Source of the DNA: a phage
Length of the DNA stretch: 64,000 bases
Direction: 5' to 3' (one strand)
Assembly (NCBI GenBank): GCA_012343875.1
Contig: GCA_012343875.1_3924.1
Below are positions 1 to 64,000 of this stretch, piece by piece. Each line of letters opens with the position of its first letter. Positions within the stretch are counted from its first letter, which is position 1. The notes beneath the pieces are model-generated. The model searched no databases and had not been told where the DNA came from. It was given only the letters and a program-made list of their open reading frames with translations. The translations under genes were made by a program, and so were the position numbers.

Positions 1-395
1 GCATAAATTGCATCACAGATATCACGAAAATCATGATTTGCCAAATTACGTTGCAACCAAGTGGCAAAGAAATCAGCGATTGCAAAATTAGCATCATACT
101 CGACAGATAGCCACACTTTAACAGCAAATCTAAACATTTTCAAATCTAACTCTTTATTCATTACCTTTGATTTGCCTAACATGTCTGCCATTTCATATTG
201 TGCACCATCTAGCGTGATACCTGCTGCAACGTCAGCCAATGAGTTTTTTACACTTTCAACGTCTAAGATAACACTTTGAATCTTCCCGATAATATTGTGC
301 AATGTCTCATCAGGTGCTGATGATGTAATAACATTAATCCGGTTGACAGTCAAACGTGCTTTTAAGATTGATAACTCACGATTATTAATAGCCAT
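1..395 (-). CDS. hypothetical early protein, 3' end truncated by window edge
   Basis: Reverse-strand frame open from ATG at 395-393 down to position 1 (about 131 codons, begins MAINNRELSILKARL); start preceded by the conserved cassette at 396-480; absent from the ORF track because no stop lies inside the window. Confidence 0.5.
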   Translation of the reverse strand, partial: MAINNRELSILKARLTVNRINVITSSAPDETLHNIIGKIQSVILDVESVKNSLADVAAGITLDGAQYEMADMLGKSKVMNKELDLKMFRFAVKVWLSVEYDANFAIADFFATWLQRNLANHDFRDICDAIY

Positions 396-480
396 TTTTG
401 AATCTCCAATTTAGGATTTAGTGGTAAAGCTCTTTATCTGGGGCTTACTTTATCGAACTATAAGCCCCCTGTAAAGTACT
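396..480 (-). promoter_or_regulatory. conserved intercistronic cassette type A (palindrome AAAGTACTTT, hairpin GGGGCTTA..TAAGCCCC, RBS GGAGA)
   Basis: Near-identical about 85-bp element also at 1464-1551 and 1810-1897, always between the stop of one small minus-strand gene and the ATG of the next. Confidence 0.6.
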
Positions 481-753
481 TTATACTAAATGCAGTTTTT
501 TACCTTTTACTATGATGTAACTTGATGCGCTATTACTGCATACATCTTGATAAATTCTGCGCAAACGTCCTTCATAGTATACTTTCCAACTAGTTGGAAT
601 CTTTTTCCCGTATCCTGTAGCAGTTTTTTGGAGTCCTGCTACTTGCCAATCTAAGATATGTTGTTCAGCTTGTAAGTCTTCAAAGTGCATGACACCATCT
701 ACATAGTGACGTAGTGTGACATTTAAAGTGCGACCGTTGTTAGTAGTATACAT
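481..753 (-). CDS. hypothetical small early protein (90 aa)
   Basis: ORF on coding strand of the leftward block; start preceded by type B cassette with GGAGA RBS. Confidence 0.5.
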   Translation of the reverse strand: MYTTNNGRTLNVTLRHYVDGVMHFEDLQAEQHILDWQVAGLQKTATGYGKKIPTSWKVYYEGRLRRIYQDVCSNSASSYIIVKGKKLHLV

Positions 754-840
754 TTTAGAATCTCCAGTTTAGGACTTTATTTAGTGGGGAAGGTCATTCC
801 TTCCCGTTGATGTGTAATTTAATCTATCTAAAAATCAGTG
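754..840 (-). promoter_or_regulatory. conserved intercistronic cassette type B (hairpin GGGAAGG..CCTTCCC, CACTAAAT box, RBS GGAGA)
   Basis: Shares the CCCCACTAAAT..CCTAAA.TGGAGATTC..AAAATG core with type A cassettes; second copy at 2279-2340. Confidence 0.55.
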
Positions 841-1173
841 TCAAGAATTTTGTTTTCGTTTGCTCAACTCTTGAACAATTACAGCATGATAGTCTTTCAA
901 GTCACTGATGTTTAAAGCATTTATCAGAGAATTATAATCATCAACTAACTGAAAATCATCTTTGAAGATGTCACTTATCTGATAGGTTTTGGCTTTATAT
1001 CTGAAGCTCATCTCTAGCCGCTTTATTTGCTCATCACTGAGACGTCCTAGAAAGCTTTCTACAAGGTTATTGCTAACCTGCTGTGTGATTGCCTTATTTG
1101 CTAAATTATAGGCTTTATATGCCTTATATAGCGCGAAAATGGCAATGATTGCAGTGATACCAGTCATTAACAT
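841..1173 (-). CDS. hypothetical membrane-anchored protein (110 aa)
   Basis: N-terminal hydrophobic stretch MLMTGITAIIAIFALY; 4-codon overlap with the downstream gene. Confidence 0.5.
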   Translation of the reverse strand: MLMTGITAIIAIFALYKAYKAYNLANKAITQQVSNNLVESFLGRLSDEQIKRLEMSFRYKAKTYQISDIFKDDFQLVDDYNSLINALNISDLKDYHAVIVQELSKRKQNS

Positions 1174-1463
1174 GGTGTTTCCTCTTTACGTGATACTTTG
1201 CCACTTACAGTTATCTCATAAGATTCTAATAAATCGCTTTTAGACTTTACAGGGCTTTTAAAAGTATCATCGTAAATATTGACTTGCAATACAGGTTTTT
1301 TATACTCCCTGCAACTATTCCATAAGCAAATCACTACACGACGGCCTTTGATTTTTCCGTGTAACCATTCCATAACATCATGACTATTCCTTGATGTTTC
1401 AATGAAATCAATTTTATTAAGTAACTTGCTTAGATTTTCACGGACTTTATTTGATAGTTTCAT
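1167..1463 (-). CDS. hypothetical small early protein (98 aa)
   Basis: ORF preceded by type A cassette and GGAGA RBS. Confidence 0.5.
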   Translation of the reverse strand: MKLSNKVRENLSKLLNKIDFIETSRNSHDVMEWLHGKIKGRRVVICLWNSCREYKKPVLQVNIYDDTFKSPVKSKSDLLESYEITVSGKVSRKEETPC

Positions 1464-1551
1464 TTTTGAATCTCCAGTTTAGGATTTAGTGGTAAAGCTC
1501 TTTATCTGGGGCTTAAGATATCAACTTTTAAGCCCCCTGTAAAGTACTTTA
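1464..1551 (-). promoter_or_regulatory. conserved intercistronic cassette type A
   Basis: Copy of the 396-480 element; hairpin stem GGGGCTTAA..TTAAGCCCC with a different loop. Confidence 0.6.
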
Positions 1552-1809
1552 TCAGATTAAATTGCCAGTTAATGATAAGTGCATTTTATAACCTTTTTTA
1601 GTGAAAACATTCACTTTACCGAGTGATTTTACACCTTTAAAAAGGTTGTTTGAACTGCGTTTTAGGGTTAACTGTTTATCAACCTTTACGCCCCATCTTA
1701 CAGCAGATTGTTTTCCGTTGTCAACCACTTTTCCGCATAACTTTTTAGCCATAATGCGAGCGTCATCACGAGTTTTTGCAGGAATTACAACGTTTTTGAT
1801 AATAGCCAT
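1552..1809 (-). CDS. hypothetical small basic protein (85 aa)
   Basis: ORF preceded by type A cassette. Confidence 0.5.
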   Translation of the reverse strand: MAIIKNVVIPAKTRDDARIMAKKLCGKVVDNGKQSAVRWGVKVDKQLTLKRSSNNLFKGVKSLGKVNVFTKKGYKMHLSLTGNLI

Positions 1810-1897
1810 TTTTGAATCTCCAATTTAGGATTTAGTGGTAAAGCTCTTTATCTGGGGCTTACTTTATCGAACTATAAGCCCCCTGTAAAGTACTTTA
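1810..1897 (-). promoter_or_regulatory. conserved intercistronic cassette type A
   Basis: Copy of the 396-480 element. Confidence 0.6.
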
Positions 1898-2278
1898 TCA
1901 GTTAATTTTGAATATTGTCACATAACCATCACTACCAATTATTTGAGACGCTCCAGCTTTCTCCACTGAATAGCCCATATTTTCAAGATGGTAAACAGCA
2001 TCATCATAACCATATGCGCCACCTTGATAACGTCTCTTATTGCAGCTTATCAGGTTTTTACCACGTCCTGCCAGTGCATTTAGTACAGCTTTTTCACTCG
2101 ATAGTGTACCATCTAGCATGGTTGCAGTGTAGTGGTTGATTTTGTTCCCGTTGATATCATACTTGAAATTGAACGAGTGAACAACGATAACGTTACCTTT
2201 GAAATTCTCATCAAGTGCCTTCTCCAGTGCGTTGCGAAAGTTGTCTTTATTGATGAATTTAGGTGCACGATATGCCAT
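1898..2278 (-). CDS. hypothetical early protein (126 aa)
   Basis: First gene downstream of the sigma70-like promoter at 2345-2373; preceded by type B cassette. Confidence 0.5.
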   Translation of the reverse strand: MAYRAPKFINKDNFRNALEKALDENFKGNVIVVHSFNFKYDINGNKINHYTATMLDGTLSSEKAVLNALAGRGKNLISCNKRRYQGGAYGYDDAVYHLENMGYSVEKAGASQIIGSDGYVTIFKIN

Positions 2279-2340
2279 TTTAGAGTCTCCTAGTTTAAGG
2301 TTAGTTATTTAGTGGGGAAGGTTATTCCCTCTCCGTTGAT
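2279..2340 (-). promoter_or_regulatory. conserved cassette type B (5' leader copy)
   Basis: GGAGAGGGAATAACCTTCCCCACTAAAT..AGGAGACTCTAAAATG on the minus strand. Confidence 0.5.
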
Positions 2341-2344
2341 GCAA

Positions 2345-2373
2345 ATATTAGATAACCCTAGCCAGAGAGTCAA
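2345..2373 (-). promoter_or_regulatory. sigma70-like promoter for the leftward small-gene array
   Basis: Minus strand reads TTGACT - 17 nt - TAATAT (-35 at 2368-2373, -10 at 2345-2350). Confidence 0.55.
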
Positions 2374-2494
2374 GAAAAATTTTAAAAATATTTTTGCAAA
2401 AACTGTAATGAAACGTGCGCGCACAACTACTATAAAACATAAAACTGGTCAAGAATTATTTTTGAATCCGCTACAAATTTTTCTCTTGACTTTT

Positions 2495-2535
2495 GGGGAG
2501 AGGGGGAGTAAGAGGGGGAGAGGGGCTGGGCTGGC
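2495..2535 (+). repeat. polypurine tract with four or more G-runs (G-quadruplex-capable)
   Basis: GGGGAGAGGGGGAGTAAGAGGGGGAGAGGGGCTGGGCTGG, highly atypical in this AT-rich genome. Confidence 0.6.
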
Positions 2536-2550
2536 TGTCTATAAAAACCT

Positions 2551-2729
2551 ACCTGCACAATTCTAAAATGATTTTTCTTGCCCGACCTGAGCGGGGTCTG
2601 CACGTTTTGAAAATGAAAAAGCTCTTTGGAGATTACCTGCACAGTTTGAAAATGAATTTTCTCTTTGGAGTTCAAAATTTTCTCTACAGATTTCTCTATA
2701 GAAATATACCTGCACAATCCTGAAATGAA
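2551..2729 (+). repeat. four dispersed direct repeats of a 22-bp motif ACCTGCACA.TT.TGAAAATGA
   Basis: Copies begin at 2551, 2596, 2635 and 2708, with irregular spacing, in a 520-bp non-coding gap. Confidence 0.6.
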
Positions 2730-2801
2730 AAAGCCCTCCTTACCTGAAAAATTTACCAGATAAGAAAGGCTCAGTCTATTATGAATATTCTACAGAGTTT
2801 C

Positions 2802-3587
2802 TTAGTTCTTTGCGTCTAAGAAGGTAACTTCTGGTGAAGAGAAGATTGCCTCGATATCCTCATCAGTTCTTGCATAGATATAAGCTTCTGCATCACTACC
2901 AAATGTTACAGCAATTCTGTGATTGCTCTTCGACAGGTGGGTAACTAGAGCGTTACTTAGAGACATCTTTTCAACCGGAGGGTTACTTTGATGTATCTTA
3001 CCTTTTCTTCGTCTGAAGAGGGTAACTGCATTATCCGTGAACACTGCTACACCTGCAAAGTATTCTGGCTCACAGTAGTTTTTCCAACCTGAGAGTAACT
3101 TGTGGTACATATCACCTTCATAGACATACAGATAGACATCTACACTCTTCATCACCTGATTGGTGATAACTGTGACAGCTTGAGGGTCAAGTCCACCGAT
3201 ACCTGCACCAATCATAGGTAGACCGACTTTCTTCAACTGATTCACTTCACAGTATCTGTTAAGTTGCTTCAAAGATGACTCTAAAGCACTGTATCGGGCA
3301 TCTTTACCAGTCTTAAGCTGAGTGTAAAGGTTAGCTATACGACCTTGTTTTAAGCGTGCTACAGAGAAATTACCTAGTAAATTCTCACAGGGTTTGTGAC
3401 CTATACCACCTGCATAGAGATAAACTTCTGTATCGGTCTCATATGCTTTTGGGTAAAGTTTAGAAATCTTGTCAGCGATACCTGCACCCATTAAATTCAT
3501 ACAGTTGCAACCGTGACCGATGATGTCAAACTTACCTTTATCAAATGCGGCAAAGATATCACCATTGATTATTTTTACAATACCCAT
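2802..3587 (-). CDS. macro-domain protein (TARG1/DarG-type ADP-ribose binding or hydrolase domain) with C-terminal domain of unknown function
   Basis: N-terminal GDIF..(H)GCNCMNLMGAGIA matches the TARG1/DarG-type macro signature (H-C-x5-MGAGIA) as I recall it. Confidence 0.6.
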   Translation of the reverse strand: MGIVKIINGDIFAAFDKGKFDIIGHGCNCMNLMGAGIADKISKLYPKAYETDTEVYLYAGGIGHKPCENLLGNFSVARLKQGRIANLYTQLKTGKDARYSALESSLKQLNRYCEVNQLKKVGLPMIGAGIGGLDPQAVTVITNQVMKSVDVYLYVYEGDMYHKLLSGWKNYCEPEYFAGVAVFTDNAVTLFRRRKGKIHQSNPPVEKMSLSNALVTHLSKSNHRIAVTFGSDAEAYIYARTDEDIEAIFSSPEVTFLDAKN

Positions 3588-3788
3588 TTAACATCTCTCC
3601 CAAGATTCTTTGTCTTCTGAAGGTTTTACACGTTGTCCTTCGTGGTCTACCCAGATACATCCACAACCTTCACAGATTACTGGCATTGCATAGCCAGCTT
3701 TAAAGTCATCTTCAGTGATAAGACCTTTTAAGTCACCTGTATCACGTCCAAACATTTCTATAGAGCAGTCTTTGCAGAAGTCAGCCAT
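3588..3788 (-). CDS. small Cys-rich protein (66 aa), possible zinc ribbon
   Basis: CKDC .. CEGCGC cysteine pairs. Confidence 0.4.
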   Translation of the reverse strand: MADFCKDCSIEMFGRDTGDLKGLITEDDFKAGYAMPVICEGCGCIWVDHEGQRVKPSEDKESWERC

Positions 3789-3800
3789 ATCATATACACC

Positions 3801-4028
3801 TTATAGTTCAGTTTCTCGTAATTCTTTGCCTTCATCATAGAAGCATTTATAGAATGTATCTATAGAAATTCTGGCAAAGGTAAGGTCTTCAAAGTATTCT
3901 TCTGGAGTTATCCCTGTAAAACTAAAGCTATCGAGATTGTAAAATGGTATCACTGTGTCGTTACTAACGAAAACACATGCTGATGTCACTTCTCCAGTAT
4001 CTTTATCGATTACCTCTAGAGCCTTCAT
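3801..4028 (-). CDS. hypothetical protein (75 aa)
   Basis: Co-directional ORF, acidic. Confidence 0.4.
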   Translation of the reverse strand: MKALEVIDKDTGEVTSACVFVSNDTVIPFYNLDSFSFTGITPEEYFEDLTFARISIDTFYKCFYDEGKELRETEL

Positions 4029-4329
4029 AGTTTACCTTCTCAGTTAGCTCATATAAATCAACATGCTCAATACTGTCAATGTGGATATCAATCTTTTTGA
4101 AACGCTCCATCACTTCGTTATCAGTCATCCATATCAGACACCAATGATTATGGATGGATTCTTCAAGAAGTTCAACACAATCTTTAAAAGTTTTTGTATC
4201 ACTTCTTGTCCCGACTACTGCGATTGTCCCATACAACCACTTACCATTACCATAAGATACTTGTGCTACGCCAACTTCTTTATCTTTCTCGTAGTAAACG
4301 GCTACAAAGTCTCTTCCATTAATCTGCAT
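4003..4329 (-). CDS. hypothetical protein (108 aa)
   Basis: Co-directional ORF, short overlap with neighbour. Confidence 0.4.
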   Translation of the reverse strand: MQINGRDFVAVYYEKDKEVGVAQVSYGNGKWLYGTIAVVGTRSDTKTFKDCVELLEESIHNHWCLIWMTDNEVMERFKKIDIHIDSIEHVDLYELTEKVNYEGSRGNR

Positions 4330-4331
4330 AG

Positions 4332-4601
4332 TTACTTCCTCGTTTTAAGAACTGCTAAGATTTCTTTAGAGTCTGGTAAGAACCATGTGTAGTGATTCTC
4401 TTTGATTTCTGGATGAGTGTCAACCTTTATTTTGCACTCTTTACCAACATGCTTAAGCTGTGCTGTGATACCTTGCATAAAGATATGACACATCACATTA
4501 TCCATAATGGTTGGCGAGAAGTCAATTCGCATATAAGTTTCTTTTGGTCGTGGCAACAGTAAGTAACCTTCTACATAGAAAGTATCTTGATTCTCTGTCA
4601 T
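4332..4601 (-). CDS. hypothetical protein (89 aa)
   Basis: Co-directional ORF. Confidence 0.4.
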   Translation of the reverse strand: MTENQDTFYVEGYLLLPRPKETYMRIDFSPTIMDNVMCHIFMQGITAQLKHVGKECKIKVDTHPEIKENHYTWFLPDSKEILAVLKTRK

Positions 4602-4867
4602 TGCTGATTATTCCCTAATAAAATCATGTCAATAAGGTTATTAGCTTTAATTGTACACTGGTAAAAGCCGTCACGGTAGAACTCAAGTGCTGCTGCTACA
4701 TCACTGCCTGTGTTGCCTTTGATGATATACCGTGATTCTTCTTGAGTGTACTTATCGCTCTCACTTACTTGGGAGTTTTTGAATGTACTGTTCACTTTGT
4801 TCGTTGAACACCCTGACATAGTTATCAGTAACACAAACATTATAAAACTCTGGCTTAGTTTTTTCAT
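4598..4867 (-). CDS. lipoprotein, candidate outer-membrane spanin (o-spanin)
   Basis: Signal peptide with lipobox LLITMSGC; reading frame overlaps the 3' part of the upstream TM+coiled-coil gene (Rz/Rz1-like arrangement). Confidence 0.45.
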   Translation of the reverse strand: MKKLSQSFIMFVLLITMSGCSTNKVNSTFKNSQVSESDKYTQEESRYIIKGNTGSDVAAALEFYRDGFYQCTIKANNLIDMILLGNNQQ

Positions 4868-5108
4868 ATGTTAATACCTCTTTTGTATGCTTATTCTTAG
4901 CAAGCACATCTTTCAAATCATTTTTGTAATTGGTGCTCAGTGTGGCTAAACCTTCCTGATAAGCGTCTTTAGCAACACTTATTAGTTTCTCATTGCTTAA
5001 CTCAGCTTCAGCAACTTGGTAGTCTCTGTAAGAGTATCCTCCCCAGACACCTGCCCCAACTAAGAAAACAATTATGAAAGTAGCTTGACAGAACTCTTTA
5101 AATGTCAT
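4761..5108 (-). CDS. membrane-anchored coiled-coil protein, candidate inner-membrane spanin (i-spanin)
   Basis: N-terminal TM FIIVFLVGAGVWGG followed by a charged helical region; 3' end overlapped by the lipoprotein ORF in another frame. Confidence 0.4.
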   Translation of the reverse strand: MTFKEFCQATFIIVFLVGAGVWGGYSYRDYQVAEAELSNEKLISVAKDAYQEGLATLSTNYKNDLKDVLAKNKHTKEVLTYEKTKPEFYNVCVTDNYVRVFNEQSEQYIQKLPSK

Positions 5109-5124
5109 TTAACAATCTCCTGAA

Positions 5125-5148
5125 ATGAAAAAGGCTCCCGAAGGAGCC
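5125..5148 (-). terminator. intrinsic terminator-like hairpin GGCTCC-UUCG-GGAGCC followed by a U-tract
   Basis: Minus strand: GGCTCCTTCGGGAGCC TTTTTC; one of three near-identical copies. Confidence 0.55.
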
Positions 5149-5151
5149 TGT

Positions 5152-5180
5152 ATATTATTCTTGACTGTAATAGTTGACAA
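5152..5180 (-). promoter_or_regulatory. sigma70-like promoter abutting the hairpin (TTGTCA - 17 nt - TAATAT)
   Basis: -35 at 5175-5180 and -10 at 5152-5157 on the minus strand; -10 ends 4 nt before the hairpin. Confidence 0.4.
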
Positions 5181-5967
5181 GTGAAATAACTTGATTCATC
5201 AACAACTTATCAGCCTGTGCTCCGCGACCAGCTTGTAATGCTAGTTGGTATGCTTCTGTAACATATTTGTTAGACATACCTTCACAGTAGTCATTGTAGT
5301 CTTCCCAAAAGGAAAATGCAGCATCACCATATAGGCGTAGTGTAATTAACATTGCTGCACGAATCCCAGAAGAATACTTACGTTTTGCGTTTACTACACC
5401 TTTAAGCTGTACTTCAAGAGAATCAATTTGTTCCAGCTCATTTTTAAAGTCATTAAGGTATTTAACTGTTTCAGTGTTAGAGACCTGTTGCACACCGTAG
5501 TATGCAGCAACATACTTAATAGCAGTTGCCCAAGATGCCTTCATCAGTTCTGACTCTGGGTTGAAAGAAATCATCTTCATATTTCCGTAATAAACTTCTG
5601 AAGGTTTTTCTCTTGCTAACTCAGAGTCAAAATGAGTGTACAAATCTGTGACATCCAGTATGGAGTTCACATGGTATATAACTGCAATCAAGCTTTCTGG
5701 TCGTGTCAGGTTACCAACTTTCCACGCCTCTCGACGTGAGTGACCATCAATGATGAACAGTGAACTACCGAACTTAGCCACATGGACTACTGTTTGGTCT
5801 GGTGATACATCACCATTAAGGTGTTTGCTTTTCAGACGCTTAAGTGTATTCCGTTGACGAGGGTTTTCTTTGTAACGTTTTTCATTAAGAAAATCCTCGA
5901 CACTGATAATCTTAGTGTGAATTTTAACAACCTTGCCATTCAGTGCTACATTGATGCTGTTTGCCAT
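5155..5967 (-). CDS. ParB/Srx-fold (DGQHR-like) domain protein
   Basis: Motif IIDGHSRREAW resembles the ParB/sulfiredoxin/DndB DGQHR-type signature; lies next to Dam. Confidence 0.35.
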   Translation of the reverse strand: MANSINVALNGKVVKIHTKIISVEDFLNEKRYKENPRQRNTLKRLKSKHLNGDVSPDQTVVHVAKFGSSLFIIDGHSRREAWKVGNLTRPESLIAVIYHVNSILDVTDLYTHFDSELAREKPSEVYYGNMKMISFNPESELMKASWATAIKYVAAYYGVQQVSNTETVKYLNDFKNELEQIDSLEVQLKGVVNAKRKYSSGIRAAMLITLRLYGDAAFSFWEDYNDYCEGMSNKYVTEAYQLALQAGRGAQADKLLMNQVISLVNYYSQE

Positions 5968-5978
5968 AACTTGATACC

Positions 5979-6863
5979 TTAGTTGTGAATGATTACTTCG
6001 TTAATACCTTTGCTTCTCTGTGCATGTATTGTGTATGAATGGCTAACCTCTGTCAAGTTAAAATTTTCAGGAATTAAGCTTGTCCATCCATCCCACTGAG
6101 AGTTTGACATCAAAACTTTAGAACCTAACTCCCCCCAAGAAACCATATCTTCGCATAATTTTACAGACATCTCAATGTCAAACTTTGCACCATATTTCTG
6201 GTTGGTGTTGATATACGGGGGGTCACAGTAAATAACTGTGCCTTCTCCATGTTTTATGTCAACCATGTCATAAGGTTCACTGCTAAGTATTACCCTTTCA
6301 TCGGTGATAAAACTGTAGAACTCTGATAGTGATTCTTTAGTTTTTGTGAAGAAAACCTCTTCTTCCAGCAAATACCCACAAGGTGTTGCATAGTGGCCTT
6401 TCATCTCTTTAGTAGTCTGCCATACACCACCAAAACTTAATTTTTGAAGGAAAAACTGTCTGGCATAGTATCTGTAGTCATATGCTCCTTCTTCACCAAG
6501 CAAAAGAAGTTCTTCTCTTATACTGTAATACATTTTATAGCGTAGGCGGTTATGACGCTGACCTTTCACGGCATACTCTTCCTGCATAGGTAAGGCTAAG
6601 TACCTCTTTGACAAGTACTCAAATTCTTCCATAAAGTTTTCATAGTCATCTCTGAAAGTTGTGTAAAGACCTATAATATGTTTATTTATCTCATTAATAA
6701 ACACTTTTGCCTCTGGGTATCTGTTATAAGCCCAGATAGCTACTGAACCACCACCTGAAAACAGGTCATAGAAGTTTTTACAGTTGTCTGGGAAGACACC
6801 TAAACGCTCATACTCTTTTAATATTCTTGTTTTACCACCAAGATATTTGAACATCGGCTTCAT
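5979..6863 (-). CDS. dam: DNA adenine (N6) methyltransferase, Dam-like
   Basis: FSGGGS (SAM-binding motif I) and YCDPPY (DPPY catalytic motif). Confidence 0.8.
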   Translation of the reverse strand: MKPMFKYLGGKTRILKEYERLGVFPDNCKNFYDLFSGGGSVAIWAYNRYPEAKVFINEINKHIIGLYTTFRDDYENFMEEFEYLSKRYLALPMQEEYAVKGQRHNRLRYKMYYSIREELLLLGEEGAYDYRYYARQFFLQKLSFGGVWQTTKEMKGHYATPCGYLLEEEVFFTKTKESLSEFYSFITDERVILSSEPYDMVDIKHGEGTVIYCDPPYINTNQKYGAKFDIEMSVKLCEDMVSWGELGSKVLMSNSQWDGWTSLIPENFNLTEVSHSYTIHAQRSKGINEVIIHN

Positions 6864-6879
6864 TAATACTCCTTGAAAT

Positions 6880-6902
6880 TTAAAAAGGCTCCCGAAGGAG
6901 CC
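6880..6902 (-). terminator. intrinsic terminator-like hairpin GGCTCC-UUCG-GGAGCC + U-tract
   Basis: Minus strand: GGCTCCTTCGGGAGCC TTTTTAAATTT, 15 nt upstream of the Dam start codon. Confidence 0.55.
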
Positions 6903-6905
6903 TGT

Positions 6906-6934
6906 ATCTTAACCTTAACCGAGGACTTTTGCAA
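6906..6934 (-). promoter_or_regulatory. sigma70-like promoter abutting the hairpin (TTGCAA - 17 nt - TAAGAT)
   Basis: -35 at 6929-6934, -10 at 6906-6911 on the minus strand. Confidence 0.35.
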
Positions 6935-7394
6935 GGATATTTGCAGCCATCGAAGAAGCTTTTGCAGCAGCAACTACGCCAGCTTTGACAGTGCTATCCT
7001 TAATAGCAGATACCGTTGCAGCATCAGTAAAGAGATAAGTGATTGTTTTAGAACCACTTGTAAAGGAAAGCATAAGAGTAGTTTCCAGATTGAAAGAGCG
7101 ATACGGAGCACCTTCTTTAACGATACCTTCGGCACCTAACTCTGAAGCCTTACCCATATCATAGATAGTCATCAGGTTTTCTTTGTGTGCAGTCGTTGAA
7201 CCAGCACCTTTTACGTGCTTTTTAACATTCAACAATGCACGGTATTCACGAATACTGCCATCAGCTTTTACATTAACAGCACGAAAAATTTTACCTTCAA
7301 AGTTACCTTGAATCATTTTACGAACTACTTCAGATTTGTTTGCCGTATCGTCCAGTGCTACCGTAATGATATTGTTCATAAGTTTTTCTCTCAA
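6915..7394 (-). CDS. hypothetical protein (159 aa)
   Basis: Co-directional ORF, Ala/Lys-rich C-terminus. Confidence 0.4.
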   Translation of the reverse strand: MREKLMNNIITVALDDTANKSEVVRKMIQGNFEGKIFRAVNVKADGSIREYRALLNVKKHVKGAGSTTAHKENLMTIYDMGKASELGAEGIVKEGAPYRSFNLETTLMLSFTSGSKTITYLFTDAATVSAIKDSTVKAGVVAAAKASSMAANILAKVLG

Positions 7395-8086
7395 TGTTTA
7401 ACTAGCATGGTTTTAATGTGTGGAAGGATTCTGTTTACCTTCTGAACGTTCTTCTCTGTATCTTCTATAAAGCATACTATATTAAAGTAAGGCAGAATGC
7501 AAGACTGAATCATCCTCACTTTCAAACTTTCTGCACTTAGAGAGTTAGTTCCAAAACCACGCATAAAAAGTATGTAATCATGCTCTATATTGTGCCTCAA
7601 GAACATCTCAGTAGGTATTCTCTGAGTTTCACCTCTTGCTGTCAAGAGTCCGATGGCAGCATGATTAGCAATTGCATCAATAATACTAAAAACATACGTT
7701 GGTTTTGCTCTTACAGAGTCAAGGAGATTAGTATACTGTGAGAATGACCCATCAGTCAATTCCGTTGAGCAATCTTCGTGATTAAAATTTGTAAGAACAC
7801 CATCAATATCTGCTAAGATGAGGTTACCTTTTTCTACAAGGTCTTTATTGACTATGACTAAACTGTCACGTCTTACACCTATAGACTTCCCAGTCTCTTT
7901 GTCCACAACGTTCACAATTGGTTCTGATGTGTGAAACTCTTCAAGTGAACATACAACTTCTCTTGCAGTGTCTTCAAAATCCCTGCACTGTTCTGGAGTC
8001 CATACACAGGAATCAAGACCTAACTCATGAGGGTGCAAGTCGTAAGCGTGGCACAGGACTTCATCAGACTTTCTTAATTTTTTCAT
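7391..8086 (-). CDS. HAD-superfamily hydrolase-like protein (possible nucleotidase/phosphatase)
   Basis: ILADIDGVLTN resembles HAD motif I (DxDGV); IGLLTARGE and IEDTEKN fit downstream HAD motifs. Confidence 0.4.
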   Translation of the reverse strand: MKKLRKSDEVLCHAYDLHPHELGLDSCVWTPEQCRDFEDTAREVVCSLEEFHTSEPIVNVVDKETGKSIGVRRDSLVIVNKDLVEKGNLILADIDGVLTNFNHEDCSTELTDGSFSQYTNLLDSVRAKPTYVFSIIDAIANHAAIGLLTARGETQRIPTEMFLRHNIEHDYILFMRGFGTNSLSAESLKVRMIQSCILPYFNIVCFIEDTEKNVQKVNRILPHIKTMLVKH

Positions 8087-8612
8087 GATTTACCTTAGAA
8101 ATGTTTGTTGCAAATTCACATTGAGCAATAACTTTCATATTGTTATAGACATCTTGAGAGTATTTCTTAGCTTTAGGGATTTTGTACGAATACCCAGCAT
8201 TATACGATGCTAAAACTTTTTGTAAAGTCTTCTTTGACTTCGGGTGACCATGTACCTTAGTCCAAAACTCAAGCTCTTTATGCGTCTCTTTTGCTGCATA
8301 GTCAAAATCTTTTAAGAGTTTCTTTTTAGCCACATTAGGACTAATTTTGTTACGCTTTACAACAGTCTTCAAGTGATTCTGGAAAATACCATAGTCGTGG
8401 GTCTTTTTATTCTCTACCTTCAGACCTAACTCTGACTCTTGTAAGGCTATAGCTGCTAGAGTAATACCCCAGCCTTTCCCCATATTATTCTCACCATACT
8501 GGTAAGCTTTTAACATGTTTACTTTTTGGCTAATTGATAGCTCTGGGCAGTCAACTGCATAAGATAAGTGTGCTGTAAACATTAAGCACAAGCCTAGAAT
8601 CAATTTCTTCAT
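8064..8612 (-). CDS. secreted lytic transglycosylase (SLT-domain), candidate endolysin
   Basis: N-terminal signal peptide MKKLILGLCLMFTAHLSYA; catalytic signature LQESELG .. YGIFQ. Confidence 0.55.
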   Translation of the reverse strand: MKKLILGLCLMFTAHLSYAVDCPELSISQKVNMLKAYQYGENNMGKGWGITLAAIALQESELGLKVENKKTHDYGIFQNHLKTVVKRNKISPNVAKKKLLKDFDYAAKETHKELEFWTKVHGHPKSKKTLQKVLASYNAGYSYKIPKAKKYSQDVYNNMKVIAQCEFATNISKVNHEKIKKV

Positions 8613-8671
8613 TGGTTCTCCTGTTTAGTTTATTGTGACAACAATTATACAGCACTCTGCACAAAATACAA

Positions 8672-8699
8672 ATAAAAAAGGCCGCCGAAGCAGCCTTTT
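8672..8699 (-). terminator. terminator-like hairpin with flanking A/T runs
   Basis: AAAAAAGGCCGCCGAAGCAGCCTTTT, downstream of the rIIB-like gene. Confidence 0.45.
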
Positions 8700-8712
8700 A
8701 AGAAATTACTTA

Positions 8713-9822
8713 TTAGATTTCGCGTTTGCGTTGAGAGATGAGTTCCCCAGCAGTACCAACGATGACATGCAGAGCTTCAGTCTTGCCATCCCACGCTTTC
8801 AGTACTTTACGTTGATTATCAACGATTGCTGCAACTTCATAACGGGATGAACGCATCTTCATATCATTGTAATCAGTCGGAACAGATACAACATCTCGTG
8901 GATGGACACGAACCTTCAGGATTGTATCACCTGAGAAGCAACGAACATAATCCCAAGCACCAACGTGAAGACCTTGAGAGCAAGTCACGTTACGGTTATT
9001 ATCAACCATCCAACGTGGCATTTCTACAATGTTACCCAAATCATTAGGTACTCTGTAGGTGTGGGAGTCAACCAGCTTGCCTTCACGAGTAGATACTTTC
9101 TTCCAACCAATGATGTAACCTTCTTCATCAATTTCAACATCAAGGTGAGATACGAAGCCCCAAAGTTGTTCTACAGAGTCTTTAGATGGGTTTTCCATCA
9201 GTTTTTCGAAGAACATTACAAGTCGTTCAAAGCCTTTATCACCAGTCTTCATCATGTGAAGAATACGGTCAACCAGAGTAGAACGCATCTCAACAGCACC
9301 GTAGAATAGCTTATCACCTTTGATTGTGATAGCACCCTGAGTGAAGTTTTCGATAGACTTACGAATGTTCATCAGTTCAAAGGCTTTCTTGAACTCACCT
9401 TTCACAACATGAACTACAATCTCTTGATAGTTCGGATGAGTAGACTCAACAATTTCAGATTCTGAACCGTAAGTCATAATTACAGAGTCACCAGTAATCA
9501 TGTACTCAATCTTGTCATCTTTCTGCATAGCTTCATGTAGTTTATTTACCGGAGCTTTCTGTACAGACTCTTTAACAGCCTTTTCAACTGGTTTGCCAGC
9601 TTTCTTTTTAAAAGTCTTAGCAACTTGTTTCAAAGTCTTCGTAGCTGGTGTAGAAGTCGCCTTCTTATTACCTTTTAAGGTTGCTTCATGACGCTCTACA
9701 GCACGACCAACTGAACGGGTTGAAGTATTGAACTTCTGTGCAATAGCTGTTTTAGTCAGCTTACCTTCTTTAACCAGTTTGTAAATTTCTGCGTCAATCT
9801 GTGCTTTAGTTTTAGTAGTCAT
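8713..9822 (-). CDS. rIIB: rIIB-like protein
   Basis: Segments RSTLVDRIL and VHPRDVVSVPTDYNDMKMR match conserved blocks I recall from T4 rIIB; sits immediately downstream of rIIA-like gene. Confidence 0.65.
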   Translation of the reverse strand: MTTKTKAQIDAEIYKLVKEGKLTKTAIAQKFNTSTRSVGRAVERHEATLKGNKKATSTPATKTLKQVAKTFKKKAGKPVEKAVKESVQKAPVNKLHEAMQKDDKIEYMITGDSVIMTYGSESEIVESTHPNYQEIVVHVVKGEFKKAFELMNIRKSIENFTQGAITIKGDKLFYGAVEMRSTLVDRILHMMKTGDKGFERLVMFFEKLMENPSKDSVEQLWGFVSHLDVEIDEEGYIIGWKKVSTREGKLVDSHTYRVPNDLGNIVEMPRWMVDNNRNVTCSQGLHVGAWDYVRCFSGDTILKVRVHPRDVVSVPTDYNDMKMRSSRYEVAAIVDNQRKVLKAWDGKTEALHVIVGTAGELISQRKREI

Positions 9823-9901
9823 CTTAATACTCTCTCTTGTTAGTTAATAAATCATTTTGTAAGGCTATTCTAAGGGGCTTTGAAGCCCCTTGTCAAACAC
9901 T

Positions 9902-12268
9902 TTAATCGTAAACTGTTGTACCTTCTGGAACACATTTTACATCAAAGCCTAAGAACTTACTCACTTCGATGGGTGACACTTTATTCCAATCTAAATGAGA
10001 AAGCAAGAAGTTTTCTTGTTTTCTTTTTGAAAGGTAGTTTGTCACCTTAATGACCATGCGGTCACCAGCTTTCTTAATTTTCTTGTACAGTTTTGTATCA
10101 TTGTCAAGGCATTCTTTCAAAGTTTGCAATCTACTAATAGTGTAAGTGTATGCAAACGGTGCGGCAACGTATTGGATTTTACCAAACATAGCCTCTACAG
10201 CCTCTTCATTACCTTCTAGGAAGATAGTTTTGCTAGTATCTCGTGAATAGCAATAGCCACGAGAAATCTTCCTGTTATTGAATGTAAAGTTTCTGGCAAT
10301 AATCCAACTGCTTGTAAGGTCAAGAACACCATTCATGTAGATGCGTGTCATATACCTGTTATGATTAATCCAATGAACATCAGTTAAGCTGTCGTTCAAG
10401 AGTTTCTCATCTACTTCAATCCAGTCTTCTGGTATCTTTTTCCAATTTGCTTTTCGGAAAACATAGACTGTCTTACCTGTAACATTAGCAACTGACTTAG
10501 CTACATCTTCTGGAGATGAGCAAAAACATTCACCATCAACTGTGTCACCGACTGCCTTAATGTAAAGCTGAGGTTCTTCAATTGTATCAAAGTCCTCTGA
10601 AACCTCTTTATAGGAAGCTACACCTTCTGCTGGAACAGCTTTCCAGAGTTTTACAACACCCCTTACAGCTTCTTTACGCTGGTAATGGTGTTCCTTATCA
10701 GACATCTTCACAATCTTTAACAAGCTTTTATCAAGTTTGTGCAGATTGATTAAGTCATCTAGCTCTTTCTCTGTAGAGAATACAAAGACAATACCATTGT
10801 ATCTGTGAAACAGATTTGACTCACTGGCGTAGTCTCGACATGCACCACGCAAAATTTGATTGCGTCCTACAGTCTTCTCAGTACCGTTTTTATTGCGACG
10901 GTCATTAATCACGAACAAAAACTGTTCAATTTGGCTTTTACGCATTGCACCAAAGATATTGAACATACTTGCCTCTTGAGTGTAGGAAAGTGCTGTTGCA
11001 CGAATCTTACTCTCTAAAGAGTTGAACTTGACATAAGCAACTGGGTCATAAAGATAATCTACTTTAGGGATATTGTTCCCGTTCCTATCAACCTTAATAT
11101 TGCCTTTACCGTCACGTTCATAAATGACTGAGCCGTCTTCTGCGTAGATAATTCCACGACGAATGTTTAACAATTCTTCTTCCAGAGAATCAAGCTTAAC
11201 GCCTCCCCACTCTAGCTTTGGACACACAGCATTAAACATCTCTCGTGAGTTCAAACGTAACTCTGCATAAGCCTGTGCAGCATCCATGAGTGTAGGTTGG
11301 CTATTAACTTTCTTGATAACATCCTTTGTAATTGCTTCAGTTATCTTTTTGGTAGCCTCGATGATAACATTTTTTGTCGTATCATTCATCTGCAATGCTT
11401 CACGAGAAGCTGCTATAGCAACTGAACCAATAGGCATGTAGATGTTTACAAGGTCTACGCTCCTACGGAAAAACTCTGGCAAGACTTTGAAGAAATCATC
11501 ACCAAGTAATGCTTCCATGTTCACTGGATAGGCAATATTACCCATCACCACATTAAACTCTGTCCTGTTACCACTAGAACGCCAGCTTTGCTTATGAATC
11601 ATGGCATCATAAACACCTTCTTCACGGGCAATGACGTTCATATCTGCTAATACATCGTCGTACTCAATATTACTTTCTGGTTTTACAGTGAAGTATGAGT
11701 ACACATTTCCAGCTTCTTCAAAGAACTTTGAGATACGGTGGTCAGCAACTGCCACACGTACAGCTAAACCATTTGGTTCTTTTGTTGGGTTAGTGGTCAG
11801 ATTAGTTACTTGAGGGATACCATTCTCAAGATAAACAGAGTACTTATTAACAACACCACCAACATAGCTAGATACTGTGAATGACTGAGCAATTGCAAAT
11901 GGGGATTTTGAGCCGATACCCATTGCACCAATGTAGTCATTAGAGTCATTCTTCGTAGAAGCCCCGTAGTTTAGGTACAAAGTCATAACTTTATCATGAG
12001 TCAATCCAGTTCCAAAATCACGAACTTCAAAGTAAGGCTCAAAACGAGTAGGTAAATGCACATGGAACGGGATGTTCTCTTTTCCAGCTTCTTTCTGAGC
12101 ATCTACTGCGTTACATGACAGTTCACGAATCACTGCCCTTTCTTTAAAGGTATATACACCAGAACTCAAAAGGCTGAACATCTCAGGTGTCATTGTAATC
12201 TGTGCTTGAGACGTCTCTAAAGAAGTTGAACTCTTAATCACTTCTGCGTGGTCATTTACCATGCGCAT
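9902..12268 (-). CDS. rIIA: rIIA-like protein (GHKL/Bergerat-fold ATPase N-terminal domain)
   Basis: AVIRELSCNAVDAQ and GAMGIGSKSPFA match the histidine-kinase-like ATPase motifs of T4 rIIA as I recall them. Confidence 0.7.
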   Translation of the reverse strand: MRMVNDHAEVIKSSTSLETSQAQITMTPEMFSLLSSGVYTFKERAVIRELSCNAVDAQKEAGKENIPFHVHLPTRFEPYFEVRDFGTGLTHDKVMTLYLNYGASTKNDSNDYIGAMGIGSKSPFAIAQSFTVSSYVGGVVNKYSVYLENGIPQVTNLTTNPTKEPNGLAVRVAVADHRISKFFEEAGNVYSYFTVKPESNIEYDDVLADMNVIAREEGVYDAMIHKQSWRSSGNRTEFNVVMGNIAYPVNMEALLGDDFFKVLPEFFRRSVDLVNIYMPIGSVAIAASREALQMNDTTKNVIIEATKKITEAITKDVIKKVNSQPTLMDAAQAYAELRLNSREMFNAVCPKLEWGGVKLDSLEEELLNIRRGIIYAEDGSVIYERDGKGNIKVDRNGNNIPKVDYLYDPVAYVKFNSLESKIRATALSYTQEASMFNIFGAMRKSQIEQFLFVINDRRNKNGTEKTVGRNQILRGACRDYASESNLFHRYNGIVFVFSTEKELDDLINLHKLDKSLLKIVKMSDKEHHYQRKEAVRGVVKLWKAVPAEGVASYKEVSEDFDTIEEPQLYIKAVGDTVDGECFCSSPEDVAKSVANVTGKTVYVFRKANWKKIPEDWIEVDEKLLNDSLTDVHWINHNRYMTRIYMNGVLDLTSSWIIARNFTFNNRKISRGYCYSRDTSKTIFLEGNEEAVEAMFGKIQYVAAPFAYTYTISRLQTLKECLDNDTKLYKKIKKAGDRMVIKVTNYLSKRKQENFLLSHLDWNKVSPIEVSKFLGFDVKCVPEGTTVYD

Positions 12269-12296
12269 AATACTTTCCTCTTAGTTTACTGTTAAA

Positions 12297-12473
12297 TTAC
12301 TTATTAAACATTTTACCAGAACCACCACACATAGGGCAACAACCTGCTCTTGTATACCCTTCTCCATTACAGTAGTCACACTTCTTGTGTTCTGCAAAGT
12401 ACTTACAAAGAAGGTAAACAAGTACTGCTACACTACCAAGTGACAGTAAAATTTCTACCCAATATGCTTGCAT
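12297..12473 (-). CDS. small membrane Cys-rich protein (58 aa), not in ORF track
   Basis: ATG at 12473-12471 with GAGGTG RBS; product MQAYWVEILLSLGSVAVLVYLLCKYFAEHKKCDYCNGEGYTRAGCCPMCGGSGKMFNK (TM helix + CxxC..CCPMCGG). Confidence 0.35.
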   Translation of the reverse strand: MQAYWVEILLSLGSVAVLVYLLCKYFAEHKKCDYCNGEGYTRAGCCPMCGGSGKMFNK

Positions 12474-12790
12474 GACTCACCTCTCATGTTTTTGTAAAGG
12501 ATAAAGCTTCTGTCATGGACGATACTTGTAGATACTGCAAAGTTACTTTCAAGCATCTGTTTGTTTGGATTGTAGAAGCTTTCTTTAAACTCGTCAAGTG
12601 CAAATTGGTGATTGTCTGGAAGACCTTTTACACACACCTTTATTGTGATTGCTGCTGCAATCTTCCCAGTCAGTTCTTCTTTAGCTGCTACTAAGATTTT
12701 GTTGAGGAACTTATGACCATTTTCAGGCTTCTTGATGTTCTCCCAACGCTCTTCTAAGACAATGTTGATGTTCATCTCTTTGATTTTCAT
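12455..12790 (-). CDS. hypothetical protein (111 aa)
   Basis: Co-directional ORF directly downstream of the promoter-hairpin-RBS element at 12806-12860. Confidence 0.4.
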   Translation of the reverse strand: MKIKEMNINIVLEERWENIKKPENGHKFLNKILVAAKEELTGKIAAAITIKVCVKGLPDNHQFALDEFKESFYNPNKQMLESNFAVSTSIVHDRSFILYKNMRGESCKHIG

Positions 12791-12805
12791 AATTTTCTCC
12801 AGAAA

Positions 12806-12828
12806 TTAAAAAGGCTCCCGTAGGAGCC
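12806..12828 (-). terminator. intrinsic terminator-like hairpin GGCTCC-UACG-GGAGCC + U-tract
   Basis: Minus strand: GGCTCCTACGGGAGCC TTTTTAATTT, downstream of the NAMPT-like gene. Confidence 0.55.
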
Positions 12829-12832
12829 TATT

Positions 12833-12860
12833 ATCATATACTTTTAAAGCTGCTTGTCAA
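12833..12860 (-). promoter_or_regulatory. sigma70-like promoter abutting the hairpin (TTGACA - 16 nt - TATGAT)
   Basis: -35 at 12855-12860, -10 at 12833-12838 on the minus strand. Confidence 0.4.
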
Positions 12861-14625
12861 TATTATTTCGAATATCGCCAAGAGTTGTGTAGCCGAACTG
12901 CTCAGAGTCGCTAAAGACTAAACGTAAAGCACAAGCTGGATGCTCAAGTGCATCTGCAAAACTCTGGAATCCATAGCCATCTACAGCTTTCAGATTCTCA
13001 CCATCCCACATAGGGGCTACACCACCAAAAGCAGACTTCTTAATACCACTATCTGTTTTAGGGTCTTTTGCAAGCATAATCTCTTTACCACCAATGCTTG
13101 CAAGAGTTGCTTTGACAGCAAATGCAAAGGTGTCACGAGTCATGTACTGGTAAGTGTAAGAACCTACACCAAACACTACGTTAGAGCTTGCAAAACCCAT
13201 TTCATACAAACGCTTCAGGATTTCGTTTGCACGTTCCAGCGTGATAGAGTCACCATAGATAAGGCCAATGTGCTCATCCAGTACCTTAAACCCTTTAGAG
13301 TTGATAGTTCCTCCAAAGATGTTATACAAGGTCTTAATGGCCCCATCAATCTCTGCTACAGGACGTGTTACAACGTTTGCAGAACCAACCATATAGGCGT
13401 TTTTCAACATCACTGTATCAGCAACTTCAAAGTCTTCTCTGTCAACAACCATTTCGTAGCCTTCTGACAGTAGCCATCCAGCAATACCATAGTTGATGTT
13501 TTCAAGCTTCATGTTCAGAACAGCATTCAACATTGTGTCACTGGCTTCCAGCTTGATTAGGTGCTCGTAATAAGCCTTCTTAGCACATTCTAAGTGGATT
13601 GCTTTATAACCTGTGACAATATGTACAGGGTCTCCAGAGTCAGGACGAATTACCAGTTTGCCATCACGTTCCATAATTTCTTTACGAAGTGCTGGTAAGA
13701 TTTCTGACACAGTTCTCCAGAAGTTATAAGTGTCTGAAACAACACTTGCAATACCAGTTGGGTAAGTTTCTGTTAAGAAACGACGGAAGGTTTGTAACTC
13801 ACCTTTAAAGCGTCTTTCTTCTTCAATCAACTCATTACCACCTTCCCAAGCAATGTTTGCACACATTACAGAGTGCTCAGTGGCTGGTACAGAACTACCA
13901 ATATCAGAAATTGGGTAAGACTGTCCATAGATGCGTTTAGCCGTGTATACAGCAGGGAAACTATCAGTTCCTTTAAAGCTGGTTAAGTGACCTACAGCAT
14001 TAAATGCGTCATCGGTAAAGCCGGACATACCACGCATAGCAAAGTCATGGCACTGATAAGGTAAATGTAAGTCGTTGTCGCAAGTAAGGTCAGCCCACTT
14101 CTTACAGATGCGTTTATAATGCAATGCAATAGTTGCAATGGTACAAGCCTTCCAAATCTCAGCAGAGAAAGCATCTTCCAGATACCCTGCTACCCAATGG
14201 AAACCTGAAACAGTGTTCTGGAAGACAATCATTGGGACACGCATAGGGACAACTGTACCTTCTTCTACAGCGTATACTTCAACTGGTAGATAACCTAAGT
14301 CATGAAGTGCTTCCCAATGCTCTCGACCGATAGCATCTTTACCCAGAACACCATTCATGACTTCTAAGATTTCATCAATGGCTTCTTTTTTATCACGTTC
14401 AAAGAAAGTGGCGTTCCAGTGGTCTATCAAGTAATCTTTAACGAAACGTTGAATACCAAAAGCTACTACACCATCAATTACTAAGGGGCTGTTAAACCAT
14501 TTGTCACTACGTGGTGTCAGGTTGAACATCAAGTACTCTGTTGCACTAGGGTACTGGTAAACATGACCAGATTTGTAAGCATCTGCGTTTAAACCTGCTG
14601 GTACTGCATAAAGTGATTTAGTCAT
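12844..14625 (-). CDS. nicotinamide phosphoribosyltransferase family protein (NadV/NAMPT-like; candidate nicotinamide ADP-ribose transferase)
   Basis: N-terminal DAYKSGHVYQYP .. YLMFNLTPRS matches the NAMPT-family signature as I recall it; 593 aa is longer than a typical NadV. Confidence 0.8.
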   Translation of the reverse strand: MTKSLYAVPAGLNADAYKSGHVYQYPSATEYLMFNLTPRSDKWFNSPLVIDGVVAFGIQRFVKDYLIDHWNATFFERDKKEAIDEILEVMNGVLGKDAIGREHWEALHDLGYLPVEVYAVEEGTVVPMRVPMIVFQNTVSGFHWVAGYLEDAFSAEIWKACTIATIALHYKRICKKWADLTCDNDLHLPYQCHDFAMRGMSGFTDDAFNAVGHLTSFKGTDSFPAVYTAKRIYGQSYPISDIGSSVPATEHSVMCANIAWEGGNELIEEERRFKGELQTFRRFLTETYPTGIASVVSDTYNFWRTVSEILPALRKEIMERDGKLVIRPDSGDPVHIVTGYKAIHLECAKKAYYEHLIKLEASDTMLNAVLNMKLENINYGIAGWLLSEGYEMVVDREDFEVADTVMLKNAYMVGSANVVTRPVAEIDGAIKTLYNIFGGTINSKGFKVLDEHIGLIYGDSITLERANEILKRLYEMGFASSNVVFGVGSYTYQYMTRDTFAFAVKATLASIGGKEIMLAKDPKTDSGIKKSAFGGVAPMWDGENLKAVDGYGFQSFADALEHPACALRLVFSDSEQFGYTTLGDIRNNIDKQL

Positions 14626-14670
14626 CTTTTAATCTCTCTCAAAATGGGGCTTTTAAGCCCCTATAAACTT

Positions 14671-15567
14671 TCAATCAAGGTTTGCTACAGTAACTTGACT
14701 GTAATGTGTTAAGCCACGGTCTTTAGCTTCGCCTAAAGAGTTTGTAGTGTAGATGTGGTCAATGCCATTGTCAAGAAGGTTTTCAACATCTTTAGAGAAG
14801 ATACCATGTGTTACATAGAGTTCCACACGTTTTGCACCTGCTTCACGAAGATGTTTCGCTGCTTCTATGAAGGTTCGCCCACCATCACAGATATCATCCA
14901 GAATCATGACGGTTTTATCTGTCAAATCAACATCATCAAGGATTCGCATACCAGTAATTTCACCAGTCTTAAGGTTACGCACTTTAGACATTGTGATGTA
15001 TGGTTTATCCACCTCTTTAGCAGTCTCTGCAATCTTCTTAGCAGCACCTGCATCTGGGGCTACTAAGTAATCAATCAGTGGGTCATTTGCATAGTGGACT
15101 GCAATTTCCTTTTGAGGAATACTCTGGAAGCAGTTAAACAGGTTATCTGGTACATAGCTGTGAGGGTCAACTGCACAGACTGCGCCAAACCCCATTGCAT
15201 TAATTTGTTTAGCAAAAACCTTTAAAGCTGCTGCGTCACCTTTAAACATGTGACGGTCATAACGTGCATTTGGTAAGTAGTAAAAGATGACAGTCTTTAA
15301 AGCATAATCATGAGGAATTAAATCATCAATTGCTTCTTTAGCAAGTGCCACAGCAAACAAAGTGTCCTTATCATAACCTTTTACAATCATAATCACATTG
15401 TTGATGGATGATGCTGCATAAGCAGTAAAATCAACAAACTCTGGCGAAAAGTGTCCACCAATCTCACCAGAAGGGAATTGGACGATGTTAAACTCTTCTT
15501 CATGAGTCCCTTTAGTTGGTGAATGAACTGTAACACGGATAGATGTTTTCATAGTTTTCTCTCTCAA
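14671..15567 (-). CDS. ribose-phosphate pyrophosphokinase family protein (Prs-like; candidate ADP-ribose pyrophosphokinase)
   Basis: PRPP-binding loop ILDDICDGGRT, VAPDAGA and YVTHGIF motifs typical of the Prs family. Confidence 0.8.
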   Translation of the reverse strand: MREKTMKTSIRVTVHSPTKGTHEEEFNIVQFPSGEIGGHFSPEFVDFTAYAASSINNVIMIVKGYDKDTLFAVALAKEAIDDLIPHDYALKTVIFYYLPNARYDRHMFKGDAAALKVFAKQINAMGFGAVCAVDPHSYVPDNLFNCFQSIPQKEIAVHYANDPLIDYLVAPDAGAAKKIAETAKEVDKPYITMSKVRNLKTGEITGMRILDDVDLTDKTVMILDDICDGGRTFIEAAKHLREAGAKRVELYVTHGIFSKDVENLLDNGIDHIYTTNSLGEAKDRGLTHYSQVTVANLD

Positions 15568-15842
15568 TCAAAAGTTACGTTTGTTACTGCCATTGCAGAT
15601 TTGCATTTTGCAGGGTCTACAACGTGATAAAGTACACTACAGTTACCTGTGCTGTCTGGTACAGGCTTTACCCATTGCTGCTTTATAGTTGGCTCTCCTA
15701 AGTCTTTGTAAGAGCCATCTGTAAAGTTGTTTACCATCTCAAGTGCAATTGGTTCTGGAACATGACCACGTATCATGTACATCTCACAACCATTACCACC
15801 TTCACTGACTAATGGTAAAATTTCCCACTTTTCTTTAGCCAT
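15564..15842 (-). CDS. hypothetical protein (92 aa)
   Basis: Co-directional ORF overlapping the Prs-like start by 4 nt (translationally coupled). Confidence 0.4.
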   Translation of the reverse strand: MAKEKWEILPLVSEGGNGCEMYMIRGHVPEPIALEMVNNFTDGSYKDLGEPTIKQQWVKPVPDSTGNCSVLYHVVDPAKCKSAMAVTNVTFD

Positions 15843-16350
15843 TATAAGTTGCCCTATAAACTGTCTCGAACTTCAACAGGAGAGATATTGCCAAAGCTGT
15901 ATAGTTGTTGTCAAGCACGTCTGGCATATTATTTTTGATATATTTCTCTTGCTCTTCATAGGTCATCTTAGGAATACTTAGGAGGCTATCTCCTTGCTTC
16001 TGGTTATCAGCTTTAGTTTGGATAAACCAGTTCGCACAGTGATGTTCACCACCTTTTGTAACAGGTTTGTGGTGGCCTAGTGTAAATGTTTGCTTACCCG
16101 TATACCTGCAAAGATTGTTCAGTGTTGCAATGGTGTTCTTCACAACACACCATTCATACAGGTTATCTATTGTGTAGTGTGGGTAATAACGGACAAGCGC
16201 TCTTTCACGGAAGTTATCACGATTCCAAAGAACCATGTGATTAGAATTTGAAGGGTCATATTTGTGGGAGTCTATAAATTCTTGACGCTCATCAAAGCTG
16301 AGTCTTAGAACTGACATTGCAACCGAACGTTTCAGGTTTGACAGATACAT
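15835..16350 (-). CDS. hypothetical protein with HNH-like motif
   Basis: GHHKPVTKGGEHHCANWF..N resembles the HHxPxxxGG..N core of HNH nucleases (weak, by eye). Confidence 0.35.
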   Translation of the reverse strand: MYLSNLKRSVAMSVLRLSFDERQEFIDSHKYDPSNSNHMVLWNRDNFRERALVRYYPHYTIDNLYEWCVVKNTIATLNNLCRYTGKQTFTLGHHKPVTKGGEHHCANWFIQTKADNQKQGDSLLSIPKMTYEEQEKYIKNNMPDVLDNNYTALAISLLLKFETVYRATYNG

Positions 16351-16362
16351 TTTACCTCCAAA

Positions 16363-16388
16363 ATAAAAAGGGAACCTTTACAGTTCCC
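16363..16388 (-). terminator. intrinsic terminator-like hairpin GGGAAC..GTTCCC + U-tract
   Basis: Minus strand: GGGAACTGTAAAGGTTCCC TTTTTATTTT. Confidence 0.5.
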
Positions 16389-16401
16389 CTATAGTATCTG
16401 T

Positions 16402-16722
16402 TTACTGAGCTACTTTCAAGAGGCTTGTGAATGGAATCTCACTCTCATCCATAAGCTCTTTTGCTTTTCCAGTAACTTTTACAAAGTTATCTAGGCAGAT
16501 AATCTTCTTATCTTTCTTGCTGTAGGTCAGTTTCACCTTTTCAATATCTTTCTTAGAGCTTTCCTCTTCATTAAAGAGCTTCACAGCTTCTTTGAATGGA
16601 AGGTATGAGCCATCATCATCACTAATAAAACCTGTGCCGCAATAGTAGAAGTTATATTCTTTAGCCATAAACTGGCACAGTACGAAAATCTGTAATTTGC
16701 GAGTGTTATAAACTTTGCTCAT
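16402..16722 (-). CDS. hypothetical protein (106 aa)
   Basis: Co-directional ORF. Confidence 0.4.
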   Translation of the reverse strand: MSKVYNTRKLQIFVLCQFMAKEYNFYYCGTGFISDDDGSYLPFKEAVKLFNEEESSKKDIEKVKLTYSKKDKKIICLDNFVKVTGKAKELMDESEIPFTSLLKVAQ

Positions 16723-16724
16723 GA

Positions 16725-17006
16725 TTATTTAGCCTTCTTATTGCGTTTACGGTTACGAGCTTTCTTGGCTGCTCGTTTAATAGCTGCTGCACCAGACGGA
16801 CGGTGGGCTTGTTTCTTACCACCTTTGCCACGGCCTACATAGATGTAAGGTTGCTGTTCAATTTGGCTTGTAAGAACTTGTGCAACTGCTGAAGCATCTA
16901 CACCAACCTGCTTTCCAGTCATAGAAATGATTGCTGCTGCTTTTGCCAGTGCCTTCAAGAAGCCAGCTTTCATATTACCTAAAATTCCCATTTTAGCCTC
17001 TCTCAT
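16725..17006 (-). CDS. small basic protein (Lys/Arg-rich C-terminus), possible DNA-binding
   Basis: C-terminus AAKKARNRKRNKKAK. Confidence 0.4.
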   Translation of the reverse strand: MREAKMGILGNMKAGFLKALAKAAAIISMTGKQVGVDASAVAQVLTSQIEQQPYIYVGRGKGGKKQAHRPSGAAAIKRAAKKARNRKRNKKAK

Positions 17007-17086
17007 TAAAGTTTAATACAGAACTTATGAAGTTCTTCTTCAGTGATACCAATTGGAGTTATACCTTAGTCCATTTGCCAGAATAA

Positions 17087-17572
17087 TCACTCTGCTCTCC
17101 ACTGACAATCACCTTGCCATCCGTACTCTTTTCTCCAGAGGTTTTGGTTATCTGAACCACGATACGGTTTAACTGTTGGTTTAGATGAATCATACTTACC
17201 ATCAATCACCACGTCAACATATTTCATCACATCTAAGTGGATTTTTTCGTGCAGTTGAAAACCTGTCCAAAGCCATATAGACTTTTCTGGATAAACAGTT
17301 TTAATACGCTTACATATGTTGGTAACCTCTTGAATATTTCTATCATCCAGAGGCTCTCCACCGAGTATTGACAACCCACTGATGGCATCATCATCCATTA
17401 ACTTAATGATACCGTAGAGGTTTGCATAAGTAAACTCTTTACCAGCATTAAACTTCCAAGACTCCCTGTTAAAGCAGCCTTCGCAGTGATGCTTACAACC
17501 AGCTACGAAGAGGCTTACACGAACCCCTTCACCATTAGCTGTGTCAAATGGCCTAATCTCCATGTAATTCAT
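17087..17572 (-). CDS. nrdG: anaerobic ribonucleotide reductase activating protein (radical SAM)
   Basis: Radical-SAM cluster motif CKHHCEGC (Cx3Cx2C); adjacent to nrdD. Confidence 0.8.
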   Translation of the reverse strand: MNYMEIRPFDTANGEGVRVSLFVAGCKHHCEGCFNRESWKFNAGKEFTYANLYGIIKLMDDDAISGLSILGGEPLDDRNIQEVTNICKRIKTVYPEKSIWLWTGFQLHEKIHLDVMKYVDVVIDGKYDSSKPTVKPYRGSDNQNLWRKEYGWQGDCQWRAE

Positions 17573-17630
17573 CTAGTTACCTCACCAATAAATATAAACG
17601 TTCTTTAACCTTTTCTTCGAATTGTTTTAC

Positions 17631-18026
17631 TCATTCAAACACCACCTGACAAGGAACCTGTTTAGTAATAAATTCTTCACAGTGCTCTTTAATGAAGTTT
17701 TGTAATGGTACACAATCTTGTGCGCAAGTCATTAGCATAATGTACTCTGGATTCATGATGTTTTCAAGACTGTAGAAGACAACATTATCAGATAGTTCGT
17801 GACCATCTTCTTCAGACCAAGTTCCAGTGACTACAGCTAATTTGTCAAGCAATTCATTAGGCAATGCTACACCATCTTCTACAGAATCACTTAGAACATT
17901 GTCGCCGATATACAATGTGAAGACCGTGTGGAATGTTGAGTATCTTACGTGATTCTTTTCACAAGAGCCACACTCTGAGGTATAATCTTTAATCCACTCT
18001 AACTGTTTTTGGCTCAACTTAATCAT
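17631..18026 (-). CDS. hypothetical protein (131 aa)
   Basis: Co-directional ORF between nrdD and nrdG. Confidence 0.4.
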   Translation of the reverse strand: MIKLSQKQLEWIKDYTSECGSCEKNHVRYSTFHTVFTLYIGDNVLSDSVEDGVALPNELLDKLAVVTGTWSEEDGHELSDNVVFYSLENIMNPEYIMLMTCAQDCVPLQNFIKEHCEEFITKQVPCQVVFE

Positions 18027-18223
18027 AATTTCACCTTAGTTGGTAATGCACTGAATGCTATGACTAACCCTAAAAATGGTTTGAAGCATGACCATAAATC
18101 CATCTGACCATGATATGAGAAACTCCATTGTGGGTCTGAAAAACCCCATACCATAACACTAACCCCAAAGAAGAAGGCTAGAATATGGAGTATGTATATC
18201 AACGCTTTTGATATCTTAAACAT
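18023..18223 (-). CDS. small membrane protein (66 aa)
   Basis: Hydrophobic segment ILHILAFFFGVSVMVWGF. Confidence 0.35.
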   Translation of the reverse strand: MFKISKALIYILHILAFFFGVSVMVWGFSDPQWSFSYHGQMDLWSCFKPFLGLVIAFSALPTKVKL

Positions 18224-18375
18224 TTTAACTTACCTTTCAATTCACAATAAGAGAGTCCTAAAAAGAACCCTAGTAAGACAGAACCTATGAACAACCCAAT
18301 AATACTCTCTGCCATATCTAACATCCAATAAAAAAGTGATGTAAGCCTATCAAGACCCACATCACCTTGTCAAGT

Positions 18376-20520
18376 TTACATAGAGACTCTATCACGAATC
18401 TCAGCGATTTTTGCATCGTTCATTCGGGATTCACCTTTAATCTTAGTCCATCCAAGATACCCACACACCCTGTTAATCACAGAGATATCATGTGAATGGC
18501 AAACCTCGCATTCTTCAACATCAGCCTTTGGTCTGTTACCACAATGTTCACAGATTGCTAAGTCAAAGTTAAGCCCCTGATAGAAACCTTTCAACATCCC
18601 TCTTGTGATACAACTTTTAAGTGCTGTTAAGTTTTCTGGGTTAGCTACCCTGACATACTGGATTCTCCCACCTCTACAGATATGGAAGAATGGCTCTTCT
18701 AAGTCCTGCTTCTCAAATGGTGAGATGTCTGCTGCAACATTCATATGGAAACTGTTTGTAAAGTATTCCTTATCAGAAACACCTTTGATAACGCCAAACA
18801 TATCTCTGAACTGTTTTAGCTGAGTTCCGCAAAGTGATTCTGCTGGAGTACCATAGACGGCATATAAGAAGCCATCTTCATTTTTAAACTCTTCAGTTTT
18901 CATGTTGATGTATGCCAGAACATCGTATGCAAAACTACAGCTTCCAACTTCATGAAGTCGTTTACCTTCAGCAAGAACAGATAGCTCATCAAGCGCAGTA
19001 ACCCCAAAAGAAGCTGTGAAGGACTTCACAATATCCCAACCAACCTTGTCAGTAGGTTTCTTAGTTCCTTTGTACAGACCACCTTGTGTGAATGCAAGAG
19101 GGTTAGAACTTGCTGGCATATTAGCAATCATTTCGTAGCGTTTCTTGTGGAAGCTGCGAATCATCTCTAGGTACTTATCAAGCTCTTTCCAGAAATCTAA
19201 ACCACTCTCTTTAGAATACTGGTAAATCATCGGTAAGTTCAAAGATACAGCACCAATGTTAGCACGACCAACATAGAACTCTTCCCCATCCTCATTAAGA
19301 TATGGAGATAAGAAGGCTCTGCAACCCATCGGTGAAATTACCTTGCCAGAACGCTCAAAAGCCTCTGCTACAGCACCATGACCAGATACACTTAAGAAGT
19401 CTGGATACATTGCTTTAGAGCAACACTCAATAGCTTTACTGTACAGGTGACCTTGACAGATATTTTCATCATGTCTCTTCTGGTCATAAATATAAACCAG
19501 TTTAGGAAATACAACAGGCTTCTTGCTCTTACCTTGTCCATTCATACGAACATCTAGGAGAGTACTTGCAATCATGTATTGTAATCGGTTGTCTTCATTA
19601 GACATGTCTGAGTCAAGTAACCCAAATGTTAAAGTTGTGAATGCAAAATCCCCACGACTACAAGGTACAGTGTTTAGTTTCATTTCAAGTGACTGGAAAC
19701 CTTGAGTTAATTCAATCTGTAACTGCTCCATGACATAATTATGGTAATGTTCTTTAGGAATACCATAAGATGTTGCTTTCTCAGCATGATAGCGTAGAGA
19801 CTTCTTAGCATACGGTACAAGTACCTTGTCAATCTCTGCTAAAGTAAAGCCACCAAATTGCTGTGCAGTTGCTGAAAGAACTACGTCACCAATAACTTGT
19901 AAGGCCGACAGCACAGACTTCGGTTCACAATATTCGATGCCAGACATTTCAAAGCCACCCTTCAGCACTTTACCAATGTCAAACAGGCAACAGTTGATAC
20001 CACCAAAAATCAGGTCTCTTAAGTCATGGATGTAGATAAACCCTTTTTCAATGGCTTCAAGTTCCTCTGGTGTTAAATGGTACTGTTTAAAGATTTCTTT
20101 AGTCAGGTAACCACGAATAATTGAACCTTTTGTAGAAATTAAACTGCTGTCAAAGTTAGCATTTTCACGGTCACCTAAGAAGAGTGTATCTTTAGTCTTC
20201 TGGTAGAGTTCGTCCCAATTTTGAGCAACCTCTTTACGGTAATTTCTGTATGTTGAGTAAGACTCATAAATCTCGTGATTGACCTCTGCCAAAGCACCTT
20301 CAACAATACTGTGAATATCATTTACCGAGATAAGCAAATTATTCTGCTTAGTGGACTTTACCAAAATCCTCATGAATGCTGACTCAAGAGCTTGGGTAAC
20401 ATCTGGTGGCAGTTCTTTATATCCAACCCTGTTAGCTGACTTTGTTACTGCCGCTAAAACTTTTTTGATATCAGGTTCTTCAAGTGAGCCATTCTTTTTA
20501 ATAATCTGTACTTTGTTCAT
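18376..20520 (-). CDS. nrdD: anaerobic ribonucleoside-triphosphate reductase (class III)
   Basis: C-terminal glycine-radical motif RVCGYLG and Zn-ribbon CEHCGN..CEVCHS; 714 aa. Confidence 0.9.
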   Translation of the reverse strand: MNKVQIIKKNGSLEEPDIKKVLAAVTKSANRVGYKELPPDVTQALESAFMRILVKSTKQNNLLISVNDIHSIVEGALAEVNHEIYESYSTYRNYRKEVAQNWDELYQKTKDTLFLGDRENANFDSSLISTKGSIIRGYLTKEIFKQYHLTPEELEAIEKGFIYIHDLRDLIFGGINCCLFDIGKVLKGGFEMSGIEYCEPKSVLSALQVIGDVVLSATAQQFGGFTLAEIDKVLVPYAKKSLRYHAEKATSYGIPKEHYHNYVMEQLQIELTQGFQSLEMKLNTVPCSRGDFAFTTLTFGLLDSDMSNEDNRLQYMIASTLLDVRMNGQGKSKKPVVFPKLVYIYDQKRHDENICQGHLYSKAIECCSKAMYPDFLSVSGHGAVAEAFERSGKVISPMGCRAFLSPYLNEDGEEFYVGRANIGAVSLNLPMIYQYSKESGLDFWKELDKYLEMIRSFHKKRYEMIANMPASSNPLAFTQGGLYKGTKKPTDKVGWDIVKSFTASFGVTALDELSVLAEGKRLHEVGSCSFAYDVLAYINMKTEEFKNEDGFLYAVYGTPAESLCGTQLKQFRDMFGVIKGVSDKEYFTNSFHMNVAADISPFEKQDLEEPFFHICRGGRIQYVRVANPENLTALKSCITRGMLKGFYQGLNFDLAICEHCGNRPKADVEECEVCHSHDISVINRVCGYLGWTKIKGESRMNDAKIAEIRDRVSM

Positions 20521-20537
20521 TATTGCCCCTTTACATG

Positions 20538-20560
20538 CTAAAAAGGTCTCCGAAGAGACC
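20538..20560 (-). terminator. terminator-like hairpin GGTCTC-UUCG-GAGACC + U-tract
   Basis: Minus strand: GGTCTCTTCGGAGACC TTTTTAG, just upstream of the nrdD start. Confidence 0.5.
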
Positions 20561-20568
20561 CTTTCATT

Positions 20569-20775
20569 TTAAATCTTTTTAGAAAACTTAGAAACGAGTT
20601 TTCTTAGTTTTTCAGTGATACCTAGCTGTATCTCTAATATTTCAAAGATAACCCATAATAGCATGGCTCCAAACAATGAACCTTGTTCAAAATCAGTAAA
20701 TAGGTTAACAACAAGCATACCAATCACAATGGCTGGTGCATCAACAACCAAACCTTCCCAAAGGCGTTTAAGCAT
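20569..20775 (-). CDS. small membrane protein (68 aa)
   Basis: Two hydrophobic segments. Confidence 0.35.
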   Translation of the reverse strand: MLKRLWEGLVVDAPAIVIGMLVVNLFTDFEQGSLFGAMLLWVIFEILEIQLGITEKLRKLVSKFSKKI

Positions 20776-21010
20776 TATTCACCTCTGCCATAAAATTCTG
20801 TAGCGTCCCAACAGGTTTTAGATTTTGACCATCAGTCTTCATGATGAATGGCATCTGACGAACTGGCATCTGTGCAATATCCATCAGGTCTGGCAGTTCA
20901 TAATCCTGCCCTAACATTCTCACAACATGGTCAATACCACGAGCTTTTGCAAAATTCTTTGCAGTCTCACACTGAGGGCATCCAGTTTTGGAGTAAATTA
21001 CATAAGTCAT
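20768..21010 (-). CDS. nrdH: glutaredoxin-like protein (NrdH/Grx family)
   Basis: Redox motif CPQC near the N-terminus; located between nrdB and nrdD. Confidence 0.7.
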   Translation of the reverse strand: MTYVIYSKTGCPQCETAKNFAKARGIDHVVRMLGQDYELPDLMDIAQMPVRQMPFIMKTDGQNLKPVGTLQNFMAEVNNA

Positions 21011-22143
21011 TAAGGAACCTCTAAAAATCCACTATTCAAATCATCTACAACAGTATTCAATAAGTACGCACCGTTCTGTTGCTCCTGATTAGCATTCTGC
21101 TCTTTATCAATTTCCATCTTCTTAATCATATACTTCAAAGGTGGTTCTTTAGGAGCTACAAAATCTCTAGGAATGCCAAACATATCATACAGTGGGGCAG
21201 CATTATAGTAAACCCACTCATGGAGAAGCTTTGTATTTAAACCAACTACAGCACGTCCTTCGGAGAAGATATAATACGACCATTTTTCTTCGCTTTCAAC
21301 TACTTCATCTAAGATTACTTTAATCTCTGGAAGAATTTGTTGGAAAGCTTTTTGCCACTCATCGTCTCTTAAAGTTTCTTTTAAAACTTCAATATCAATT
21401 TTAGTGTGAAGGATTTCATCAAGCATAATTTTCTGAACAGCTTGAGCAATACCCTGAAATTTATCTTGAGCATCAAGTGCAAAAGTACATGCAAAGGATG
21501 CCATAAAAGATATACCTTCAAGTGCAGTCACTGCAAATAGACCTTTCAGAATCACTTTATGGAAGTGTAAAGGGTCTTTGTCCAGAAGTGAATCACGGAC
21601 ATAACTCAGTCGGTAGTTTATCCCTTCATCCAGTAATTCTTCAAGAACACGATTCACAGTTTTTAATCGGTCTTGCACAGCAACATTCTGGTTAATCTCA
21701 TCTAAGATTGTTTCAGGGTTTTTAATACATTGCCTTACAATCTCTGAGTAAGTAAGAGCATGTAGGTTTTCAATCTCAGACTGCTTCATAATTGCAGTTG
21801 CATAGATGTCATCAGAGATAAAGGGTGCAAAGGCAAATGCCAAGCTCTTAGCAACTTGAGTGTCTGCTTCCCACTGCCACTTAAGAATCTCAAGCATTAC
21901 ACCTGACATTGATGCTGGAACACTCTCAAAATCAAGACGTGATTGTTCAAAAGGGAACTCATCTTCTGACCAGTCTTGTGCTTTTTGTTGTTTATAAAGT
22001 TCAAAGATTTTTGGGTAGTGCTTATTAAGTGAGTCAAAAGTTTTTCTCTCACCACCTAAAAAGATTGGGTGCTGGTTAATCATAGCGTGATTTCTCCTTT
22101 CTTTATCATTTCTAAGGCTTGTTTTCTGTCTAAAACTTCCCAA
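21010..22143 (-). CDS. nrdB: ribonucleotide reductase class I small subunit (beta)
   Basis: 377 aa directly downstream of nrdA; Glu/His-rich helical ferritin-like segments. Confidence 0.75.
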   Translation of the reverse strand: MGSFRQKTSLRNDKERRNHAMINQHPIFLGGERKTFDSLNKHYPKIFELYKQQKAQDWSEDEFPFEQSRLDFESVPASMSGVMLEILKWQWEADTQVAKSLAFAFAPFISDDIYATAIMKQSEIENLHALTYSEIVRQCIKNPETILDEINQNVAVQDRLKTVNRVLEELLDEGINYRLSYVRDSLLDKDPLHFHKVILKGLFAVTALEGISFMASFACTFALDAQDKFQGIAQAVQKIMLDEILHTKIDIEVLKETLRDDEWQKAFQQILPEIKVILDEVVESEEKWSYYIFSEGRAVVGLNTKLLHEWVYYNAAPLYDMFGIPRDFVAPKEPPLKYMIKKMEIDKEQNANQEQQNGAYLLNTVVDDLNSGFLEVP

Positions 22144-22421
22144 TTTTCTTTGTTAAACATCTCATAAGGTCTTGCGTAGATTTTACCATCTGCTGTAGAG
22201 ATGTAAGAGATACCAGCAACCCATGAGTCATCATTTTGTTTTATCATCATGTCTGTACTACTCACATAGTACATCGTTTTCCGAGGCTTGTGGAGCAAGT
22301 ATATAGGTCGCTCATGTTTTTCTATTAAATCTTTCATGGTCTCTCCAAAGTTATTTTTAGAGGGTCTTTTACGACCCTCATAGTTGTTAAAACTAAACAC
22401 CACAACCCTCGCAATAAGCAT
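22080..22421 (-). CDS. hypothetical small protein between nrdA and nrdB
   Basis: ORF overlaps the nrdB start in another frame; true start may be the internal Met near 22337. Confidence 0.35.
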   Translation of the reverse strand: MLIARVVVFSFNNYEGRKRPSKNNFGETMKDLIEKHERPIYLLHKPRKTMYYVSSTDMMIKQNDDSWVAGISYISTADGKIYARPYEMFNKENWEVLDRKQALEMIKKGEITL

Positions 22422-24627
22422 CTTGCAGTGCAGATTTACCTACACCAATGCGACTGTTAAGGTAGTACATGGTTTTCATACCTACTGAGTTAGCATAAAT
22501 CATGTACTTCAGAGCTTGAGCCAATGATACCTTCTTAGACTTTGCATAGTCAACATAGAAGTCTGAAGAGATAGCTTGACCAGTGAACTTTTGAACAATT
22601 GCATAACAATCAATCATATCAAAGGTGTCAATATCCCAAGCAATTTCATAAACATACTTCAACTCTTCATAATCTGGAACAATAAACAGTACGTTACCAG
22701 TTGCAGACTTTTTAGTTAAAATAAAGTCACGAATTGGGTACAAGCCGTTTGTCGTATTAGTTGCTAGTGAAGAACTCTCATTAGGCATGTAAGCTTCTAA
22801 TACAGAGTTTCGGATTCCACCATTTTCTTTGATACGTTGTGCTAAGTCATCCCAATCATATCGTAGTTTTGCATCATGCTTTTCATCAATCTTCTTGTTA
22901 GCTGTCTTTGGAGGAACCCAGCCTTCAGGATACTTAGTGAACTTCATGTACTCTGGAACGCCACGCTCTTTAGCAAGTCTCAGAGAGGCTTCATGCAGAT
23001 AGTAAGAGTGCATCTCTGCCAGTTCATGAAGTTTCGTTTTACCTGCTCGTGAAGAGTAGTTCACGTAGTTCTTCGCAAGGTAATGAGCCACATTTGTAAG
23101 ACCAATCCCAACAGAACGACGCTTCTGAACATGGTTACGCATTGACGGATACGGATAATCCATAAGGTCAATAACGGAGTCAACCATTGCAAGAGCATAA
23201 TAAGCAACGTCAGCGTATTCATCTTCTGAAATTCTCCCTGCAACCAAACTAGCTAGGAAGCAAAGAGCCACCTCACCATCCTCTTTCACAGCATCGTCTC
23301 TGTAAAGGTCTGTCTCTTTCTCAAAACCATACACTGGCAACACAATTTCCATACAAAGATTTGACATCTTCAATGGTTCTTTAAATGGTGTATGTGTGTT
23401 TGCATTGTTAGTGAAGAATGGATACACACGACCTGTAGCATAACGCTGTTGGATAAACAGCTTAGCAATTTCACGAGCCTTGACTCGTCTGTGCTTAACT
23501 CCTGAATGTACTGCATGACCAACTGCCATAGCAAACTCATCAGCAGATGCTGTGTAGAACATGTCATAGAGTTTTGGTGCATCTTTGTAAGAGAATAGCA
23601 ACCAATCTGTATCATACTGAACACACTGCCAGAAATAATCGTTTGTGCCGAATGAGTAGTCCATCTCATTAATACGTTTAGAAGGAACCGTTGTAGGGTG
23701 CTTCAAACGCAGTAAATCTTCAATCTGCGGGTCTAGAGCAGTGTAGAAGTTATTAGCTGAACCACCACGACTCTTCTGTTTATTTGCCTCTACAGATGAA
23801 CGTACAAGCTTGTAATAAGGTAGCTTACCCATGTGCTCAATAGTATTTTGACGGATACCATCACCAATAGTGCGAGTCTCCATCAGCATCCCAATACCAG
23901 CTTGCTTTGTAGTCATATCATAAGCAACCTTTGCAGCAATACCAAGTGATTCAGCAGTATCATTTGCCTTAATCAAACAGCATGACGCATAGCCTGATTT
24001 AGTTGCTCTTAAACCGTTTAAATAAGGCGTAGGAGCGTTAATCTTCAGGTCAGATAGGTAAGTGTACAGCTTGATAACATCTTGCAGTCTACGGTGCTTT
24101 GGTTGCTTCTCAAAGGCTTTCATAGCCATACCCATAAACATAAATTGTGGTGACTCAAAAAGTCTTCCAGTCTTAATATCACGGATACCATACTTGTCTC
24201 TGAACTGTTTCAATACTGCATAGCCGTAAGAGATATCTTTTGAGTGTACGATGTAACCTTGCAGATATTCAAGCTCTTCCTGTGAATAATCCATCTTCTC
24301 CCAAAGTCCTGCTCTCTCCATATTTTTAACGAAGGTAACCAGCGTAGGAACCTTAGTAAAGCCTCCAAAGGCTTCTTTGTAGATAATCCCCAGAAGTAGC
24401 CGTCCAGCCATATCTGAGTACTCTTGAGTTTGTTTATCAACACAAACATCAATCATGGCTTGGTGCATCTCTTTTGTAGTGCAACCCTCATAGACACGCT
24501 TCATGGCTTCCATAGTGACTTCTGACCAGATAATTCCACGCTTATCTGCCCATGATGCCCACTTATTCAGTCTTTCTGGGTCAAAGCTTACTACTGTACC
24601 GTTTGATTTTTTAATTGTCTTAATCAT
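22393..24627 (-). CDS. nrdA: ribonucleotide reductase class I large subunit (alpha)
   Basis: N-terminal ATP-cone-like region; 744 aa; flanked by nrdB. Confidence 0.9.
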   Translation of the reverse strand: MIKTIKKSNGTVVSFDPERLNKWASWADKRGIIWSEVTMEAMKRVYEGCTTKEMHQAMIDVCVDKQTQEYSDMAGRLLLGIIYKEAFGGFTKVPTLVTFVKNMERAGLWEKMDYSQEELEYLQGYIVHSKDISYGYAVLKQFRDKYGIRDIKTGRLFESPQFMFMGMAMKAFEKQPKHRRLQDVIKLYTYLSDLKINAPTPYLNGLRATKSGYASCCLIKANDTAESLGIAAKVAYDMTTKQAGIGMLMETRTIGDGIRQNTIEHMGKLPYYKLVRSSVEANKQKSRGGSANNFYTALDPQIEDLLRLKHPTTVPSKRINEMDYSFGTNDYFWQCVQYDTDWLLFSYKDAPKLYDMFYTASADEFAMAVGHAVHSGVKHRRVKAREIAKLFIQQRYATGRVYPFFTNNANTHTPFKEPLKMSNLCMEIVLPVYGFEKETDLYRDDAVKEDGEVALCFLASLVAGRISEDEYADVAYYALAMVDSVIDLMDYPYPSMRNHVQKRRSVGIGLTNVAHYLAKNYVNYSSRAGKTKLHELAEMHSYYLHEASLRLAKERGVPEYMKFTKYPEGWVPPKTANKKIDEKHDAKLRYDWDDLAQRIKENGGIRNSVLEAYMPNESSSLATNTTNGLYPIRDFILTKKSATGNVLFIVPDYEELKYVYEIAWDIDTFDMIDCYAIVQKFTGQAISSDFYVDYAKSKKVSLAQALKYMIYANSVGMKTMYYLNSRIGVGKSALQDAYCEGCGV

Positions 24628-24673
24628 TTTTGAATCCTACAGATGAGAAGAGCCTCCGAAGAGGCTCCCTAGT

Positions 24674-25006
24674 TTAAATCTTGAAAATTTGCTCATTCTG
24701 CCACATATCGTAAAACTTATCACTTACCTTTGTGACTGACGAAGTGTGCATACAATTGACGAACCATGATATATTGCTATTCATAATTATTTCAAGCTGT
24801 TTTGTGACATCCACATTCATGTCTTCAACAACGTAATTACCTCGCATCTTGCAAACAACTCTTCCAAACAAGATTGCACTTCTGCCTCTTCGGTCGTCAC
24901 AGTACATAACTGTGTCTCCGTGCTTAACATCTTGTCCGATACTATCAACACCTAATTTAGCACCTGAGATAATGTCATCATAAGATAACTTTTTTGCTTT
25001 AGACAC
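24674..25006 (-). CDS. hypothetical protein (110 aa)
   Basis: Co-directional ORF. Confidence 0.4.
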   Translation of the reverse strand: MSKAKKLSYDDIISGAKLGVDSIGQDVKHGDTVMYCDDRRGRSAILFGRVVCKMRGNYVVEDMNVDVTKQLEIIMNSNISWFVNCMHTSSVTKVSDKFYDMWQNEQIFKI

Positions 25007-25331
25007 GGTATTTCTCCAAGTTTCTTTTTAGATATAACCAACCATAGTCAGTTCTTTCTACACCCATGAAGAGTGGAGCCATTACAACTTTACCAAAAGT
25101 ATTCCTGTGTTGACAGATTTCAAAAGAATACTCTTTCTCAATATCAATCCCGTATTTGTACAGGACTGCTTTTAAAACTTGTTCATTATCCAGAAGTGTA
25201 TCTGGAGTCTCACCATACTTCTCAAGTAACGGGTCATTCATAAACACCGTCATAGAAATATTGTAGTTTGAGAAGTGGCTCTTCTGAGCCACACCTTCTT
25301 TATTAATGTTCTGTGAATCCATTATAACCAA
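24999..25331 (-). CDS. hypothetical protein (110 aa)
   Basis: Co-directional ORF. Confidence 0.4.
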   Translation of the reverse strand: MVIMDSQNINKEGVAQKSHFSNYNISMTVFMNDPLLEKYGETPDTLLDNEQVLKAVLYKYGIDIEKEYSFEICQHRNTFGKVVMAPLFMGVERTDYGWLYLKRNLEKYRV

Positions 25332-26058
25332 CCCCTTTTAACCAGCACTTCAGGTTATTAGCATCATAATTCAGTTTCGGGTATGAGGTTACATGGAACT
25401 GCTCACCATCATAGTAGACAATATCTGCAATCCATAGTCCATTCTCTTTACAGAAATCTTTATCTGCTTTAGAGGTAATTGGATTAACTTCTACAAAACC
25501 ATCTACACCCAAATCCTTTAAGCTACATACAATACCTTTGCAGATAACGCATGTGTCAGATACTACCACAAAAAGTTCTTGGCTTTCAAGTTCTACAATG
25601 TATTCACCAAGCTGAACTTTAGGGAGATTAGATTGCTTCATAATCTTCCCATCGGCTGCACGAACAATTGCATACCATTCTTTACCATCAACTACTGACA
25701 TTCTGATGATACACTCTTGACCAGTACGCTTCTCAATATCTGCAAGACGTTTTAAAGCTTCTTCATAGTCGTCTGTGTACTTCAGGTCATTATTATGGCA
25801 AACAGCTTCCATAGCACCATTATGGTCATGTTGTGACAGGTAAATCAAACCATCAAGAACATATTGCAAATCTGCCTGAGCATCCAGTGTCTCAATGGGG
25901 TCTTTCTCTTCAATTGCTTTTACAAGCTCTTTTGCTTCCTCAAGCATACACAGAGATTGAGATTTCAAAGATTCCCAATACTCATTGCTGTAAGGTTGCT
26001 TTTGGGTGTTTCCACAACGAAGATTCCAGTTTTTTACTGATTCTCTTGAGTTAAACAT
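25303..26058 (-). CDS. hypothetical protein (251 aa), weak MazG-like helical N-terminus
   Basis: EEAKELVKAIEEKD..DAQADLQYVLDGL loosely resembles the EExxE..D pattern of MazG/HisE-type pyrophosphohydrolases. Confidence 0.3.
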   Translation of the reverse strand: MFNSRESVKNWNLRCGNTQKQPYSNEYWESLKSQSLCMLEEAKELVKAIEEKDPIETLDAQADLQYVLDGLIYLSQHDHNGAMEAVCHNNDLKYTDDYEEALKRLADIEKRTGQECIIRMSVVDGKEWYAIVRAADGKIMKQSNLPKVQLGEYIVELESQELFVVVSDTCVICKGIVCSLKDLGVDGFVEVNPITSKADKDFCKENGLWIADIVYYDGEQFHVTSYPKLNYDANNLKCWLKGVGYNGFTEH

Positions 26059-26296
26059 TCGGACTCCTTAAAAATCTGTTAACTTTTAGCTCTCGTGTTT
26101 CAATATATTCCAGATGCTCACGTAACTCTTGACGTTTAAGCATTAGGTGCTGCATTTGAGATTCAACAGCTTCAACTTCTTTAATTATTGACTCTCTGGC
26201 ATTTGCAAGAATGCGCTCAAGTTCTTCAATCTTGCTGTCAACCTTTGCTACATGACTCACAGCTTTACTTTTGTTAAACATTTTATTCTCTCTCAA
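26051..26296 (-). CDS. small coiled-coil protein (81 aa)
   Basis: Heptad-rich, charged sequence. Confidence 0.4.
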   Translation of the reverse strand: MRENKMFNKSKAVSHVAKVDSKIEELERILANARESIIKEVEAVESQMQHLMLKRQELREHLEYIETRELKVNRFLRSPNV

Positions 26297-26302
26297 TAGT
26301 TA

Positions 26303-26800
26303 TCAAGCACAATTCGCTTTCATTACCTTATGGATTCTTTTTTCAGCATCTTCATAAGTTTCTTTAGTAATAAACTTAATTGCTGCAATATTGGCATTGT
26401 AGAAGAGTCTGAGCTTAGAGTCAATCCTTTTTGTCATTACATCGAATTTATGTTGAAGGTTTGCTTCACCATAAACTAAACCACCTTTCGTGTAGTAGGT
26501 TTGGATAATGTAAAAGTCAAAAGATTCCTTTCCAAAGCTTTCAATATCTTTTTTAATATACTCAGAAGAAGTCTCGTAAGTCATCCAATCACTTTCCTTA
26601 GTGACTACCTTCTTCCGAGTCTTCCCAGCAACTTTTCTTTTGGTCACACTGTTAAGCTGTTTCTTTCCGATATAATATTGTCCAGTCTTCTTACAGTGTA
26701 CTAAATAGACAAAACCAAAATGTTTAGTGGGGTCAACTTCCCCACATAAAGATACCCAATGACCATAGGTGGGGCAATTGCCAAATCCTTTAATCTTCAT
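26303..26800 (-). CDS. GIY-YIG-like nuclease domain protein (165 aa)
   Basis: GFVYLVHCKKTGQYYIGKK fits the GIY-(x9-11)-YIG pattern. Confidence 0.4.
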   Translation of the reverse strand: MKIKGFGNCPTYGHWVSLCGEVDPTKHFGFVYLVHCKKTGQYYIGKKQLNSVTKRKVAGKTRKKVVTKESDWMTYETSSEYIKKDIESFGKESFDFYIIQTYYTKGGLVYGEANLQHKFDVMTKRIDSKLRLFYNANIAAIKFITKETYEDAEKRIHKVMKANCA

Positions 26801-27830
26801 TCATACACGGCTCCCAATTATATTTCTTAAAAGAGAAATTATCTTTTGGATTTCTTTCTTGATAAGCTATCCAGAAATGCTGTTCCATTAGTTCTAACGG
26901 TGTCTTTGTAACAGTCTGTCCATCCCATGATACATAGGTGTAAGAGTCTTTTTTAGCATAGAGTTCATAGATAGCATCAAGACACTCTTTGTAGGTCTCT
27001 TTACCATCTAAAGCATTCATCACAGCTACTTTACCAGCACCTTTAAGTCCGAAGTAGTTGTCTGCATTATCTCCAGCAACAGCCTGATAGCACAAGAATT
27101 TAAAACCTACACCAACTGTTTTTGCAGCTTTTGGTTTTGACTTGATAGGACAATCCCAGATATCACCAACATTATTGTCAGCAATAAAGATTAGTGGTGA
27201 TTTTTCATAAGTCATATCAATACAATAAGTTCCTTCAGCTTGTCGAAGGTCTTTGTCAATACTCATAAGAGCAGCTTTCTTACCCATCTTTTCAGCTTTA
27301 GCAATTACAATTGAATCAGCTTCGAAGCCACCCTTTAAAAGCTTGAACTCTGGTCTGGATAAAAGATATTCACGACAAGCAACTAAGTGTGTTGGTGTGA
27401 CAGCATCTTTACGGTTACCTTGATATTGGTGCTCAAGACCTTTAATGTCTTTATGTTTATGCACACCTTTCTCTGTTAAATAACCTACCCAAGTTCTCTC
27501 TTTACCAACAACCTTAAGCCATTCCTGAAGCACCTGTTGAGTAGCCATGATAGCTTCTTTTTCACTCTTAGCTTCTTTCCAAGTCTGTCTTTCCCATTCA
27601 TCTTCATCAAATGTCAGGCCAAGCTCTTCCACAAGGATTCTCTGGTCTGCTAACCATCTTGCAGCATCTTTCGCATTATCAAATGGCTCAGATTCTTCTG
27701 CTGTGAGTTTATTGACGTATTTATATTTTGCTTTCTCAACTACACAAGCACCTTTATAGGCAATACTGTCAGAGTCAATAAAGACATGTGTAACTGAATC
27801 GGGAAGCTTTGTTAATGTGTACTTCTCCAT
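26790..27830 (-). CDS. 5'-3' exonuclease / flap endonuclease (T7 gene 6-like)
   Basis: N-terminal VFIDSDSIAYKGA resembles the acidic PIN-like active-site block of phage 5'-3' exonucleases. Confidence 0.6.
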   Translation of the reverse strand: MEKYTLTKLPDSVTHVFIDSDSIAYKGACVVEKAKYKYVNKLTAEESEPFDNAKDAARWLADQRILVEELGLTFDEDEWERQTWKEAKSEKEAIMATQQVLQEWLKVVGKERTWVGYLTEKGVHKHKDIKGLEHQYQGNRKDAVTPTHLVACREYLLSRPEFKLLKGGFEADSIVIAKAEKMGKKAALMSIDKDLRQAEGTYCIDMTYEKSPLIFIADNNVGDIWDCPIKSKPKAAKTVGVGFKFLCYQAVAGDNADNYFGLKGAGKVAVMNALDGKETYKECLDAIYELYAKKDSYTYVSWDGQTVTKTPLELMEQHFWIAYQERNPKDNFSFKKYNWEPCMNED

Positions 27831-27844
27831 TATGGCTCTCCATA

Positions 27845-27873
27845 TGAAAAAGCCCCATACTAAGTACAGGGCT
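27845..27873 (-). terminator. terminator-like hairpin + U-tract
   Basis: Minus strand: AGCCC..GGGCT followed by TTTTTCAT. Confidence 0.4.
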
Positions 27874-27892
27874 TTAAAGTAACTTTTAGAGA

Positions 27893-28750
27893 TTAGTCTT
27901 CTGTATCGAAGTCTTCATCCTCTTCGTCATCTGGGTCTGGCAAATCTTCATCATCACCATCATCAGACTCATTCGAAGATTTATGGTCTGTTGCATCTTC
28001 TTCAGTGATTTCACCGTTATCTTCGACACCATCAAGACCAAGCATAGCCAGTTCATCTTCATCCAGTTCAGGTTCACCATTAGCACCGTTACCACCAGTG
28101 TAAGGCACAAGAGTATCAATGATAAACTGTTCCTGAATAGGTTTTGTCAGAACATTGTTCTCAAAAGTGTAGAAGTGAGTAGAAAGAATCACACTACCAA
28201 AAGAACCGTTGCCAACTGCAATATCTGGGTGAATTACATCATAGTTCTTGTCATCTTCATGTTTATCAGATGCTTGAGCTTTGATTTTCTTCATTGGCTG
28301 CTTAACAGCTACACGCTTACCATTTACTTCTTCAATCAGCATTACAGGGAATGACTGTTTAGCTGTCCATACAGCACCATCCTTATAAGCTGCTGCACGA
28401 CTTACTTTCAAGATGTAGTAAGTGTCTGCTTCAAAAGGTGGTTTACAACCAAACTTCTCTTCGAAGTCATCTGCATCAACTGCTTCAGTGGTGACTTTAT
28501 CCCAGCCTTCTGGATTTTTCTTAGACTTAGTAAACTCTTTAAACAGTTTGTTACCGTCTTCTGCCAGAATTGATACGCTGTAGTTACAGTCTTTTCCTGG
28601 GAATTTCTTATCAATAGACTTACCTTTTCCCGGACGTGGTGAAGTGTTCAGGTAATAAAACCAGACATCTTTCAGCAGGTAACGCAGAGTTTGACGCTCA
28701 GTACCGTTGTACTTCTCTACCGGAGCTTTCATTTTAACAACTTTAGACAT
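27893..28750 (-). CDS. single-stranded DNA-binding protein (acidic C-terminal tail)
   Basis: Very acidic C-terminus DDGDDEDLPDPDDEEDEDFDTED; position inside the replication module. Confidence 0.55.
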   Translation of the reverse strand: MSKVVKMKAPVEKYNGTERQTLRYLLKDVWFYYLNTSPRPGKGKSIDKKFPGKDCNYSVSILAEDGNKLFKEFTKSKKNPEGWDKVTTEAVDADDFEEKFGCKPPFEADTYYILKVSRAAAYKDGAVWTAKQSFPVMLIEEVNGKRVAVKQPMKKIKAQASDKHEDDKNYDVIHPDIAVGNGSFGSVILSTHFYTFENNVLTKPIQEQFIIDTLVPYTGGNGANGEPELDEDELAMLGLDGVEDNGEITEEDATDHKSSNESDDGDDEDLPDPDDEEDEDFDTED

Positions 28751-28822
28751 TATTTAAACCTCTATCTCAATTTATGAAGAGTACCAATTCTAGTTTGTTG
28801 ATACTCTATTGTCAAATACTAA

Positions 28823-28972
28823 TTACTGGAAGTTGTGCTTATCTTTAGAAGCTGCTTTACGTGCAGTTTTTCCAGTTCTTACACGTTTTTCTTCATAGTA
28901 TTTTGCTGGTTTTCCAGCAGTGGCTTTTAAGGAATCACCAAAAACTTTTTCAAATGCTTTAGAGTGTTTCAT
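28823..28972 (-). CDS. small basic protein (49 aa), not in ORF track
   Basis: ATG overlaps the upstream stop (ATGA coupling); product MKHSKAFEKVFGDSLKATAGKPAKYYEEKRVRTGKTARKAASKDKHNFQ. Confidence 0.35.
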   Translation of the reverse strand: MKHSKAFEKVFGDSLKATAGKPAKYYEEKRVRTGKTARKAASKDKHNFQ

Positions 28973-29250
28973 GATATTCTCCGATATACTTGATATTCAA
29001 ACACATTTTCTTTCATTATAAACAGCCAACCAATATTATGCTGAGGTATAGTAATAGTGACTGTAATAATACTGTGATGGAAGTTTTCTTCTACCTCAAC
29101 GCCTCCATCACATTTCATGCAGAGCATTCTATAGAACCTATCAATCTTTGTCAAACACTCTTCCTGAAATTTATTTAAACTTTTTTCTTCAAAGAAGGGT
29201 GTGAACCCCTCTCTTTTATAGCTATCACTCAGTTTCGAACGGGCAGTCAT
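28969..29250 (-). CDS. hypothetical protein (93 aa)
   Basis: Co-directional ORF overlapping the primase-helicase 3' end. Confidence 0.4.
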   Translation of the reverse strand: MTARSKLSDSYKREGFTPFFEEKSLNKFQEECLTKIDRFYRMLCMKCDGGVEVEENFHHSIITVTITIPQHNIGWLFIMKENVFEYQVYRRIS

Positions 29251-31216
29251 CTACATCCTCACTTAATACAGGTGGAATCGTTGAGCTTTGACGCTGCTCT
29301 TCAGTATAGACTTCACCAGTCTCACGGTCAAACACTTCATCCTCATAATGTGGCAAAGAGTCATCGTAATGGTCTTCAACTTCACCAATACCAAACTGCT
29401 GGCGAATGTTTTCTGCTGCACCATCAATGTCAACTCCACAACCAGATGCTTTGATGAGACGTCCTGTATCTGGATTGTACCAAGTATGACCAGCAATACC
29501 AGTTGACTTACCATGCCGACGGCACTTAGTTAACTTGATTTTTGTCAAGTTTTTCTTAACAGGGTCTGGGTCAACCTTGTTACGCATTAATAGAATGTTG
29601 TTCATAGAAATCTGGAAATACGCACCAGAGCCTTTGATATCCTCTTCAGAGATATCTCCACCTTCAGAGTTGGCTTTCTGACCCCCTGCGCTCTTACGAA
29701 CGTGACAGACGTTCACCTGTGCATACTGGTAGCGTTTGCAACGGCGCAATAGTTCAGACAAAACTTCCTCTTCATCCGTATCTGAACGTGACAGAGCCAA
29801 CGTAATAGGGTCAAGAATAATAATCTTACAGTCTAAACTGTTAACAAGATAGTCAACAAATTCCAGCAGGTTATCTTGGTCAATTGCACCTTGATGGTCT
29901 ACGATGTGGATACGACGACCTTTAGATAGCTCTGCATGTGCTTCCTTCAATTCATCCCAATCACGTTCGTCATAAGGAATCTCAGAAATCTGCTTGCTGA
30001 GGTGGATTGCACAGAGCATCTCCATCAACTCTTCATAGGTATCTTCGACCGGAATTACACCAATATTGTAATCGGTATCTTTCCAAGCAGTATAAATCAT
30101 TTCACGAGTGTATGCTGATTTACCCACTGAAGATGGTGCTGCCAGAGTTGTAATCTCACCTAAACCATAACCGCCATAAGTCAGCCTGTTCAAATCTCCG
30201 AAAGATTCTGGGAAAGGAATCAATGGAATCTGACCACGATTCTTCATTGCCTCAAAACCATCTGCGAAGTTCTTGATACCAGCAGGGCAGTAACGGGGCG
30301 CATTGTAGATACGCTGCTTAAACCCTTCAAGAACTGTGTCTTTCTCTTTATAGAACTTTGTCCACCATTCGTTAAGGTCTTTTACACCTTCTGGATACTG
30401 GAATAAACGAACCTTCTCAATAGGTAGGATACCAGCAGCCTCTTTGGTAGCTTTAGCACCTGCTTCATCGTTATCAAAGCACAAGTAAATTTCATCAAAT
30501 GATGTAATGTACTGATAGTTATCTTTGATAGACTTAATGTTTGCACCTGACGGAACAGATACGTGACAGTAATTCTTACGACGAGATTTGTCCTTAATCG
30601 CAAGAGAAGTCATATAGATTGCTGTCGCACATTCCATCTCACCTTCCCAGATGAATAGACGGTTACCACCTTCTGGAGCAATCCATGAACCGAACATTGC
30701 TAGTTCACCTTTAATGTCTCCAACACCACCAGAAAAGTCTTTTAGCTTACCACGTAGGTGCTCTTTTGGATGGTCTTCTGGGTAACGGTGACGAACACGG
30801 TAGCCAACATGTTCTAGCTTACCATCTTCATTACGTTTGTAAGTTGGGTAGAAATGTGCGTCAATTTCACCATCACTGTCAATGTCAACCTTGATACCTA
30901 AGCGTTCAAGGACTTTTGCAGGAATCTTCCTATCTTTCAAGTCCATTGCTTCTAGGTTTTCTTTTACATCGTCTAAATCCATTCCACGGAAAGTACGGTT
31001 TTTATTGTCTGAACCAGTAGAATAAGTGCTCACGATTTGTCCTTTATCAAAATCCCACTCTGGGAAACCTTTGTTACAACTAAAGCAAGTCATTGAATAA
31101 GAATCATCGTCATGGTGATAGATTGAACCAGCATCTGATGAACCACAACGTGGACATGCGCAATGACCAACAAACTGACCAGCCTCTTTCAATTTACGAC
31201 CTTTAGACATTAGCAC
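29225..31216 (-). CDS. bifunctional DNA primase-helicase (T7 gp4-like)
   Basis: N-terminal zinc ribbon CACPRCGSSD..CFSCN; C-terminal helicase Walker A LAAPSSVGKSAYT. Confidence 0.85.
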   Translation of the reverse strand: MLMSKGRKLKEAGQFVGHCACPRCGSSDAGSIYHHDDDSYSMTCFSCNKGFPEWDFDKGQIVSTYSTGSDNKNRTFRGMDLDDVKENLEAMDLKDRKIPAKVLERLGIKVDIDSDGEIDAHFYPTYKRNEDGKLEHVGYRVRHRYPEDHPKEHLRGKLKDFSGGVGDIKGELAMFGSWIAPEGGNRLFIWEGEMECATAIYMTSLAIKDKSRRKNYCHVSVPSGANIKSIKDNYQYITSFDEIYLCFDNDEAGAKATKEAAGILPIEKVRLFQYPEGVKDLNEWWTKFYKEKDTVLEGFKQRIYNAPRYCPAGIKNFADGFEAMKNRGQIPLIPFPESFGDLNRLTYGGYGLGEITTLAAPSSVGKSAYTREMIYTAWKDTDYNIGVIPVEDTYEELMEMLCAIHLSKQISEIPYDERDWDELKEAHAELSKGRRIHIVDHQGAIDQDNLLEFVDYLVNSLDCKIIILDPITLALSRSDTDEEEVLSELLRRCKRYQYAQVNVCHVRKSAGGQKANSEGGDISEEDIKGSGAYFQISMNNILLMRNKVDPDPVKKNLTKIKLTKCRRHGKSTGIAGHTWYNPDTGRLIKASGCGVDIDGAAENIRQQFGIGEVEDHYDDSLPHYEDEVFDRETGEVYTEEQRQSSTIPPVLSEDVDDCPFETE

Positions 31217-31403
31217 CTCTTCGTTGTAGTTCTGCCTTCAATCCATTTTCAATCTTGTCCAGTTCATGAATTTCATCTGCAATCTCTTTCCTTCGTGATT
31301 CAACTCTCTTAAGACGTTCAATCATTACCTCATTGGAAAGAGATGAGAGTTCCACTAAACGGTGGTCAATAACTTTAAAATTGTCTTTTACTCTCATCTT
31401 CAT
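31203..31403 (-). CDS. small coiled-coil protein (66 aa)
   Basis: Charged helical sequence. Confidence 0.35.
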   Translation of the reverse strand: MKMRVKDNFKVIDHRLVELSSLSNEVMIERLKRVESRRKEIADEIHELDKIENGLKAELQRRGANV

Positions 31404-31411
31404 TCTCTCTT

Positions 31412-32155
31412 TTAAACTTTAATGATGGCTCTTAGCTTGTTCTCAAGGTCTGCAAGAGTACCATTATTATGAATAATGTCACGCTCATATTTTGTAGAAA
31501 TCCCATTTTCTGAAACATGTGATGAAACTTTGTCCACATTGTCTCTTTTTACTTCAATAGTTTGGTGTGCAAATCTACTCAGCCATTCAGCTTCAGAGTC
31601 AAATCTTAAATCACTGATTAAGACAAAACCATATTGATTTCTAAGTGAGCACATTTCATGGAATCTAACCATTCTTTTTTCAAGGTCTTTAGACCAGAAC
31701 TTGTCGCCCATTACTTTACGGACAACTTCAGTACCCCAAATCTGTTGAATTTGTCTTGATGAGAATTTATACTTTTTGCTAAACCCCAGACGTGTCAATA
31801 GAGTCGGTTTAGCAACCTTCTTAAGCTCCATGATTAATCGTCCGGTTAACTCTGACATAAGCTTGAAGTCCATATGGTAACGTTCATCTCTGAAGGTGAA
31901 CTCCATAGCTTCCGTAACTTTAAACATCAGTTCAGGATATGATAAGTCAAAAACCTGTGGAGTCTCTTTAGTTTCACCGTACAGGTCATTCCAAGTCAAG
32001 TCAAATATCTTTGATGCAGATAGTTTAAGGTTGTCTGCAAAGGCCATTACTTCAACATTGTAGCCGTACTCATCCTCTAAGATGTTCTTCACAATAGAAC
32101 ATGAGGTGTCTTTTCCAGAACGTGCCTTTCCAGTAAATGCGATAATATTACTCAT
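31412..32155 (-). CDS. deoxynucleoside monophosphate kinase (T4 gp1-like)
   Basis: P-loop FTGKARSGKDT, close to the T4 dNMP kinase N-terminus as I recall it. Confidence 0.7.
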   Translation of the reverse strand: MSNIIAFTGKARSGKDTSCSIVKNILEDEYGYNVEVMAFADNLKLSASKIFDLTWNDLYGETKETPQVFDLSYPELMFKVTEAMEFTFRDERYHMDFKLMSELTGRLIMELKKVAKPTLLTRLGFSKKYKFSSRQIQQIWGTEVVRKVMGDKFWSKDLEKRMVRFHEMCSLRNQYGFVLISDLRFDSEAEWLSRFAHQTIEVKRDNVDKVSSHVSENGISTKYERDIIHNNGTLADLENKLRAIIKV

Positions 32156-32216
32156 TTTATCTCCATTAATTACTAAAAAGCCCCCAACTAAGGAGGCTTG
32201 TAAGATTTATAAAGAC

Positions 32217-33017
32217 TTAGTGCAGTTGCTCATCAGACTCTTTTTCAGCCATAGCTGAGAGTTGCTTCACAAAATCATCACCGAAGTTAATGCGTAGTTT
32301 CTCTTCAATGATGGAAGCACCAATGTTCACCAAAACATCATTGATTGCTTGCATACTGACGCCACCAGTCATCTCTTCAATGAACTCAATACTCACACCC
32401 ATCATCTGTGAAAGTTGGATTAGTGCAACGATATTCATCATCGTAGAGATAGCTGGAATCATTAGTGCAACTTTCACCTGAAGCGGTTCTATATCAGCTA
32501 CAGAGTCATTCTCAACAGCTTCTTCCAAAGACTCTTTAGTTTGCTGGATAATCTCCTTGATTCGTGGGTTTAGTTCTTCTACACCCCAATCAAGTTTTTC
32601 ATATCGTGACAACTTCTCTTCCATTCGCTTCTCAAGAGCAGCCATAACAGCACTGGTTGATGAAATTAACAGGTCAATTAGCTCATCATTACCTGCGAGT
32701 AGTAGCAAGTCTTTTTCTTCAGTGGTCATGGCAATATAGTCATTTTTCTGCATCTCATAAAAAATGAACTCTGCAAGAGCATCAACACCTACAACGATAG
32801 ATGCTAAAGCAAGTGTTTTGTCGCAAAGCATCATGTTGACCTGTTCTGCAAAAGCACCGTTATCAGACTTGTCTTCAGGCAAGTTATAGCTTGCAGGCAT
32901 AAACTGTTCTGTGTAGTTGTTCCCACGAAGAATCATAGCCATGCTTTCTACGGCATTGATTAAAAATGCTTCGTCAATACCTTTTTCTTCAAGCATCTTT
33001 TCTACATCGATATTCAT
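32217..33017 (-). CDS. hypothetical acidic protein (266 aa)
   Basis: Co-directional ORF, Glu/Asp-rich. Confidence 0.4.
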   Translation of the reverse strand: MNIDVEKMLEEKGIDEAFLINAVESMAMILRGNNYTEQFMPASYNLPEDKSDNGAFAEQVNMMLCDKTLALASIVVGVDALAEFIFYEMQKNDYIAMTTEEKDLLLLAGNDELIDLLISSTSAVMAALEKRMEEKLSRYEKLDWGVEELNPRIKEIIQQTKESLEEAVENDSVADIEPLQVKVALMIPAISTMMNIVALIQLSQMMGVSIEFIEEMTGGVSMQAINDVLVNIGASIIEEKLRINFGDDFVKQLSAMAEKESDEQLH

Positions 33018-33018
33018 A

Positions 33019-33441
33019 TTATTTCTCTCTCAGTTGGTTAAGTTTCTTTCTAGAACATTTTAAGTTTTCAGATGAAGAAAAGTCAAGTGTCTTTTCAGAA
33101 CGTGGATAATAGTGCCTATCCCAAGAAGTTTCAACATCGTTAATCAGTGACGCTAGATTACACAGGTCTGTACCACTTTGCAACCTCTTTTTAAGAGAAT
33201 CTAGTAAAGCAACTGTGTCTTTAGCTTTACGTCTCGCTGTAGCAACATCTTTCATATGCTCAAATACAGAGCATTTTAAGTCATCTTCATAGTTTTCAGA
33301 CAACTCTATTTCATGTTGTATATCAACCATTCTCCTGTGATGGTGAGCATATTCCCGTTGAGCAGCAATGTCAAGTTCTTCCAACTTCTGCAAAGCTCTA
33401 ACAAAGTCAGCTATGTCTGGGTGAACAAACATTTTCTGCAT
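33019..33441 (-). CDS. hypothetical protein (140 aa), first gene of the leftward block
   Basis: ORF adjacent to the divergent control region. Confidence 0.4.
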   Translation of the reverse strand: MQKMFVHPDIADFVRALQKLEELDIAAQREYAHHHRRMVDIQHEIELSENYEDDLKCSVFEHMKDVATARRKAKDTVALLDSLKKRLQSGTDLCNLASLINDVETSWDRHYYPRSEKTLDFSSSENLKCSRKKLNQLREK

Positions 33442-33699
33442 GTAAGCCTCTTTTAAGTAACTATTAAGTTTTAATCTTTTATCTTAACGTATTCTATACG
33501 TTATACTTTAAAGCTTTTTAAAAGCTATTAAATAATCTTTTAAGAGTTTTAAAGTATCTGTATAGTTAAACTGTTAAGTAACCTTTTAAGTAAAAAACCC
33601 ACTTCGCAAAGATTAACACCTTGTCAAGTGCATTGTCAACTTGCTTTTTATAATTTTTTGCAGTAATGTATGAGGTTAATGGTTTTAGAGGGAGTAAAA
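33442..33699. promoter_or_regulatory. AT-rich divergent control region with repeated CTTTTAAG motifs
   Basis: Separates the leftward block from the rightward polymerase block; CTTTTAAG at three sites, near-palindrome AGCTTTTTAAAAGCT, direct repeat TTGTCAA x2. Confidence 0.5.
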
Positions 33700-36399
33700 A
33701 TGGAAAACGTAGATTTTAAAAACTTACATTTAGTTGGTGATACAGAAACTGATGGTTTACTCCTTGAGTTCACTAAAGTGCACGTAATGGCTTTCGCAGA
33801 CTATAAATCTGACGATGAAGAGCCACCTGTATGGGTCTTTACAGATGAACCTATTCTCGGTCACAAGTACACCAAGTACATCAAGGGTGGCTTACGTGAA
33901 GGTATTGAGTTTGCGTTAAAGGCAAAACGTCTTTGCATCCATAACGGTCTCGGTTATGACTGGTGGGTTTTCAATCACATTGCACCTGATTTATGGAACT
34001 TTGATAACCCAAAGTGTAAACCGTGGAGTAATTTCTTTCAGGATTCTCTTATCCAGTCTCGTGTTCAGTGGATGGATAGACCAACTCCAAAGGGTTATAA
34101 AGGTGCTCATGGTTTGGCTGCATGGGGTGCTCGTGTTGGTGTTCGTAAACCAGAGATTGAACATTGGGGTGTGTGGAATGCAGAAATCTTCACTCGTGTT
34201 GTAGAAGATATCCGTATTAACGCCAAAACTAAACGGGCACTTGATAATGAGTATCTCAAGCTTAAGAAGTGTGGCATAGATACTTATGAAACCTACATGC
34301 GAGCTAAAGAAACATCTTTCTGGATGAGCCAGCAAGCTATCAATGGTTGGAAAGCTGATAAAGAGCTTATGGAGTTCCATGTAAAGGAACTTGACAAGTT
34401 GACTAATGAGCTTGCTTCAGAGGTTGAACCACATCTACCTCCAACTATTAAGACCAAAGGTAAAGTAACTGGTGAAGAGTTTGCAAAGGCTTGGAATGAG
34501 TATGTTGAAACATTTGGTCATGCAGATGGGTTGAAGAGAATCACCAAGTATCCTAAGACGAAGTACCGTCAACAGGTGCGTAACGGTGAGATGCAGACAT
34601 ACGAAATCAAACCATTTGGTAAGCCAACTACAAAGATTTTTAACATTGAAAAGAGAAATTGCTATACACCAACCAACTCTGTAACTGGTGAAGAGTACAA
34701 GGAAGGCTTTGTAGCAATGAAGGATGCTCGTGCAATTTGCAATGAGTTGAATGCAAAGATTGGTAAGAAATGCAAAGACTGGAAGCCAGTGAAAACAGTC
34801 AAAACTGTGAAGTACTATAACAGTCACGTTGTTAACCACTTTGAACTTGAGTCAAGTCGCTACACAGGTTTGATTGATGCACCATATACACCAATTGATT
34901 TTGAAGTTTCTCGTATGACTCAGGTAGCAGTTGTTAAAGACTACTTGAAATCAGTTGGTTGGATTCCAGATGACTGGAACTACAAGAAAGACTCAGACGG
35001 TCGCCCTGTCAAAGTTTGTCGTTTCAAAGACAATAAAAAGATGATTACAAAACATCCTAAGTGGCAGGAGATGGTAGAACGTTGTGGTTTAAGTTATGTT
35101 GAACATGAAGGTGTTCAGTACATTGAGCATAACTGGTCTGTGAAGAAGTACACAGATTTGCTTGAGCCTTGCTTAATCCGTACTTCACCAAAACTTACTG
35201 AATCATCTTATGATACGATTGAAGGTGAGCTTGGACAGAAGATTGCTAAGTACTATACTTTGATGCACCGACGCAGAACTATTGAGAACTCAAAGGATGA
35301 TGAAAAAGGTTGGTTGAACCAGATTCGTCCTGATGGTCGCCTTAGTGCTGGTGCAATGGTGTTTGGTACTTCAACTGGACGTATGACACAATATGGTATT
35401 GTAAACGTACCGTCTGGTGCTGCTGTCTATGGGGAACCAATGAGGGCAGTGTGGATTTGTGAGGAAGGTACTAACGTTGTCTCTGTAGATATGAACTCAG
35501 CCCAGCTAGTTCTTCTTTGTAACTTTATGGGTGATAAAGACTTCACCAAAGCGGTAACGCAAGGTAAAGAAGAGATTGAGTTTATTCGTCAAGAAGATGG
35601 ACGCTATTACTGCAAACATTTTGATGAGTACCTAAACCCAGAAATTGATAAGTACCTTCGCTATGACTCTGAGAATGACCTGTACGTTGTCTATTCAGGG
35701 ACTGATGCACATACACTGAACAGTATCTACTTTAGCTTGAACGATGAGCAGGACATCTTGACTTGTCGAGCTACTCAGGATGAGAATCTTCTTCATGAGA
35801 TTAGCAAAGGTCGTAAGAAAGCTAAGAATGGTATCTATGCACTACTGTTTGGTGCAGGTGATGAGAAGTTTGCTAAGACGATTAAAGCTGCAACTACTCA
35901 GGAAGGTGCACTGACTAAACAAACTTACTTTATTCGTTTGCCTAAAATTAAGAAGCTACTAGATGACTTGGAAGCTGACTACAAAGCAACTAAAAAGGCA
36001 CTTGAAGAGGTGTTTGGTAAGACTGCTGCAATCTCTAAAGGGGGTTTTGTAAAGGTTGCTGGAGCTTGGTTGTGGTGTAAATCTCCACACAAACTGTTGA
36101 ACTACCTTTTGATGGGTTCAGAGGCCCAGATTCAAAATGAGGCAATTAACCTTGCTTGTCGTCGCATGATTGACGAAGGGTTGATGAAGCTAAATGGGCG
36201 TAAACCAGCTATAGGTGCTCGTTTGCTCTGCGCATATCACGATGAAACAAGTTGGGAATGCCCAGAAAGTATGACGGCAGAAGTGAAAGCAGTTACTGAC
36301 TGGTATTATGGACAAGCTTCTAAAAACTTAGGTCTTAAGAAAGAAACACTTGTTACAGGTACTGGTAAGGTTGGTAAAAGCTGGCTTGAAGTACACTAA
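33700..36399 (+). CDS. DNA polymerase, family A (Pol I-like) with 3'-5' exonuclease domain
   Basis: Exo motif LVGDTETDG; polymerase motifs RKKAKNGIYALLFGAG and CAYHDE; start moved to ATG 33700 (RBS GAGGGAG). Confidence 0.85.
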   Translation: MENVDFKNLHLVGDTETDGLLLEFTKVHVMAFADYKSDDEEPPVWVFTDEPILGHKYTKYIKGGLREGIEFALKAKRLCIHNGLGYDWWVFNHIAPDLWNFDNPKCKPWSNFFQDSLIQSRVQWMDRPTPKGYKGAHGLAAWGARVGVRKPEIEHWGVWNAEIFTRVVEDIRINAKTKRALDNEYLKLKKCGIDTYETYMRAKETSFWMSQQAINGWKADKELMEFHVKELDKLTNELASEVEPHLPPTIKTKGKVTGEEFAKAWNEYVETFGHADGLKRITKYPKTKYRQQVRNGEMQTYEIKPFGKPTTKIFNIEKRNCYTPTNSVTGEEYKEGFVAMKDARAICNELNAKIGKKCKDWKPVKTVKTVKYYNSHVVNHFELESSRYTGLIDAPYTPIDFEVSRMTQVAVVKDYLKSVGWIPDDWNYKKDSDGRPVKVCRFKDNKKMITKHPKWQEMVERCGLSYVEHEGVQYIEHNWSVKKYTDLLEPCLIRTSPKLTESSYDTIEGELGQKIAKYYTLMHRRRTIENSKDDEKGWLNQIRPDGRLSAGAMVFGTSTGRMTQYGIVNVPSGAAVYGEPMRAVWICEEGTNVVSVDMNSAQLVLLCNFMGDKDFTKAVTQGKEEIEFIRQEDGRYYCKHFDEYLNPEIDKYLRYDSENDLYVVYSGTDAHTLNSIYFSLNDEQDILTCRATQDENLLHEISKGRKKAKNGIYALLFGAGDEKFAKTIKAATTQEGALTKQTYFIRLPKIKKLLDDLEADYKATKKALEEVFGKTAAISKGGFVKVAGAWLWCKSPHKLLNYLLMGSEAQIQNEAINLACRRMIDEGLMKLNGRKPAIGARLLCAYHDETSWECPESMTAEVKAVTDWYYGQASKNLGLKKETLVTGTGKVGKSWLEVH

Positions 36400-36460
36400 T
36401 TAGTATTGACAAGGTGCTCATGGAAGAGTACCTTATACTGTATCTTATATAGGAGGGCTT

Positions 36461-36670
36461 ATGAGCCATCGTGGAAGAACCCATGCAGCGATGATGAAAG
36501 GTGCTTCAAAGGAGACTATCAAAAATCGTAAGCAGAAGTTGTTTGAGAGAATGAACAGGTTAATTGACAATTCATCTCTTTCAGGTTCTGAGAAGGTTTT
36601 CTTGAAAGGTAATCTGAAAAGCATTGCACAAGAACTTATTGACATTGAGTATTGGAGACACCAAAAATGA
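36461..36670 (+). CDS. hypothetical small protein (69 aa)
   Basis: RBS AGGAGGG upstream of ATG. Confidence 0.4.
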   Translation: MSHRGRTHAAMMKGASKETIKNRKQKLFERMNRLIDNSSLSGSEKVFLKGNLKSIAQELIDIEYWRHQK

Positions 36671-36879
36671 CACTTGCAGACGTTATCCAACAACTTCATG
36701 ATAACTGCTATACTCCAGAGTTGATTCAGGAGATGCTTATTGTAGTGATGCCTAGTAAGTTCGTAAAAGGTTTTAATAATGACTCTTTAAGGTCTGCGCA
36801 TATCCTTATTGTTGATGGTAAGATTGCAAGGGACCGTACTGGAGTCCTTAAGGGCGAACGTATTAATATTGACCTCTGA
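36667..36879 (+). CDS. hypothetical small protein
   Basis: Start taken at internal ATG 36667 overlapping the upstream stop. Confidence 0.35.
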   Translation: MTLADVIQQLHDNCYTPELIQEMLIVVMPSKFVKGFNNDSLRSAHILIVDGKIARDRTGVLKGERINIDL

Positions 36880-36897
36880 ATATTGGAGATACCGAAA

Positions 36898-37053
36898 ATG
36901 AAACGCAAAGTTAAGTTTTTTAATTTATATGGAAGAGTTGGTAAAGGTTTTGACTGGCAACTGTTACGCTCAAATGTTAAAAGCAATGAATTAGCACCAC
37001 TTATCATTCATTATCGACGTACATACAGAGAAGTAGAGCATCGTGAACAGTAA
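36898..37053 (+). CDS. hypothetical small basic protein (51 aa), not in ORF track
   Basis: RBS GGAGAT 8 nt upstream; MKRKVKFFNLYGRVGKGFDWQLLRSNVKSNELAPLIIHYRRTYREVEHREQ. Confidence 0.3.
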   Translation: MKRKVKFFNLYGRVGKGFDWQLLRSNVKSNELAPLIIHYRRTYREVEHREQ

Positions 37054-37066
37054 ACAGGGGTGTATT

Positions 37067-37303
37067 ATGTGGAAATCAGTAATTGCGCTTGGTGTTATTT
37101 TTCTATCTGGCTGCAACCCTTCTTATGAAGATAAAAATGCTTCTTACAGCCTCCCACCAGAGATGCAAGATTGCAGAGTATACAAGTTACATGGTGATGC
37201 TATAAGCAGAGATATTGTTGTTGTCAGATGTCCAAACTCCCAAACAACAACATCTTATAGCTATGGCAAAAATGGTCAATCACACACTACGGTTATTGAG
37301 TGA
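37067..37303 (+). CDS. small lipoprotein (about 78 aa), candidate superinfection-exclusion factor
   Basis: Signal peptide with lipobox FLSGC; two additional Cys in the mature part. Confidence 0.45.
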   Translation: MWKSVIALGVIFLSGCNPSYEDKNASYSLPPEMQDCRVYKLHGDAISRDIVVVRCPNSQTTTSYSYGKNGQSHTTVIE

Positions 37304-37313
37304 GGGTTTCACG

Positions 37314-37520
37314 ATGGAAGTCCTAGTAAACTATATCTATTGTTATGATGTTGTTCACTCTACTACAACGGTAGCTCAACGTAACCCAATCGTCCCACGA
37401 GAAGGTGAGTTGGTTCGCATTGATGGTTGGACTTACACTGTGGAAAGCATCATTCATAAGTTTGATGTTGCTGGTGATGTTCAAGTTATTGACGTAGAAA
37501 TTGGTGGTAAGAGAAAATGA
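37314..37520 (+). CDS. hypothetical small protein
   Basis: Start taken at ATG 37314 (RBS GAGGG). Confidence 0.35.
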   Translation: MEVLVNYIYCYDVVHSTTTVAQRNPIVPREGELVRIDGWTYTVESIIHKFDVAGDVQVIDVEIGGKRK

Positions 37521-37676
37521 AATCTAAGCAAACAATGGCAGATGCAATCTTCACAGTACACAGTTTCGAAAGGTTGCGCATCAAAGATGCAAAGGATACC
37601 CCAAAATGCGTTGTACATTTTATTAAAAGGCGTAGTAACATGTCCTATATGAAATCTGACAAAGGTGAGAGTACAA

Positions 37677-37895
37677 ATGGATAAAGATAACAAATATAAT
37701 AACGCCGTCCTTACAGAAGATGGTGAGCTTGAAACATTCATTCTTCGTGTTGATGGTAAACTATTCCGGTGTCGTTGTGGGTCAAACTGTTTTCATAAAC
37801 CAGATAAAAATGACTTAGAGCTTTACGCATGTAATGCTTGCAATACTTGGTATCACTCAGAGGTTAAAAATGACAATTCTATACAAACAAAATAA
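37677..37895 (+). CDS. small zinc-ribbon protein
   Basis: CRCGSNC .. CNACN cysteine pairs. Confidence 0.4.
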   Translation: MDKDNKYNNAVLTEDGELETFILRVDGKLFRCRCGSNCFHKPDKNDLELYACNACNTWYHSEVKNDNSIQTK

Positions 37896-38970
37896 AGATG
37901 GCTCTTTTAACGTCTGGTCATGCGTTGCTGTAGGTAACAAAGTTATTACAACCTACGGTAAAGAAAATGGCAAGATGATGTTTGAAGAGTATACAGCAGA
38001 ACCTAAAAACATCGGTAAAAAGAATGAGCGTAACGCTGAACAGCAAGCTCTCTTTGAAGTTGCTGCTAAGTACAAAAAGCAAGTTGACCGCAAAGGTTAT
38101 GCTTACACAAAAGAGTCTGCACAGAATACTGAAAAGGCAGGTGTACAGCTTGCTCATGATGCTGCAAAGGTTAGCCACGCAAAGTATTTGAAGTTCCCTG
38201 CTGATGCTCAACCAAAACTTGATGGTGTACGTTGCAGAATTTCAAGAGATGCTGATTCAGTTAGTTTCACGGCTTATTCTCGTGAGAATACTGTTTACAA
38301 CGTTCCAGCAGAACTAATCCCAGATTTGCTTTTGCTGCTTAAATTACACCCGCAAGTTGAAGACTTTGATGGCGAGATTTATGCTCATGGTTGGGACTTA
38401 GAAGATATTGTATCTATGATTAAGAATGCTGACAATCCAGACCGTCACCTTCTTAAATTCTACTGGTATGATATCTGTGACAATTCAAAATCTTGGCCTG
38501 AGCGTCGTGAAGTTATTGATAACTCACCTATTGTTGAGCTTGGGGATGCCTGTAGAGTTGTTCCTGTACAGACTATCCGTGTAAATTCTTGGGAAGAGTT
38601 TGATGAAGCTCATGATAAGTGGGTTGAAGCTAAGTTTGAAGGTGCAATGTACCGTTCAATCTCTGAAGACTCATTCTATGAGTGTTGTCACCGTTCATAC
38701 TTCTTGATTAAGCACAAGAAGATGCACACTGAAGAGTTTAAAGTGACTGGTGTAAAGACTGATAAACGTGGTCATGGTAAGTTCGTTGTAGAGACTCTTC
38801 CTAACGTCTTTGTAGATGTCTCATGGAAGACTACTCATGAGAAGAAACAGTATCTTGCTGAGCATCCTGATGAGTTTATCGGGAAACCTTTAACGGTACA
38901 GTTCCAGAAGATGACTCGTAAGGGGTCTTTGCAGTTCCCTGTTGGGCTAGTTATACGAGATTATGAATAA
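37870..38970 (+). CDS. ATP-dependent DNA ligase
   Basis: Adenylation motif I PKLDGVRC (KxDG); start at ATG 37870 with RBS GAGGT. Confidence 0.8.
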   Translation: MTILYKQNKDGSFNVWSCVAVGNKVITTYGKENGKMMFEEYTAEPKNIGKKNERNAEQQALFEVAAKYKKQVDRKGYAYTKESAQNTEKAGVQLAHDAAKVSHAKYLKFPADAQPKLDGVRCRISRDADSVSFTAYSRENTVYNVPAELIPDLLLLLKLHPQVEDFDGEIYAHGWDLEDIVSMIKNADNPDRHLLKFYWYDICDNSKSWPERREVIDNSPIVELGDACRVVPVQTIRVNSWEEFDEAHDKWVEAKFEGAMYRSISEDSFYECCHRSYFLIKHKKMHTEEFKVTGVKTDKRGHGKFVVETLPNVFVDVSWKTTHEKKQYLAEHPDEFIGKPLTVQFQKMTRKGSLQFPVGLVIRDYE

Positions 38971-38976
38971 AAGTTG

Positions 38977-39004
38977 TTGACATAGAAAATTTGGTGAGTA
39001 TACT
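38977..39004 (+). promoter_or_regulatory. strong sigma70-like promoter
   Basis: TTGACA (38977-38982) - 16 nt - TATACT (38999-39004). Confidence 0.6.
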
Positions 39005-39080
39005 GAGCAGCATAAACCAACGGGTACTCACCAGCATCACTTAAGAGTCTTTTAAAAGGGTTTTTAAGTGATGTGTAGCT

Positions 39081-39155
39081 CGGTCAGGTATGGTGCGGTG
39101 GTGTAAGGTGGTGTCAGGTGTAGTATGGTGCTGTGATGTGAGGTATGGGTAGTTA
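39081..39155 (+). repeat. GT-rich block of degenerate tandem 10-bp repeats (block 1)
   Basis: Decamers gtgtaaggtg / gtgtcaggtg / tagtatggtg / ctgtgatgtg / aggtatgggt; almost no C on the plus strand. Confidence 0.6.
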
Positions 39156-39220
39156 GTCTCAGCTACATTAAAATGAGACTTACCTTTTTAAAAGGTCTTT
39201 AAGAGGGTCTTTTAATAAGG

Positions 39221-39290
39221 TATTGTATGGTGTAGTTTGGTTAGGTATGGTTGGGTGTGGTAAGGTAGGGTATGGAAGGATGGCAGTAGC
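39221..39290 (+). repeat. GT-rich block of degenerate tandem 10-bp repeats (block 2)
   Basis: Decamers tattgtatgg / tgtagtttgg / ttaggtatgg / ttgggtgtgg / taaggtaggg / tatggaagga. Confidence 0.6.
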
Positions 39291-39327
39291 CTTATAAAAA
39301 ATCTGCCAAATAAGCTATAAAATCTGT

Positions 39328-39356
39328 TGACAAGTCAGGTGTTATAGCTTATTTTT
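39328..39356 (+). promoter_or_regulatory. sigma70-like promoter upstream of the 39400 gene
   Basis: TTGACA (39328-39333) - 17 nt - TATTTT. Confidence 0.45.
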
Positions 39357-39399
39357 ATACTCAATGTAATACAAAATTTAATATAACTTTGAGGTCATT

Positions 39400-39783
39400 A
39401 TGAAAAAGGTTTTATTAGCTGCTGCAATGGTTATGGCAATGAACTTACCAGTCAATGCAACAGAACTTCCAAATGTGGACTTATCAGGTGTTCCAGAAGA
39501 TACTTGCCAGATTGTAAAAGGTGTTGCGCTATCTAAAGGTGAGTTACTTAAACCAATCTCTGAAGAATCTTTGACAGAGATGACTGATAAGGTAACTGAC
39601 TATCAGTATCGTGTTCTTGCAGAGTATTTCCTGCAATCTGCAAACATTAAAGAGAAACACCATGACGATATTGATGTACAGGCGATGCTCAACCACCGTA
39701 TCCAGTTTAAAGAAGATTTGATGCAAAAAGCTATGTATGGTGTTGAGTATTTCTTAGAAAACAGAAGCTGCACAGGTATTTGA
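39400..39783 (+). CDS. secreted protein of unknown function (127 aa)
   Basis: Signal peptide MKKVLLAAAMVMAMNLPVNA. Confidence 0.45.
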   Translation: MKKVLLAAAMVMAMNLPVNATELPNVDLSGVPEDTCQIVKGVALSKGELLKPISEESLTEMTDKVTDYQYRVLAEYFLQSANIKEKHHDDIDVQAMLNHRIQFKEDLMQKAMYGVEYFLENRSCTGI

Positions 39784-39784
39784 T

Positions 39785-39997
39785 ATGGCTCTTAAAAAGT
39801 TACATCCCAGAAGCGGTTATGGTAAGATAGTCGATGATACAGACGGCTTTACAGTATTTACAGTCATCTGTCAAGATGATTCACAGATTGAAAAGGCTCT
39901 TGATGATTATCTTAACGATGAACGTGAAAAGGTTAGGGCTACAAACATAGATTCATTAATTGACACTTCACGTAAACGGAAGAAGAAAGATGAATGA
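39785..39997 (+). CDS. hypothetical small protein (70 aa)
   Basis: Co-directional ORF. Confidence 0.35.
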   Translation: MALKKLHPRSGYGKIVDDTDGFTVFTVICQDDSQIEKALDDYLNDEREKVRATNIDSLIDTSRKRKKKDE

Positions 39998-40289
39998 AGT
40001 TTTTGACCCTTATGCTCCACAAGATGATTGGGAGGCTGACAGAGAGGCTGAAATGGAGAGTTATGTTTGTCCAATGGATGTAGACGAAATGAGAGATTTC
40101 GTTGCACACCGTTTTAAGAAAGAGATTAAATCCAGAGGTCTTTCTCAAGAGCAAGTTGCTAAAATTTGTGGTATCTCTCAGGCTCGCGTATCCAACATAA
40201 TCCACCTCACTGGTAATGTCTCCCTTGAGTATATGTTGGAAGTATGTGAAAAATTTGGTGTTAATTTCAATTTAAGGCTGGCAGATTAA
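39990..40289 (+). CDS. helix-turn-helix DNA-binding protein, candidate transcription regulator
   Basis: LSQEQVAKICGISQARVSNI resembles an HTH recognition unit; start taken at ATG 39990. Confidence 0.4.
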   Translation: MNEVFDPYAPQDDWEADREAEMESYVCPMDVDEMRDFVAHRFKKEIKSRGLSQEQVAKICGISQARVSNIIHLTGNVSLEYMLEVCEKFGVNFNLRLAD

Positions 40290-40290
40290 T

Positions 40291-40650
40291 ATGAAACGTG
40301 AAAACATTATCCACTCTGAAAACTTCGCATTAGGCTTTTATGGTGTACCTACTCACCTTGAAAAGTATTATGGTGTGAAGATTCTCTCCAATCTCATTAT
40401 GGCTTACAAAGATGGTAAGATTAAGCATACTGAGAAGAAACGTGTCATGGGCTATATGGCTGTAGGTTCAGCAATCTCGAACATTAAGCTGGAAACAACT
40501 AGCAGTCAGATTGTGAAAGACCACTTCATCAAAGAGCTTTACCAGAATCTTGATGGTGTAGATGTTCAGGCTGTTTGGCTGGATGTTGACGGTCATAACT
40601 ACACGAGTTTTGTTTTCAAAAACGACGACATTAAGTGTCTGTTCCCATAA
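40291..40650 (+). CDS. hypothetical protein (119 aa)
   Basis: Co-directional ORF. Confidence 0.4.
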   Translation: MKRENIIHSENFALGFYGVPTHLEKYYGVKILSNLIMAYKDGKIKHTEKKRVMGYMAVGSAISNIKLETTSSQIVKDHFIKELYQNLDGVDVQAVWLDVDGHNYTSFVFKNDDIKCLFP

Positions 40651-40663
40651 TAGGTGATTAACT

Positions 40664-41179
40664 ATGATTGATATCTACTTACAAGATGCTCATGCAGATT
40701 TCCTTAAAACGATGCTTAAAAAGTTTATGGCTTCACAGGGTGATAATGAAGCATCTTTTAAAATAGTCACATGTGGCGACGAAGCTGGTTTTGTTGAGAT
40801 TGAACATGAAGATACTGGAAAGACTGTTTGTAAGTTACCTGATAGCATGTTCTCTAACACGTTCTTAACAAAGACTAGTATAAATGTTAAGCTTGTGCCT
40901 CAGATTGAAACATACTCTGGCACAGATTATCCTAAAGGTTTTAAGTCATTGATGAAGTACTTCTTAGATGACTTTGTGGGTAATCTTCTGAGGGAGGTAA
41001 AAGAAAGTCGTACAGTGTTAACTGTAGAGAACATGGGAGGAACTATAAAGGTTACTTCTGACTGTTTTGTGATGAGCCTCTTCGACTTCGTTCCTAAGAA
41101 CTTTGATGGTATTCTGGATGAAGAAGATGACTGTGTAGACTTTATATTGGTTCTTGAACCAGTTTTTGAGGTTAAATAA
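40664..41179 (+). CDS. hypothetical protein (171 aa)
   Basis: Co-directional ORF. Confidence 0.4.
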   Translation: MIDIYLQDAHADFLKTMLKKFMASQGDNEASFKIVTCGDEAGFVEIEHEDTGKTVCKLPDSMFSNTFLTKTSINVKLVPQIETYSGTDYPKGFKSLMKYFLDDFVGNLLREVKESRTVLTVENMGGTIKVTSDCFVMSLFDFVPKNFDGILDEEDDCVDFILVLEPVFEVK

Positions 41180-41440
41180 ATGAAAATTGAATACTGCTAT
41201 GAGTCTGATGGAACACCTATCCGATGTCCACATTGTGGATGTACAGACTTGCAAGGTGAGGTAAGTGAAATAGTCAACGGTCATATCGCTGAAGAGAGTA
41301 CAAGGTGTACAGGGTGTAATGAAATCATTGCTTTCTGGGCTTATGGTTCATACCAACCTACACCACACTTAATCTACCATAGCAATAAAGCTGTGAAGAA
41401 TGTTATCAACTGGTTCATTAAGAAAGGATTTACAAAATGA
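41180..41440 (+). CDS. small zinc-ribbon protein (86 aa)
   Basis: CPHCGC .. CTGCN. Confidence 0.4.
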   Translation: MKIEYCYESDGTPIRCPHCGCTDLQGEVSEIVNGHIAEESTRCTGCNEIIAFWAYGSYQPTPHLIYHSNKAVKNVINWFIKKGFTK

Positions 41441-41982
41441 TTAAATTAATCTTTGCAAGTGGTGAAAATGGGGAGTTTGGTACTCCAACTGGTATGCCGT
41501 GGCCTCGACATAAACAGGATATGAAAGAGTTTAAGAGAATCACTAAAAACAACTTAGTAGTGATGGGTAATGAGACTTTCAAGACTCTGGGTAGTAAACC
41601 TTTACCAGAACGTGCAAACCTCATCTTAACAAATTCTGTACCATACTTAGGCATAGACTTTGGCAAAGATGAGGTAATGTATGCTAAGGCCAGCAAAGAA
41701 TCCTTTGGAGCATTTTTGAAGTATCTCGATAGCTCTATTGATGAAGATGTCTTTGTAATTGGTGGTGCAGGTGTCCTTGTCAATGCTTTACCATATGCTG
41801 GTGTAGTTTTCCATACAGTTTTCCATAAAGTTACTGAAGAGGCCACTGTGTATTTACCTTTTGAAAACTTCTTTGAGAAGCTGTATGATAACAGTGTATT
41901 TACAAAGGTACAGTCAAAACCATCAGAGGATGGTAAAGCAACCTTTGAAATTTATGTTCCACAAGTAAAAGGACACTTTTGA
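41437..41982 (+). CDS. frd: dihydrofolate reductase
   Basis: N-terminal MIKLIFASGENGEFGTPTGMPW typical of DHFR; immediately upstream of thymidylate synthase. Confidence 0.75.
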   Translation: MIKLIFASGENGEFGTPTGMPWPRHKQDMKEFKRITKNNLVVMGNETFKTLGSKPLPERANLILTNSVPYLGIDFGKDEVMYAKASKESFGAFLKYLDSSIDEDVFVIGGAGVLVNALPYAGVVFHTVFHKVTEEATVYLPFENFFEKLYDNSVFTKVQSKPSEDGKATFEIYVPQVKGHF

Positions 41983-41983
41983 T

Positions 41984-42883
41984 ATGTCACAAGCAGATAC
42001 AAGTTACAAAGATATCCTGAACCATGTTTTATCAGTTGGTGAACTGCGTACTACACGAACTGGAGATGTTATCTCTGCATTTGCTCCACCTAAGTTTCGC
42101 TTTGATATGAGGACTGGTTTCCCACTCTTAACATCTAAACAGGTGTTTACACGGCAAGTTATTGGGGAAGCTTTATGGTTCCTGAATGGTGAGAATAAGC
42201 TGGGTGAACTCCGTTACCGTACTTGGGGTGAAAATGATGGGGAACGCTGGACTATCTGGTCAGATGATTTTAAACGCTGGTTAAGCTCTAATTATTCTTC
42301 TGAACAAGATTGGTTAGATGATGCAGGTGGGAGAATCTATGGGGTTCAGTGGAGAAACTTTGAAGGTCATAATGGTTGTGTTGTAGACCAACTAGAGACC
42401 TTAGTAACAAAGATGAAGGGTGATATCACAGACCGTTACATGCTTGTTAATGCTTGGAATGCAGCAGATATTGCAGCAAACTCAATGGCTTTAGCACCTT
42501 GTCATGTTCTGTTTCAGATTTATATCACTAATGAAGGTGAAGTGGATTTGCAATGGTATCAGCGTTCTGTAGACACCTTTTTAGGACTTCCATTTAACAT
42601 TGCGTCTTACGGCTTCATCTTAGAAGTTCTTTGTAAGATGACTGGATACACTCCACGGTACTTGATAGGTGTCTTTGGGGATACTCAGATTTATCAGAAC
42701 CATATGAAGCAGGTTTATGAACTGATGAACAATGAAGAGTTCCATGCACCAACTTTTGAGATTGGTCTACCACTTAATACTTTAAGTGACCTGAAACATC
42801 TTACTGCAAGTGATTTTATTGGTGGTATTAACAACTACCAACATGCAGGGAAGATTGAAGCACCTCTGTCAGTAGGTAAGTAA
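41984..42883 (+). CDS. thyA: thymidylate synthase
   Basis: Active-site APCH and QRSVDTFLGLPFNIASYGF blocks. Confidence 0.85.
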   Translation: MSQADTSYKDILNHVLSVGELRTTRTGDVISAFAPPKFRFDMRTGFPLLTSKQVFTRQVIGEALWFLNGENKLGELRYRTWGENDGERWTIWSDDFKRWLSSNYSSEQDWLDDAGGRIYGVQWRNFEGHNGCVVDQLETLVTKMKGDITDRYMLVNAWNAADIAANSMALAPCHVLFQIYITNEGEVDLQWYQRSVDTFLGLPFNIASYGFILEVLCKMTGYTPRYLIGVFGDTQIYQNHMKQVYELMNNEEFHAPTFEIGLPLNTLSDLKHLTASDFIGGINNYQHAGKIEAPLSVGK

Positions 42884-42885
42884 AA

Positions 42886-42925
42886 ACAAAAAAGGCTCCT
42901 TTTTACGGGAGCCTTAAAATTTTAT
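42886..42925. terminator. bidirectional intrinsic terminator between convergent blocks
   Basis: AAGGCTCC-tttttacg-GGAGCCTT hairpin flanked by A-run upstream and T-rich run downstream. Confidence 0.6.
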
Positions 42926-43293
42926 TTTTCAGTATTCTTTGTGTTCTTTTCAGTAATAGCTTGCAAGGCTGATACTGATTGGGCCAGATTGTTCACACTG
43001 TCAGAGAATTTATCAAGAGTTTTGGTAAGTTTCGCATTCTCACCCTTAACATTCTCTAACTGGACTTTCTGGTTCTCCATACCTAGCTGAATCAGTCTCA
43101 TGTCAGACTGTAAATCACGAATAGCTGAATAGTTACTTTTGGAATAATTATCTAGCTGCTGTAACTTTGTTGTGACAGACACTTCTTGCTTACCACTTGA
43201 AACTTGCATAGTGGTATACATCCCGATAACACTAAAAATACCAACTACAATTGCACCAATATTATTTTTAAAAGCTTCCTCTAGCCACTTCAT
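42922..43293 (-). CDS. membrane-anchored coiled-coil protein (123 aa), possible lysis-associated
   Basis: Single TM IGAIVVGIFSVIGMY followed by a helical region. Confidence 0.35.
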   Translation of the reverse strand: MKWLEEAFKNNIGAIVVGIFSVIGMYTTMQVSSGKQEVSVTTKLQQLDNYSKSNYSAIRDLQSDMRLIQLGMENQKVQLENVKGENAKLTKTLDKFSDSVNNLAQSVSALQAITEKNTKNTEK

Positions 43294-43488
43294 TTATTTC
43301 TCCCCCTTAAAAGCTTTTTCTAAGTTATCTACGAACTCATCATCAATAGGTGTGTCTGTTTTACTCGCAAGGTATCTTGCAAGCTTAAAGAACACTTTCT
43401 CAATCATGTATTCACTCAGAAGGGATAAAATGAGTTTCCAGAAGAAGCTACCTAGATTTTTTAGAAGAATTGCTAGGATTGTAGGCAT
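43294..43488 (-). CDS. small protein (64 aa), possible membrane/holin-like
   Basis: Hydrophobic N-terminus; downstream of tail fibre genes. Confidence 0.3.
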   Translation of the reverse strand: MPTILAILLKNLGSFFWKLILSLLSEYMIEKVFFKLARYLASKTDTPIDDEFVDNLEKAFKGEK

Positions 43489-43567
43489 TTAATCACCTCA
43501 TCAGCCAAGATGGTGAGAATACCCATAAAGAATATTAACACCATCTTAACAATCAGTCAACAAGGGA

Positions 43568-46117
43568 TTAAGCAGTTCTTACCCAAGCCATTAACTTATA
43601 GAACTGGTTAGTAACACTAAATGCTGAACCAGAACCAGTACCACCTGTGTTACCACTAACTGTGTGGCTGTGAGCACCAATACCAACAGTGTGGCTGTGG
43701 TTACCTGTTGTATTCGTTACACCAGACCAGTTTCTTGATGCGTTGAAGTTGACAGGGATACCATTAGTAAAGTTGTTACCAGTATACCCTTTAGAACCTG
43801 CCTGACTACCGAGGTAGAATGCACCACTTGCTGTGTAGAAGCTACTAGCGTCACTTCTGAAGTAACCAAATGAACCAGTAATCTCCATAGTACCTCTGTT
43901 GTGGTTGTGGTTACCAGTTGTGCTAGAAGTCTTAGTACCATAGTCAAATGATGAAGTAGTAGCAGAGAAGCTGTGCGTGTGTGAAGGTAAGTTACCAACA
44001 GACAACGTTACAGAGTCTGAACCACCAGTTGTAGCAACATCTGAACCGTTTGCTGCTGCAATTCTAATAGTTCTACCAACACCATTATTCAGGTACGTCC
44101 AAGTTAACCCAGGAAGTGCTGTGTTTGGGTTGACATTACTGTTAAACCACGTCACAATACCTACTGGATAGATTTTATTCAGGTCTGTAGAGTCACTAAT
44201 TGCTTCTGCAATCTTCTGGTCAGTTTCTGCTTTAGTGTATGCACCAATATCTGAAGGGGTTGGTTTTTGCAAACTTGTGTAGTATTTTGCAATTGTACCC
44301 TTCACAATACCTTGTGGAGCATCATCAAATGTCTGTGGGACTTCAAACAACTGTACACTTGCATTACTAGAAGACTGAACCCTTGTCGTTGTGCTGTTTT
44401 GATACGTACCAGCAAGATAGTAAATATCATAGGTGTCTCCAGAAGTATTCACATAACCAATATCCCTGATAATGGTGTTCTCTGATGTTCTCCAAGCAAC
44501 AACATTTAAGCCCTTTGGATTGTTATTTGAAGTTCGCAGAACAATTTCACATTTACCTGCTTGGTTTGGTGTATTAATATTAAAACCTGACCCACCAAAT
44601 ACCTCAATAACAGCAGTGGATGCTGATTGTGGCATCACAACAGTGGCAATTTTAGCCCACTTATCAGTGTTTCCCACATTGAAGCTAGTGCTTCTGATTC
44701 TTAGGTATCTACTATCACTAGCACTTTGCGTAAAGTATCTAGCATCTAAGTTAGAGAAATCTGAAGGTTGAACTTGTCCAGCAATAGTCAATGTTTTGTT
44801 AATGTATGATGTTGTATTCCCGAGAACCAATTGGGTTCCAGAATAACTGTTATTTAGGGTTACATCATTATTATCTGCCCCACCAACACCTACCCACCAC
44901 CTTGACACATTAGCAGTGTCCACACCACGGATATACAATGGTCTGTTCTGAGTAGAGTTTTTCACAATTAGGGCTTCATTATCCGTAACAACTTTCTGTA
45001 CACCATTAAAAGTATTTTGTGCATTAGTTCTTGCAATCGTACTTAATGTTGCTGCCGGAATATATCTAGAGTCAATATTAGTCCAATCCGAAGGTTGAAC
45101 TTGACCAGTGATTCTGAAGTTCTGGTTGACTGAGATATAGCCATTATCAAGCCTGATATTTGAACCGTGTACATAGTTGTGTAGCAGCACAGAGGCTGTG
45201 TTATCCCCGTTCCCTACATACCACCTGTTAGTGTTCTGAGAGTCAACACCCTGAATGAATAGTGAGCTAGCTGTTGCATTTTTCAACCTTAAAGCAGCAC
45301 TGTCACTAATGATGGTTAGATTTCTACTAAACGTGTTAGTGCCCGTGAAATTATTATTAGCAGCTAACTGTGCAAATCTCTGATTAGCAACTGTCTGAGT
45401 GAAGTATCTAGCATCTAAGTTAGAGAAATCTGAAGGTTGAACTTGACCAGTGATTGCTAAAGACTTATTAACAGAGACATTACTTGCAACAGTCAAGGCT
45501 GAGTTGTATTTGTTATTGTACAGCTTTACTTCATCAGAGCCATTACTACCAATACCAACCCACCATCTAGCCGAACCATCTAGGTTTACACCTTCGATGT
45601 ATTGTGCATTATTTGCATTTTGGTTTCTAAGGCGAAGTAAGTTAGCATCACCTTGAATATTTTGAGTTCCAGAGAATGTGTTTGTGATAGCAAGTCTTGC
45701 ATATCTTGCGTCATTCTCTTCATTAGTTCTCATACCAAGCTCATTAGGACTTGGCTTATTCAGAGTATGATAAACAGTTGCTGACCTTGAAGCATCTGCA
45801 ATAGTTAGTTTAAGACCATTTGCATTAAGTTTAAAAGTCTTTAAAACATCCCCAATAGTAATTTCAGAAGAACCTGTAGGGTCAAATACTGCCTTACCAC
45901 CATAAAGTAACTTGACAATACCTAAATCCCCAGTCATATTACTTCCAGCAATCTGAACAAACCTTTCTAGTTTGAAGGAAGCTAAGAAGTCTTGATAGGT
46001 CATTCTGCGGTCTTCATCACCCAACATTTCAGGTCTTTTCTTAACTCTGATGTGCAATAGGTCTTCTGAACGAATTGTGTCGATTGAGTTTAATTGACTC
46101 AATTTGTAATCTGCCAT
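43568..46117 (-). CDS. long tail fibre protein with internal repeats and His-rich C-terminal tip
   Basis: Three copies of the ITGQVQPSDFSNLDARYFTQ block; C-terminal HTHSFS / GNHNHN / GNHSHTVGIGAHSHTV HxH repeats. Confidence 0.7.
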   Translation of the reverse strand: MADYKLSQLNSIDTIRSEDLLHIRVKKRPEMLGDEDRRMTYQDFLASFKLERFVQIAGSNMTGDLGIVKLLYGGKAVFDPTGSSEITIGDVLKTFKLNANGLKLTIADASRSATVYHTLNKPSPNELGMRTNEENDARYARLAITNTFSGTQNIQGDANLLRLRNQNANNAQYIEGVNLDGSARWWVGIGSNGSDEVKLYNNKYNSALTVASNVSVNKSLAITGQVQPSDFSNLDARYFTQTVANQRFAQLAANNNFTGTNTFSRNLTIISDSAALRLKNATASSLFIQGVDSQNTNRWYVGNGDNTASVLLHNYVHGSNIRLDNGYISVNQNFRITGQVQPSDWTNIDSRYIPAATLSTIARTNAQNTFNGVQKVVTDNEALIVKNSTQNRPLYIRGVDTANVSRWWVGVGGADNNDVTLNNSYSGTQLVLGNTTSYINKTLTIAGQVQPSDFSNLDARYFTQSASDSRYLRIRSTSFNVGNTDKWAKIATVVMPQSASTAVIEVFGGSGFNINTPNQAGKCEIVLRTSNNNPKGLNVVAWRTSENTIIRDIGYVNTSGDTYDIYYLAGTYQNSTTTRVQSSSNASVQLFEVPQTFDDAPQGIVKGTIAKYYTSLQKPTPSDIGAYTKAETDQKIAEAISDSTDLNKIYPVGIVTWFNSNVNPNTALPGLTWTYLNNGVGRTIRIAAANGSDVATTGGSDSVTLSVGNLPSHTHSFSATTSSFDYGTKTSSTTGNHNHNRGTMEITGSFGYFRSDASSFYTASGAFYLGSQAGSKGYTGNNFTNGIPVNFNASRNWSGVTNTTGNHSHTVGIGAHSHTVSGNTGGTGSGSAFSVTNQFYKLMAWVRTA

Positions 46118-46163
46118 TATGAATTTTCCTCTTAAAAGGGGCTATAAAGCCCCTGTAAAGAAA
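46118..46163 (-). terminator. hairpin GGGGCT-UUAU-AGCCCC + U-tract between the two fibre genes
   Basis: Minus strand: GGGGCTTTATAGCCCC TTTTAAG. Confidence 0.45.
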
Positions 46164-47339
46164 TTAAGCTGTTCTCTGCCACACATACACTACAAAAGAT
46201 GGCTGCTCAACACTGAAAGCTTGACCACCACCAACAGAACCAGATGTCCCTGAGTGTGTATGCTCAGAGCTAGAAACAGTAACAGTGCCTGTATGACTGT
46301 GCGAACCAATATTAACAGTGTGGCTGTGAGCACCAATTGCGACAGTATGGCTATGAGCACCAGATGATGCAGTTGTACCTGAGAAGCTATGGGTGTGAGC
46401 ACCAGCTAAATCAGTATACATAGCATTACCAACACCAGCATCAGCAGATGCAGTAATAGCGTTTGTGCCACCCCTATCATTACCCCTCATAGGAACTCTA
46501 TGGTTGTGGTTACCAGCATTACTTGTTGTGCCACTAAACGTGTGAGTGTGAGCACCAGCACTATTAGTCGTTTTTGTACCGTAATCAAAAGTTGATGTAC
46601 TTTTTGAACCATAATCAAAACTAGAGATAGATACACTTGCAGAGTGTGTATGACCACCACCTGTTAGATAGATAGAGTGAGTATGTGCTGGTAAATTATT
46701 ATTTGTTAATGCTACAGTCTGAGAACCAAACGTTGAACCAACAGGTCTGGAATCTGTATCATAACCAACTAGTGCTCTACCTTTAGAAACTAACTCCCAA
46801 GTACCTCCACAAAGCAAGTAAGTGGATGGGTTAGCAGAGTTAACAGATAGATGAATAGTACCCACTGGATATGATGCTTGGATAGCTTTGTATAGATTAT
46901 TCACTGCTCTCGCTGTAGCATACTTATCAGCATCTTCATTGTACAGATTGGATGTTGTCCAGTTCTGAACATTACTTAAACCGACCTGTGCTTTCGTTGT
47001 GTTATGTGGGTTACTTTTGTCGTCAATATGTTGCTGAATTAAGTTATTCACTTCCTCTGACGACATAATTTGTAGATTTGCTCTTGCCTCAGCAACATTT
47101 ACAATGTCTGACAAGTTATTAGCTGCAACTAATTGAAGAGAGTTAATAACATTATCAAGACCTACTTGCGATTTCGTTACACCATGAGGGTTATTCCTCA
47201 AAGATGCGTGAGGTGCTAACAACTGTTCAAGCGTACATCTTTTATCCTCAACACCTTGCTTAAGATGGAAGATATCACTCAAATCAATTGGTAAGGCCGC
47301 TTGTGGCAAGGCACTAATTTGAATTTCACCTACTGCCAT
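46164..47339 (-). CDS. tail fibre protein with His-rich HxH repeats
   Basis: GGGHTHSASV, GAHTHTFSGT, GNHNHRV, GAHSHTVAIGAHSHTVNIGSHSHTG; C-terminus similar to the 849-aa fibre (..W.RTA). Confidence 0.65.
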   Translation of the reverse strand: MAVGEIQISALPQAALPIDLSDIFHLKQGVEDKRCTLEQLLAPHASLRNNPHGVTKSQVGLDNVINSLQLVAANNLSDIVNVAEARANLQIMSSEEVNNLIQQHIDDKSNPHNTTKAQVGLSNVQNWTTSNLYNEDADKYATARAVNNLYKAIQASYPVGTIHLSVNSANPSTYLLCGGTWELVSKGRALVGYDTDSRPVGSTFGSQTVALTNNNLPAHTHSIYLTGGGHTHSASVSISSFDYGSKSTSTFDYGTKTTNSAGAHTHTFSGTTSNAGNHNHRVPMRGNDRGGTNAITASADAGVGNAMYTDLAGAHTHSFSGTTASSGAHSHTVAIGAHSHTVNIGSHSHTGTVTVSSSEHTHSGTSGSVGGGQAFSVEQPSFVVYVWQRTA

Positions 47340-47341
47340 TA

Positions 47342-47644
47342 TTAAGCTCCTACATATTCATATGTGTAAAGGTTTCTTGTACTTGTTGATGCAGTCCCTG
47401 TCTCAGACTTAATGAGACTCCAACCATTAGCCACTAAATCTGGTTGCTCAGTTGCATATGAACGAACTTCACCAACAGTGCCATTTACTTTATTCAGCAG
47501 GTAGTTGATAATATAGTTGAACCACTGTCTACCCATAGGTTCACCCTTTAAAAGACCTGTCTCTTGAACTTCCGGTGGTGGTAAAACTTTTAACTGATTA
47601 CCATCAGTATCTACTTCGTTTGTAGACCAATTTAGAACTGCCAT
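47342..47644 (-). CDS. hypothetical tail-module protein (100 aa)
   Basis: Position between baseplate and fibre genes. Confidence 0.35.
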
Positions 47645-48498
47645 TAAGAATTTCCTTCTTGTTGTGATTTATCTTTTCTGCCTTTGACAATTTGCGCAAC
47701 CTCAGCCATGATTCCGTATGCACCACCTGCAATAGCTTCTTTACCAACGATGAAATAACCACTATTATTAGACCTATCTACAGTCATATAGTCATCGCTC
47801 TGCGAGTTTACTGTTCTGTCAACCTTAAAGTAACCATCAATAACACCAGCATCTGCAAGGCTACCTACTAAGTTGGACTCCAGAGAGCCACCAGTATTAT
47901 TTGTGACAAGACCTCTGTTAGCATCAGTTACAAACCAGTTCTCTTTATCATCAACAATAGCAAGTGATGAATCAGCAACCTCTACAGGTGTCCAAGCAGT
48001 CCCATTTAAAGTAACATCTCTTAAGATAACAGCGGAGCCAGTAGTTGTTGCAGACATCTTTGACAGTGTATATGCAGCATCTAGAACGCTTTTTCTAGTG
48101 TTGATACGGATAACGATACCACCAGTCTTAGGAGTAATATGCTCAAAAATCTGAGAGAAAGTTGCACCATATAGTGTCATAATTGCTTTTTGCAAGAATG
48201 TTGGGGTGGTGTCAGAGCGTCTTAGGAAGATTTGGATATAAAGCATAGCTCTATATGTTTCATCATCTGCACCTAAAGGTCTAGGAACTTTAATCAGTGA
48301 GCCAATATTATCAAGTTGTTGGCCTACTGACGTCCTGATATTTCTCTCTGTGTGCATCTGCCAGCAAACATCCTCTAATGTTTGTAGCTCATCAGTGATT
48401 GCTTTCAAGATACTTGTATAGATAAATTTATCTTTAAACTGTGTTACAGTCCTTTCATCAAGTGTTTTATAATAAACACTATCAATCTTTTCAAACAT
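47644..48498 (-). CDS. baseplate protein (P2 gpI / Mu gp48-like by position)
   Basis: Gene order downstream of a J-like baseplate gene; stop/start overlap. Confidence 0.4.
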
Positions 48499-48500
48499 TA

Positions 48501-49969
48501 TTACTCCTTAGTGATGGTATACTGGCTACTTTCCCAAACAGTATATTGGTCACCGTCAACAGTAATTCTTGCTGTAGTATATTGTCCGTCACTAGGTGGA
48601 ACTGATTGGCTGTTTGATAATGCTACTTTCACCTCATTAATCTCAATACCTTTAATTACATCATAGATATATCCGTAGATTCTGTTAGGGATAACGTCAT
48701 TACCAACCTTAAGAGTTCTTCCGTAGGCATTAATACCTTGTACAATACTGTCTCTGATATCCTCTTCAGGGATTGTCAAGCTTTCTTCGTCATATAATGA
48801 GTAAGATACTTTAACAAATGCGTATTTTGGTGTTGGTCTGCTAAAGTAAATATTATGTGCTAAACCACCTAAATCATGGGCTGTACCAAAAATTGAGCCG
48901 TAAGCTCTAATACCAGCAGGTTTTGTATCCCAGATTGCTTGAGCAACATTATCATTTTGACCACCGACTACGACAATCTTAAAAGATTTTGGTGGAAGAC
49001 CTTCTGAGTTCGTCTCTTCAGTATCATTTTCAACACCTGAAGCATCTGAGACCCCTTGAACTCTTTTAACAGCAGCCACAATTGCATCCAAAGTCCCTAC
49101 ACCAGTAACTGCTAAGGATTCTAAATATCTCTGCCTAAGTTCTGTGTCAGTTTCTTCGTTTCTACCAGTTGTTAAGTCATACCTGTTATAGATGCTGTCA
49201 AGGCCATCAACAGTGGTTTCAATCTCAATAAGAGTCCCAGCTAAAGCAGGAATAGCACCAACCTCTTCAGCTACTACATCTGAGATAGTTGTAATCTTTG
49301 TAAATGTCAGAAACGTTGTCGCAGTAACAACCATAGGGTTTGTTCTTGCAATAATATCACCCTCATCTTTATAGACTCTTAATGAGGCTCCATCATTGAT
49401 AACTTCTGCTTTTGCTACAATACCACCATTAATAGCCTCTGCTAATTTAGTTAGTAGTGTGGTAATTGTGTCTGATGAGGTTGGTTTATATGAGAAAATA
49501 ACGTTATCAATAATAATAACATAATCTGCATCAGTTCGTAAAGAGTTAACTTCAAGAACAGCTTCAACACAATATGATGGGGTAAGGGTAATATTGTTAA
49601 CTGGATAAAAGATATTTCCAGCAGTACTTCTCAATCTTGTTGTTGAAGAGATGGTAGCACCAGTTGTTCCAGTGAACTCAACCTGACCCCTTGTTGCCTG
49701 AGCAACATATCTGTATACAGCATTCAAAGCTGTGATATCATCAAGGTTAAATCCTTCAGCCTTGTCAATTGTCCCGCCGTCATAGATTTCTGATAGAATC
49801 TCATGTGTATCTGCTAAAGACCTTGCAATTGAAGCTAGGAAGAGACCTAATTGACTATCTTCAGAAACGTCAAGGTTTGGTGAAATATCTCTAAGAAGTC
49901 TTGATTTGATATTATCAAAAATTTCCTGATATCTTAGAGTTTGTAATCCTGTTGTAGTTAATCCTGCCA

Positions 49970-49970
<1 letters not shown>
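48501..49970 (-). CDS. baseplate J-like protein
   Basis: 489 aa; position after the gpW-like gene in a Mu/P2-type baseplate cluster. Confidence 0.45.
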
Positions 49971-55354
<5,384 letters not shown>

Positions 55355-55355
<1 letters not shown>

Positions 55356-55594
55356 TACATTTTTCCTGCTCTTCTAAGTTCGTTGTAAGCAATTTCCTCT
55401 TTATACGACCTCTGAATCTCAAGAAATTGTCTCAATGATAATAAATCAGAGAATGTCATAGCAAAGAGTTGGTCAAGTGTTTCTTTACACCCTTCCATAC
55501 CATAAATAGCAAGCACAAATTTCATCTCGTCTGCTTCTTCATAGGTTGCCTCTACAGCAGCATCAGTTAGTGGTGTCTGTAGAGTGTTACCCAT
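55355..55594 (-). CDS. tail assembly chaperone, -1 frame extension (GT-like product)
   Basis: ORF in the -1 frame relative to 55597-55995, open across the overlap and reachable from slippery site U UUU UUC. Confidence 0.5.
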
Positions 55595-55596
55595 GT

Positions 55597-55995
55597 TTAC
55601 TGAGAAGTTAGGCTTTTGAAAATGCTTGCTTCGAAAAAACTTCCGAAGTTTGCCTCCAGCGCAAATGCTAAGTAATCAATAAACTCGCCGTAGTTTGCTT
55701 GGAAGTATGTATCAATATTGAGTGGGAAGTCATCAACAGTTGCCCCTTGAAATAGTAATGTAGCCATTTCTTCAAGGTTAATTTCTTCAATTCTGTCAAA
55801 ACAAGCTTCAACAAGTTCTTTAAATGGAACCATTGGAGCTTCTTTCTTGTCTTTATCAGTCAGACTTGACAGCATCTGTGCAAAGGTTGGAACAACAATT
55901 TTACCCAACTTCATAGACATCTTAATACCATCTCTTGCCCCAAGCAGAACAATATTTACTTTCTTACCATTAATTACTCTAGATTCTGTTTTCAT
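55597..55995 (-). CDS. tail assembly chaperone (G-like)
   Basis: 132 aa between tail tube and tape measure genes; contains slippery heptamer near its 3' end. Confidence 0.55.
   Translation of the reverse strand: MKTESRVINGKKVNIVLLGARDGIKMSMKLGKIVVPTFAQMLSSLTDKDKKEAPMVPFKELVEACFDRIEEINLEEMATLLFQGATVDDFPLNIDTYFQANYGEFIDYLAFALEANFGSFFEASIFKSLTSQ
55633..55639 (-). other. programmed -1 ribosomal frameshift slippery heptamer U UUU UUC
   Basis: Minus strand reads AGU UUU UUC in the zero frame, 36 nt before the stop codon. Confidence 0.55.
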
Positions 55996-56068
55996 TGTGA
56001 TTCCTTAATACTTTTAAAAGAAACAAAAAAGGGGAAGACCTTTTAAAGTCTCCCCCTTATAGGATTTA

Positions 56069-56515
56069 TTAAACACTTGACGCTGGAATTGTAGAAGTGT
56101 AGTCTAGCTTCTCACAACCAAAAATCCAAGTTTTAGAGTTCTGGTCACGACCAAGTTCAATCTGCGGTAATTCCTGCAACCAAGCATTAATACCAGTTGC
56201 CAGAACAGAGCCTGATGGGTCGTAGATTACGAAGTTAGAAGAGATATCTTCTTCAAGTTCCATATTGTCTTGTTTAGCTTGAATTGCAGAAAGCATCTGG
56301 TTAGAGAGAGAAGTCTGCATTAGCTCAATCTCAATAGTACCTGTCTTGTCTGCATTTCTTGTCAGAGCAACTTGACCACCCGCACCTACAACTGGTGTCA
56401 CAAGTGGTGATGTTCTCTGTAGACGTAAGAATGAGTCTGGGGCAAAGCCTTCAATGGCAATACCATTCCAGCTACACACAACGTCTTTAGGGGAATATTG
56501 CTGATACATAGCCAT
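56069..56515 (-). CDS. tail tube protein
   Basis: 148 aa immediately downstream of the sheath-like gene. Confidence 0.5.
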   Translation of the reverse strand: MAMYQQYSPKDVVCSWNGIAIEGFAPDSFLRLQRTSPLVTPVVGAGGQVALTRNADKTGTIEIELMQTSLSNQMLSAIQAKQDNMELEEDISSNFVIYDPSGSVLATGINAWLQELPQIELGRDQNSKTWIFGCEKLDYTSTIPASSV

Positions 56516-56530
56516 TCCAATTTACCTCTA

Positions 56531-57883
56531 TTATTCGTAAGCCACTGTACCTTTCAAGTCAACATCCAAGATAGCTCCTGCTAAGATACCTGAGAAGGTA
56601 ACGTCTTTCAGGATACGTGCTTTCTTGTCTGCTAAAGCAACTTGAGAGGCTTTAGGAACATTAACTGTGTAAGATGACAGGAAGTTTCTGTTGACTGCTC
56701 TTTGCAGAGAGGTTTCAATGACTTGACGAATACGGGTAATACCAGTATCATCATAAGTAATCTTACCACCCTTCTGGTTAATTAGCAAGTCTCTCAGAGA
56801 AGTTTTCAGGTCTGATTCTAACCAGTCAACACCACGGATGATATCAATCCATTCCCCACCAGAAGTAATCCCTCTACGAACCACTGGAACACCACCATCA
56901 AGGTCAATAAAGTTACAGTGACGTGCATCTAAAGCTGACTTCTGAATACTTGTCAGAGGTCTCTGATTAGATGGCTGTAGAGAAGCAGCTACGCCAGTTA
57001 GCTGTGCGTTACCCCAAGCAATTGAACCTGCATCATACGGAGCACCATAAGCAATATAAGCCATTTCTGGATAGTCTTCTGCTGCTGTGTGATGCCACAA
57101 GCAAACTGTACGAGTGTACTTATTCTTAGCAAGTTGTGCTGGAACGTCATTTGCACTGGCTAATTCTGTACCTTGCAGTGCTGCTACATCAGAGTTAGCT
57201 GTAAAGAAAATCTTCTTACGAGCTTGAATCTCAGAAGCCATTGCTAAGACAAACTGTTGAGTTCTGTCTTCTGCTGCAATGAAATACCAGTCAGTTGAAT
57301 AAGCTTCAATAGCTGCCAGAGCAGTCGATGCTGTGTCAGCAGTTGTGCTTGCAATTGACACTGTTTGTGCTGTAGTAGTAACCTTCACGAAGTCATTGTC
57401 GCCAGCTTTGGTGATTACCATTGTTGCTGAACCGCCAGCACCAGTTACATTGACAGTAACAAGGTCTTTTACAGAAGGTTCTGCTTCAATCTGTGTTTTA
57501 AGCTGCTGTAGCACCTTCTCAGCAGTATCTTCTGACTGTGAAGTGTACTGGAATGGCTGAGAAACTCCACCGCTCACAGCTACAGTTAAAGAATAGTCGG
57601 TGCTCTCAGTAACCTCATCAGGAATTGATACAGTGTACTGCATAGCACGTCTACCAATATAAAGCTGAGTTACTTTAGGAGTCTGACTCCAAAGTTGTTT
57701 AGCAGCCTTATATGCAGCAGAGTTTTCATCGAAATCTTCAGCAACTTCAGTTAAGGAAGTGTAACCACGGACTCTTTCTTCAAAGTTATCTGTTGAAGCT
57801 AAAAATAGTGGCAGCCCAAAACCTTCTCTTGTAGTTCCTGCGGTGTTCAATGTAATATCTACATTAACAATTGGATTCCACAT
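56531..57883 (-). CDS. tail sheath protein
   Basis: 450 aa, position upstream of tube/chaperone/tape measure (contractile tail gene order). Confidence 0.5.
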   Translation of the reverse strand: MWNPIVNVDITLNTAGTTREGFGLPLFLASTDNFEERVRGYTSLTEVAEDFDENSAAYKAAKQLWSQTPKVTQLYIGRRAMQYTVSIPDEVTESTDYSLTVAVSGGVSQPFQYTSQSEDTAEKVLQQLKTQIEAEPSVKDLVTVNVTGAGGSATMVITKAGDNDFVKVTTTAQTVSIASTTADTASTALAAIEAYSTDWYFIAAEDRTQQFVLAMASEIQARKKIFFTANSDVAALQGTELASANDVPAQLAKNKYTRTVCLWHHTAAEDYPEMAYIAYGAPYDAGSIAWGNAQLTGVAASLQPSNQRPLTSIQKSALDARHCNFIDLDGGVPVVRRGITSGGEWIDIIRGVDWLESDLKTSLRDLLINQKGGKITYDDTGITRIRQVIETSLQRAVNRNFLSSYTVNVPKASQVALADKKARILKDVTFSGILAGAILDVDLKGTVAYE

Positions 57884-58483
57884 TTATTTTACCCCTTTGG
57901 AGTCTACATCTAGATGGATAGTATATTCTGGTGGCTCTTGTCCTTCTTCGTAAACTAATTCACCATCAACAATGACACGCTCAATAATACTTCCACGTTC
58001 ATCTTTCAGGACTGAATTTTTTACAAGAGTTACAACAAGAGGCGCAGAATTTTCGAACTCTGTATTAAGATAAGTGTAGTCATTTGGGATAGCTCCAGTG
58101 TCTAAAACTGTAGCTCCTGTTTCTTCAAGAATTAAATCCCTGACTGAACTCATCTCTAATCGTTGTTTAAGCTCAAGCATAATACTGTGAGCACCTTTAC
58201 CATTCACCGTAATTAGTACAGGAATCTGAAAAGCAATTCTGTAGCAAACTACATCATCCTCAACAAACTTATCAAGAACCCAACCATAAGGTGTTGCAGC
58301 ATCTTGACAATATACGGTAATAAATGGCTGGTCAGGTTTTAAACCTTTGTCATTTGAGTTATCAGAAGGGTAAGCTCTAATTACGTTTGGTCTATTATTT
58401 TTATCACGAGCTAGTCTGTGACCAATAACATCCACTAAGGTTCTAACTAGACCTTTTTCAAGTTCTGCTGTTTCTAACTGCAT
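57884..58483 (-). CDS. hypothetical tail/neck protein (199 aa)
   Basis: Position between head and sheath genes. Confidence 0.35.
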   Translation of the reverse strand: MQLETAELEKGLVRTLVDVIGHRLARDKNNRPNVIRAYPSDNSNDKGLKPDQPFITVYCQDAATPYGWVLDKFVEDDVVCYRIAFQIPVLITVNGKGAHSIMLELKQRLEMSSVRDLILEETGATVLDTGAIPNDYTYLNTEFENSAPLVVTLVKNSVLKDERGSIIERVIVDGELVYEEGQEPPEYTIHLDVDSKGVK

Positions 58484-58859
58484 TCATTTTATCCCTTCTA
58501 ATAATGATATATTCATAATGGGACGTATGGGCTAATTGTTGTGACCAATCCATAGTCATAAATACTTCATACTCATGACCATCAATCATAACAATGTCAG
58601 ACTCATTCCACTCTACATCATCTGAAGTTCTAAGTTTATATGTAGTATACAGGATTCTTGTATCGGTAAGCCTGATACCTTCTGGTAAAGCAATCTGTGT
58701 ACCATTCTTTACAGAACCTTTGATATATGGCTGGATATTACCTTTGCAGTTAACCTCTACAATATCTTGTGAAGCTACCCAATCACCATCATCATTGTAA
58801 TAACCGTCTTCAGAGACTTTACGCTTTACTACAAAGCTGTGTCTGTTTAAGAGTCTCAT
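58458..58859 (-). CDS. hypothetical head-tail joining protein (133 aa)
   Basis: Position. Confidence 0.35.
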   Translation of the reverse strand: MRLLNRHSFVVKRKVSEDGYYNDDGDWVASQDIVEVNCKGNIQPYIKGSVKNGTQIALPEGIRLTDTRILYTTYKLRTSDDVEWNESDIVMIDGHEYEVFMTMDWSQQLAHTSHYEYIIIRRDKMNAVRNSRT

Positions 58860-59338
58860 TTCTTAATACCCTTCTTAGTAGAAATTTTATAAGCAAGGTT
58901 ATCTCTTAAGTCACCTGTCTCAACAAGAGGTGCGTTAAAGCCTTTTTTCTTGACTGTGGAAGGTGCGTTAGGAGGGAGGATAGCAGAATTACCAAAACCC
59001 CTTTTAATTGCCTTTTGAGCATTCTTTGCAAATGCTTCTAAGGTATTTGAAGGGTCTGTGTTGAGACTGCTAAGTTGCTTATATAGATTCTTCTTAGTCT
59101 GCTCTAACAAGGTCTGTCTGTTTAGCATCATAGTGATTTCAAACAACCTACGATATACTTTACCAGAAGCTGAGGGAACCCCAATAACTTCTTGTAAATA
59201 CATTAAAGCAGGATAAGAAAAACCAGAGCTATGTTGACCTTGTTCTTGAAAATACCCAACTTGAGCATTAGCCGTTTGCAAGTTCTTCATAGCCCCGACT
59301 AATTTTGCTCTAGCGGGGTGAATAACCCTTTTAACCAT
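58856..59338 (-). CDS. hypothetical head-tail joining protein (160 aa)
   Basis: Position. Confidence 0.35.
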   Translation of the reverse strand: MVKRVIHPARAKLVGAMKNLQTANAQVGYFQEQGQHSSGFSYPALMYLQEVIGVPSASGKVYRRLFEITMMLNRQTLLEQTKKNLYKQLSSLNTDPSNTLEAFAKNAQKAIKRGFGNSAILPPNAPSTVKKKGFNAPLVETGDLRDNLAYKISTKKGIKK

Positions 59339-59787
59339 TATTCATCTCGCTCGATAATAAATACGCCATTAACACGGTTGCAGTAATCTCTGCCTTCGTA
59401 TCTGGCAGCATCACCATATTCTGTGTATTTCTTGACAGAGCAAGGATTCTGACGACGCATATCAATATCACACTGATTAATACCACCTGCATAGGGTAGT
59501 CCTGAAACAGAGCTTTTAACAAGGTCGTCATAAACAGCTTTCAGAGATTTGAATCTGGAAGAGTTACGTAAATAAACACCACCAACCTTCTCATCTCCCA
59601 TCTTGGCTACTTGAAAGAGTAAATATTTAAGAGCTTTGATGGCTGCTTTCTTTTCATCCTTTCCAGATTCTAGATAGAACCACTCTAGCACAGACTGTTC
59701 AATGAGAATTTCATCATTATTGGTGTCTGTGCAGAGGATTCTTACTCTATCAAGAGGGTTATTGGCTGGGTCGCCTGTATAACACAT
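59338..59787 (-). CDS. hypothetical head-tail adaptor-like protein (149 aa)
   Basis: Directly downstream of the major capsid gene. Confidence 0.35.
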   Translation of the reverse strand: MCYTGDPANNPLDRVRILCTDTNNDEILIEQSVLEWFYLESGKDEKKAAIKALKYLLFQVAKMGDEKVGGVYLRNSSRFKSLKAVYDDLVKSSVSGLPYAGGINQCDIDMRRQNPCSVKKYTEYGDAARYEGRDYCNRVNGVFIIERDE

Positions 59788-59808
59788 TCATAACCCTCCT
59801 TAAGAATA

Positions 59809-60915
59809 TTAGTCTGGTTTAGCGTCAGAACGAACGTCTACCAGCAACTGAGGACGTGTGCAGTATGGCAGCATGTAAGAGTGAGCTTCAAAGTCAATAC
59901 CTTCGTCACGGTCTTTTTCGTATTCGAATACGTACAGTTCCTGACCAAGTGTATTGGCATAACCCATCTTAGGACATGGACCATATGCCACTTCGAAGAT
60001 GTTGTTTGCTTCGCCCAGCATAGAAACGTTAGGGAAAGCATGACCTACACCAACAGTTGCCGCTACGCTATCAATGCTCACCAGAGTGTGAACCTTACCA
60101 CGCTTGTCTTTGAACTTACCGTTGTACTGGACAAACTTAACACCACCGTAGTAGAAAGTGTTCATGTGAGCCTGAACGCCGTCAGTACCACCAGTTCTCA
60201 GAGAACCAGTAATCTGTTGCCAAGCCAGTGGAGTCTGCTGTGCAAGATAAGCGTCACGAATCTTAGGATGCTTAACCAGTTTGCTGAAGAATAAGCGGTC
60301 AACAACTACGTGAATTTCTTCACCGTTGATTACAGTGCCAGTCTTAGCTTCATCTTCCATGTGCATACGCAGTTCTTCAATAGAAGCGTCGATGTCAGCA
60401 TTAGGGTTGTCAAGGTCGAAGTAAACAGTCTTCTTCTCAACGTCGAACTGCTTGTACAGGTCAGCATACAGAGTACCACGAGCATCAACAACTTTACCCT
60501 TCAGAGCTTGCATAAACAGGAACTCACGAGTAATATCGAACTTGGTACGAATCTTCATCAGCTTCTTAGCACGTACTACAGCTTCAGTAGTCAGTTCGTT
60601 TGCAGTGCCTGGCTGACGTACACCCTGAATTTCATCAGGAGTAATGCTTTCAACTTCTTTGAAGTACATCATTGGGAAGCTGATTTGACGAACACGCTCA
60701 GGTGCGCTAGTCTCTGCTTTACGGCTATCACGGTCTACCGCATCAAGCAAGCTAACATCCCAATCAGTCAAGTCCATAAGGAAAGTAGTTTGGGTGATTG
60801 GTGCTGAACGGAACAGACCTAAGTTGGAAATATACCCATAAGTATTTGGGATAGACTGGACTTCACCAGTCAGGTCAGCAAGGAAAAATCTGCTTTTTTC
60901 AGAATTAGTCAACAT
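59809..60915 (-). CDS. major capsid protein (lambda gpE-like family)
   Basis: 368 aa; follows a gpD-like decoration gene and an S49 protease-scaffold gene in lambda-type order. Confidence 0.65.
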   Translation of the reverse strand: MLTNSEKSRFFLADLTGEVQSIPNTYGYISNLGLFRSAPITQTTFLMDLTDWDVSLLDAVDRDSRKAETSAPERVRQISFPMMYFKEVESITPDEIQGVRQPGTANELTTEAVVRAKKLMKIRTKFDITREFLFMQALKGKVVDARGTLYADLYKQFDVEKKTVYFDLDNPNADIDASIEELRMHMEDEAKTGTVINGEEIHVVVDRLFFSKLVKHPKIRDAYLAQQTPLAWQQITGSLRTGGTDGVQAHMNTFYYGGVKFVQYNGKFKDKRGKVHTLVSIDSVAATVGVGHAFPNVSMLGEANNIFEVAYGPCPKMGYANTLGQELYVFEYEKDRDEGIDFEAHSYMLPYCTRPQLLVDVRSDAKPD

Positions 60916-60948
60916 TGTAAAATTCTCCAGAATGTCTTATTATTGTTA

Positions 60949-61326
60949 TTACAGGCCAGTTGGTACGAAATCAATACCTTTAGCAGCCAGAGCTGTCTTG
61001 ACTGCTTCAGCGTCAACGCTTGATTCAAGAGTAAGCATGTCTTTTAGCTCTGCGTCGCGGTAAATACCAACAACTTTCAACTGACCGTGGTAAGACAGTT
61101 GCAGGTCTGCGTAGAAATTAACGATACATACAGAGTCTGCTTGAGATTCTTCTCCAGCTTGTACCTTAGTACCGTCTGCTTTCAGAACTTCACCTACACG
61201 ATACTCTGTAGATGCCTGTGGGGTATACTCTTTACGAGAGTGGCCTGTTGGTGTAACCTGTTCCCAAAGAATGATATCATTCAGAGGTTCTCTGTTACCT
61301 AACTTAGTAAAACCTTGATATGCCAT
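60949..61326 (-). CDS. head decoration protein (gpD-like)
   Basis: 125 aa between protease and capsid genes. Confidence 0.45.
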   Translation of the reverse strand: MAYQGFTKLGNREPLNDIILWEQVTPTGHSRKEYTPQASTEYRVGEVLKADGTKVQAGEESQADSVCIVNFYADLQLSYHGQLKVVGIYRDAELKDMLTLESSVDAEAVKTALAAKGIDFVPTGL

Positions 61327-61337
61327 TATTGTATTCC

Positions 61338-62684
61338 TTATTTGATAAGAGATTTTAGAGCATTCTGGAGAGCCAGTTTGCGTTGTTCAGCGGTGTCTTC
61401 GGAAGCATTCTTAGCTGGTTCTTTTTCTTCTTCAACCAAATCAGCTTCGCCGTCATTACCCACTTCTTCCATAGCGTTAGAATGTTCAAGAACAGCACCA
61501 GCAGTTTCTTTCAGCTTGGTAATTTCTGATTCTTTTTCTTCCATTGCAGAAGCATGGGACGCGATAGTTTCATTAAGTTTCTGGTTAGCACCTTCCATAG
61601 CATTCATAAACAGAACACTTAGAGGGTTATCAAGACCAGCACCTAAAATAGTCGTTGCAGCTTCTTTTGCATCAAATCCAAAAGCTTCAGCAGAAGCAGA
61701 AATCTTATTAGTCAAATCTGACAAAGCAGCTTCCTGTTCTTTAGCTTTCATTTGAGCAACCTGAAGACGCAAAGCTTCTAGTTCTTGCTTTTCTTGTTCA
61801 GTCATTTCTTCACCTGAATTGTTAACGTTTAAACTTACAGGAGCCTCTTCAGAACCTTGTAAGTAATTTAAGAAATCATCTTGAGACATGATTGAGTTAA
61901 TTAAACCAAGTTCAAGAGCTTCCTGAGCAGAATAAACATTCGCCTCAGTATTCTTTACAGCTTCTTCAGAGATATTACGAGCTTCAGCTACAAAACCTGT
62001 AAAGGTTGCGTAGGTATCATTAATTCTCTTTTGAAGTCTTTCTTTGCTTTCTTCTGAAAGTGCTTGGAATGGTGAACCCATACCTTTAAACTCACCAGCT
62101 TTGATGACGTTAATTGTTACGCCATTCTTTTCAAATGCCTTAGTTAATTCCTGATGAACCATGATTACACCAATAGAACCAACATCTGCATCTGGTGATG
62201 CAATAATTTCTTCAGCAGAAGATGCAAGAGCATATGCAGCGGAACAAGCGAACTCATCTACATAAGCAATAATTTTCTTTTGGCCTCTTGAAGCCATGAT
62301 GTGACGTGCTAATTCAAAGCAACCTGAAGCTTCACCACCACCAGAATCAATATGCAGAACAATAGTCTTAATTGACTCATCTGCTAAAGCTTCGTCAAAG
62401 CCTCTACGTAAACCCTCATAAGAGCTTAATCCACCTGTACACATTGCATCAATGAATGTCATACGATGGGTTAAGCCACCCATAATAGGGATAATAGCAA
62501 TGTCATCTTTTACTTTTAAAAGACTTCTTGCGTCACCTTTGGGTTTATCAAAGTTTACTGCTGCTTGGACATCACCCAGCAATCTGTTATTCACATAAGT
62601 TGCTGCTGAGTGAGCTAATGATTCAGTGGCTAGTAAAGGTTGGTTGAATAATCTATCAGCAAGTCTGAAGATATTCGAACTCAT
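61338..62684 (-). CDS. prohead protease (S49/ClpP-like) fused to a coiled-coil scaffold domain
   Basis: HIDSGGGEASG .. CSAAYALAS .. SIGVI blocks typical of S49/SppA peptidases; Glu/Ala/Lys-rich helical C-terminus. Confidence 0.7.
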   Translation of the reverse strand: MSSNIFRLADRLFNQPLLATESLAHSAATYVNNRLLGDVQAAVNFDKPKGDARSLLKVKDDIAIIPIMGGLTHRMTFIDAMCTGGLSSYEGLRRGFDEALADESIKTIVLHIDSGGGEASGCFELARHIMASRGQKKIIAYVDEFACSAAYALASSAEEIIASPDADVGSIGVIMVHQELTKAFEKNGVTINVIKAGEFKGMGSPFQALSEESKERLQKRINDTYATFTGFVAEARNISEEAVKNTEANVYSAQEALELGLINSIMSQDDFLNYLQGSEEAPVSLNVNNSGEEMTEQEKQELEALRLQVAQMKAKEQEAALSDLTNKISASAEAFGFDAKEAATTILGAGLDNPLSVLFMNAMEGANQKLNETIASHASAMEEKESEITKLKETAGAVLEHSNAMEEVGNDGEADLVEEEKEPAKNASEDTAEQRKLALQNALKSLIK

Positions 62685-62695
62685 TTTTACTCACC

Positions 62696-63028
62696 CTATT
62701 TGTTTAAATCTACAGAGACTGAAGAGATAACATAGATACCTTCTTCAGCAAAGAATTGAGGTTTGCTAAGAGCACCAGTTGCCACGCATTTATCGTTAGC
62801 ATCCCACAAGCTATAGTGTGAGACCGTTGCAGAAGCTGGAACAGTGATATTAACTGTGTCTTCTGAGGCAATTAAGCCATTATCCGGTTCAGAAAAATAA
62901 ATAGCCACTGGCTGAGTAACCTTATTTGCTGTAGGGTCTGCCGTTGGGTCTACATTGTGTAAAATAATAGTCGTTGGGGTTAGCGTGGCGAGGATTTTGT
63001 TCTTACCATCAATAGTTAATGTTCCCAT
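62696..63028 (-). CDS. hypothetical head-module protein (110 aa)
   Basis: Co-directional ORF. Confidence 0.35.
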   Translation of the reverse strand: MGTLTIDGKNKILATLTPTTIILHNVDPTADPTANKVTQPVAIYFSEPDNGLIASEDTVNITVPASATVSHYSLWDANDKCVATGALSKPQFFAEEGIYVISSVSVDLNK

Positions 63029-63528
63029 TAATTAAACCTTACTTTTTGTTTAAGGACTGTTGAATGGTTACCAGATTCATCTACCACATTTACAATCATA
63101 TCATATACTTTGCCTTTGACAAGTACTTTGTAATCATTTTGTGAAAAAATGTATTCAAGTCTGTTTGTTTCTTTATTAACTGTCATTGGAGATTGAAATG
63201 CAGTGTCGAGGGTAATGAAAGCGGCTTCAATGCTATTAACATTGATACGTTTATTCTCGCAGTTATATAACTTTACACCCAAAAGGCATGAACTGTCAAA
63301 TGGAATTTTAACAATTTCACTACAATTCCCTGAAATAAACGGTTTTCCACTCATTGGAGCATCAAGTAACCTGCAAATAGTGAAAACGTCAGAGGTTCCA
63401 CCATCACTTACATAACCTGAAAGGCTGACCCTTGAGCCAGCCTCTACAGATAATTTGTCAGTGATAATAAGAACACCTCTATACGAATGCACTCGTGTAG
63501 CATTTGAAATAGAGATAACTTCAGCCAT
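63028..63528 (-). CDS. hypothetical head-module protein (166 aa)
   Basis: Co-directional ORF, stop/start overlap. Confidence 0.35.
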   Translation of the reverse strand: MAEVISISNATRVHSYRGVLIITDKLSVEAGSRVSLSGYVSDGGTSDVFTICRLLDAPMSGKPFISGNCSEIVKIPFDSSCLLGVKLYNCENKRINVNSIEAAFITLDTAFQSPMTVNKETNRLEYIFSQNDYKVLVKGKVYDMIVNVVDESGNHSTVLKQKVRFN

Positions 63529-64000
63529 TATTTATTTGCCTTATTTGCTGTGCTTGGGTCTTTCGCTGAAGGTGTCTTTGCAGTACCTTCTCCAGCGGTC
63601 TTATAACCATCTCCTGAGCGGCTTTGGCTATTTGGAGAAAGCTTTTCAGATACTGGCTGAGACTCATCAGCAGGAGGAAGACCAATATGCTCTCTAAGCT
63701 TGTTAGATAGCTCTTTGTCAACTTCCAAAGCACCTACTGCAACAGTCTTCTGGATATAAGAACCAATTGCTTCAAGGTCTGGAGTTTCGATATCATCATA
63801 TGTGATTTGTACATGTTCTTCATCATCCCACATATTAAGAGCATAAGTCTGTGCAACTAAATCACGGTTAATTACGTTCTTAATTTGCTTCAGCAGAATA
63901 TCTACTGACATCGCTAGTAAGCTTGTCTTAGAATCTGCAAGAGAGAATGAACCGTATTTTGACTGACCCATAGCAAGAACATCTGACATAAATGCCATCA
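63528..64000 (-). CDS. hypothetical head-module protein, possibly 5'-truncated by window edge
   Basis: Frame open to the last window base; Gly/Lys/Ala-rich C-terminus; upstream position would fit a portal C-terminus but this is unverified. Confidence 0.3.
   Translation of the reverse strand, partial: MAFMSDVLAMGQSKYGSFSLADSKTSLLAMSVDILLKQIKNVINRDLVAQTYALNMWDDEEHVQITYDDIETPDLEAIGSYIQKTVAVGALEVDKELSNKLREHIGLPPADESQPVSEKLSPNSQSRSGDGYKTAGEGTAKTPSAKDPSTANKANK

Follow-up and report, generated by a model that had tools for sequence, protein, structure and literature searches.

We favour, as fairly probable, the reading that three near-identical hairpins in a Felix O1-like phage act as compact stop-and-restart signals, in which an intrinsic terminator is overlapped by a σ70 promoter and the hairpin also serves as a homology patch at module borders, as in a PeSL-type cassette. 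The window, a 64,000-nt stretch of phage DNA, comes from a Felixounavirus (Ounavirinae) and is 96% identical to phage REP7; a passage in PMC8300805 proposes this genus for Salmonella biocontrol. The hairpin elements lie in the early-gene region of this Felix O1-like myovirus. Rfam covariance models gave 0 matches at the gathering score across the whole window.

The motif GGCTCCCGAAGGAGCC occurs exactly at 5133-5148 and 6887-6902 and, with a single mismatch in the loop (TACG when read on the coding strand), at 12813-12828; these three occurrences compare with 0.01 expected from shuffles. The first-pass annotation had placed a common element upstream of three minus-strand starts, and open reading frames do begin there, at 5108, 6863 and 12790. 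At all three sites (3/3) the minus strand presents the same order of -35/-10-like hexamers, a gap of 3-4 nt, GGCTCC-UNCG-GGAGCC, U5, GGAG and ATG (Table 1). GGAG precedes ATG by 5-8 nt in each copy, and the upstream stop codons sit in the spacer or the -10 hexamer. The hexamers had been quoted correctly; the gap between -10 and GGCTCC, described as a uniform 4 nt, actually measures 3, 3 and 4 nt in copies 1, 2 and 3. The hairpin is nearly identical in all three; the core shared perfectly by copies 1 and 2 spans 26 bp. These two copies share 86% identity across 43 nt, and copy 3 reaches 65% over the same 43 nt. A+T-rich stretches (aaataata, atttatc, aaatatcc) lie upstream of the -35 hexamers, but they are coding sequence in a genome with an A+T content of 61%.

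Table 1. Positions of composite elements, repeats and hairpins in the window.
Feature	Positions	Strand	Remarks
Copy 1 composite, accessory-module end	5106-5180	-	TTGTCA-17-TAATAT, 9/12
Copy 1, upstream parts	5180-5175 (-35-like TTGTCA); 5157-5152 (-10-like TAATAT); 5149-5132 (hairpin)	-	-10-like hexamer contains stop codon of 270-aa ORF
Copy 1, downstream parts	5120-5117 (GGAG); 5108-5106 (ATG)	-	U-tract before GGAG; ATG of Rz-like spanin
Hairpin 1	5132-5149	-	A-GGCTCC-UUCG-GGAGCC-U; sequence match and fold
26-bp perfect direct repeat, right-hand copy	5128-5153		AAAAAGGCTCCCGAAGGAGCCTGTAT on + strand; identical to 6882-6907
Accessory two-gene module between repeats	5155-6863	-	Dam and 270-aa ORF
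Copy 2 composite, resident t5 site after ORF5 homologue	6861-6934	-	TTGCAA-17-TAAGAT, 8/12
Copy 2, upstream parts	6934-6929 (-35-like TTGCAA); 6911-6906 (-10-like TAAGAT); 6903-6886 (hairpin)	-	
Copy 2, downstream parts	6872-6869 (GGAG); 6863-6861 (ATG)	-	U-tract before GGAG; ATG of Dam
Hairpin 2	6886-6903	-	A-GGCTCC-UUCG-GGAGCC-U; -13 kcal/mol
26-bp perfect direct repeat, left-hand copy	6882-6907		Identical to 5128-5153
Related terminator after rIIB (Felix O1 t2)	8676-8699	-	GGCUGC-UUCG-GCGGCC; no overlapping upstream promoter
Copy 3 composite, after nadV	12788-12860	-	TTGACA-16-TATGAT, 11/12
Copy 3, upstream parts	12860-12855 (-35 TTGACA); 12838-12833 (-10 TATGAT)	-	16-nt spacer includes nadV stop codon; gap AAT
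Copy 3, downstream parts	12829-12812 (hairpin); 12800-12797 (GGAG); 12790-12788 (ATG)	-	U-tract after hairpin
Hairpin 3	12812-12829	-	A-GGCTCC-UACG-GGAGCC-U, then UUUUAAUUU; -13.8 kcal/mol, z -4.7
Composite with different hairpin (Felix O1 t124)	16368-16419	-	TTGAAA-17-TACTAT, 9/12; gap 0-2
GGCTCC/GGAGCC stem with 8-nt loop (Felix O1 t79/t80)	42892-42915		Terminator-like on both strands

By structure and position, the three hairpins qualify as canonical intrinsic (rho-independent) terminators. Each combines a 7-bp stem (5 G-C pairs) and a 4-nt loop with a following UUUU(U)nAUUU, and the folding energies lie between -13 and -13.8 kcal/mol (z about -4.6). The hairpins are intergenic and share the orientation of the genes; the minus-strand ORFs 5155-5967, 6915-7394 and 12844-14625 each end 5-14 nt before one of them. 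The U-tract comprises five U only. The earlier description of a terminator-type hairpin followed by a U-tract, an RBS and ATG is upheld as a prediction of function, but such hairpins were already catalogued: Table 2 of the Felix O1 genome paper lists the same ones as rho-independent terminators t5 and t35 (Whichard et al., 2010; PMC3185647). GenBank records of the relatives KhF3 and Mordin likewise annotate the hairpin as a terminator, the latter including the copy 3 site. The hairpins as such are already annotated, and nothing in the present reading would surprise a phage transcription specialist. Passage beyond the numerous terminators was left open by the Felix O1 authors, who named read-through or secondary promoters (PMC3185647).

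New in this analysis are the conserved overlapping promoter and the bracketing of an optional module by copies 1 and 2; a promoter at the copy 3 site had previously been annotated in the AYO145A record. At the conserved sites, namely copy 3, copy 2/t5, and t35 and t29 of Felix O1, the overlapping promoter probably does function. The hexamers adjoin the hairpins more often than expected by chance. Within a 5-nt window, scores of at least 8, at least 9 and at least 11 occur at 3.4%, 1% and 0.04%, respectively, of minus-strand positions, and copy 3 is among only 5 sites on the minus strand of the 64 kb that reach at least 11/12. Hexamers scoring at least 8 stand just upstream of the stem at 6/14 window terminators. 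About half of the window terminators are without such hexamers. The layout recurs in unrelated gene contexts. At t35, TTGACA-17-TATCTT (10/12) precedes the same hairpin by 3 nt, and at t29, TTGACC-17-TATGAT (10/12) adjoins a different one. At t124, the hexamers adjoin AGGGGAAC-UGUAA-GGUUCCCUU, followed by a U-tract, GGAGG and ATG, and the rIIB-end hairpin of phage Tf carries AAGACA-17-TACAAT (read by eye). In total, Felix O1-like genomes show six independent hairpins with hexamers at the same offset of 0-4 nt.

To this adjacency comes a pattern of conservation, which at the copy 2 and copy 3 sites is the one that genuine promoters should show. At three orthologous sites, the key promoter positions (TTG; T1, A2, T6) never vary across genera (0/18), compared with 31/79 of the other positions from -35 to the stem (Fisher one-sided p = 4e-4), and changes in -10 are confined to positions 3-4. 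For copy 3, 11 distinct promoter-stretch versions (24 distinct longer sequences) were compared, among them those of diverged lineages such as Mooglevirus and Suspvirus: no change occurs in the -35, 10/16 spacer columns vary, and the -10 reads TATGAT or TATTAT. Among the 7 distinct versions at the copy 2 site (19 distinct longer sequences), the -10 appears as TAAGAT, TATTAT, TATGAT, TAATAT or TACTAT, always TAnnAT, and the -35 as TTGC[A/T/G]A. The -35 hexamers lie within coding sequence, and protein constraint may explain part of the conservation.

Copy 1 behaves differently, so that the overlapping promoter announced for all three copies can be maintained across genera at copies 2 and 3 only. 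Its -10 reads TAATAC in REP7, SP116 and Tf and TAGTAC in L203, and the copy 1 promoter is doubtful because the critical final T is lost in these four of the six cassette-bearing genomes read. The spanin operon behind it must therefore depend on read-through, and restart would be dispensable at copy 1. That the phage survives this decay would fit plain leaky terminators, with read-through feeding the downstream genes and with functionless hexamers that arise incidentally from stop codons and A+T-rich gene ends. The modest scores of copies 1 and 2, a tract of no more than five U and the mention of read-through in the Felix O1 paper (PMC3185647) point the same way. In the more distant Erwinia phage phiEa21-4, promoter-like hexamers accompany only 1/3 equivalent hairpins, and the same 20-nt hairpin string is found as a stand-alone terminator motif in >120 unrelated viral contigs. 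We nevertheless regard this explanation as unlikely, given the six independent sites, the invariance of key positions beside variable neighbours and the near-consensus hexamers of copy 3. It is further opposed by an IMG/VR control in which 125 distinct sequences upstream of this hairpin were scored: among the roughly 95 outside Ounavirinae (manual count), scores of at least 9 occurred in only 1 and of at least 8 in 4.

In the stop-and-restart reading, a C(UUCG)G or C(UACG)G tetraloop on a 6-7 bp G+C-rich stem, followed by five U, would stop RNA polymerase arriving from the upstream gene, probably in a leaky manner. A host σ70 promoter would overlie the 5' side of the hairpin, with its -35 in the preceding gene's final codons and its -10 between the stop codon and the stem, ending 2-4 nt before the first paired base. 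Because the -10 ends so near the stem, transcription starting ~7 nt downstream of it would be expected to begin inside the 5' arm. Lacking part of this arm, the local transcript would not rebuild the full terminator and would presumably continue past the U-tract and RBS to cover the next gene. A start in the usual range, 6-9 nt past the -10, would lie within the 5' arm and preserve 3-5 bp of the stem. Predicted folding energies of RNAs begun in the arm were -8.3/-9.2 kcal/mol from the second G, -4.5/-5.4 kcal/mol from C and -2.3/-3.2 kcal/mol from U. In copies 1 and 2, only pyrimidines occupy positions 6-10 after the -10, which is unfavourable for initiation. In copy 3 and t35, a start at the second G keeps a 5-bp hairpin of -9 kcal/mol, which might terminate.

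The first-pass annotation expected local transcripts to carry a 5'-terminal stem-loop. A full one is geometrically unlikely with 2-4 nt between -10 and stem, and the same geometry speaks against a stabilising stem-loop of this kind: the -10 ends 2-3 nt before the first paired base, or 3-4 nt before GGCTCC, too near the stem for a start at, or within ~2 nt upstream of, it. A broader version has the hairpin act on the promoter's own RNA, with transcription starting at or before the first stem G; the outcome would be 5'-end protection or termination after ~20-25 nt, as in a conditional attenuator or small RNA. Protection has an established precedent in E. coli, where a 5'-terminal stem-loop stabilises mRNA (ompA; reportedly shown by Emory, Bouvet and Belasco in 1992). 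In copy 3 and t35, moreover, the stem G's are the sole purines in the preferred start range, and a start at the second one retains 5 bp (-9.2 kcal/mol). Terminators just past promoters are also common in Pseudomonas phages (PMC10914365). A complete 7-bp 5' hairpin, however, needs an abnormally short -10-to-start distance of 3-5 nt, and with a start at the normal distance no more than 3-4 bp of stem (-2.3 to -4.5 kcal/mol) would remain in copies 1 and 2, which makes action on the own RNA improbable in our view.

Copies 1 and 2 are evidently not independent but the ends of one optional two-gene insert. The composite stop-and-restart signal is the best reading of what had been termed a modular cassette, but these two copies are repeats of one insert and not modules in their own right. 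They contain the 26-bp perfect direct repeat, spaced 1,754 bp from start to start, which encloses a gene for a D12-class N6-adenine DNA methyltransferase (Dam, 5979-6863; Pfam PF02086, E = 2e-23) and one for a 270-aa protein of unknown function (5155-5967; phrog_2615). The full module is present in 14/254 matching phage records and partially in one more; it is absent from Felix O1, KhF3, Mordin, SUSP1 and Sf19. Its G+C content is 0.38, compared with 0.39 for the backbone. The empty site has exactly one hybrid hairpin: Felix O1 t5 joins the left flank of copy 2 to the right flank of copy 1, and the upstream flank of copy 2 and the downstream flank of copy 1 are identical to those of t5. Carriers are no closer to the window than non-carriers such as MET-P1-301.

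Recombination between the 26-bp repeats would leave the single hybrid hairpin found in most relatives, and the observed duplicate would follow from one crossover that brings in a circular module at the hairpin. The short conserved hairpin may double in this way as a homology patch at gene-module borders. Two other phages show comparable inserts: in Tf, three genes lie between two UUCG hairpins (the rIIB-end hairpin and GGCTAC-TTCG-GTAGCC), and at the same locus in phiEa21-4, two GGACTC hairpins enclose gp9-11. Three further inserts adjoin a hairpin on one side only, with no second hairpin. Hairpins may gather insertions simply as the only intergenic gaps.

A perfect repeat around a presence/absence module could also suggest that the hairpin is specialised for mobility or site-specific recombination, either as a miniature mobile hairpin or as a homing or recombinase target, and spreads with its cargo. 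The homogenisation of the hairpin per genome (GGCTCC 4-5x in Felix O1-like phages, GGACTC 3x in phiEa21-4) and the inverted loop (CGTA for TACG) of two metagenomic relatives would suit such an element. Yet the module holds no recognisable nuclease, integrase or transposase, and all carriers have it at one locus, even a lineage only ~78-84% identical in DNA, in which module and backbone have diverged together; no carrier has it at another hairpin site. With the one-sided inserts described above, and with ordinary homologous recombination on a short homology patch sufficing, we consider a dedicated mobile element very improbable.

More tentatively, and as a possibility rather than an expectation, the ~60-bp element may be a self-discriminating terminator that halts all incoming transcription yet, with the start site placed in its 5' arm, is invisible to its own RNA, its genome-homogenised hairpin serving as a module-swapping homology linker among Ounavirinae. 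If true, PeSL-type modular shuffling would reach beyond T4-like phages, and Felix O1 transcription past many terminators would be explained. Conserved host-type promoters, to which the comparison points at several Felix O1 terminators, offer a testable answer to the choice between read-through and secondary promoters. Composite promoter/terminator cassettes, and their association with optional modules, would not be confined to T4-like phages, which bears on the gain and loss of accessory genes such as the Dam methylase. Once validated, an insulate-and-restart element of ~60 bp would be a handy part for synthetic biology.

With t5, t35 and t79/80 of the Felix O1 list (PMC3185647), the elements share an identical sequence, in which an extra-stable UNCG loop closes a G+C-rich stem and a U-tract follows; t79/t80 lie between convergent gene blocks in the gene layout of that paper. 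The list treats them as terminators only, whereas we add the overlapping conserved promoter and the predicted in-stem start. The t2 hairpin has TATAAT ~30 nt downstream. Pseudomonas phage transcriptomes have revealed that terminators directly downstream of promoters are common and are passed by two read-through modes (Putzeys et al., 2024; PMC10914365). There too, a terminator directly follows promoter elements in a densely coded virulent phage. The terminator in those 5' UTRs acts on its own RNA, in contrast to the start inside the 5' arm predicted here.

Phage morons, reportedly described by Juhala, Hendrix and colleagues in 2000, are accessory genes with their own promoter and terminator between resident genes. 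The module of Dam and the 270-aa ORF resembles them in lying between genes that are adjacent in relatives and in ending with its own terminator copy. It differs in using a resident promoter/terminator composite at its 5' side, in its backbone-level G+C content and in being bounded by a perfect 26-bp repeat.

The closest parallel is offered by PeSLs, the promoter-early stem-loop cassettes of T4-like myoviruses (Arbiol et al., 2010, PMC2839356; Comeau et al., 2014, PMC4122927). We found no literature linking PeSLs with Felix O1-like phages. The elements of the window belong to Ounavirinae, are without sequence relationship to PeSLs and have GGCUCC/GGAGCC stems, a UNCG tetraloop and an explicit U-tract where PeSLs typically have GGGG...CCCC; a second copy stands at only some insert borders. 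Promoter and terminator activity and mini-circles were shown by experiment for PeSLs, whereas promoter and terminator activity is predicted for the Felix O1-like elements. A second repeat family (370-1934) and the rIIA-rIIB spacer (9867-9896) look even closer to classical PeSLs. Both kinds of element are intergenic and unite the stop codon of the upstream gene, σ70-type -35/-10 hexamers spaced 16-18 nt within the same short motif as a terminating stem-loop, a Shine-Dalgarno sequence and ATG. Both are repeated within a genome in early accessory-gene regions, and their copies border the indels and replacements that separate close relatives. By analogy, the elements would function like PeSLs, a likeness for which we claim no homology.

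The 9-kb region around the elements shares 96% identity with Escherichia phage REP7; of the 276 phage records that it matches, most are from Felix O1-like phages (Felixounavirus). Its genes are oriented on the minus strand, and their order is listed in the table together with inserts found in related phages. Exact matches to GGCTCCCGAAGGAGCC occupy 5133-5148 and 6887-6902, and a third match, at 12813-12828, differs by one loop change; the three occurrences in the window compare with 0.01 expected. Read on the minus strand, all three sites have the same order: -35/-10-like hexamers, 3-4 nt, A-GGCTCC-U[U/A]CG-GGAGCC-U, UUUU, GGAG, and ATG. The hexamer scores are 9/12, 8/12, and 11/12 for copy 1 (before the Rz-like spanin), copy 2 (before Dam), and copy 3 (after nadV), respectively. 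The repeat matches and the reading of the sites thus confirm the three-copy element of hexamers, hairpin, and RBS that the first-pass annotation had described before minus-strand start codons. The individual hairpins have fold energies of -13 to -13.8 kcal/mol, well under those of shuffled controls. Copies 1 and 2 have a perfect 26-bp core in common (5128-5153 = 6882-6907); over 43 nt, their identity is 86%, and that of copy 3 over the same stretch is 65%.

Genes of the element region in transcription order, followed by one-sided inserts in related phages
Feature	Coordinates	Strand	Location	Remarks
nadV	12844-14625	minus	first in transcription order	
two small ORFs		minus	after nadV	
rIIA, then rIIB		minus	after two small ORFs	
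182-aa ORF		minus	after rIIB	
polynucleotide kinase		minus	after 182-aa ORF	
ORF5 homologue	6915-7394	minus	after polynucleotide kinase	
DNA methyltransferase	5979-6863	minus	after ORF5 homologue	module; D12-class adenine methylase, PF02086
270-aa ORF	5155-5967	minus	after DNA methyltransferase	module; function unknown, phrog_2615
Rz-like spanin	4761-5108	minus	after 270-aa ORF	
114-aa ORF			after copy 3	phage D4, one-sided insert
72-aa ORF				Mordin, one-sided insert
53-aa ORF			after t5	SUSP2, one-sided insert

The hairpins are terminators that are already on record and already annotated. ggctccttcgggagcc corresponds to the rho-independent terminators t5 (the copy 2 site) and t35 in Table 2 of the Felix O1 genome paper, in which t79/t80 have an identical stem and a longer loop (Whichard et al., 2010, PMC3185647). 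The window counterpart of t79/t80 is located at 42892-42915, and orthologous hairpins carry a terminator annotation in the GenBank records of KhF3 and Mordin. The 20-nt string of the hairpin is generic in that more than 120 viral contigs of diverse types contain it; an Rfam scan of the whole window gave no family match. The authors of the Felix O1 genome paper regard the passage of transcription beyond the terminators as unexplained, the options being read-through or secondary promoters (Whichard et al., 2010, PMC3185647). A comparative Felixounavirus genomics paper makes no mention of terminators, methyltransferase, or indels, and our literature search on Felix O1-like phages found no transcriptome, TSS, or Term-seq data. 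The classical order of terminator and then promoter was observed below the rIIB terminator (8640-8676, minus strand). A perfect TATAAT lies ~30 nt after hairpin t2, ahead of the 182-aa ORF, unlike the overlapped layout at the GGCTCC hairpins.

Overlapping hexamers were also found at other terminators, in independent contexts, which bears on whether the overlapping promoter is real. In Felix O1, t35, which follows the endolysin gene, reads TTGACA-17-TATCTT-cat-AGGCTCC..., and t29, a different hairpin, has TTGACC-17-TATGAT directly against the stem. The window counterpart of t124 (16419-16368) likewise has TTGAAA-17-TACTAT directly against the stem, and AAGACA-17-TACAAT, read by eye, precedes the hairpin of phage Tf. 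Six of the 14 window terminators score at least 8 within 0-6 nt of the stem, with a background on this strand, in a 5-nt window, of at least 8 at 3.4%, at least 9 at 1%, and at least 11 at 0.04% of positions. That the hexamers are an intrinsic companion of the hairpin everywhere was ruled out by a control set of 125 distinct upstream contexts of the hairpin in IMG/VR. By our count, roughly 95 of these contexts are unrelated viral ones outside the Ounavirinae, and they lack the hexamers: only one scores at least 9 and four score at least 8, and all higher scores belong to Ounavirinae sites.

All 11 distinct versions of the nadV site have TTGACA as the -35, and their spacer varies in 10 of 16 columns. 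The -10 is TATGAT or TATTAT at this site; TAAGAT, TATTAT, TATGAT, TAATAT, or TACTAT at the t5 site; and TATCTT or TAGATT at t35. Pooled across genera, variation affected 0/18 key positions (TTG; -10 positions 1, 2, and 6) versus 31/79 other positions (Fisher one-sided p = 4e-4), at sites that were picked since the reference resembled a promoter and whose -35 hexamers lie within coding sequence. The copy 3 hexamers had already been marked as a promoter by the annotators of phage AYO145A. Copy 1 departs from this pattern: REP7, SP116, and Tf have TAATAC as the -10, and a diverged lineage has TAGTAC, so that a promoter is not maintained there. In Erwinia phage phiEa21-4, promoter-like hexamers occur at only one of the three hairpins.

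Transcription in E. coli is initiated ~7 nt after the -10, with a range of 6-9 nt. In the 5' arm, this range would cover C-U-C-C for copies 1 and 2 and G-C-U-C for copy 3 and t35. RNAs begun inside the 5' arm would keep only 3-5 stem pairs and would also lose the pairs adjoining the U-tract, so that incoming transcripts would meet the complete terminator and locally begun transcripts would not. Computed folds gave -8.3/-9.2 kcal/mol for a start at the second G, -4.5/-5.4 kcal/mol at the C, and -2.3/-3.2 kcal/mol at the U, compared to -13/-13.8 kcal/mol for the full hairpin. The spacing between -10 and stem therefore does not fit a full 5'-terminal stem-loop, which the first-pass annotation had proposed for the local transcripts. 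At copy 3 and t35 a hairpin of 5 bp could persist, and a promoter-proximal attenuator may act there; terminators just after promoters are frequent in Pseudomonas phage transcriptomes (Putzeys et al., 2024, PMC10914365). As to a terminator that would act on incoming transcripts, the spanin genes follow copy 1 without a conserved promoter, which argues that five-U terminators are leaky. Overall, the initial interpretation as an insulator cassette is partly supported: the support is good at copy 3, fair at copy 2, and poor at copy 1.

An accessory-module indel, and not a set of independent modules, explains why copies 1 and 2 are nearly identical. On the spanin-side flank, the homology in most relatives ends just upstream of hairpin 1. 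Felix O1 and KhF3 possess one hairpin; in the alignment, its flanking sequence is the same as at copy 2 on the upstream side and the same as at copy 1 on the downstream side. Thus, the window contains 1,754 bp of extra DNA when compared to Felix O1 and KhF3, bounded by the 26-bp repeat and coding for the methyltransferase and the 270-aa protein (table). The full module was present in 14 of 254 matching records, and ESCO56 has kept the methylase next to a truncated remnant of the second gene. Only ~6% of sequenced Felixounaviruses carry the module. Non-carriers such as MET-P1-301 are no farther from the window than carriers, and relatives from Mooglevirus and Suspvirus show the one-hairpin arrangement. 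A metagenomic Ounavirinae lineage with ~78-84% DNA identity has the module at the same locus; there, its divergence parallels that of the backbone. Module and backbone have the same G+C content.

When 50,697 phage records were searched by tblastn for a donor of the module outside the Ounavirinae, no hit reached 31% identity (the hits were from Synechococcus and Rhizobium phages), and the IMG/VR search for the module gave only two loci, both from Ounavirinae and at the same locus. Neither search yielded evidence supporting transfer from elsewhere or hopping between hairpin sites. Distant relatives of the 270-aa protein are found in phages of Rhizobium and Synechococcus. Its ORF was searched against Pfam, PHROGs, and PDB sequences for a nuclease or recombinase, with no informative result. 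Whether the module was gained or repeatedly and precisely lost, the breakpoints fall inside the repeated hairpin. Recombination on the short patch of hairpin homology would yield such breakpoints. Two unannotated records, MG065664.1 and MG065668.1, bear the name "Campylobacter phage A132/A126" with Campylobacter jejuni as host; both match the Felixounavirus of the window at 95% identity throughout the 9 kb, the Dam module included, which casts doubt on the name or the assigned host.

The Dam module is not the only insert in this 9-kb region, and the others follow a similar though not uniform pattern. Shigella phage Tf has three additional genes after rIIB, bordered by a GGCTAC-TTCG-GTAGCC hairpin and the resident GGCTGC-TTCG-GCGGCC hairpin. 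In phiEa21-4, two copies of this phage's own hairpin, GGACTC-TTCG-GAGTCC, enclose three genes that separate the ORF5 homologue from the spanin. Three further inserts adjoin a hairpin on one side only (table). Survivorship bias may account for part of the clustering of inserts at hairpins, because the hairpin spacers are nearly the sole intergenic gaps in the region. A module moving between hairpin slots was considered for phiEa21-4 gp9 as a homologue of Felix O1 ORF32 and rejected, as the BLASTP match was not significant; gp10 and gp11 are tied to ORF31 and ORF30 of Felix O1 only by the record's own notes.

The hairpin sequence is uniform inside a genome, and genera differ by paired changes in both arms. 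GGACTC-TTCG-GAGTCC occurs three times within 8 kb of phiEa21-4 (3921-3936, 6675-6690, and 7944-7959), in the region equivalent to that of the window, with three stem pairs altered on both sides relative to GGCTCC/GGAGCC. This pattern suggests a within-genome homogenisation of terminator hairpins. In two IMG/VR sequences (metagenome 3300045988), the nadV-site hairpin has the tetraloop CGUA for UACG with both arms unchanged; an inverted tetraloop of this kind is what a loop flip, through template switching or through recombination inside the inverted repeat, leaves behind.

The window harbors further composite repeats. A second family, longer at 99 nt and with 86-100% identity among its copies, precedes small ORFs at 370-520, 735-885, 1438-1588, and 1784-1934 (minus strand). 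Three copies read CTTTACA, followed by a GGGGCTTA...TAAGCCCC hairpin over the spacer and the -10-like TAAAGT/TATCTT, and then by the leader AGATAAAGAGCTTTACCACTAAATCCTAAAyTGGAGATTCAAAAATG. The variant at ~885-735 has TTGACA-17-TAAATT, a GGGAAGG/CCTTCCC hairpin, and the same leader. The rIIA-rIIB spacer (9867-9896, minus strand) contains the near-consensus promoter TTGACA-N18-TAGAAT, in which a stem-loop (AGGGGCUUCAAAGCCCCU) takes up all 18 nt of the spacer, and similar gtgTTTGACA-17-TAGAAT sites are located at 29154-29126 and 28815-28787. Diverged direct repeats of 44-76 nt that belong to several families (43647-43710, 44727-45471, and 46280-46568), in what are probably structural (tail fibre-like) genes, are unrelated to the hairpin elements.

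The promoter-early stem-loop cassettes (PeSLs) of T4-like phages consist of a stop codon, a sigma70 promoter, a terminating stem-loop, a Shine-Dalgarno sequence, and ATG; they are repeated in early accessory-gene regions and at indel borders, and one subclass has the stem-loop immediately below the -10 (Arbiol et al., 2010, PMC2839356; Comeau et al., 2014, PMC4122927). Our literature search found no paper tying PeSLs to Felix O1-like phages. Promoter and terminator activities as well as recombination mini-circles have been shown experimentally for PeSLs, whereas the window elements are known from sequence; moreover, the two are not homologous in sequence and belong to different host groups. 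The window elements do, however, share the layout, the repetition among early accessory genes, and the position at indel borders. The stem-loop-in-spacer promoter between rIIA and rIIB corresponds to the commonest PeSL subclass, and the second repeat family, with its GGGG..CCCC stems, looks even more like classical PeSLs. Taken together, the claim that the window element may work like a PeSL is supportable.

Follow-up and report, generated by a model that had tools for sequence, protein, structure and literature searches.

Which pathway do two neighbouring genes serve when one encodes a Prs-like and the other a NAMPT-like protein, and both lie in a stretch of phage DNA of 64,000 nucleotides (GCA_012343875.1, contig GCA_012343875.1_3924.1; in the following referred to as the window)? 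The original prediction, an NAD+ reconstitution pair acting on ADP-ribose (ADPR), is supported by orthology to genes of Escherichia phage Bas63, by the clamp residues of the NAMPT-like protein, by the match of its predicted fold to solved Namat structures and by the lack of any detectable homologue of NMN adenylyltransferase (NMNAT). We are highly confident that the two genes constitute the NARP1 operon, encoding Adps and Namat, of a Felix O1-like (Felixounavirus) phage and serve to rebuild NAD+. The prediction was right, and the finding is a re-identification of a system that is already known.

According to the proposed mechanism, host defence by SIR2-HerA, type I Thoeris, DSR1/2, SEFIR or similar systems would split NAD+ into ADP-ribose and nicotinamide. 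Adps would pyrophosphorylate the free ribose of ADP-ribose in an ATP-dependent reaction yielding ADPR-PP, and Namat would allow nicotinamide to displace the pyrophosphate of ADPR-PP, leading directly to NAD+. Neither an NMN intermediate nor an NMNAT would be required.

NARP1 was discovered in the operon comprising Bas63 genes 79-80 (Osterman et al., bioRxiv 10.1101/2024.02.11.579819). Bas63 lacking both genes is sensitive to SIR2-HerA, and ADPR-PP is seen only with wild-type Bas63 in defence-carrying cells (10.1101/2024.02.11.579819). Deletion of either g79 or g80 alone lowers the plating efficiency of Bas63 on Sir2-HerA cells by a factor of 10^4-10^6, and both defects are complemented (10.1101/2024.10.10.617714). 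Counter-defence by the Bas63 orthologues has therefore been documented in two independent studies (10.1101/2024.02.11.579819, 10.1101/2024.10.10.617714). The in vitro conversions of ADPR and ATP to ADPR-PP and of ADPR-PP and nicotinamide to NAD+ were demonstrated with enzymes from Bacillus phage SPbetaL1, which were chosen because the Bas63 protein 'did not purify well' (10.1101/2024.02.11.579819).

The adps-namat locus

The window belongs to a Felixounavirus genome and is collinear with positions 2835-67752 of Bas63 (JohannRWettstein, MZ501086). As predicted, the genes for the Prs-like and the NAMPT-like protein are adjacent on one strand with a hairpin between them: an ORF check of the window returned both reading frames on the minus strand, adps upstream, together with a conserved stem in the 45-nt spacer. 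The locus has the following features:

12812-12829, minus strand: terminator-like hairpin and U-tract directly 3' of the namat stop codon (-13.8 kcal/mol)
12844-14625, minus strand: namat, nicotinamide ADP-ribose transferase of the NAMPT family, 593 aa, 98% identity to Bas63 gp80
14646-14661, minus strand: intergenic hairpin GGGGCUUAAAAGCCCC followed by AUUUU, within the adps-namat spacer, detected by folding energy
14671-15552, minus strand: adps, ADP-ribose pyrophosphate synthetase of the Prs superfamily, 293 aa, 78% identity to Bas63 gp79, with Pfam support
15564-15842, minus strand: context gene for 92 aa, homologue of Bas63 gp78 (100% identity)
15835-16350, minus strand: context gene for 171 aa, homologue of Bas63 gp77 (88% identity)
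16368-16390, minus strand: upstream terminator-like hairpin, from terminator scan and folding

The reading frame given in the prediction for the Prs-like protein, 14671-15567, holds, but its start probably does not. The TTG at 15567 came from a mechanical ORF call, and the ATG at 15552 is the likely start since it matches the annotated start of Bas63 gp79 and stands in a TTGAGAGAGA context that is also found before the namat ATG. On the basis of identity, equal lengths and shared synteny, adps and namat are orthologues of Bas63 g79 and g80. The two phages belong to the same genus and agree in the position of the pair between the nrdG block and rIIA, in gene order, in the presence of the intergenic hairpin and in a Namat whose similarity includes an inserted subdomain and the clamp residues. 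They differ in Adps, which is far less similar than Namat, and in that Bas63 has an extra gene for 114 aa, bas63_0081, just 3' of namat. The adps-namat arrangement is conserved in 217 phage records that span at least 80% of positions 12000-16500 at approximately 90-97% identity, and the pairing of the two genes is therefore not due to chance.

The intergenic stem consists of six G+C base pairs (GGGGCU-UAAA-AGCCCC; -14.3 kcal/mol, z -2.9) and recurs in Bas63. It was not called by the terminator scan because its tail contains only four U; it may act as a weak terminator or as an mRNA-stability element. The two outer hairpins probably bracket a transcription unit of four genes, i.e., those for the 171-aa and 92-aa proteins, adps and namat.

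The 171-aa and 92-aa genes lie outside the enzymatic pathway. Bas63 gp77 reportedly counteracts the Ec67 retron (10.1101/2024.10.10.617714). The gp78 homologue was considered as a NARP1 accessory and rejected: its homologues form 13 clusters, all from Ounavirinae-like contigs, and have no domains. Owing to these few clusters, the absence of domains and the survival of its N-terminal part in a relative without NARP1, it is treated here as flanking context. Neither Macro/Adpp nor RyR/RyDEP accessories were detected by Pfam (E<=10) in the four flanking small genes or in bas63_0081, and the RyR domain (PF02026) that characterizes RyDEP-associated NARP1 had no Pfam match among the operon neighbours.

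In a rare metagenomic relative, represented by the 51-kb contig ERZ28615805 scaffold_152 (ENA), the entire NARP1 cassette is missing, and the vacant site is occupied by an in-frame fusion in which the N-terminal part of gp78 is joined to another ORF. The cassette is thus dispensable. Paralogy of gp78 and gp82 as an explanation for the deletion is unsupported (BLASTP E 1.4); the two share only a 10-nt exact microhomology (14/15 nt).

Adps and Namat compared with Prs, NadV and known NARP enzymes

The frame 14671-15567 matches the Pfam families Pribosyltran (PF00156) and Pribosyl_synth (PF14572), and no Pfam match of Adps to Pribosyltran_N (PF13793) was obtained. The only NCBIfam model whose threshold Adps passes is TIGR01251, which describes a broad subfamily (124.8 versus 113 bits); it stays below the cut-off of every Prs equivalog (best 104.7 versus 296), while E. 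coli Prs passes, such that the profile comparison proposed with the prediction sets the protein apart from housekeeping Prs. Identity with E. coli Prs amounts to 28.7% over 195 aa. The Prs motifs NARYDR, DPHS, K190 in SKVR, and DDICDGGRT are retained. HMMER pairs K190 with the loop lysine of S. solfataricus Prs, and a MAFFT alignment with E. coli Prs puts it one residue off; the catalytic lysine (K162 in SPbetaL1, equivalent to K197 in B. subtilis Prs and K194 in E. coli) was counted as present. Adps is 39% identical to Adps from Vibrio phage Gary. Taken together, the identities with Bas63 gp79 and the Gary protein and the failed equivalog cut-offs place the protein in what appears to be the Adps lineage and not among housekeeping Prs.

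The residues that differ from the genetically tested Bas63 allele (22%) are concentrated in the N-terminal 180 aa, where identity falls to 67%. The first approximately 540 nt of adps represent a different, anciently diverged allele with a dS of about 1.8, compared to 0.18 for namat, in the comparison with Bas63. Positive selection as the driver of this divergence was rejected. The dN/dS of 0.13 at saturated dS speaks for recombination with an old allele. With a dN/dS of 0.05 for namat against Bas63, both genes, including the diverged half of adps, are under purifying selection. By analogy, the proteins encoded in the window, the divergent Adps among them, presumably do the same job as their Bas63 orthologues.

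Namat matches NAPRTase (PF04095, 5.8e-35) and NAMPT_N (PF18127) in Pfam. Its AF2 model (pLDDT 94.1) retrieved 9w5x and 9w5w, both entitled 'Crystal structure of Namat', as top Foldseek matches with a target TM-score of 0.95. These are the structures of SPbetaL1 Namat (PMC12774641), and the structural comparison suggested earlier thus returned solved Namat proteins as the best match of the predicted model. The SPbetaL1 system, the source of the in vitro chemistry, is likewise a two-gene operon; its Namat is about 38% identical to that of the window, has identical catalytic residues and shares the clamp-helix motif. Two further features of namat are relevant here:

13132-13164, minus strand: codons of the selectivity-clamp helix motif G488-S-Y-T-Y-Q-Y-M-T-R-D498, by residue mapping
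13345-13608, minus strand: codons of an inserted subdomain of approximately 88 aa, residues about 340-427

The catalytic core of window Namat (F195, R198, D221, H251, R327, D329) corresponds to F189, R192, D215, H245, R306 and D308 in SPbetaL1 Namat, all of them positions that do not vary among 39 homologues. When the ligand contacts defined for SPbetaL1 Namat (PMC12774641) were transferred, all residues contacting nicotinamide, ribose phosphate or AMP proved to be identical or conservatively replaced. They comprise, in addition to the catalytic core, D15, Y17, G458-D459-S460, G488-S489-Y490, Y494 and T496-R497-D498 as well as K42-W43 of the clamp loop. The clamp helix is defined as GSX-phi-X-phi-X-phi-TRD with aromatics at positions 3 and 7 (PMC12774641), a pattern to which GSYTYQYMTRD conforms. 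The equivalent segments are GGGLLQQLDRD in KVP40 NadV and GAQTYQRNTRD in H. ducreyi NadV, and the adenine-stacking aromatics of Namat are replaced by Q and R in NadV. The clamp loop S40-D41-K42-W43 is identical to that of Bas63 and has the expected Arg, Lys or Tyr as third residue, followed by a stacking residue; for Bas63, the fourth residue has been modelled as the stacker (PMC12774641). K42-W43 takes this role in window Namat, whereas it is R40 in SPbetaL1. An adenine clamp is therefore present in window Namat and missing in NadV and NAMPT.

The length of 593 aa given in the prediction is correct, but it is not unusual, since Bas63 Namat also has 593 aa. It is due to the folded insertion of about 88 aa, which is common to Bas63 Namat, shows no recognizable fold and is absent from bacterial Namat, NAMPT and the 491-aa SPbetaL1 Namat; compared with the latter, window Namat has a second insertion of approximately 15 aa (about 259-273).

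NCBIfam contains no model for Adps or Namat and was rejected as a means of discriminating Namat from NadV, as NF006629 is passed by window Namat and KVP40 NadV alike. The NARP2 pathway of KVP40 (NadV/Nampt plus NMNAT) resembles the window system in that a phage NAMPT-family enzyme restores NAD+. KVP40 NadV, however, is only 26-29% identical, lacks the aromatic clamp, prefers PRPP and depends on NMNAT, whereas the window encodes a clamp-bearing enzyme and no NMNAT was found, so neither hallmark of NARP2 is present. In agreement with the prediction that no NMNAT is visible, tblastn searches of the window and of the complete Bas63 genome, with NadD and NadR from E. coli and the NadR-like NMNAT from KVP40 as queries, gave a best E value of 0.15. 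About 23 kb of the phage genome lie outside the window, and for this part the genome-wide absence is deduced from Bas63. Matches obtained by tblastn with NadR against all phages stem from T5-like, jumbo and other phages and are uninformative about absence in Felixounaviruses. Orthology, synteny, retained catalytic and substrate-selectivity residues, the fold and the lack of an NMNAT all support the reading as an ADPR-based pathway.

An unlinked Macro-domain gene

Vibrio phage Gary possesses the three-enzyme variant NARP1-AP (bioRxiv 10.64898/2026.01.28.702374), in which Adps and Namat homologues are accompanied by an Adpp-family Macro protein. The window also encodes such a protein:

2802-3587, minus strand: Adpp-family Macro-domain gene, 261 aa, homologue of Bas63_0095 (96% identity)

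It is possible, albeit rather doubtful, that this protein converts ADPR-1''-phosphate, the product of NAD+ phosphorolysis by aRES/RES, to ADPR in trans and thereby feeds Adps. A profile of 13 published Adpp proteins associated with NARP1 assigns 105 bits to its Macro domain (residues 4-155), for which the generic Pfam Macro model yields 32 bits (E 1.3e-7), and a BLASTP comparison with the Adpp of Gary, which is biochemically proven, results in E 3e-13. In 244 phage records the gene is conserved with an identity of at least 60%, a number similar to the 253-261 records with the NARP1 of this lineage, and the chemistry does not demand operon linkage. On the other hand, the phosphatase gene of Gary sits between adps and namat, whereas the Macro gene of the window lies 9.3 kb and many genes away, although on the same strand, and its product is longer by a C-terminal extension of approximately 100 aa. 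By the authors' definition the Macro gene should lie within two genes of NARP1, and the flanks of the window operon contain no Macro match at E<=10. Moreover, members of this Macro subfamily are common in T4-like phages devoid of NARP1, so they may mainly serve another purpose, e.g., clearance of ADPR-1''-P arising from Tpt1-type RNA repair or reversal of ADP-ribosylation, and the text on the knockout screen reports no phenotype for Bas63 g95. If the assignment were true, RES-type (aRES) cleavage would be a further kind of NAD+ loss that Felix O1-like phages could reverse, and surveys restricted to Macro genes within the operon (15% of NARP1 phages) would underestimate NARP1-AP capacity.

Alternative pathways and implications

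It is very unlikely that the pair serves classical salvage, in which the Prs-like protein would supply PRPP, the NadV-like protein would form NMN from PRPP and nicotinamide, and host NadR/PncC would complete NAD+. The window pair shares its superfamilies and the phosphoribosyl/pyrophosphoryl transfer chemistry with prs of E. coli and with bacterial NadV (H. ducreyi, 9ke8). Public annotations read ribose-phosphate pyrophosphokinase and nicotinamide phosphoribosyltransferase, and the indifference of NF006629 fits classical salvage. Namat retains the ability to form NMN from PRPP in vitro (PMC12774641, 10.1101/2024.02.11.579819), so that some classical salvage flux is possible. Yet SPbetaL1 Adps gave no product in a PRPP-synthetase assay and converted ADPR to ADPR-PP, Namat offered both donors formed NAD+ only, and the adenine clamp of window Namat as well as the failure of Adps in the Prs equivalog models argue in the same direction; for the Bas63 orthologue, classical salvage is largely refuted. 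Even less credible is a general metabolic role in which the genes, like the neighbouring nrd genes, would merely feed phage DNA synthesis with pyridine nucleotides and PRPP and have no part in immunity: the pair does adjoin nrdD and nrdG and is listed under nucleotide metabolism in the 2010 Felix O1 genome paper (PMC3185647), but Bas63 lacking genes 79-80 is normal on defence-free cells and impaired only with certain defences, NARP1 does not raise NAD+ in defence-free cells, and a natural relative manages without the cassette.

The NARP1 pair explains plating of Felix O1-like phages on hosts with NAD+-depleting defences, and these phages are widely used for typing, biocontrol and therapy directed at Salmonella and E. 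coli. As the core pathway has been known from work on the Bas63 orthologues since 2024, the window adds nothing new to it; the study of NARP1 by Osterman et al. appeared later in Nature in 2024. The practical value lies in annotation, because public records and NCBIfam still speak of Prs and nicotinate/nicotinamide phosphoribosyltransferase, and Namat is told apart from NadV by the motif GSYTYQYMTRD of its clamp in combination with a neighbouring Adps. Beyond that, the unlinked Adpp-like Macro gene, the mosaic adps allele and the presence/absence polymorphism of the size of the cassette provide small, testable leads on the evolution of the module.

The gene pair and its characterised orthologues

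The original prediction of two neighbouring same-strand open reading frames with a hairpin between them was confirmed by ORF listing, Pfam and folding:

12844-14625, minus strand: namat ORF, 593 aa, Pfam NAPRTase PF04095 (5.8e-35) and NAMPT_N PF18127
14671-15567, minus strand: adps ORF, 298 aa from TTG, Pfam Pribosyltran PF00156 and Pribosyl_synth PF14572

PHROGs matches for the two ORFs are phrog_448 and phrog_619. The ORF predicted at 14671-15567 does exist, but 15567 is a TTG and the most likely start of adps is the ATG at 15552, resulting in 293 aa, because the orthologue in Escherichia phage JohannRWettstein (Bas63, MZ501086) is annotated to begin at the same place and because the context TTGAGAGAGA precedes both the adps and the namat ATG. 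Within the 45-nt spacer, the sequence GGGGCUUAAAAGCCCC at 14646-14661, followed by AUUUU, forms the hairpin (-14.3 kcal/mol, z -2.9), whose stem is kept in Bas63.

When 12000-16500 was used as a megablast query, 256 phage records matched, and the 217 that cover at least 80% of it (~90-97% identity) are all Felix O1-like phages (Escherichia, Salmonella, Shigella, Citrobacter). The entire window is collinear with Bas63 positions 2835-67752 in reverse orientation; Namat is 98% identical to Bas63 gp80 (593 vs 593 aa) and Adps 78% to gp79 (293 vs 293 aa).

The study that discovered NAD+ reconstitution pathway 1 (NARP1) reportedly appeared later in Nature in 2024. As described in its preprint, the pathway was found in the operon formed by Bas63 genes 79-80, loss of this pair renders Bas63 sensitive to SIR2-HerA, and ADPR-pyrophosphate (ADPR-PP, m/z 720.010) was seen only with wild-type phage in defence-carrying cells (bioRxiv 10.1101/2024.02.11.579819). 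As the Bas63 protein purified poorly, the chemistry was done on SPbetaL1 homologues: Adps converts ADPR and ATP to ADPR-PP and gave no product in a PRPP-synthetase assay (substrate R5P in the figure legend, PRPP in the text), and Namat forms NAD+ from ADPR-PP and nicotinamide, preferring ADPR-PP over PRPP (10.1101/2024.02.11.579819). In an independent knockout screen, single deletion of g79 or g80 lowered plating on Sir2-HerA cells 10^4-10^6-fold, an effect that was complemented and was weaker on Ec86 retron and hhe (10.1101/2024.10.10.617714). Judged by its sequence, the gene pair is NARP1, an operon that has already been characterised and was first discovered in this genus; it is therefore already known, not new.

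Allelic variation and an empty site

At the nucleotide level, the window and Bas63 are 100% identical as far as the adps start codon, where identity falls to 58-64% before exceeding 90% again by ~15020:

15020-15552, minus strand: window-type adps allele segment (5' ~540 nt), differing from Bas63

Compared with Bas63, adps codons 1-180 have a dS of 1.78 and a dN/dS of 0.13, codons 181-293 a dS of 0.40, and namat a dS of 0.18. This pattern and the sharp fall in identity at the start codon indicate an apparent replacement of the 5' part of adps by an old allele held under purifying selection. The window-type allele (at least 90% identity) occurs in ~155 phage records and the Bas63 type (60-80%) in ~94.

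A 51-kb Felix O1-like metagenomic contig (ENA ERZ28615805 scaffold_152) has the gene order nrdG ... gp77, 80-aa ORF, gp83, rIIA, rIIB, and adps and namat are not present in its gp77-gp83 interval. The 80-aa ORF (6001-6243 of this contig) consists of the gp78 N-terminus joined in frame to the gp82 C-terminus, with the junction on a short repeat (14 of 15 nt), whose exact 10-nt core TTGCACTTGA is found in the window at 15739-15748 and 12594-12603, the two copies flanking the adps-namat cassette 3145 bp apart. This arrangement, encountered in 0 of 212 related isolate genomes, may reflect deletion through microhomology or an ancestral uninterrupted site.

Neighbourhood and a distal Macro-domain gene

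Two terminator-like hairpins bracket four genes, i.e., those for a 171-aa and a 92-aa protein, adps and namat:

16390-16368, minus strand: terminator-like hairpin with U-tract, upstream
12829-12812, minus strand: terminator-like hairpin with U-tract, downstream

The 171-aa protein (15835-16350, minus) is 88% identical to Bas63 gp77, a reported Ec67 retron counter (10.1101/2024.10.10.617714), and the product of downstream rIIA (9902-12268, minus) is 97% identical to its Bas63 homologue; the rIIA/rIIB pair has been reported as a qatABCD counter. Given these reported roles, the NARP1 neighbourhood looks like a counter-defence region. For the 171-aa protein, PHROGs gives weak HNH-endonuclease similarity and the preprint names it GIY-YIG.

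Several differences from Bas63 were observed. The gene bas63_0081 (9509-9853 of the Bas63 stretch compared; 114 aa), directly downstream of namat in Bas63, is missing from the window (site ~12797). A 1.7-kb segment not in Bas63 (5155-6863, minus) encodes a 270-aa protein without domain match and a 294-aa D12-class N6-adenine DNA methyltransferase (PF02086, 2.2e-23) and looks like a variable anti-restriction islet. The nrdD gene (18376-20520, minus; 714 aa) is intact, whereas that of Bas63 is split by an intervening sequence with homing endonuclease bas63_0068.

The flanking small proteins have no Macro or RyR domain, so that, going by the operon-based definitions in the literature, the locus counts as plain NARP1, neither RyDEP-linked nor NARP1-AP, the form with the Macro-domain phosphatase Adpp. 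A Macro gene is located 9.3 kb from namat:

2802-3587, minus strand: Macro-domain ORF, PF01661 (1.3e-7), 261 aa, 'putative phosphatase' in Bas63 (Bas63_0095, 96% identity)

Its product aligns with Adpp of Vibrio phage Gary, a biochemically proven ADPR-1''-phosphate phosphatase (28% over 147 aa, E 3e-13), shares OARD1/TARG1 with Adpp as top PDB relatives, and scores 105 bits over almost the entire length of a profile that we built from 13 NARP1-associated Adpp sequences (Table S1, aRES preprint); it differs from Adpp by ~100 extra C-terminal residues. That preprint tallied Macro genes only if at most two genes from NARP1, and Escherichia and Felix O1-like phages are absent from its table. The Macro subfamily is found in 2774 phage records and is common in T4-like phages without NARP1. 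The link to NARP1, and with it a dispersed NARP1-AP in which this distal protein would be the phosphatase, is therefore a hypothesis of fairly low probability, not a finding.

Assignment of the two enzymes

Adps reaches only the broad subfamily model TIGR01251 (124.8 vs 113 bits) and fails every Prs equivalog model (e.g., 104.7 vs 296); E. coli Prs easily clears its own model (532.6 vs 297). Pfam detects no N-terminal Prs domain in Adps. Its identity is 28.7% to E. coli Prs (over 195 aa) and 39% to the Adps that Vibrio phage Gary encodes in its proven NARP1-AP, and the transfer-chemistry motifs NARYDR, DPHS, K190 and DDICDGGRT are kept. A PDB sequence search found no solved Adps structure.

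The crystal structure of SPbetaL1 Namat revealed a conserved catalytic core and a Namat-specific adenine 'selectivity clamp' (PMC12774641), and its residues were transferred by alignment.

Residues of SPbetaL1 Namat and their equivalents in the window
D13, Y15: D15, Y17
R40: K42, then W43
F189, R192, D215, H245: F195, R198, D221, H251
R306, D308: R327, D329
G360-D361-A362: G458-D459-S460
G390-S391-F392: G488-S489-Y490
Y396, T398-R399-D400: Y494, T496-R497-D498

K42 followed by W43 is the Bas63-type arrangement (PMC12774641). At the clamp motif, NadV of KVP40 (NARP2), NadV of H. ducreyi and Xanthomonas Nampt differ, with GGGLLQQLDRD, GAQTYQRNTRD and GGALLQKVDRD, respectively. The AlphaFold2 model of Namat (pLDDT 94.1, pTM 0.92) best matches the Namat crystals 9w5x and 9w5w (E 2e-54, target TM-score 0.95), followed by H. 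ducreyi NadV and then mammalian NAMPT.

The argument from a missing NMNAT holds: tblastn queries with NadD and NadR of E. coli and the NadR-like NMNAT of KVP40 yielded a best E of 0.15 in the window and the complete Bas63 genome (~23 kb of this phage's genome lie beyond the window), and none is present among the Bas63 annotations. Orthology to gp79/gp80, the clamp residues, the structural match of Namat and the failed Prs equivalogs bear out the predicted ADPR-based NAD+ reconstitution.

Both Namat and KVP40 NadV pass the NCBIfam equivalog NF006629 ('nicotinate phosphoribosyltransferase'), which thus does not discriminate between them, and NCBIfam holds no model for Adps or Namat. As a consequence, automated annotation can be expected to go on mislabelling NARP1 genes.

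Follow-up and report, generated by a model that had tools for sequence, protein, structure and literature searches.

The descriptions of VIPR systems and their guide RNAs (vrRNAs) come from a single laboratory, which posted them as two bioRxiv preprints in 2026 (10.64898/2026.04.26.720920; 10.64898/2026.04.26.720927). Such a system is composed of Vipr, a RAMP-fold protein of about 20 kDa, the accessory protein Vap, and the vrRNAs, each of which contains 9-16 YNNGG repeats followed by a conserved tail of about 40 nt that is folded as a pseudoknot in the SUSP1 clade (10.64898/2026.04.26.720920). As seen by cryo-EM, one Vipr protomer is seated on each RNA pentamer to yield a helical filament (10.64898/2026.04.26.720927). 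According to both preprints, in SUSP1 the GGY of each unit is flipped out and the NN pair with double-stranded DNA, with one target base skipped per unit; the skipped base is usually the wobble base of a codon, transcription is silenced by the complex, and the vrRNAs of the SUSP1 clade are mostly targeted at a phage satellite found in E. coli chromosomes. The SUSP1 vrRNAs have been detected by small-RNA sequencing (10.64898/2026.04.26.720920), and the class, in the type II form of the SUSP1 clade, is defined by discrete RNAs of about 100 nt which co-purify with Vipr.

The window analyzed here, a 64-kb stretch of DNA, comes from a Felix O1-like myovirus (Felixounavirus) belonging to the same subfamily as the model phage SUSP1. 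A 429-bp spacer between its ATP-dependent DNA ligase gene (37834-38970, plus strand) and a 127-codon ORF (39400-39783, plus strand) very likely contains two vrRNA genes of a type II VIPR system of the SUSP1 clade, which represent satellite-directed orphan guides left after the loss of vipr and vap. The spacer displays the vrRNA repeat architecture, the tail pseudoknot, a target readable with the 1-nt skip and no target in its own genome segment, and it has no adjacent vipr or vap; since both genes are missing from the window, it should be regarded as a pair of vrRNA genes rather than a complete VIPR system. While vrRNAs as a kind have been known since 2026, a vipr-less locus with satellite-aimed guides adds something modest but genuine: vipr-less phages are not discussed in the main text of the first preprint, in which a word search found neither “orphan” nor “Felix”.

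The ligase gene and the 127-codon ORF reside within a plus-strand island of replication and nucleotide-metabolism genes (33670-42883), and the remaining part of the window is transcribed from the minus strand. An HTH regulator at 39960-40289 gave the sole Pfam/PHROGs match on the neighboring ORFs, which was uninformative, and an Rfam scan of positions 37000-41000 matched no family at E <= 1. A 551-nt query around the feature matched 259 phage records, mostly Felixounaviruses of Escherichia, Salmonella and Shigella. The best match to the window in the phage collection is phage dune (96.6%), which is vipr-positive and has a ligase protein and a vrRNA-A identical to those of the window. In Felixounavirus genomes the feature is currently either unannotated or labelled as “repeat_region”, and in the GenBank record of phage XTG1 the repeats are annotated as a possible StbAB binding site. 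The region is not mentioned in the Felix O1 genome paper (PMC3185647), and the PhageMaP paper on Bas63 contains nothing on it.

Repeat unit and anatomy of the spacer

An earlier note, made from the sequence alone, had described the spacer as two GT-rich, C-poor blocks of phased 10-bp repeats between two promoters. The base composition is indeed as described, with 6 C among the 80 nt of one block and none in the 65 nt of the other, the minus strand being C-rich and G-poor, and repetition goes far beyond chance: the pattern GGTNNGGTNNGGTNNGGT (GGTNN x4) with at most one mismatch was found 10 times, always within 39082-39276, against 0.05 occurrences expected from shuffles. The unit, however, is not a decamer. 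The autocorrelation analysis which the note had suggested yielded peaks at lags 5, 10, 15 and 20 (0.49-0.67, versus 0.33-0.34 +/- 0.05-0.06 in shuffles), so that the fundamental period is 5, and the unit is the pentamer YNNGG, i.e. GGY+NN, with conserved GGY and hypervariable NN; Tandem Repeats Finder reported only weak 10- and 15-nt arrays. No similar arrays of GGTNN-type pentamers occur elsewhere in the 64-kb window. Each block, taken together with the hairpin motifs upstream of it, represents a copy of a single module, the copies being spaced 135-160 bp apart.

There are 17 in-register units in array A (including two derived from the hairpin and the constant last one) and 12 in array B (including the constant last one), and the guide cores comprise 14 and 10-11 units, respectively. 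The NN dinucleotides read GT, TC, CA, AT, GC, GG, AA, GG, CA, GT, AT, GC, GA, GA in vrRNA-A and AA, AT, AT, GT, TT, TA, AT, TG, GT, AA, AG in vrRNA-B. In array A the GG is kept in 9 of the 17 in-register units, with the hairpin-derived and constant last units counted, and an identical tract is present in the vipr-positive dune.

Table 1. Features of the vrRNA spacer, and the site in the window that is homologous to the target of vrRNA-A
Feature	Position	Strand	Basis or detail
Promoter P1	-35 TTGACA 38977-38982, 16-nt spacer, -10 TATACT 38999-39004	+	Consensus scan, 11/12
Inverted repeat TGGTGAGTA/TACTCACCA, 9 bp, 24-nt gap	38992-39000 / 39025-39033	+	Conserved in relatives
Hairpin CATCACTTAA...TTAAGTGATG (CATCACTTAAGAG...CTTAAGTGATG), ahead of the first tract	39035-39073	+	Inverted-repeat search
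vrRNA-A repeat tract	39074-39148	+	14 guide units 39074-39143, then constant TATGG 39144-39148
vrRNA-A 3′ tail, H-type pseudoknot	39147-39184	+	S1 39149-39152/39163-39166; S2 39155-39161/39174-39180
Linker hairpin TACCTTTTTAAAAG...CTTTTAATAAGGTA	39181-39222	+	Module of ~40 bp recurring before several arrays
vrRNA-B repeat tract	39216-39275	+	12 units, the last being constant TATGG 39271-39275
vrRNA-B 3′ tail, same pseudoknot fold, other sequence	39274-39311	+	S1 39276-39279/39290-39293; S2 39281-39286/39303-39308
AT-rich 19-bp hairpin followed by T run, P2 embedded	39308-39361	+	Conserved in all relatives
Promoter-like P2	TTGACA 39327-39332 (in loop), 17-nt spacer, -10 TATTTT 39350-39355	+	10/12 matches
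Own tape-measure site homologous to the vrRNA-A target	54268-54309	-	20/28 (71%)

The near-consensus first promoter and the second TTGACA promoter, both of them sigma-70-like, and the two inverted-repeat hairpins listed in the earlier note were all recovered (Table 1), and its statement that the spacer lacks coding potential agrees with the absence of any ORF of at least 30 aa. P1 is identical in SUSP1, dune and all relatives, where it lies directly upstream of the first vrRNA, and is the presumed promoter of the vrRNA transcript. Its -10 is overlapped by the TGGTGAGTA arm of the first inverted repeat, which is a candidate operator or leader structure. The second hairpin has its 3′ arm (TTAAG TGATG, 39064-39073) in pentamer register, and the same element also precedes vrRNA1 and vrRNA4 of SUSP1 and the arrays of one related locus (L020); inspection of the SUSP1 locus and those of the relatives found no covariation supporting this hairpin ahead of the arrays. 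What had been taken for a palindrome-rich core between the blocks consists of the pseudoknot tail of the first RNA and the linker hairpin. Downstream of both vrRNA genes, the AT-rich hairpin with its T run is a possible terminator of the vrRNA transcript, and P2 is the presumed promoter of the next operon.

The 101 tails collected from arrays collapse into 27 unique 44-nt sequences forming four or five classes, and the two tails of the window are the two commonest variants; that of vrRNA-B is the most frequent of all (27 of 101) and is identical to the vrRNA4 tail of SUSP1. In a gap-free alignment of 21 distinct 38-nt tails, a two-helix model left 89.7% of cells paired, as opposed to 25-43% with the 3′ partner slid, and 9 of 12 pairs showed compensatory changes on both sides, so that base pairing is conserved and the sequence is not. 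The proposal in the earlier note that the first promoter could drive a structured non-coding RNA was essentially right, as the vrRNAs detected in SUSP1 share the same P1, hairpins, tails and P2.

For comparison with related loci, 29 IMG/VR contigs were fetched through the ligase protein, and several GenBank records were added. The distance from the ligase to the next conserved gene varies in these relatives from 273 nt to 2.1 kb, with P1, both hairpins, the sequences following the blocks and P2 being near-identical throughout. Within these near-identical flanks, the 31 related loci have GGY every five bases, while the NN are scrambled and the unit counts differ. This was the outcome of the comparison with related phages called for in the earlier note, and, together with the 5-nt period, it is at odds with the suggested iteron or centromere-like sites on one face of the helix. 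The suggested wrapping by protein likewise fails for a site in DNA, but survives in altered form as the Vipr filament on RNA (10.64898/2026.04.26.720927). In 30 loci with a total of 100 arrays, there are 1-6 arrays per genome with 4-21 units (mean 13), all of them on the gene strand and at the ligase locus only, and GG is kept in 70-79% of units. Most of the longer loci carry two genes (200 aa and 146 aa) between arrays, which are of unknown function in PHROGs and have no Pfam match; the 200-aa product shares 96.5% identity with the SUSP1 protein of the published VIPR locus, and vipr and vap are both located between arrays in 19 of 30 related loci. In the SUSP1 locus itself (L015), one array is found upstream and three downstream of vipr/vap, as published, and P1, the hairpins, the tail types and P2 correspond to those of the window almost base for base. 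In an Erwinia Kolesnikvirus relative the element is missing from the ligase locus, and no spacer separates the ligase gene from its downstream neighbor.

When IMG/VR was scanned blind for runs of seven perfect GGTNN units, more than 100 stretches came up, some of them being microsatellites. Many unrelated contigs contain complex arrays of 10-35 units with variable NN, often several in tandem, and at least 35 of these unrelated array loci, found independently of the preprints, encode a Vipr homologue beside the arrays.

Satellite targets of the two guides

The satellite was found by searching E. coli genomes with the baseplate gene of the window (52330-53127), which is 90-95% identical to a “phage baseplate protein” gene carried by 474 of 5,426 genomes. 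Inserted at yciI-tonB, wrbA, yecD or mdtG, this island of about 11 kb contains small ORFs as well as genes for a tape-measure protein, a recombinase and a methyltransferase, and it carries homologues of the tape-measure and baseplate genes of the window phage. ET846 and GmM077 are among the E. coli strains in which it resides. Each guide was read as (xNN)n, and targeting was defined as a match of at least 80% of the NN under the 1-nt skip rule.

Guide A matches the tape-measure gene at 27/28 NN positions in three satellites, 26/28 in three and 24/28 in one (the site being at 9754-9795 in satellite L157), and x, the skipped base, always coincides with the third position of a codon; in the four satellites whose tape-measure allele is divergent, the match is 19-20/28. 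In 2000 shuffles of the unit order the score never rose above 22, and only 18-19/28 were obtained when 0, 2 or 3 bases were skipped. A single exact occurrence of the 26-base gapped pattern was found among the 2.9 million viral contigs of IMG/VR, and it lies in a provirus belonging to this satellite family. Guide B gives 18/20 (20/22 with the leading AA unit) over the -10/start region of the TTGACA promoter that precedes the first gene of the satellite operon (at 5114-5149 in satellite L156). It does so in three of the four satellites which guide A does not cover, so that 10 of the 11 E. coli satellites examined are covered by one guide or the other. The match of guide B is short and AT-rich, and it is statistically weaker than that of guide A: 18/20 was reached by 4 of 2000 shuffles (0/120 in a later test). 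Its exact pattern has one match in IMG/VR, in an unrelated contig of 33% GC, which is probably due to chance.

Within the 64-kb window, the best sites score 20/28 for guide A, in the phage's own tape-measure gene (Table 1), and 15/20 (75%) for guide B; both are below the 80% threshold, indicating that neither guide targets this part of its own genome. One satellite without vipr (L154) was also found to carry a vrRNA of its own (6861-6920), for which neither the window nor any of the six satellites L154-L159 offers a match of at least 80%.

The orphan state and its possible explanations

Searches of the window with Vipr and Vap by tblastn found nothing (best E = 0.65 and 4.8), nor did a profile built from 18 diverse Vipr homologues (best E = 0.62, compared with 1e-63 for dune). 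Since the whole genome should measure about 85-88 kb and the window spans 64 kb of it, the absence of vipr from the remainder is judged from relatives: the complete genome of Felixounavirus NRG857CP1 (84,421 bp), which shares 95% identity with the window over 58.8 kb, lacks both vipr and vap and bears just two arrays, located at the ligase locus, and every vipr-positive record contains vipr once, also at the ligase locus. No vipr-vap DNA was detected in the 5,426 E. coli genomes or in the satellites. With vipr and vap absent, the guides are orphans, and this state is common, as Vipr is present in about 118 of about 260 related GenBank records (~45%), including 77 of 120 from Escherichia phages, 17 of ~76 from Salmonella phages and 8 of 23 from Shigella phages, and more than half of the related records have arrays without vipr-vap genes. 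The linker module of about 40 bp (…CCTTTTTAAAAGGTCTTTAAGAGGGTCTTTTAAT…) flanks array 3, vipr and vap in L020 and is present in three copies in dune; it is likely to be the recombination site for removal or insertion of vipr-vap, and exchange between its copies would yield the arrangement seen in the window.

Whether the orphan guides are still in use is a question on which the evidence is mixed. They could be inert relics, i.e. vrRNA genes present by descent and functionless after loss of vipr-vap, with the deletion being recent or the arrays being re-seeded by recombination with vipr-positive phages, and we regard this explanation as quite plausible, if somewhat short of probable. It is in line with the failure to find Vipr in the window, the complete genome of NRG857CP1 or E. 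coli genomes, with the rarity of vipr in Salmonella phages relative to Escherichia phages, and with the single-array vipr-negative loci L006, L025 and L031, in which the arrays are degenerate and have no significant satellite match. GG integrity is also lower in vipr-negative loci (70% of units) than in vipr-positive ones (79%), although this difference is only suggestive, because arrays are shared between genomes. In contrast, the window has intact copies of P1, both tails and P2, which do not differ from the majority forms, arrays without the genes are retained in over half of the related records, and satellite matches unreached by shuffles are as frequent for orphan guides (11 of 17 unique guides) as for those from vipr-positive phages (41 of 58). 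An anti-VIPR decoy, in which orphan vrRNAs would soak up or redirect the Vipr of a competing vipr-positive phage in the manner of RNA anti-CRISPRs, would fit a locus in which a near-consensus promoter is followed by tails and GGY tracts that are intact, and which lacks a cognate protein, and also the occurrence of a vrRNA in the vipr-less satellite L154; a pure sponge, however, would have no need of specific and well-matched anti-satellite information, and we consider this role unlikely.

Explanations which do not involve VIPR were considered as well. A DNA-level element, such as replication-origin iterons, a partition (centromere) site or a protein-wrapping site, could be suspected from the position of the feature next to replication genes and between two strong promoters, and from the XTG1 annotation, and the tandem direct, non-coding repeats do resemble iteron arrays and parS. 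Iterons, however, are fixed units of 17-22 bp bound as double-stranded DNA and are accompanied by an initiator gene nearby and an AT-rich element for unwinding, whereas the window has strand-specific 5-nt units and an RNA pseudoknot, and a 5-nt unit with two free positions offers no fixed sequence to a DNA-binding protein. Moreover, the arrays occupy one strand only, the tails conserve pairing and not sequence, the NN spell satellite sequences, and Erwinia relatives lack the element, with the ligase gene abutting the next gene. The switches in GC skew, at about 33.5 kb and 42.9 kb, coincide with those in gene orientation; there is none at the feature, which has no origin signature. Together, these observations make a DNA-level element highly improbable, and a replication origin was rejected on account of the skew, which tracks gene orientation, and of the 5-nt unit with free positions. 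A CRISPR array, with its identical repeats of 23-50 bp and unique spacers of similar length, was rejected as well, as the only regularities are the 5-nt periodicity and the module recurring at ~135-160 bp. Recognition of the repeats by a host factor, be it a TRAP-like GGU sponge, an antisense Rho rut site, G2-quadruplex arrays or a boxA/boxC-like antitermination site, draws on several resemblances. TRAP sites in Bacillus trp leaders consist of 9-11 (G/U)AG triplets with 2-3-nt spacers, a layout similar to that of the window, in which a triplet is also followed by a 2-nt spacer of free sequence, with one subunit per unit; the C-rich, G-poor minus strand is reminiscent of rut sites; and the linker contains GGTCTTTAA, one mismatch away from boxA (GCTCTTTAA). 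TRAP, however, is a ring, and VIPR is a RAMP-fold filament with a GGY triplet and informative spacers that pair with DNA. A host factor predicts neither NN that encode a satellite under the 1-nt skip rule nor the co-occurrence with Vipr homologues in unrelated phages, and no Rfam family was matched, so that there is hardly any likelihood left for this group. The TRAP-like sponge, rut site, G2-quadruplex and a sponge for tRNA 3′ ends (ACC), as well as Chi-like sites, primase recognition sites and boxA/boxC, were dropped for the first two of these reasons.

We now return to the two orphan vrRNA genes of the SUSP1 clade, the mode of action of which can be outlined by analogy with SUSP1. P1 would transcribe both vrRNAs, each made of YNNGG pentamers followed by a pseudoknot tail of about 38 nt, with ends and processing presumably as in SUSP1. 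A Vipr protomer bound to each pentamer would flip out GGY and allow the NN to pair with DNA at 1-base skips, and the resulting Vipr-vrRNA filament on DNA would repress transcription, with guide A directed to the satellite tape-measure gene and guide B to the -10/start region of the satellite operon promoter. The vipr-vap cassette would have been lost, most simply by recombination between the flanking ~40-bp linker modules, and the orphan guides would then act only with Vipr supplied in trans, e.g. by a co-infecting vipr-positive Felixounavirus, and would otherwise be inert. Tentatively, Vipr-less Felixounaviruses might keep satellite-directed vrRNAs for such use in trans, by loading them onto a relative's Vipr or competing for it, although we give this possibility less credence than inertness.

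Comparison with described systems

In the published VIPR code, as reproduced here independently, a skip of 1 nt, and of no other length, links the guides to an E. coli satellite. The addition is made at the population level: guide genes without an effector occur in more than half of Felix O1-like phages, and the orphan guides match the satellite as well as the guides of complete systems do. This bears on the annotation of Felixounavirus genomes, which are used in phage therapy and typing. It is also worth mentioning that reading of the raw sequence alone picked out vrRNA genes, which belong to a class of guide RNAs first reported in April-June 2026. If use in trans proves true, guide and effector genes would circulate separately in the phage population as “public goods” or decoys, and a guide-only lifestyle would exist in parallel to that of satellites carrying their own vrRNAs; orphans working in trans would also inform on how VIPR systems are gained, lost and shared.

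The vrRNA genes of the window resemble those of SUSP1 in their YNNGG tracts, pseudoknot tail, P1, hairpins, linkers and P2, and in the slot after the ligase gene, and the guides of both phages have E. coli satellite targets, the 1-nt skip and the skipped wobble position. The window differs from SUSP1 in having neither vipr nor vap and two arrays instead of four, and its vrRNA-A combines the position of SUSP1 vrRNA1 with the tail type of SUSP1 vrRNA2/3. Guide RNA genes without effector genes are also known from other mobile elements, as in the case of orphan CRISPR arrays, phage mini-arrays and RNA anti-CRISPRs, which could act in trans or as decoys. Orphan CRISPR arrays, however, are built of repeat-spacer units, while the guides of the window are written in a pentamer code.

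An E. coli satellite and its own vrRNA

The island of about 11 kb that recurs in E. coli chromosomes is a satellite at which the vrRNAs are aimed. It carries a tape-measure gene and a baseplate gene 90-95% identical at the DNA level to that of the window (loci L154-L159 and L163-L168), and 474 of 5,426 complete E. coli genomes contain it, inserted at yciI-tonB, wrbA, yecD/DUF72 or mdtG, with several copies interrupted by IS elements. One satellite, L154, encodes a vrRNA of its own, consisting of 12 units and a T3-like pseudoknot tail (GGGTGGATTGTCGTAGCCAC...), but lacks the effector gene vipr. For this vrRNA, neither the window nor any of the six satellites L154-L159 contained a target matching at 80% or more.

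Coordinates of the features discussed
Feature	Location	Position	Strand
Counterparts of island genes	window	52330-53127 and 53127-55355	(-)
Satellite vrRNA	L154	6861-6920	(-)
9-bp inverted repeat	window	38992-39033	
Linker segment	window	39192-39215	
19-bp hairpin and T run	window	39308-39361	
Orientation switch, divergent (gene orientation and GC skew)	window	33441-33670 (~33.5 kb)	
Orientation switch, convergent (gene orientation and GC skew)	window	42883-42922 (~42.9 kb)	
tRNA nucleotidyltransferase gene	L033	2529-3797	
Unrelated arrays	L036	6114-6498	
Unrelated arrays	L153	3396-3843	
Unrelated arrays	L043 (189-kb contig)		
Unrelated arrays	L068, L096, L111, L137		

Surroundings of the vrRNA genes

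A perfect 9-bp inverted repeat (TGGTGAGTA/TACTCACCA), the left arm of which overlaps the -10 element of P1, the promoter preceding the vrRNA genes, is kept in SUSP1 and in every relative. It may serve as a leader structure or as an operator, one candidate for whose regulator is the HTH protein encoded at 39960-40289. At the other end, a 19-bp AT-rich hairpin, with the -35 element of P2 (the promoter of the next operon) in its loop, is followed by a T run, and looks like a terminator overlapping a promoter, placed where the vrRNA unit gives way to the operon downstream of it. The highly conserved linker between the two arrays includes GGTCTTTAA and GGGTCTTTTAA, similar to the boxA antitermination motif, GCTCTTTAA, and to the heptamer preferred by CspB, GTCTTTA; in spite of the conservation, this likeness is probably coincidental.

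Insertions have a second hot spot in the interval from the ligase stop codon to P1: upstream of P1, L001, L002 and L020 carry a 48-aa hydrophobic ORF (phrog_22006), and L008, L029 and SUSP1 (L015) have in the same place a different, unrelated ORF of about 60 aa, neither of which is found in this interval of the window. The Erwinia relative, phage Rouille (L033), has a tRNA nucleotidyltransferase gene directly upstream of the ligase gene, and neither spacer nor arrays after it. On a larger scale, the sign of the GC skew flips exactly at the gene-orientation switches, and therefore skew in this genome follows the direction of transcription.

Arrays in related and unrelated phages

GenBank annotations of the arrays in relatives look outdated. 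Those of humlepung, dune, garuso and fjerdesal are labelled only “repeat_region”, those of XTG1 “direct repeat sequence2 posible binding site of StbAB”, and in UAB_Phi87 two small ORFs are called across the first array.

GGTNN arrays, up to eight per contig, also occur in unrelated IMG/VR contigs. Some directly adjoin one another, with 10-14 units apiece and a common end motif, GGTAAGGCTA or GGCAG; others reach 33-35 units, and a distant Vipr homologue adjoins many of these unrelated arrays. Such loci probably represent other types of VIPR, the vrRNA-guided system of SUSP1, for example that with staggered arrays, an arrangement reported in 10.64898/2026.04.26.720920.

What the first reader, a model, noticed from the sequence alone, without database searches (positions are those of the whole stretch)
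55355..55995. Canonical -1 programmed frameshift in the tail assembly chaperone
On the minus strand the 132-aa chaperone ORF reads AGU UUU UUC at 55641-55633, 36 nt before its stop. U UUU UUC is a classic X XXY YYZ slippery heptamer. The -1 frame is open from that point through the ATG of the next ORF (55594) to 55355, so slippage would yield a fusion of about 210 aa, the conserved G/GT arrangement upstream of tape measure genes.
Basis: partly seen in the sequence, partly recalled or inferred. Interest (0 to 1): 0.5.

Follow-up and report, generated by a model that had tools for sequence, protein, structure and literature searches.

The report
Known phage tail-chaperone -1 frameshift site
This is the ordinary G/GT-type programmed -1 ribosomal frameshift that lets a Felix O1-like phage make a short and a long tail assembly chaperone from one start codon; it is real and deeply conserved, but it is already annotated in near-identical public phage genomes.

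Summary
On the minus strand, the 132-aa chaperone ORF (55995-55597) reads AGU UUU UUC at 55641-55633. The -1 frame is open from there to 55355, giving a 213-aa fusion. The window is a Felixounavirus, 99.3% identical to E. coli O157 typing phage 1. The gene order is sheath, tube, G, T, tape measure.

Of 71 in-frame X XXY YYZ heptamers in the window, only this one has a -1 frame that runs past the 0-frame stop. The exact heptamer T TTT TTC is in frame in all intact loci examined (46 IMG/VR plus 11 GenBank loci), down to 26-32% protein identity and 57-65% GC. The T frame has no conserved start codon or Shine-Dalgarno (SD) sequence, and it evolves under purifying selection (dN/dS 0.06-0.18).

No stimulatory RNA structure lies downstream. 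A rare GGAGG sits 13 nt upstream, within the known 9-14 nt range for SD stimulators.

Salmonella phage Meda (97% identical) carries a joined CDS "Tape measure chaperone frameshift product" on exactly this span. Citrobacter phages Moogle and Maleficent carry joined chaperone CDSs at the orthologous site. No experimental proof was found. The verdict is confirmed, ordinary and already known.

The parts
55597..55995 (-). G: tail assembly (tape measure) chaperone, 132 aa, the 0-frame product
   Evidence: ORF. Pfam PF21822 Phage_TAC_15, E 1.2e-19, 71.5 bits against a cutoff of 22. phrog_1613 'tail assembly chaperone', E 7.9e-49.
55633..55639 (-). Slippery heptamer U UUU UUC in X XXY YYZ phase (0-frame codons AGU UUU UUC, Ser119-Phe120-Phe121)
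   Evidence: In frame and identical in 46 of 46 IMG/VR loci and in every intact GenBank relative, down to 26% protein identity.
55355..55633 (-). -1 frame extension (T segment): 92 codons plus the stop. The first 13 codons precede the annotated ATG (11 overlap the end of G) and the rest equals the annotated 79-aa ORF.
   Evidence: dN/dS in this frame is 0.18 against Maleficent and 0.06 against mistaenkt. A single-sequence AF2 model gives a disordered linker of about 22 aa followed by a three-helix domain, at low to moderate confidence.
55355..55995 (-). GT: predicted 213-aa frameshift fusion (G residues 1-121 plus 92 residues from the -1 frame)
   Evidence: The same span is annotated as a joined CDS 'Tape measure chaperone frameshift product' in Salmonella phage Meda, 97.0% nt identical.
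55355..55594 (-). 79-aa ORF as usually annotated ('tail assembly chaperone'); probably not an independent gene
   Evidence: phrog_4963, E 2.8e-55. There is no SD core in the 18 nt upstream. The ATG is ATA in locus L025 and is absent in Erwinia, Pectobacterium and the GC-rich relatives.
55653..55657 (-). SD-like GGAGG, 13 nt 5' of the heptamer; a candidate rRNA-pairing stimulator (inferred, not shown)
   Evidence: GGAGG occurs only 13 times on this strand of the window, so the chance of one in the permitted 6-nt range is about 0.001. The known spacing for -1 stimulators is 9-14 nt (PMC5009743). An SD-like core at 13-14 nt is present in 12 of 15 representative lineages; it is lost in Hafnia, Erwinia and CR8.
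53127..55355 (-). Tape measure protein, 742 aa; its ATG overlaps the T stop codon (TAATG)
   Evidence: Pfam TMP_3, E 2.2e-17. phrog_4036, E 0. Sequence.
56069..56515 (-). Tail tube protein, 148 aa, immediately upstream of G
   Evidence: Pfam KPP10_Orf10, E 3.2e-07. phrog_280. The tail sheath (DUF3383, phrog_205) at 56531-57883 lies upstream of it.
56029..56058 (-). Intrinsic terminator-like hairpin (13 bp) plus a U tract, between the tube gene and G
   Evidence: The identical sequence is annotated 'terminator' in phage Meda.

Best explanation
G and T form a lambda G/GT-type (P2 E/E+E'-type) recoding cassette in a Felix O1-like myophage.

Most ribosomes translate G (132 aa) and stop at 55597. 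A small fraction slip. With tRNA-Phe in both the P and A sites on U UUU UUC (55639-55633), they move back one base, re-pair on UUU UUU, and continue in the -1 frame to 55355. This makes the 213-aa GT fusion.

By analogy with lambda, the shared G part binds the tape measure protein and the T part recruits the tail tube protein. The frameshift efficiency then fixes the G:GT ratio needed for tail assembly. This functional step is inferred, not shown here.

The signal appears to be the heptamer, possibly helped by the anti-SD of the translating ribosome pairing with GGAGG 13 nt upstream. There is no 3' RNA structure.
For: Shown by the sequence:
- Phase, open -1 frame and fusion length.
- This is the only one of 71 phased heptamers in the window whose -1 frame passes the 0-frame stop.

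Shown by comparison:
- The heptamer is identical and in frame in 46 of 46 IMG/VR loci and in all intact GenBank relatives. These span Felixouna-, Susp-, Moogle- and Kolesnikvirus, Hafnia and Pectobacterium phages, Vequintavirinae CR8 and GC-rich uncultivated lineages.
- By local codon usage, P(T TTT TTC | Ser-Phe-Phe) is only 0.03-0.15 per lineage.
- In all intact loci the -1 frame stays open for 83-123 codons after the heptamer. In every GenBank relative where the next gene is annotated, it ends at or just before the tape measure gene.
- The T frame has no conserved start codon or SD.
- dN/dS in the T frame is 0.06-0.18.
- The only megablast-detectable DNA similarity to Erwinia phages in the 641 nt is a 41-nt island over the slip site.

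Family and context:
- Pfam Phage_TAC_15 and PHROGs 1613 and 4963.
- Gene order is tube, G, T, tape measure.

Precedents:
- Lambda G/GT, molar ratio 30:1 (PMC5009743).
- P2 E/E+E' slips on TTTTTTG without a hairpin (PMC3091744).
- UUY codons and homogeneous X/Z heptamers are frameshift-prone in E. coli (PMC4066793).
- Joined CDSs are annotated in Meda, Moogle and Maleficent and mentioned in the Moogle and Mijalis genome announcements.
Against: - No experiment on any Felix O1-like phage was found.
- In E. coli reporters, U UUU UUC alone gives only 0.12%, against a background of 0.055%. It gives 0.89% with the IS911 stimulators and 7.6% with the IS3 pseudoknot.
- No 3' structure exists here. The 50 nt downstream fold at -3.2 kcal/mol with z +1.0.
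- The percent-range efficiency seen in lambda is therefore not guaranteed.
- The SD-like GGAGG is encoded by the conserved residues Leu-Glu-Ala and is missing in 3 of 15 lineages, so its role is unproven.
- Sequence alone cannot separate ribosomal slippage from RNA-polymerase slippage, because both give the same protein.
Confidence: 0.88

Rival explanations
1. The same GT protein is made by transcriptional slippage. RNA polymerase adds one extra U on the U6 run, perhaps helped by the small terminator-like hairpin just upstream, and standard translation of the U7 mRNA gives the fusion.
For: A terminator-like motif, CUGGAG-GCAAA-CUUCGG followed by AAG and U6, was flagged at 55659-55633. Hairpin-stimulated slippage is known for a Roseiflexus IS element (PMC5009743). 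One public genome, phage CL1, has T7 at this site, which shows that a one-base insertion gives an in-frame 213-aa product.
Against: Efficient bacterial RNA-polymerase slippage needs runs of about 9 A or T. The Roseiflexus case uses a strong 6-bp all-G:C hairpin directly adjacent to the motif and produces a deletion, not an insertion. Here the hairpin is weak (-6.5 kcal/mol, z -0.5, two G:U pairs) and sits 3 nt from the run. In all intact lineages the run is exactly six T's followed by C and is in X XXY YYZ phase. Ribosomal slippage requires that phase; polymerase slippage does not, and it would favour longer runs.
Confidence: 0.05
2. The 79-aa ORF is an independent gene. It is translated from its own ATG (55594) by termination-reinitiation, two bases after the G stop codon, and no frameshift is needed.
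For: The ATG lies 2 nt after the G stop, a geometry compatible with translational coupling. Most public records annotate it as a separate CDS.
Against: There is no SD core upstream. The ATG is ATA in one close relative (L025), sits elsewhere in Mooglevirus, and has no in-frame equivalent near the G stop in Erwinia, Pectobacterium, CR8 or most GC-rich relatives (L057 has an in-frame ATG 2 nt past its G stop), although the homologous T sequence is conserved where it aligns. This reading explains neither the invariant heptamer nor the always-open -1 overlap of 11-48 codons. It could still coexist with frameshifting in this genus as a minor route.
Confidence: 0.05
3. A chance heptamer next to a chance open frame, or a sequencing error splitting a single gene.
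For: None beyond the fact that in-frame heptamers are common (71 in this window).
Against: This site is the 1-in-71 outlier. It is conserved in all intact related loci at up to about 70% protein divergence. Nearly all of the public genomes listed share the same two-frame arrangement.
Confidence: 0.01

Closest known systems
Annotated 'tape measure chaperone frameshift product' of Salmonella phage Meda (MH586731, Felixounavirus), and the joined chaperone CDSs of Citrobacter phages Moogle (NC_027293) and Maleficent (MH920362)
   Same: Orthologous genes with an identical heptamer and flanks. Meda is 97.0% nt identical over the whole 641 nt, and its joined CDS covers exactly the same span. Moogle and Maleficent have the same architecture at about 80% nt identity over the same span, and a predicted fusion of 212 aa.
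   Different: Nothing of substance. The window's closest records (typing phage 1, wV8, Felix O1) annotate two separate CDSs instead of a joined one.
Bacteriophage lambda G/GT (Levin, Hendrix and Casjens 1993; Xu, Hendrix and Duda 2004, 2013, 2014)
   Same: Two overlapping ORFs between the major tail gene and the tape measure gene. [quoted passage not shown] No 3' structure is required, and neither product is in the virion (PMC5009743).
   Different: Lambda is a siphovirus and slips on G GGA AAG. There was no detectable sequence match to lambda G or T in the searches run here; this protein belongs to Pfam Phage_TAC_15. The G:GT ratio and binding partners are inferred here, not measured.
Bacteriophage P2 E / E+E' (Christie et al. 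2002)
   Same: A contractile-tailed phage with a U6-type heptamer (TTTTTTG) and no downstream hairpin. The site is conserved among relatives with only 49-59% protein identity (PMC3091744).
   Different: The seventh base is G rather than C. The proteins are shorter (91 and 142 aa) and belong to an unrelated chaperone family.
E. coli dnaX and IS911-type -1 frameshift signals
   Same: An internal SD-like sequence 9-14 nt 5' of the heptamer stimulates -1 slippage. Here GGAGG lies 13 nt upstream.
   Different: dnaX and IS911 also use a 3' stem-loop, and none is present here. The role of the SD-like sequence here is untested, and it is not conserved in all lineages.

Membership tests
G/GT-type tail assembly chaperone frameshift (Xu, Hendrix and Duda 2004) | Two ORFs located between the major tail (tube) gene and the tape measure gene | tested here: met
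   Gene order is sheath 56531-57883, tube 56069-56515, G 55597-55995, T 55355-55594, TMP 53127-55355.
G/GT-type tail assembly chaperone frameshift (Xu, Hendrix and Duda 2004) | [quoted passage not shown] | tested here: met
   T TTT TTC at 55639-55633, 11 codons before the G stop. It is the only phased heptamer in the overlap.
G/GT-type tail assembly chaperone frameshift (Xu, Hendrix and Duda 2004) | The second frame lacks its own conserved translation start | tested here: met
   There is no SD before the ATG at 55594. The ATG is lost or absent in L025, Erwinia, Pectobacterium, CR8 and most GC-rich lineages.
G/GT-type tail assembly chaperone frameshift (Xu, Hendrix and Duda 2004) | Slip site and two-frame arrangement conserved among diverged relatives | tested here: met
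   46 of 46 IMG/VR loci and all intact GenBank relatives, down to 26-32% identity. Codon-usage expectation is 0.03-0.15 per lineage.
G/GT-type tail assembly chaperone frameshift (Xu, Hendrix and Duda 2004) | Both G and GT are made at a fixed ratio, and GT is required for tail assembly | not testable with these tools
   This needs protein detection and genetics. No such data were found in the literature searched.
G/GT-type tail assembly chaperone frameshift (Xu, Hendrix and Duda 2004) | The G part binds the tape measure protein and the T part binds the tail tube protein | not testable with these tools
   Inferred from lambda. The single-sequence AF2 models were too poor for any structural test.
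Pfam PF21822 Phage_TAC_15 | Whole-protein score above the curated gathering threshold | tested here: met
   71.5 bits against a cutoff of 22, E 1.2e-19, covering residues 9-124 of 132.
PHROG 1613 (G) and PHROG 4963 (T), 'tail assembly chaperone' | Significant full-length profile match | tested here: met
   E 7.9e-49 over residues 1-132 and E 2.8e-55 over residues 1-79.
dnaX / IS911-type stimulated -1 frameshift | SD-like sequence 9-14 nt 5' of the heptamer | tested here: inconclusive
   GGAGG is present at 13 nt and is rare in the window. But it is encoded by conserved Leu-Glu-Ala and is absent in 3 of 15 lineages, and its function is untested.
dnaX / IS911-type stimulated -1 frameshift | Stable stem-loop or pseudoknot 5-9 nt 3' of the heptamer | tested here: not met
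   The 50-53 nt downstream fold at -3.2 to -3.4 kcal/mol with z about +1. The nearest good hairpin starts 38 nt away and is not conserved in Mooglevirus. No Rfam family matches.
Programmed transcriptional slippage | A homopolymer run of about 9 or more, or a shorter run with a strong adjacent nascent-RNA hairpin | tested here: not met
   The run is exactly 6 in all intact lineages. The upstream hairpin is only -6.5 kcal/mol with z -0.5 and is 3 nt away. The criteria are from PMC5009743.

The most novel reading that the evidence does not exclude
The missing 3' structure may be replaced by a 5' stimulator. Either the GGAGG 13 nt upstream pairs with 16S rRNA, or the strongly conserved nascent peptide FA(L/V)EANFxSFF acts in the exit tunnel. 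Either one would lift the intrinsically weak U UUU UUC (0.12% alone in reporters) to a useful level. This would explain why the 20 nt or so 5' of the slip site, including synonymous positions such as GCA and AAT in 57-65% GC phages, are the most conserved part of the whole Phage_TAC_15 family.
Probability: 0.3. Interest if true: 0.3.

Novelty: already known. Interest (0 to 1): 0.12.

Why it matters
The practical consequence is for annotation. Most Felixounavirus records, including RefSeq entries for wV8, typing phage 1 and EC6, list two separate 'tail assembly chaperone' genes. Some Erwinia and Pectobacterium phage records leave the T segment unannotated. These should carry a joined CDS with ribosomal slippage.

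Biologically it adds nothing new in kind. It is one more instance of the textbook G/GT strategy, here in DUF3383-sheath myophages. The only mildly interesting points are how deeply the exact heptamer T TTT TTC is conserved across the Phage_TAC_15 family, and that in Ounavirinae the site works without any 3' RNA structure.

Tried and rejected
- **Downstream stimulatory structure.** I folded 53, 93 and 141 nt of the window and 50 nt of 14 lineages. Nothing significant lies within 50 nt in any Ounavirinae. The hairpin at 55595-55541 starts 38 nt away and is not kept in Mooglevirus. Only some GC-rich distant relatives have a strong hairpin 3 nt downstream (L051, -30 kcal/mol).
- **Rfam.** A scan of 55200-56200 at E up to 10 gave only sub-threshold hits on the terminator.
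- **Extra synonymous constraint in T.** Third-position diversity in T is low among 13 Felixounavirus genomes (0.012 against 0.05-0.08 in neighbouring genes). Between-genus dS in T (0.63 and 0.95) is in the range of its neighbours, so I treat the low value as a sampling effect.
- **Prophage relatives.** The scan of genome contigs found none.
- **Structural membership test.** Single-sequence AF2 of G gave pLDDT 42 and of T gave 65, too poor for fold searches. A PDB sequence search found nothing.
- **Experimental evidence.** The Felix O1, Felixounavirus and Bas63 literature, the PhageMaP essentiality screen, the Bas63 cryo-EM paper and the Meda announcement yielded none.
- **+1 frame.** It closes after 6 codons, so a +1 shift is excluded.

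Full report
**What is in the sequence**

Read on the minus strand, the window holds an ATG ORF at 55995-55597 (132 aa) and a second ATG ORF at 55594-55355 (79 aa). Codon 119 of the first ORF starts at 55641, so AGT TTT TTC occupies 55641-55633. The heptamer T TTT TTC (55639-55633) is therefore in X XXY YYZ phase.

The -1 frame is open from 55675 to the TAA at 55357-55355, and it runs through the ATG of the second ORF. Slipping at the heptamer gives G residues 1-121 plus 92 residues, a total of 213 aa. The only adjustments are 213 aa rather than 'about 210', and 33 nt between the heptamer and the stop codon (36 nt to the last base of the ORF).

**Is it more than chance?**

All ORFs of at least 100 aa on both strands of the window contain 71 phased X XXY YYZ heptamers. 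The -1 frame after them stays open for a median of 4 codons, with a 95th percentile of 19.5 and a second-best value of 27. The heptamer at 55639 is the only one with 92 open codons. It is also the only one whose -1 frame passes the 0-frame stop.

**What the genome and the genes are**

The region is 99.3% identical to E. coli O157 typing phage 1. It matches 295 records, mainly Felix O1-like phages of Escherichia, Salmonella, Shigella, Citrobacter and Erwinia. The genes on the minus strand are:

| Gene | Coordinates | Evidence |
|---|---|---|
| Tail sheath | 56531-57883 | DUF3383, phrog_205 |
| Tail tube | 56069-56515 | PF11681, phrog_280 |
| G | 55597-55995 | Pfam Phage_TAC_15, E 1.2e-19; phrog_1613 |
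| 79-aa ORF (T) | 55355-55594 | phrog_4963 'tail assembly chaperone', E 2.8e-55 |
| Tape measure protein (TMP) | 53127-55355 | TMP_3, phrog_4036 |

This is the canonical position for a G/GT pair.

**Comparative evidence**

I examined GenBank relatives from Felixounavirus, Suspvirus, Mooglevirus, Kolesnikvirus, a Hafnia phage, a Pectobacterium phage (41-44% identity) and the Vequintavirinae phage CR8 (26%). In every intact one, T TTT TTC is in frame near the end of G. The -1 frame then runs about 100 codons and ends just before the tape measure gene.

A protein-pattern scan of IMG/VR returned 46 loci. All 46 have the same phased heptamer, including lineages of 26-32% identity and 57-65% GC. The scan pattern lay just upstream of the heptamer but did not include it. 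Given local codon usage, the chance of T TTT TTC for Ser-Phe-Phe is 0.03-0.15 per lineage. Retention across about ten deeply diverged lineages is therefore not neutral.

In Erwinia phages, the only megablast-detectable DNA similarity to the 641-nt query is a 41-nt island, window 55650-55610, centred on the slip site.

The fusion proteins align end to end across Ounavirinae, with the T part conserved. dN/dS in the T frame is 0.18 against Maleficent and 0.06 against mistaenkt, so that frame is truly coding.

The T frame has no conserved start:
- In the window, the ATG at 55594 has no SD core upstream.
- One close relative, L025, has ATA there.
- Erwinia, Pectobacterium, CR8 and most GC-rich lineages have no in-frame start near the G stop. 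Several of their records leave the segment unannotated.

The +1 frame closes after 6 codons.

**The signal**

No stimulatory RNA structure follows the heptamer. The 50-53 nt downstream fold at -3.2 to -3.4 kcal/mol with z about +1. The better hairpin at 55595-55541 begins 38 nt away, and its stem is not preserved in Mooglevirus (sequence). Rfam has nothing relevant.

This matches lambda and P2, which need no hairpin. P2 slips on the very similar TTTTTTG. However, in E. coli reporters UUUUUUC alone gives 0.121%, against a background of 0.055%. It gives 0.89% with the IS911 stimulators and 7.6% with the IS3 pseudoknot. Some stimulator may therefore be needed.

A candidate is GGAGG at 55657-55653, 13 nt upstream. 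The published range for -1 SD stimulators is 9-14 nt. GGAGG occurs only 13 times on this strand of the window, so the chance of one in that range is about 0.001. An SD-like core at 13-14 nt is present in 12 of 15 representative lineages. But it is encoded by the conserved Leu-Glu-Ala, and it is lost by synonymous changes in the Hafnia phage. Its role is inferred only.

**Rival explanations**

- **Transcriptional slippage.** This would give the same protein. One record, phage CL1, has T7 and an in-frame 213-aa CDS. A weak terminator-like hairpin precedes the U6 run. But the hairpin is only -6.5 kcal/mol with z -0.5. The run is exactly six in all intact lineages. Known bacterial slippage needs about 9 residues or a strong adjacent hairpin. 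I give this 0.05.
- **Independent translation of the 79-aa ORF by reinitiation.** The geometry in this genus allows it. It cannot explain the relatives without a start codon or the invariant heptamer. I give this 0.05; it could coexist as a minor route.
- **Chance or a sequencing error.** Excluded by the near-uniform two-frame arrangement in the public genomes listed.

**Comparison with what is known, and novelty**

The feature is a member of the G/GT class on every criterion that sequence analysis can test. What remains untestable here is the production and ratio of the two proteins and their binding partners.

It is not new:
- Salmonella phage Meda (Felixounavirus, 97.0% nt identical over the 641 nt, identical slip-site context) carries a joined CDS noted 'Tape measure chaperone frameshift product' on exactly this span.
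- Moogle and Maleficent carry joined CDSs as well.
- The Moogle and Mijalis genome announcements state that the tape measure chaperone has a translational frameshift.

Most other records, including RefSeq wV8 and typing phage 1 and the original Felix O1 entry, annotate two separate genes. I found no experimental demonstration in the Felix O1 or Felixounavirus literature, the Bas63 cryo-EM paper or the Bas63 essentiality screen.

**Verdict**

The mechanism is very probably a -1 ribosomal frameshift (0.88). The feature is ordinary and already annotated in the same genus. Interest is low. What remains open is what, if anything, boosts a weak heptamer in the absence of a 3' structure.

Noticed in passing
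window 56029-56058 (minus strand): A strong intrinsic-terminator-like hairpin (13 bp, AAGGGGGAGAC...GTCTTCCCCTT, followed by TTTTTGTTT) lies between the tail tube gene and G. It probably lowers transcription of the chaperone and tape measure genes relative to sheath and tube. The identical sequence is annotated 'terminator' in phage Meda.
   Followed up: partly
L004 (Escherichia phage CL1, OK040806) 752-800: This record has seven T's instead of six at the slip site, so G and T are fused into one in-frame 213-aa CDS. It is the only such record among the rows listed. It is either a homopolymer sequencing error or a natural mutant that makes only GT.
   Followed up: partly
L011 (Citrobacter phage BSwM KMM4, OP902293) about 640-645: A one-base deletion relative to Maleficent (CAGGGGG to CA-GGGG) truncates the annotated G ORF to 89 aa. 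This is probably a sequencing error in a G run; the slip site itself is intact.
   Followed up: partly
window 55541-55595 (minus strand): A hairpin with a perfect 8-bp stem (CUCUACAG/CUGUAGAG) plus an outer stem lies inside the T coding region and starts at the annotated ATG. The 93-nt fold has z -2.7. It begins 38 nt after the heptamer and is not conserved in Mooglevirus, so it is probably unrelated to frameshifting.
   Followed up: partly
window 55629-55648 (minus strand): The slip site sits inside an imperfect palindrome, CTTCGGAAGTTTTTTCGAAG, which gives an 8-bp hairpin with part of the U run in the stem. Other lineages also show short complementary flanks, but in different registers. The significance is unknown, and the ribosome would melt it while decoding.
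   Followed up: partly
window 55610-55650: This 41-nt island is 92.7% identical to Erwinia Kolesnikvirus phages, whose GT proteins are only about 43% identical. It is the only part of the 641 nt that megablast detects. The conservation is consistent with dual coding plus the recoding signal.
   Followed up: yes
window 55353-55357: The T/GT stop codon and the tape measure start codon overlap (TAATG), with AGGA 8 nt upstream. This suggests translational coupling of the tape measure protein to the few ribosomes that translate the T frame, in addition to direct initiation.
   Followed up: no
L050-L059 (IMG/VR, 57-65% GC): Distant Phage_TAC_15 relatives keep the FA(L/V)EANFxSFF motif and T TTT TTC. 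They have a longer 0-frame tail after the slip (32-48 codons) and a T domain that looks unrelated (IPxHIDWDIWR...DDLYDAHDVLD). Some have a strong hairpin 3 nt after the heptamer (L051, -30.3 kcal/mol).
   Followed up: partly
window 55358-55633 against 13 Felixounavirus genomes: Third-codon-position diversity in the T segment is 0.012, against 0.05-0.08 in the tube gene, G and the TMP. Between-genus dS is not reduced, so this looks like a sampling or recent-sweep effect rather than an overlapping element.
   Followed up: yes
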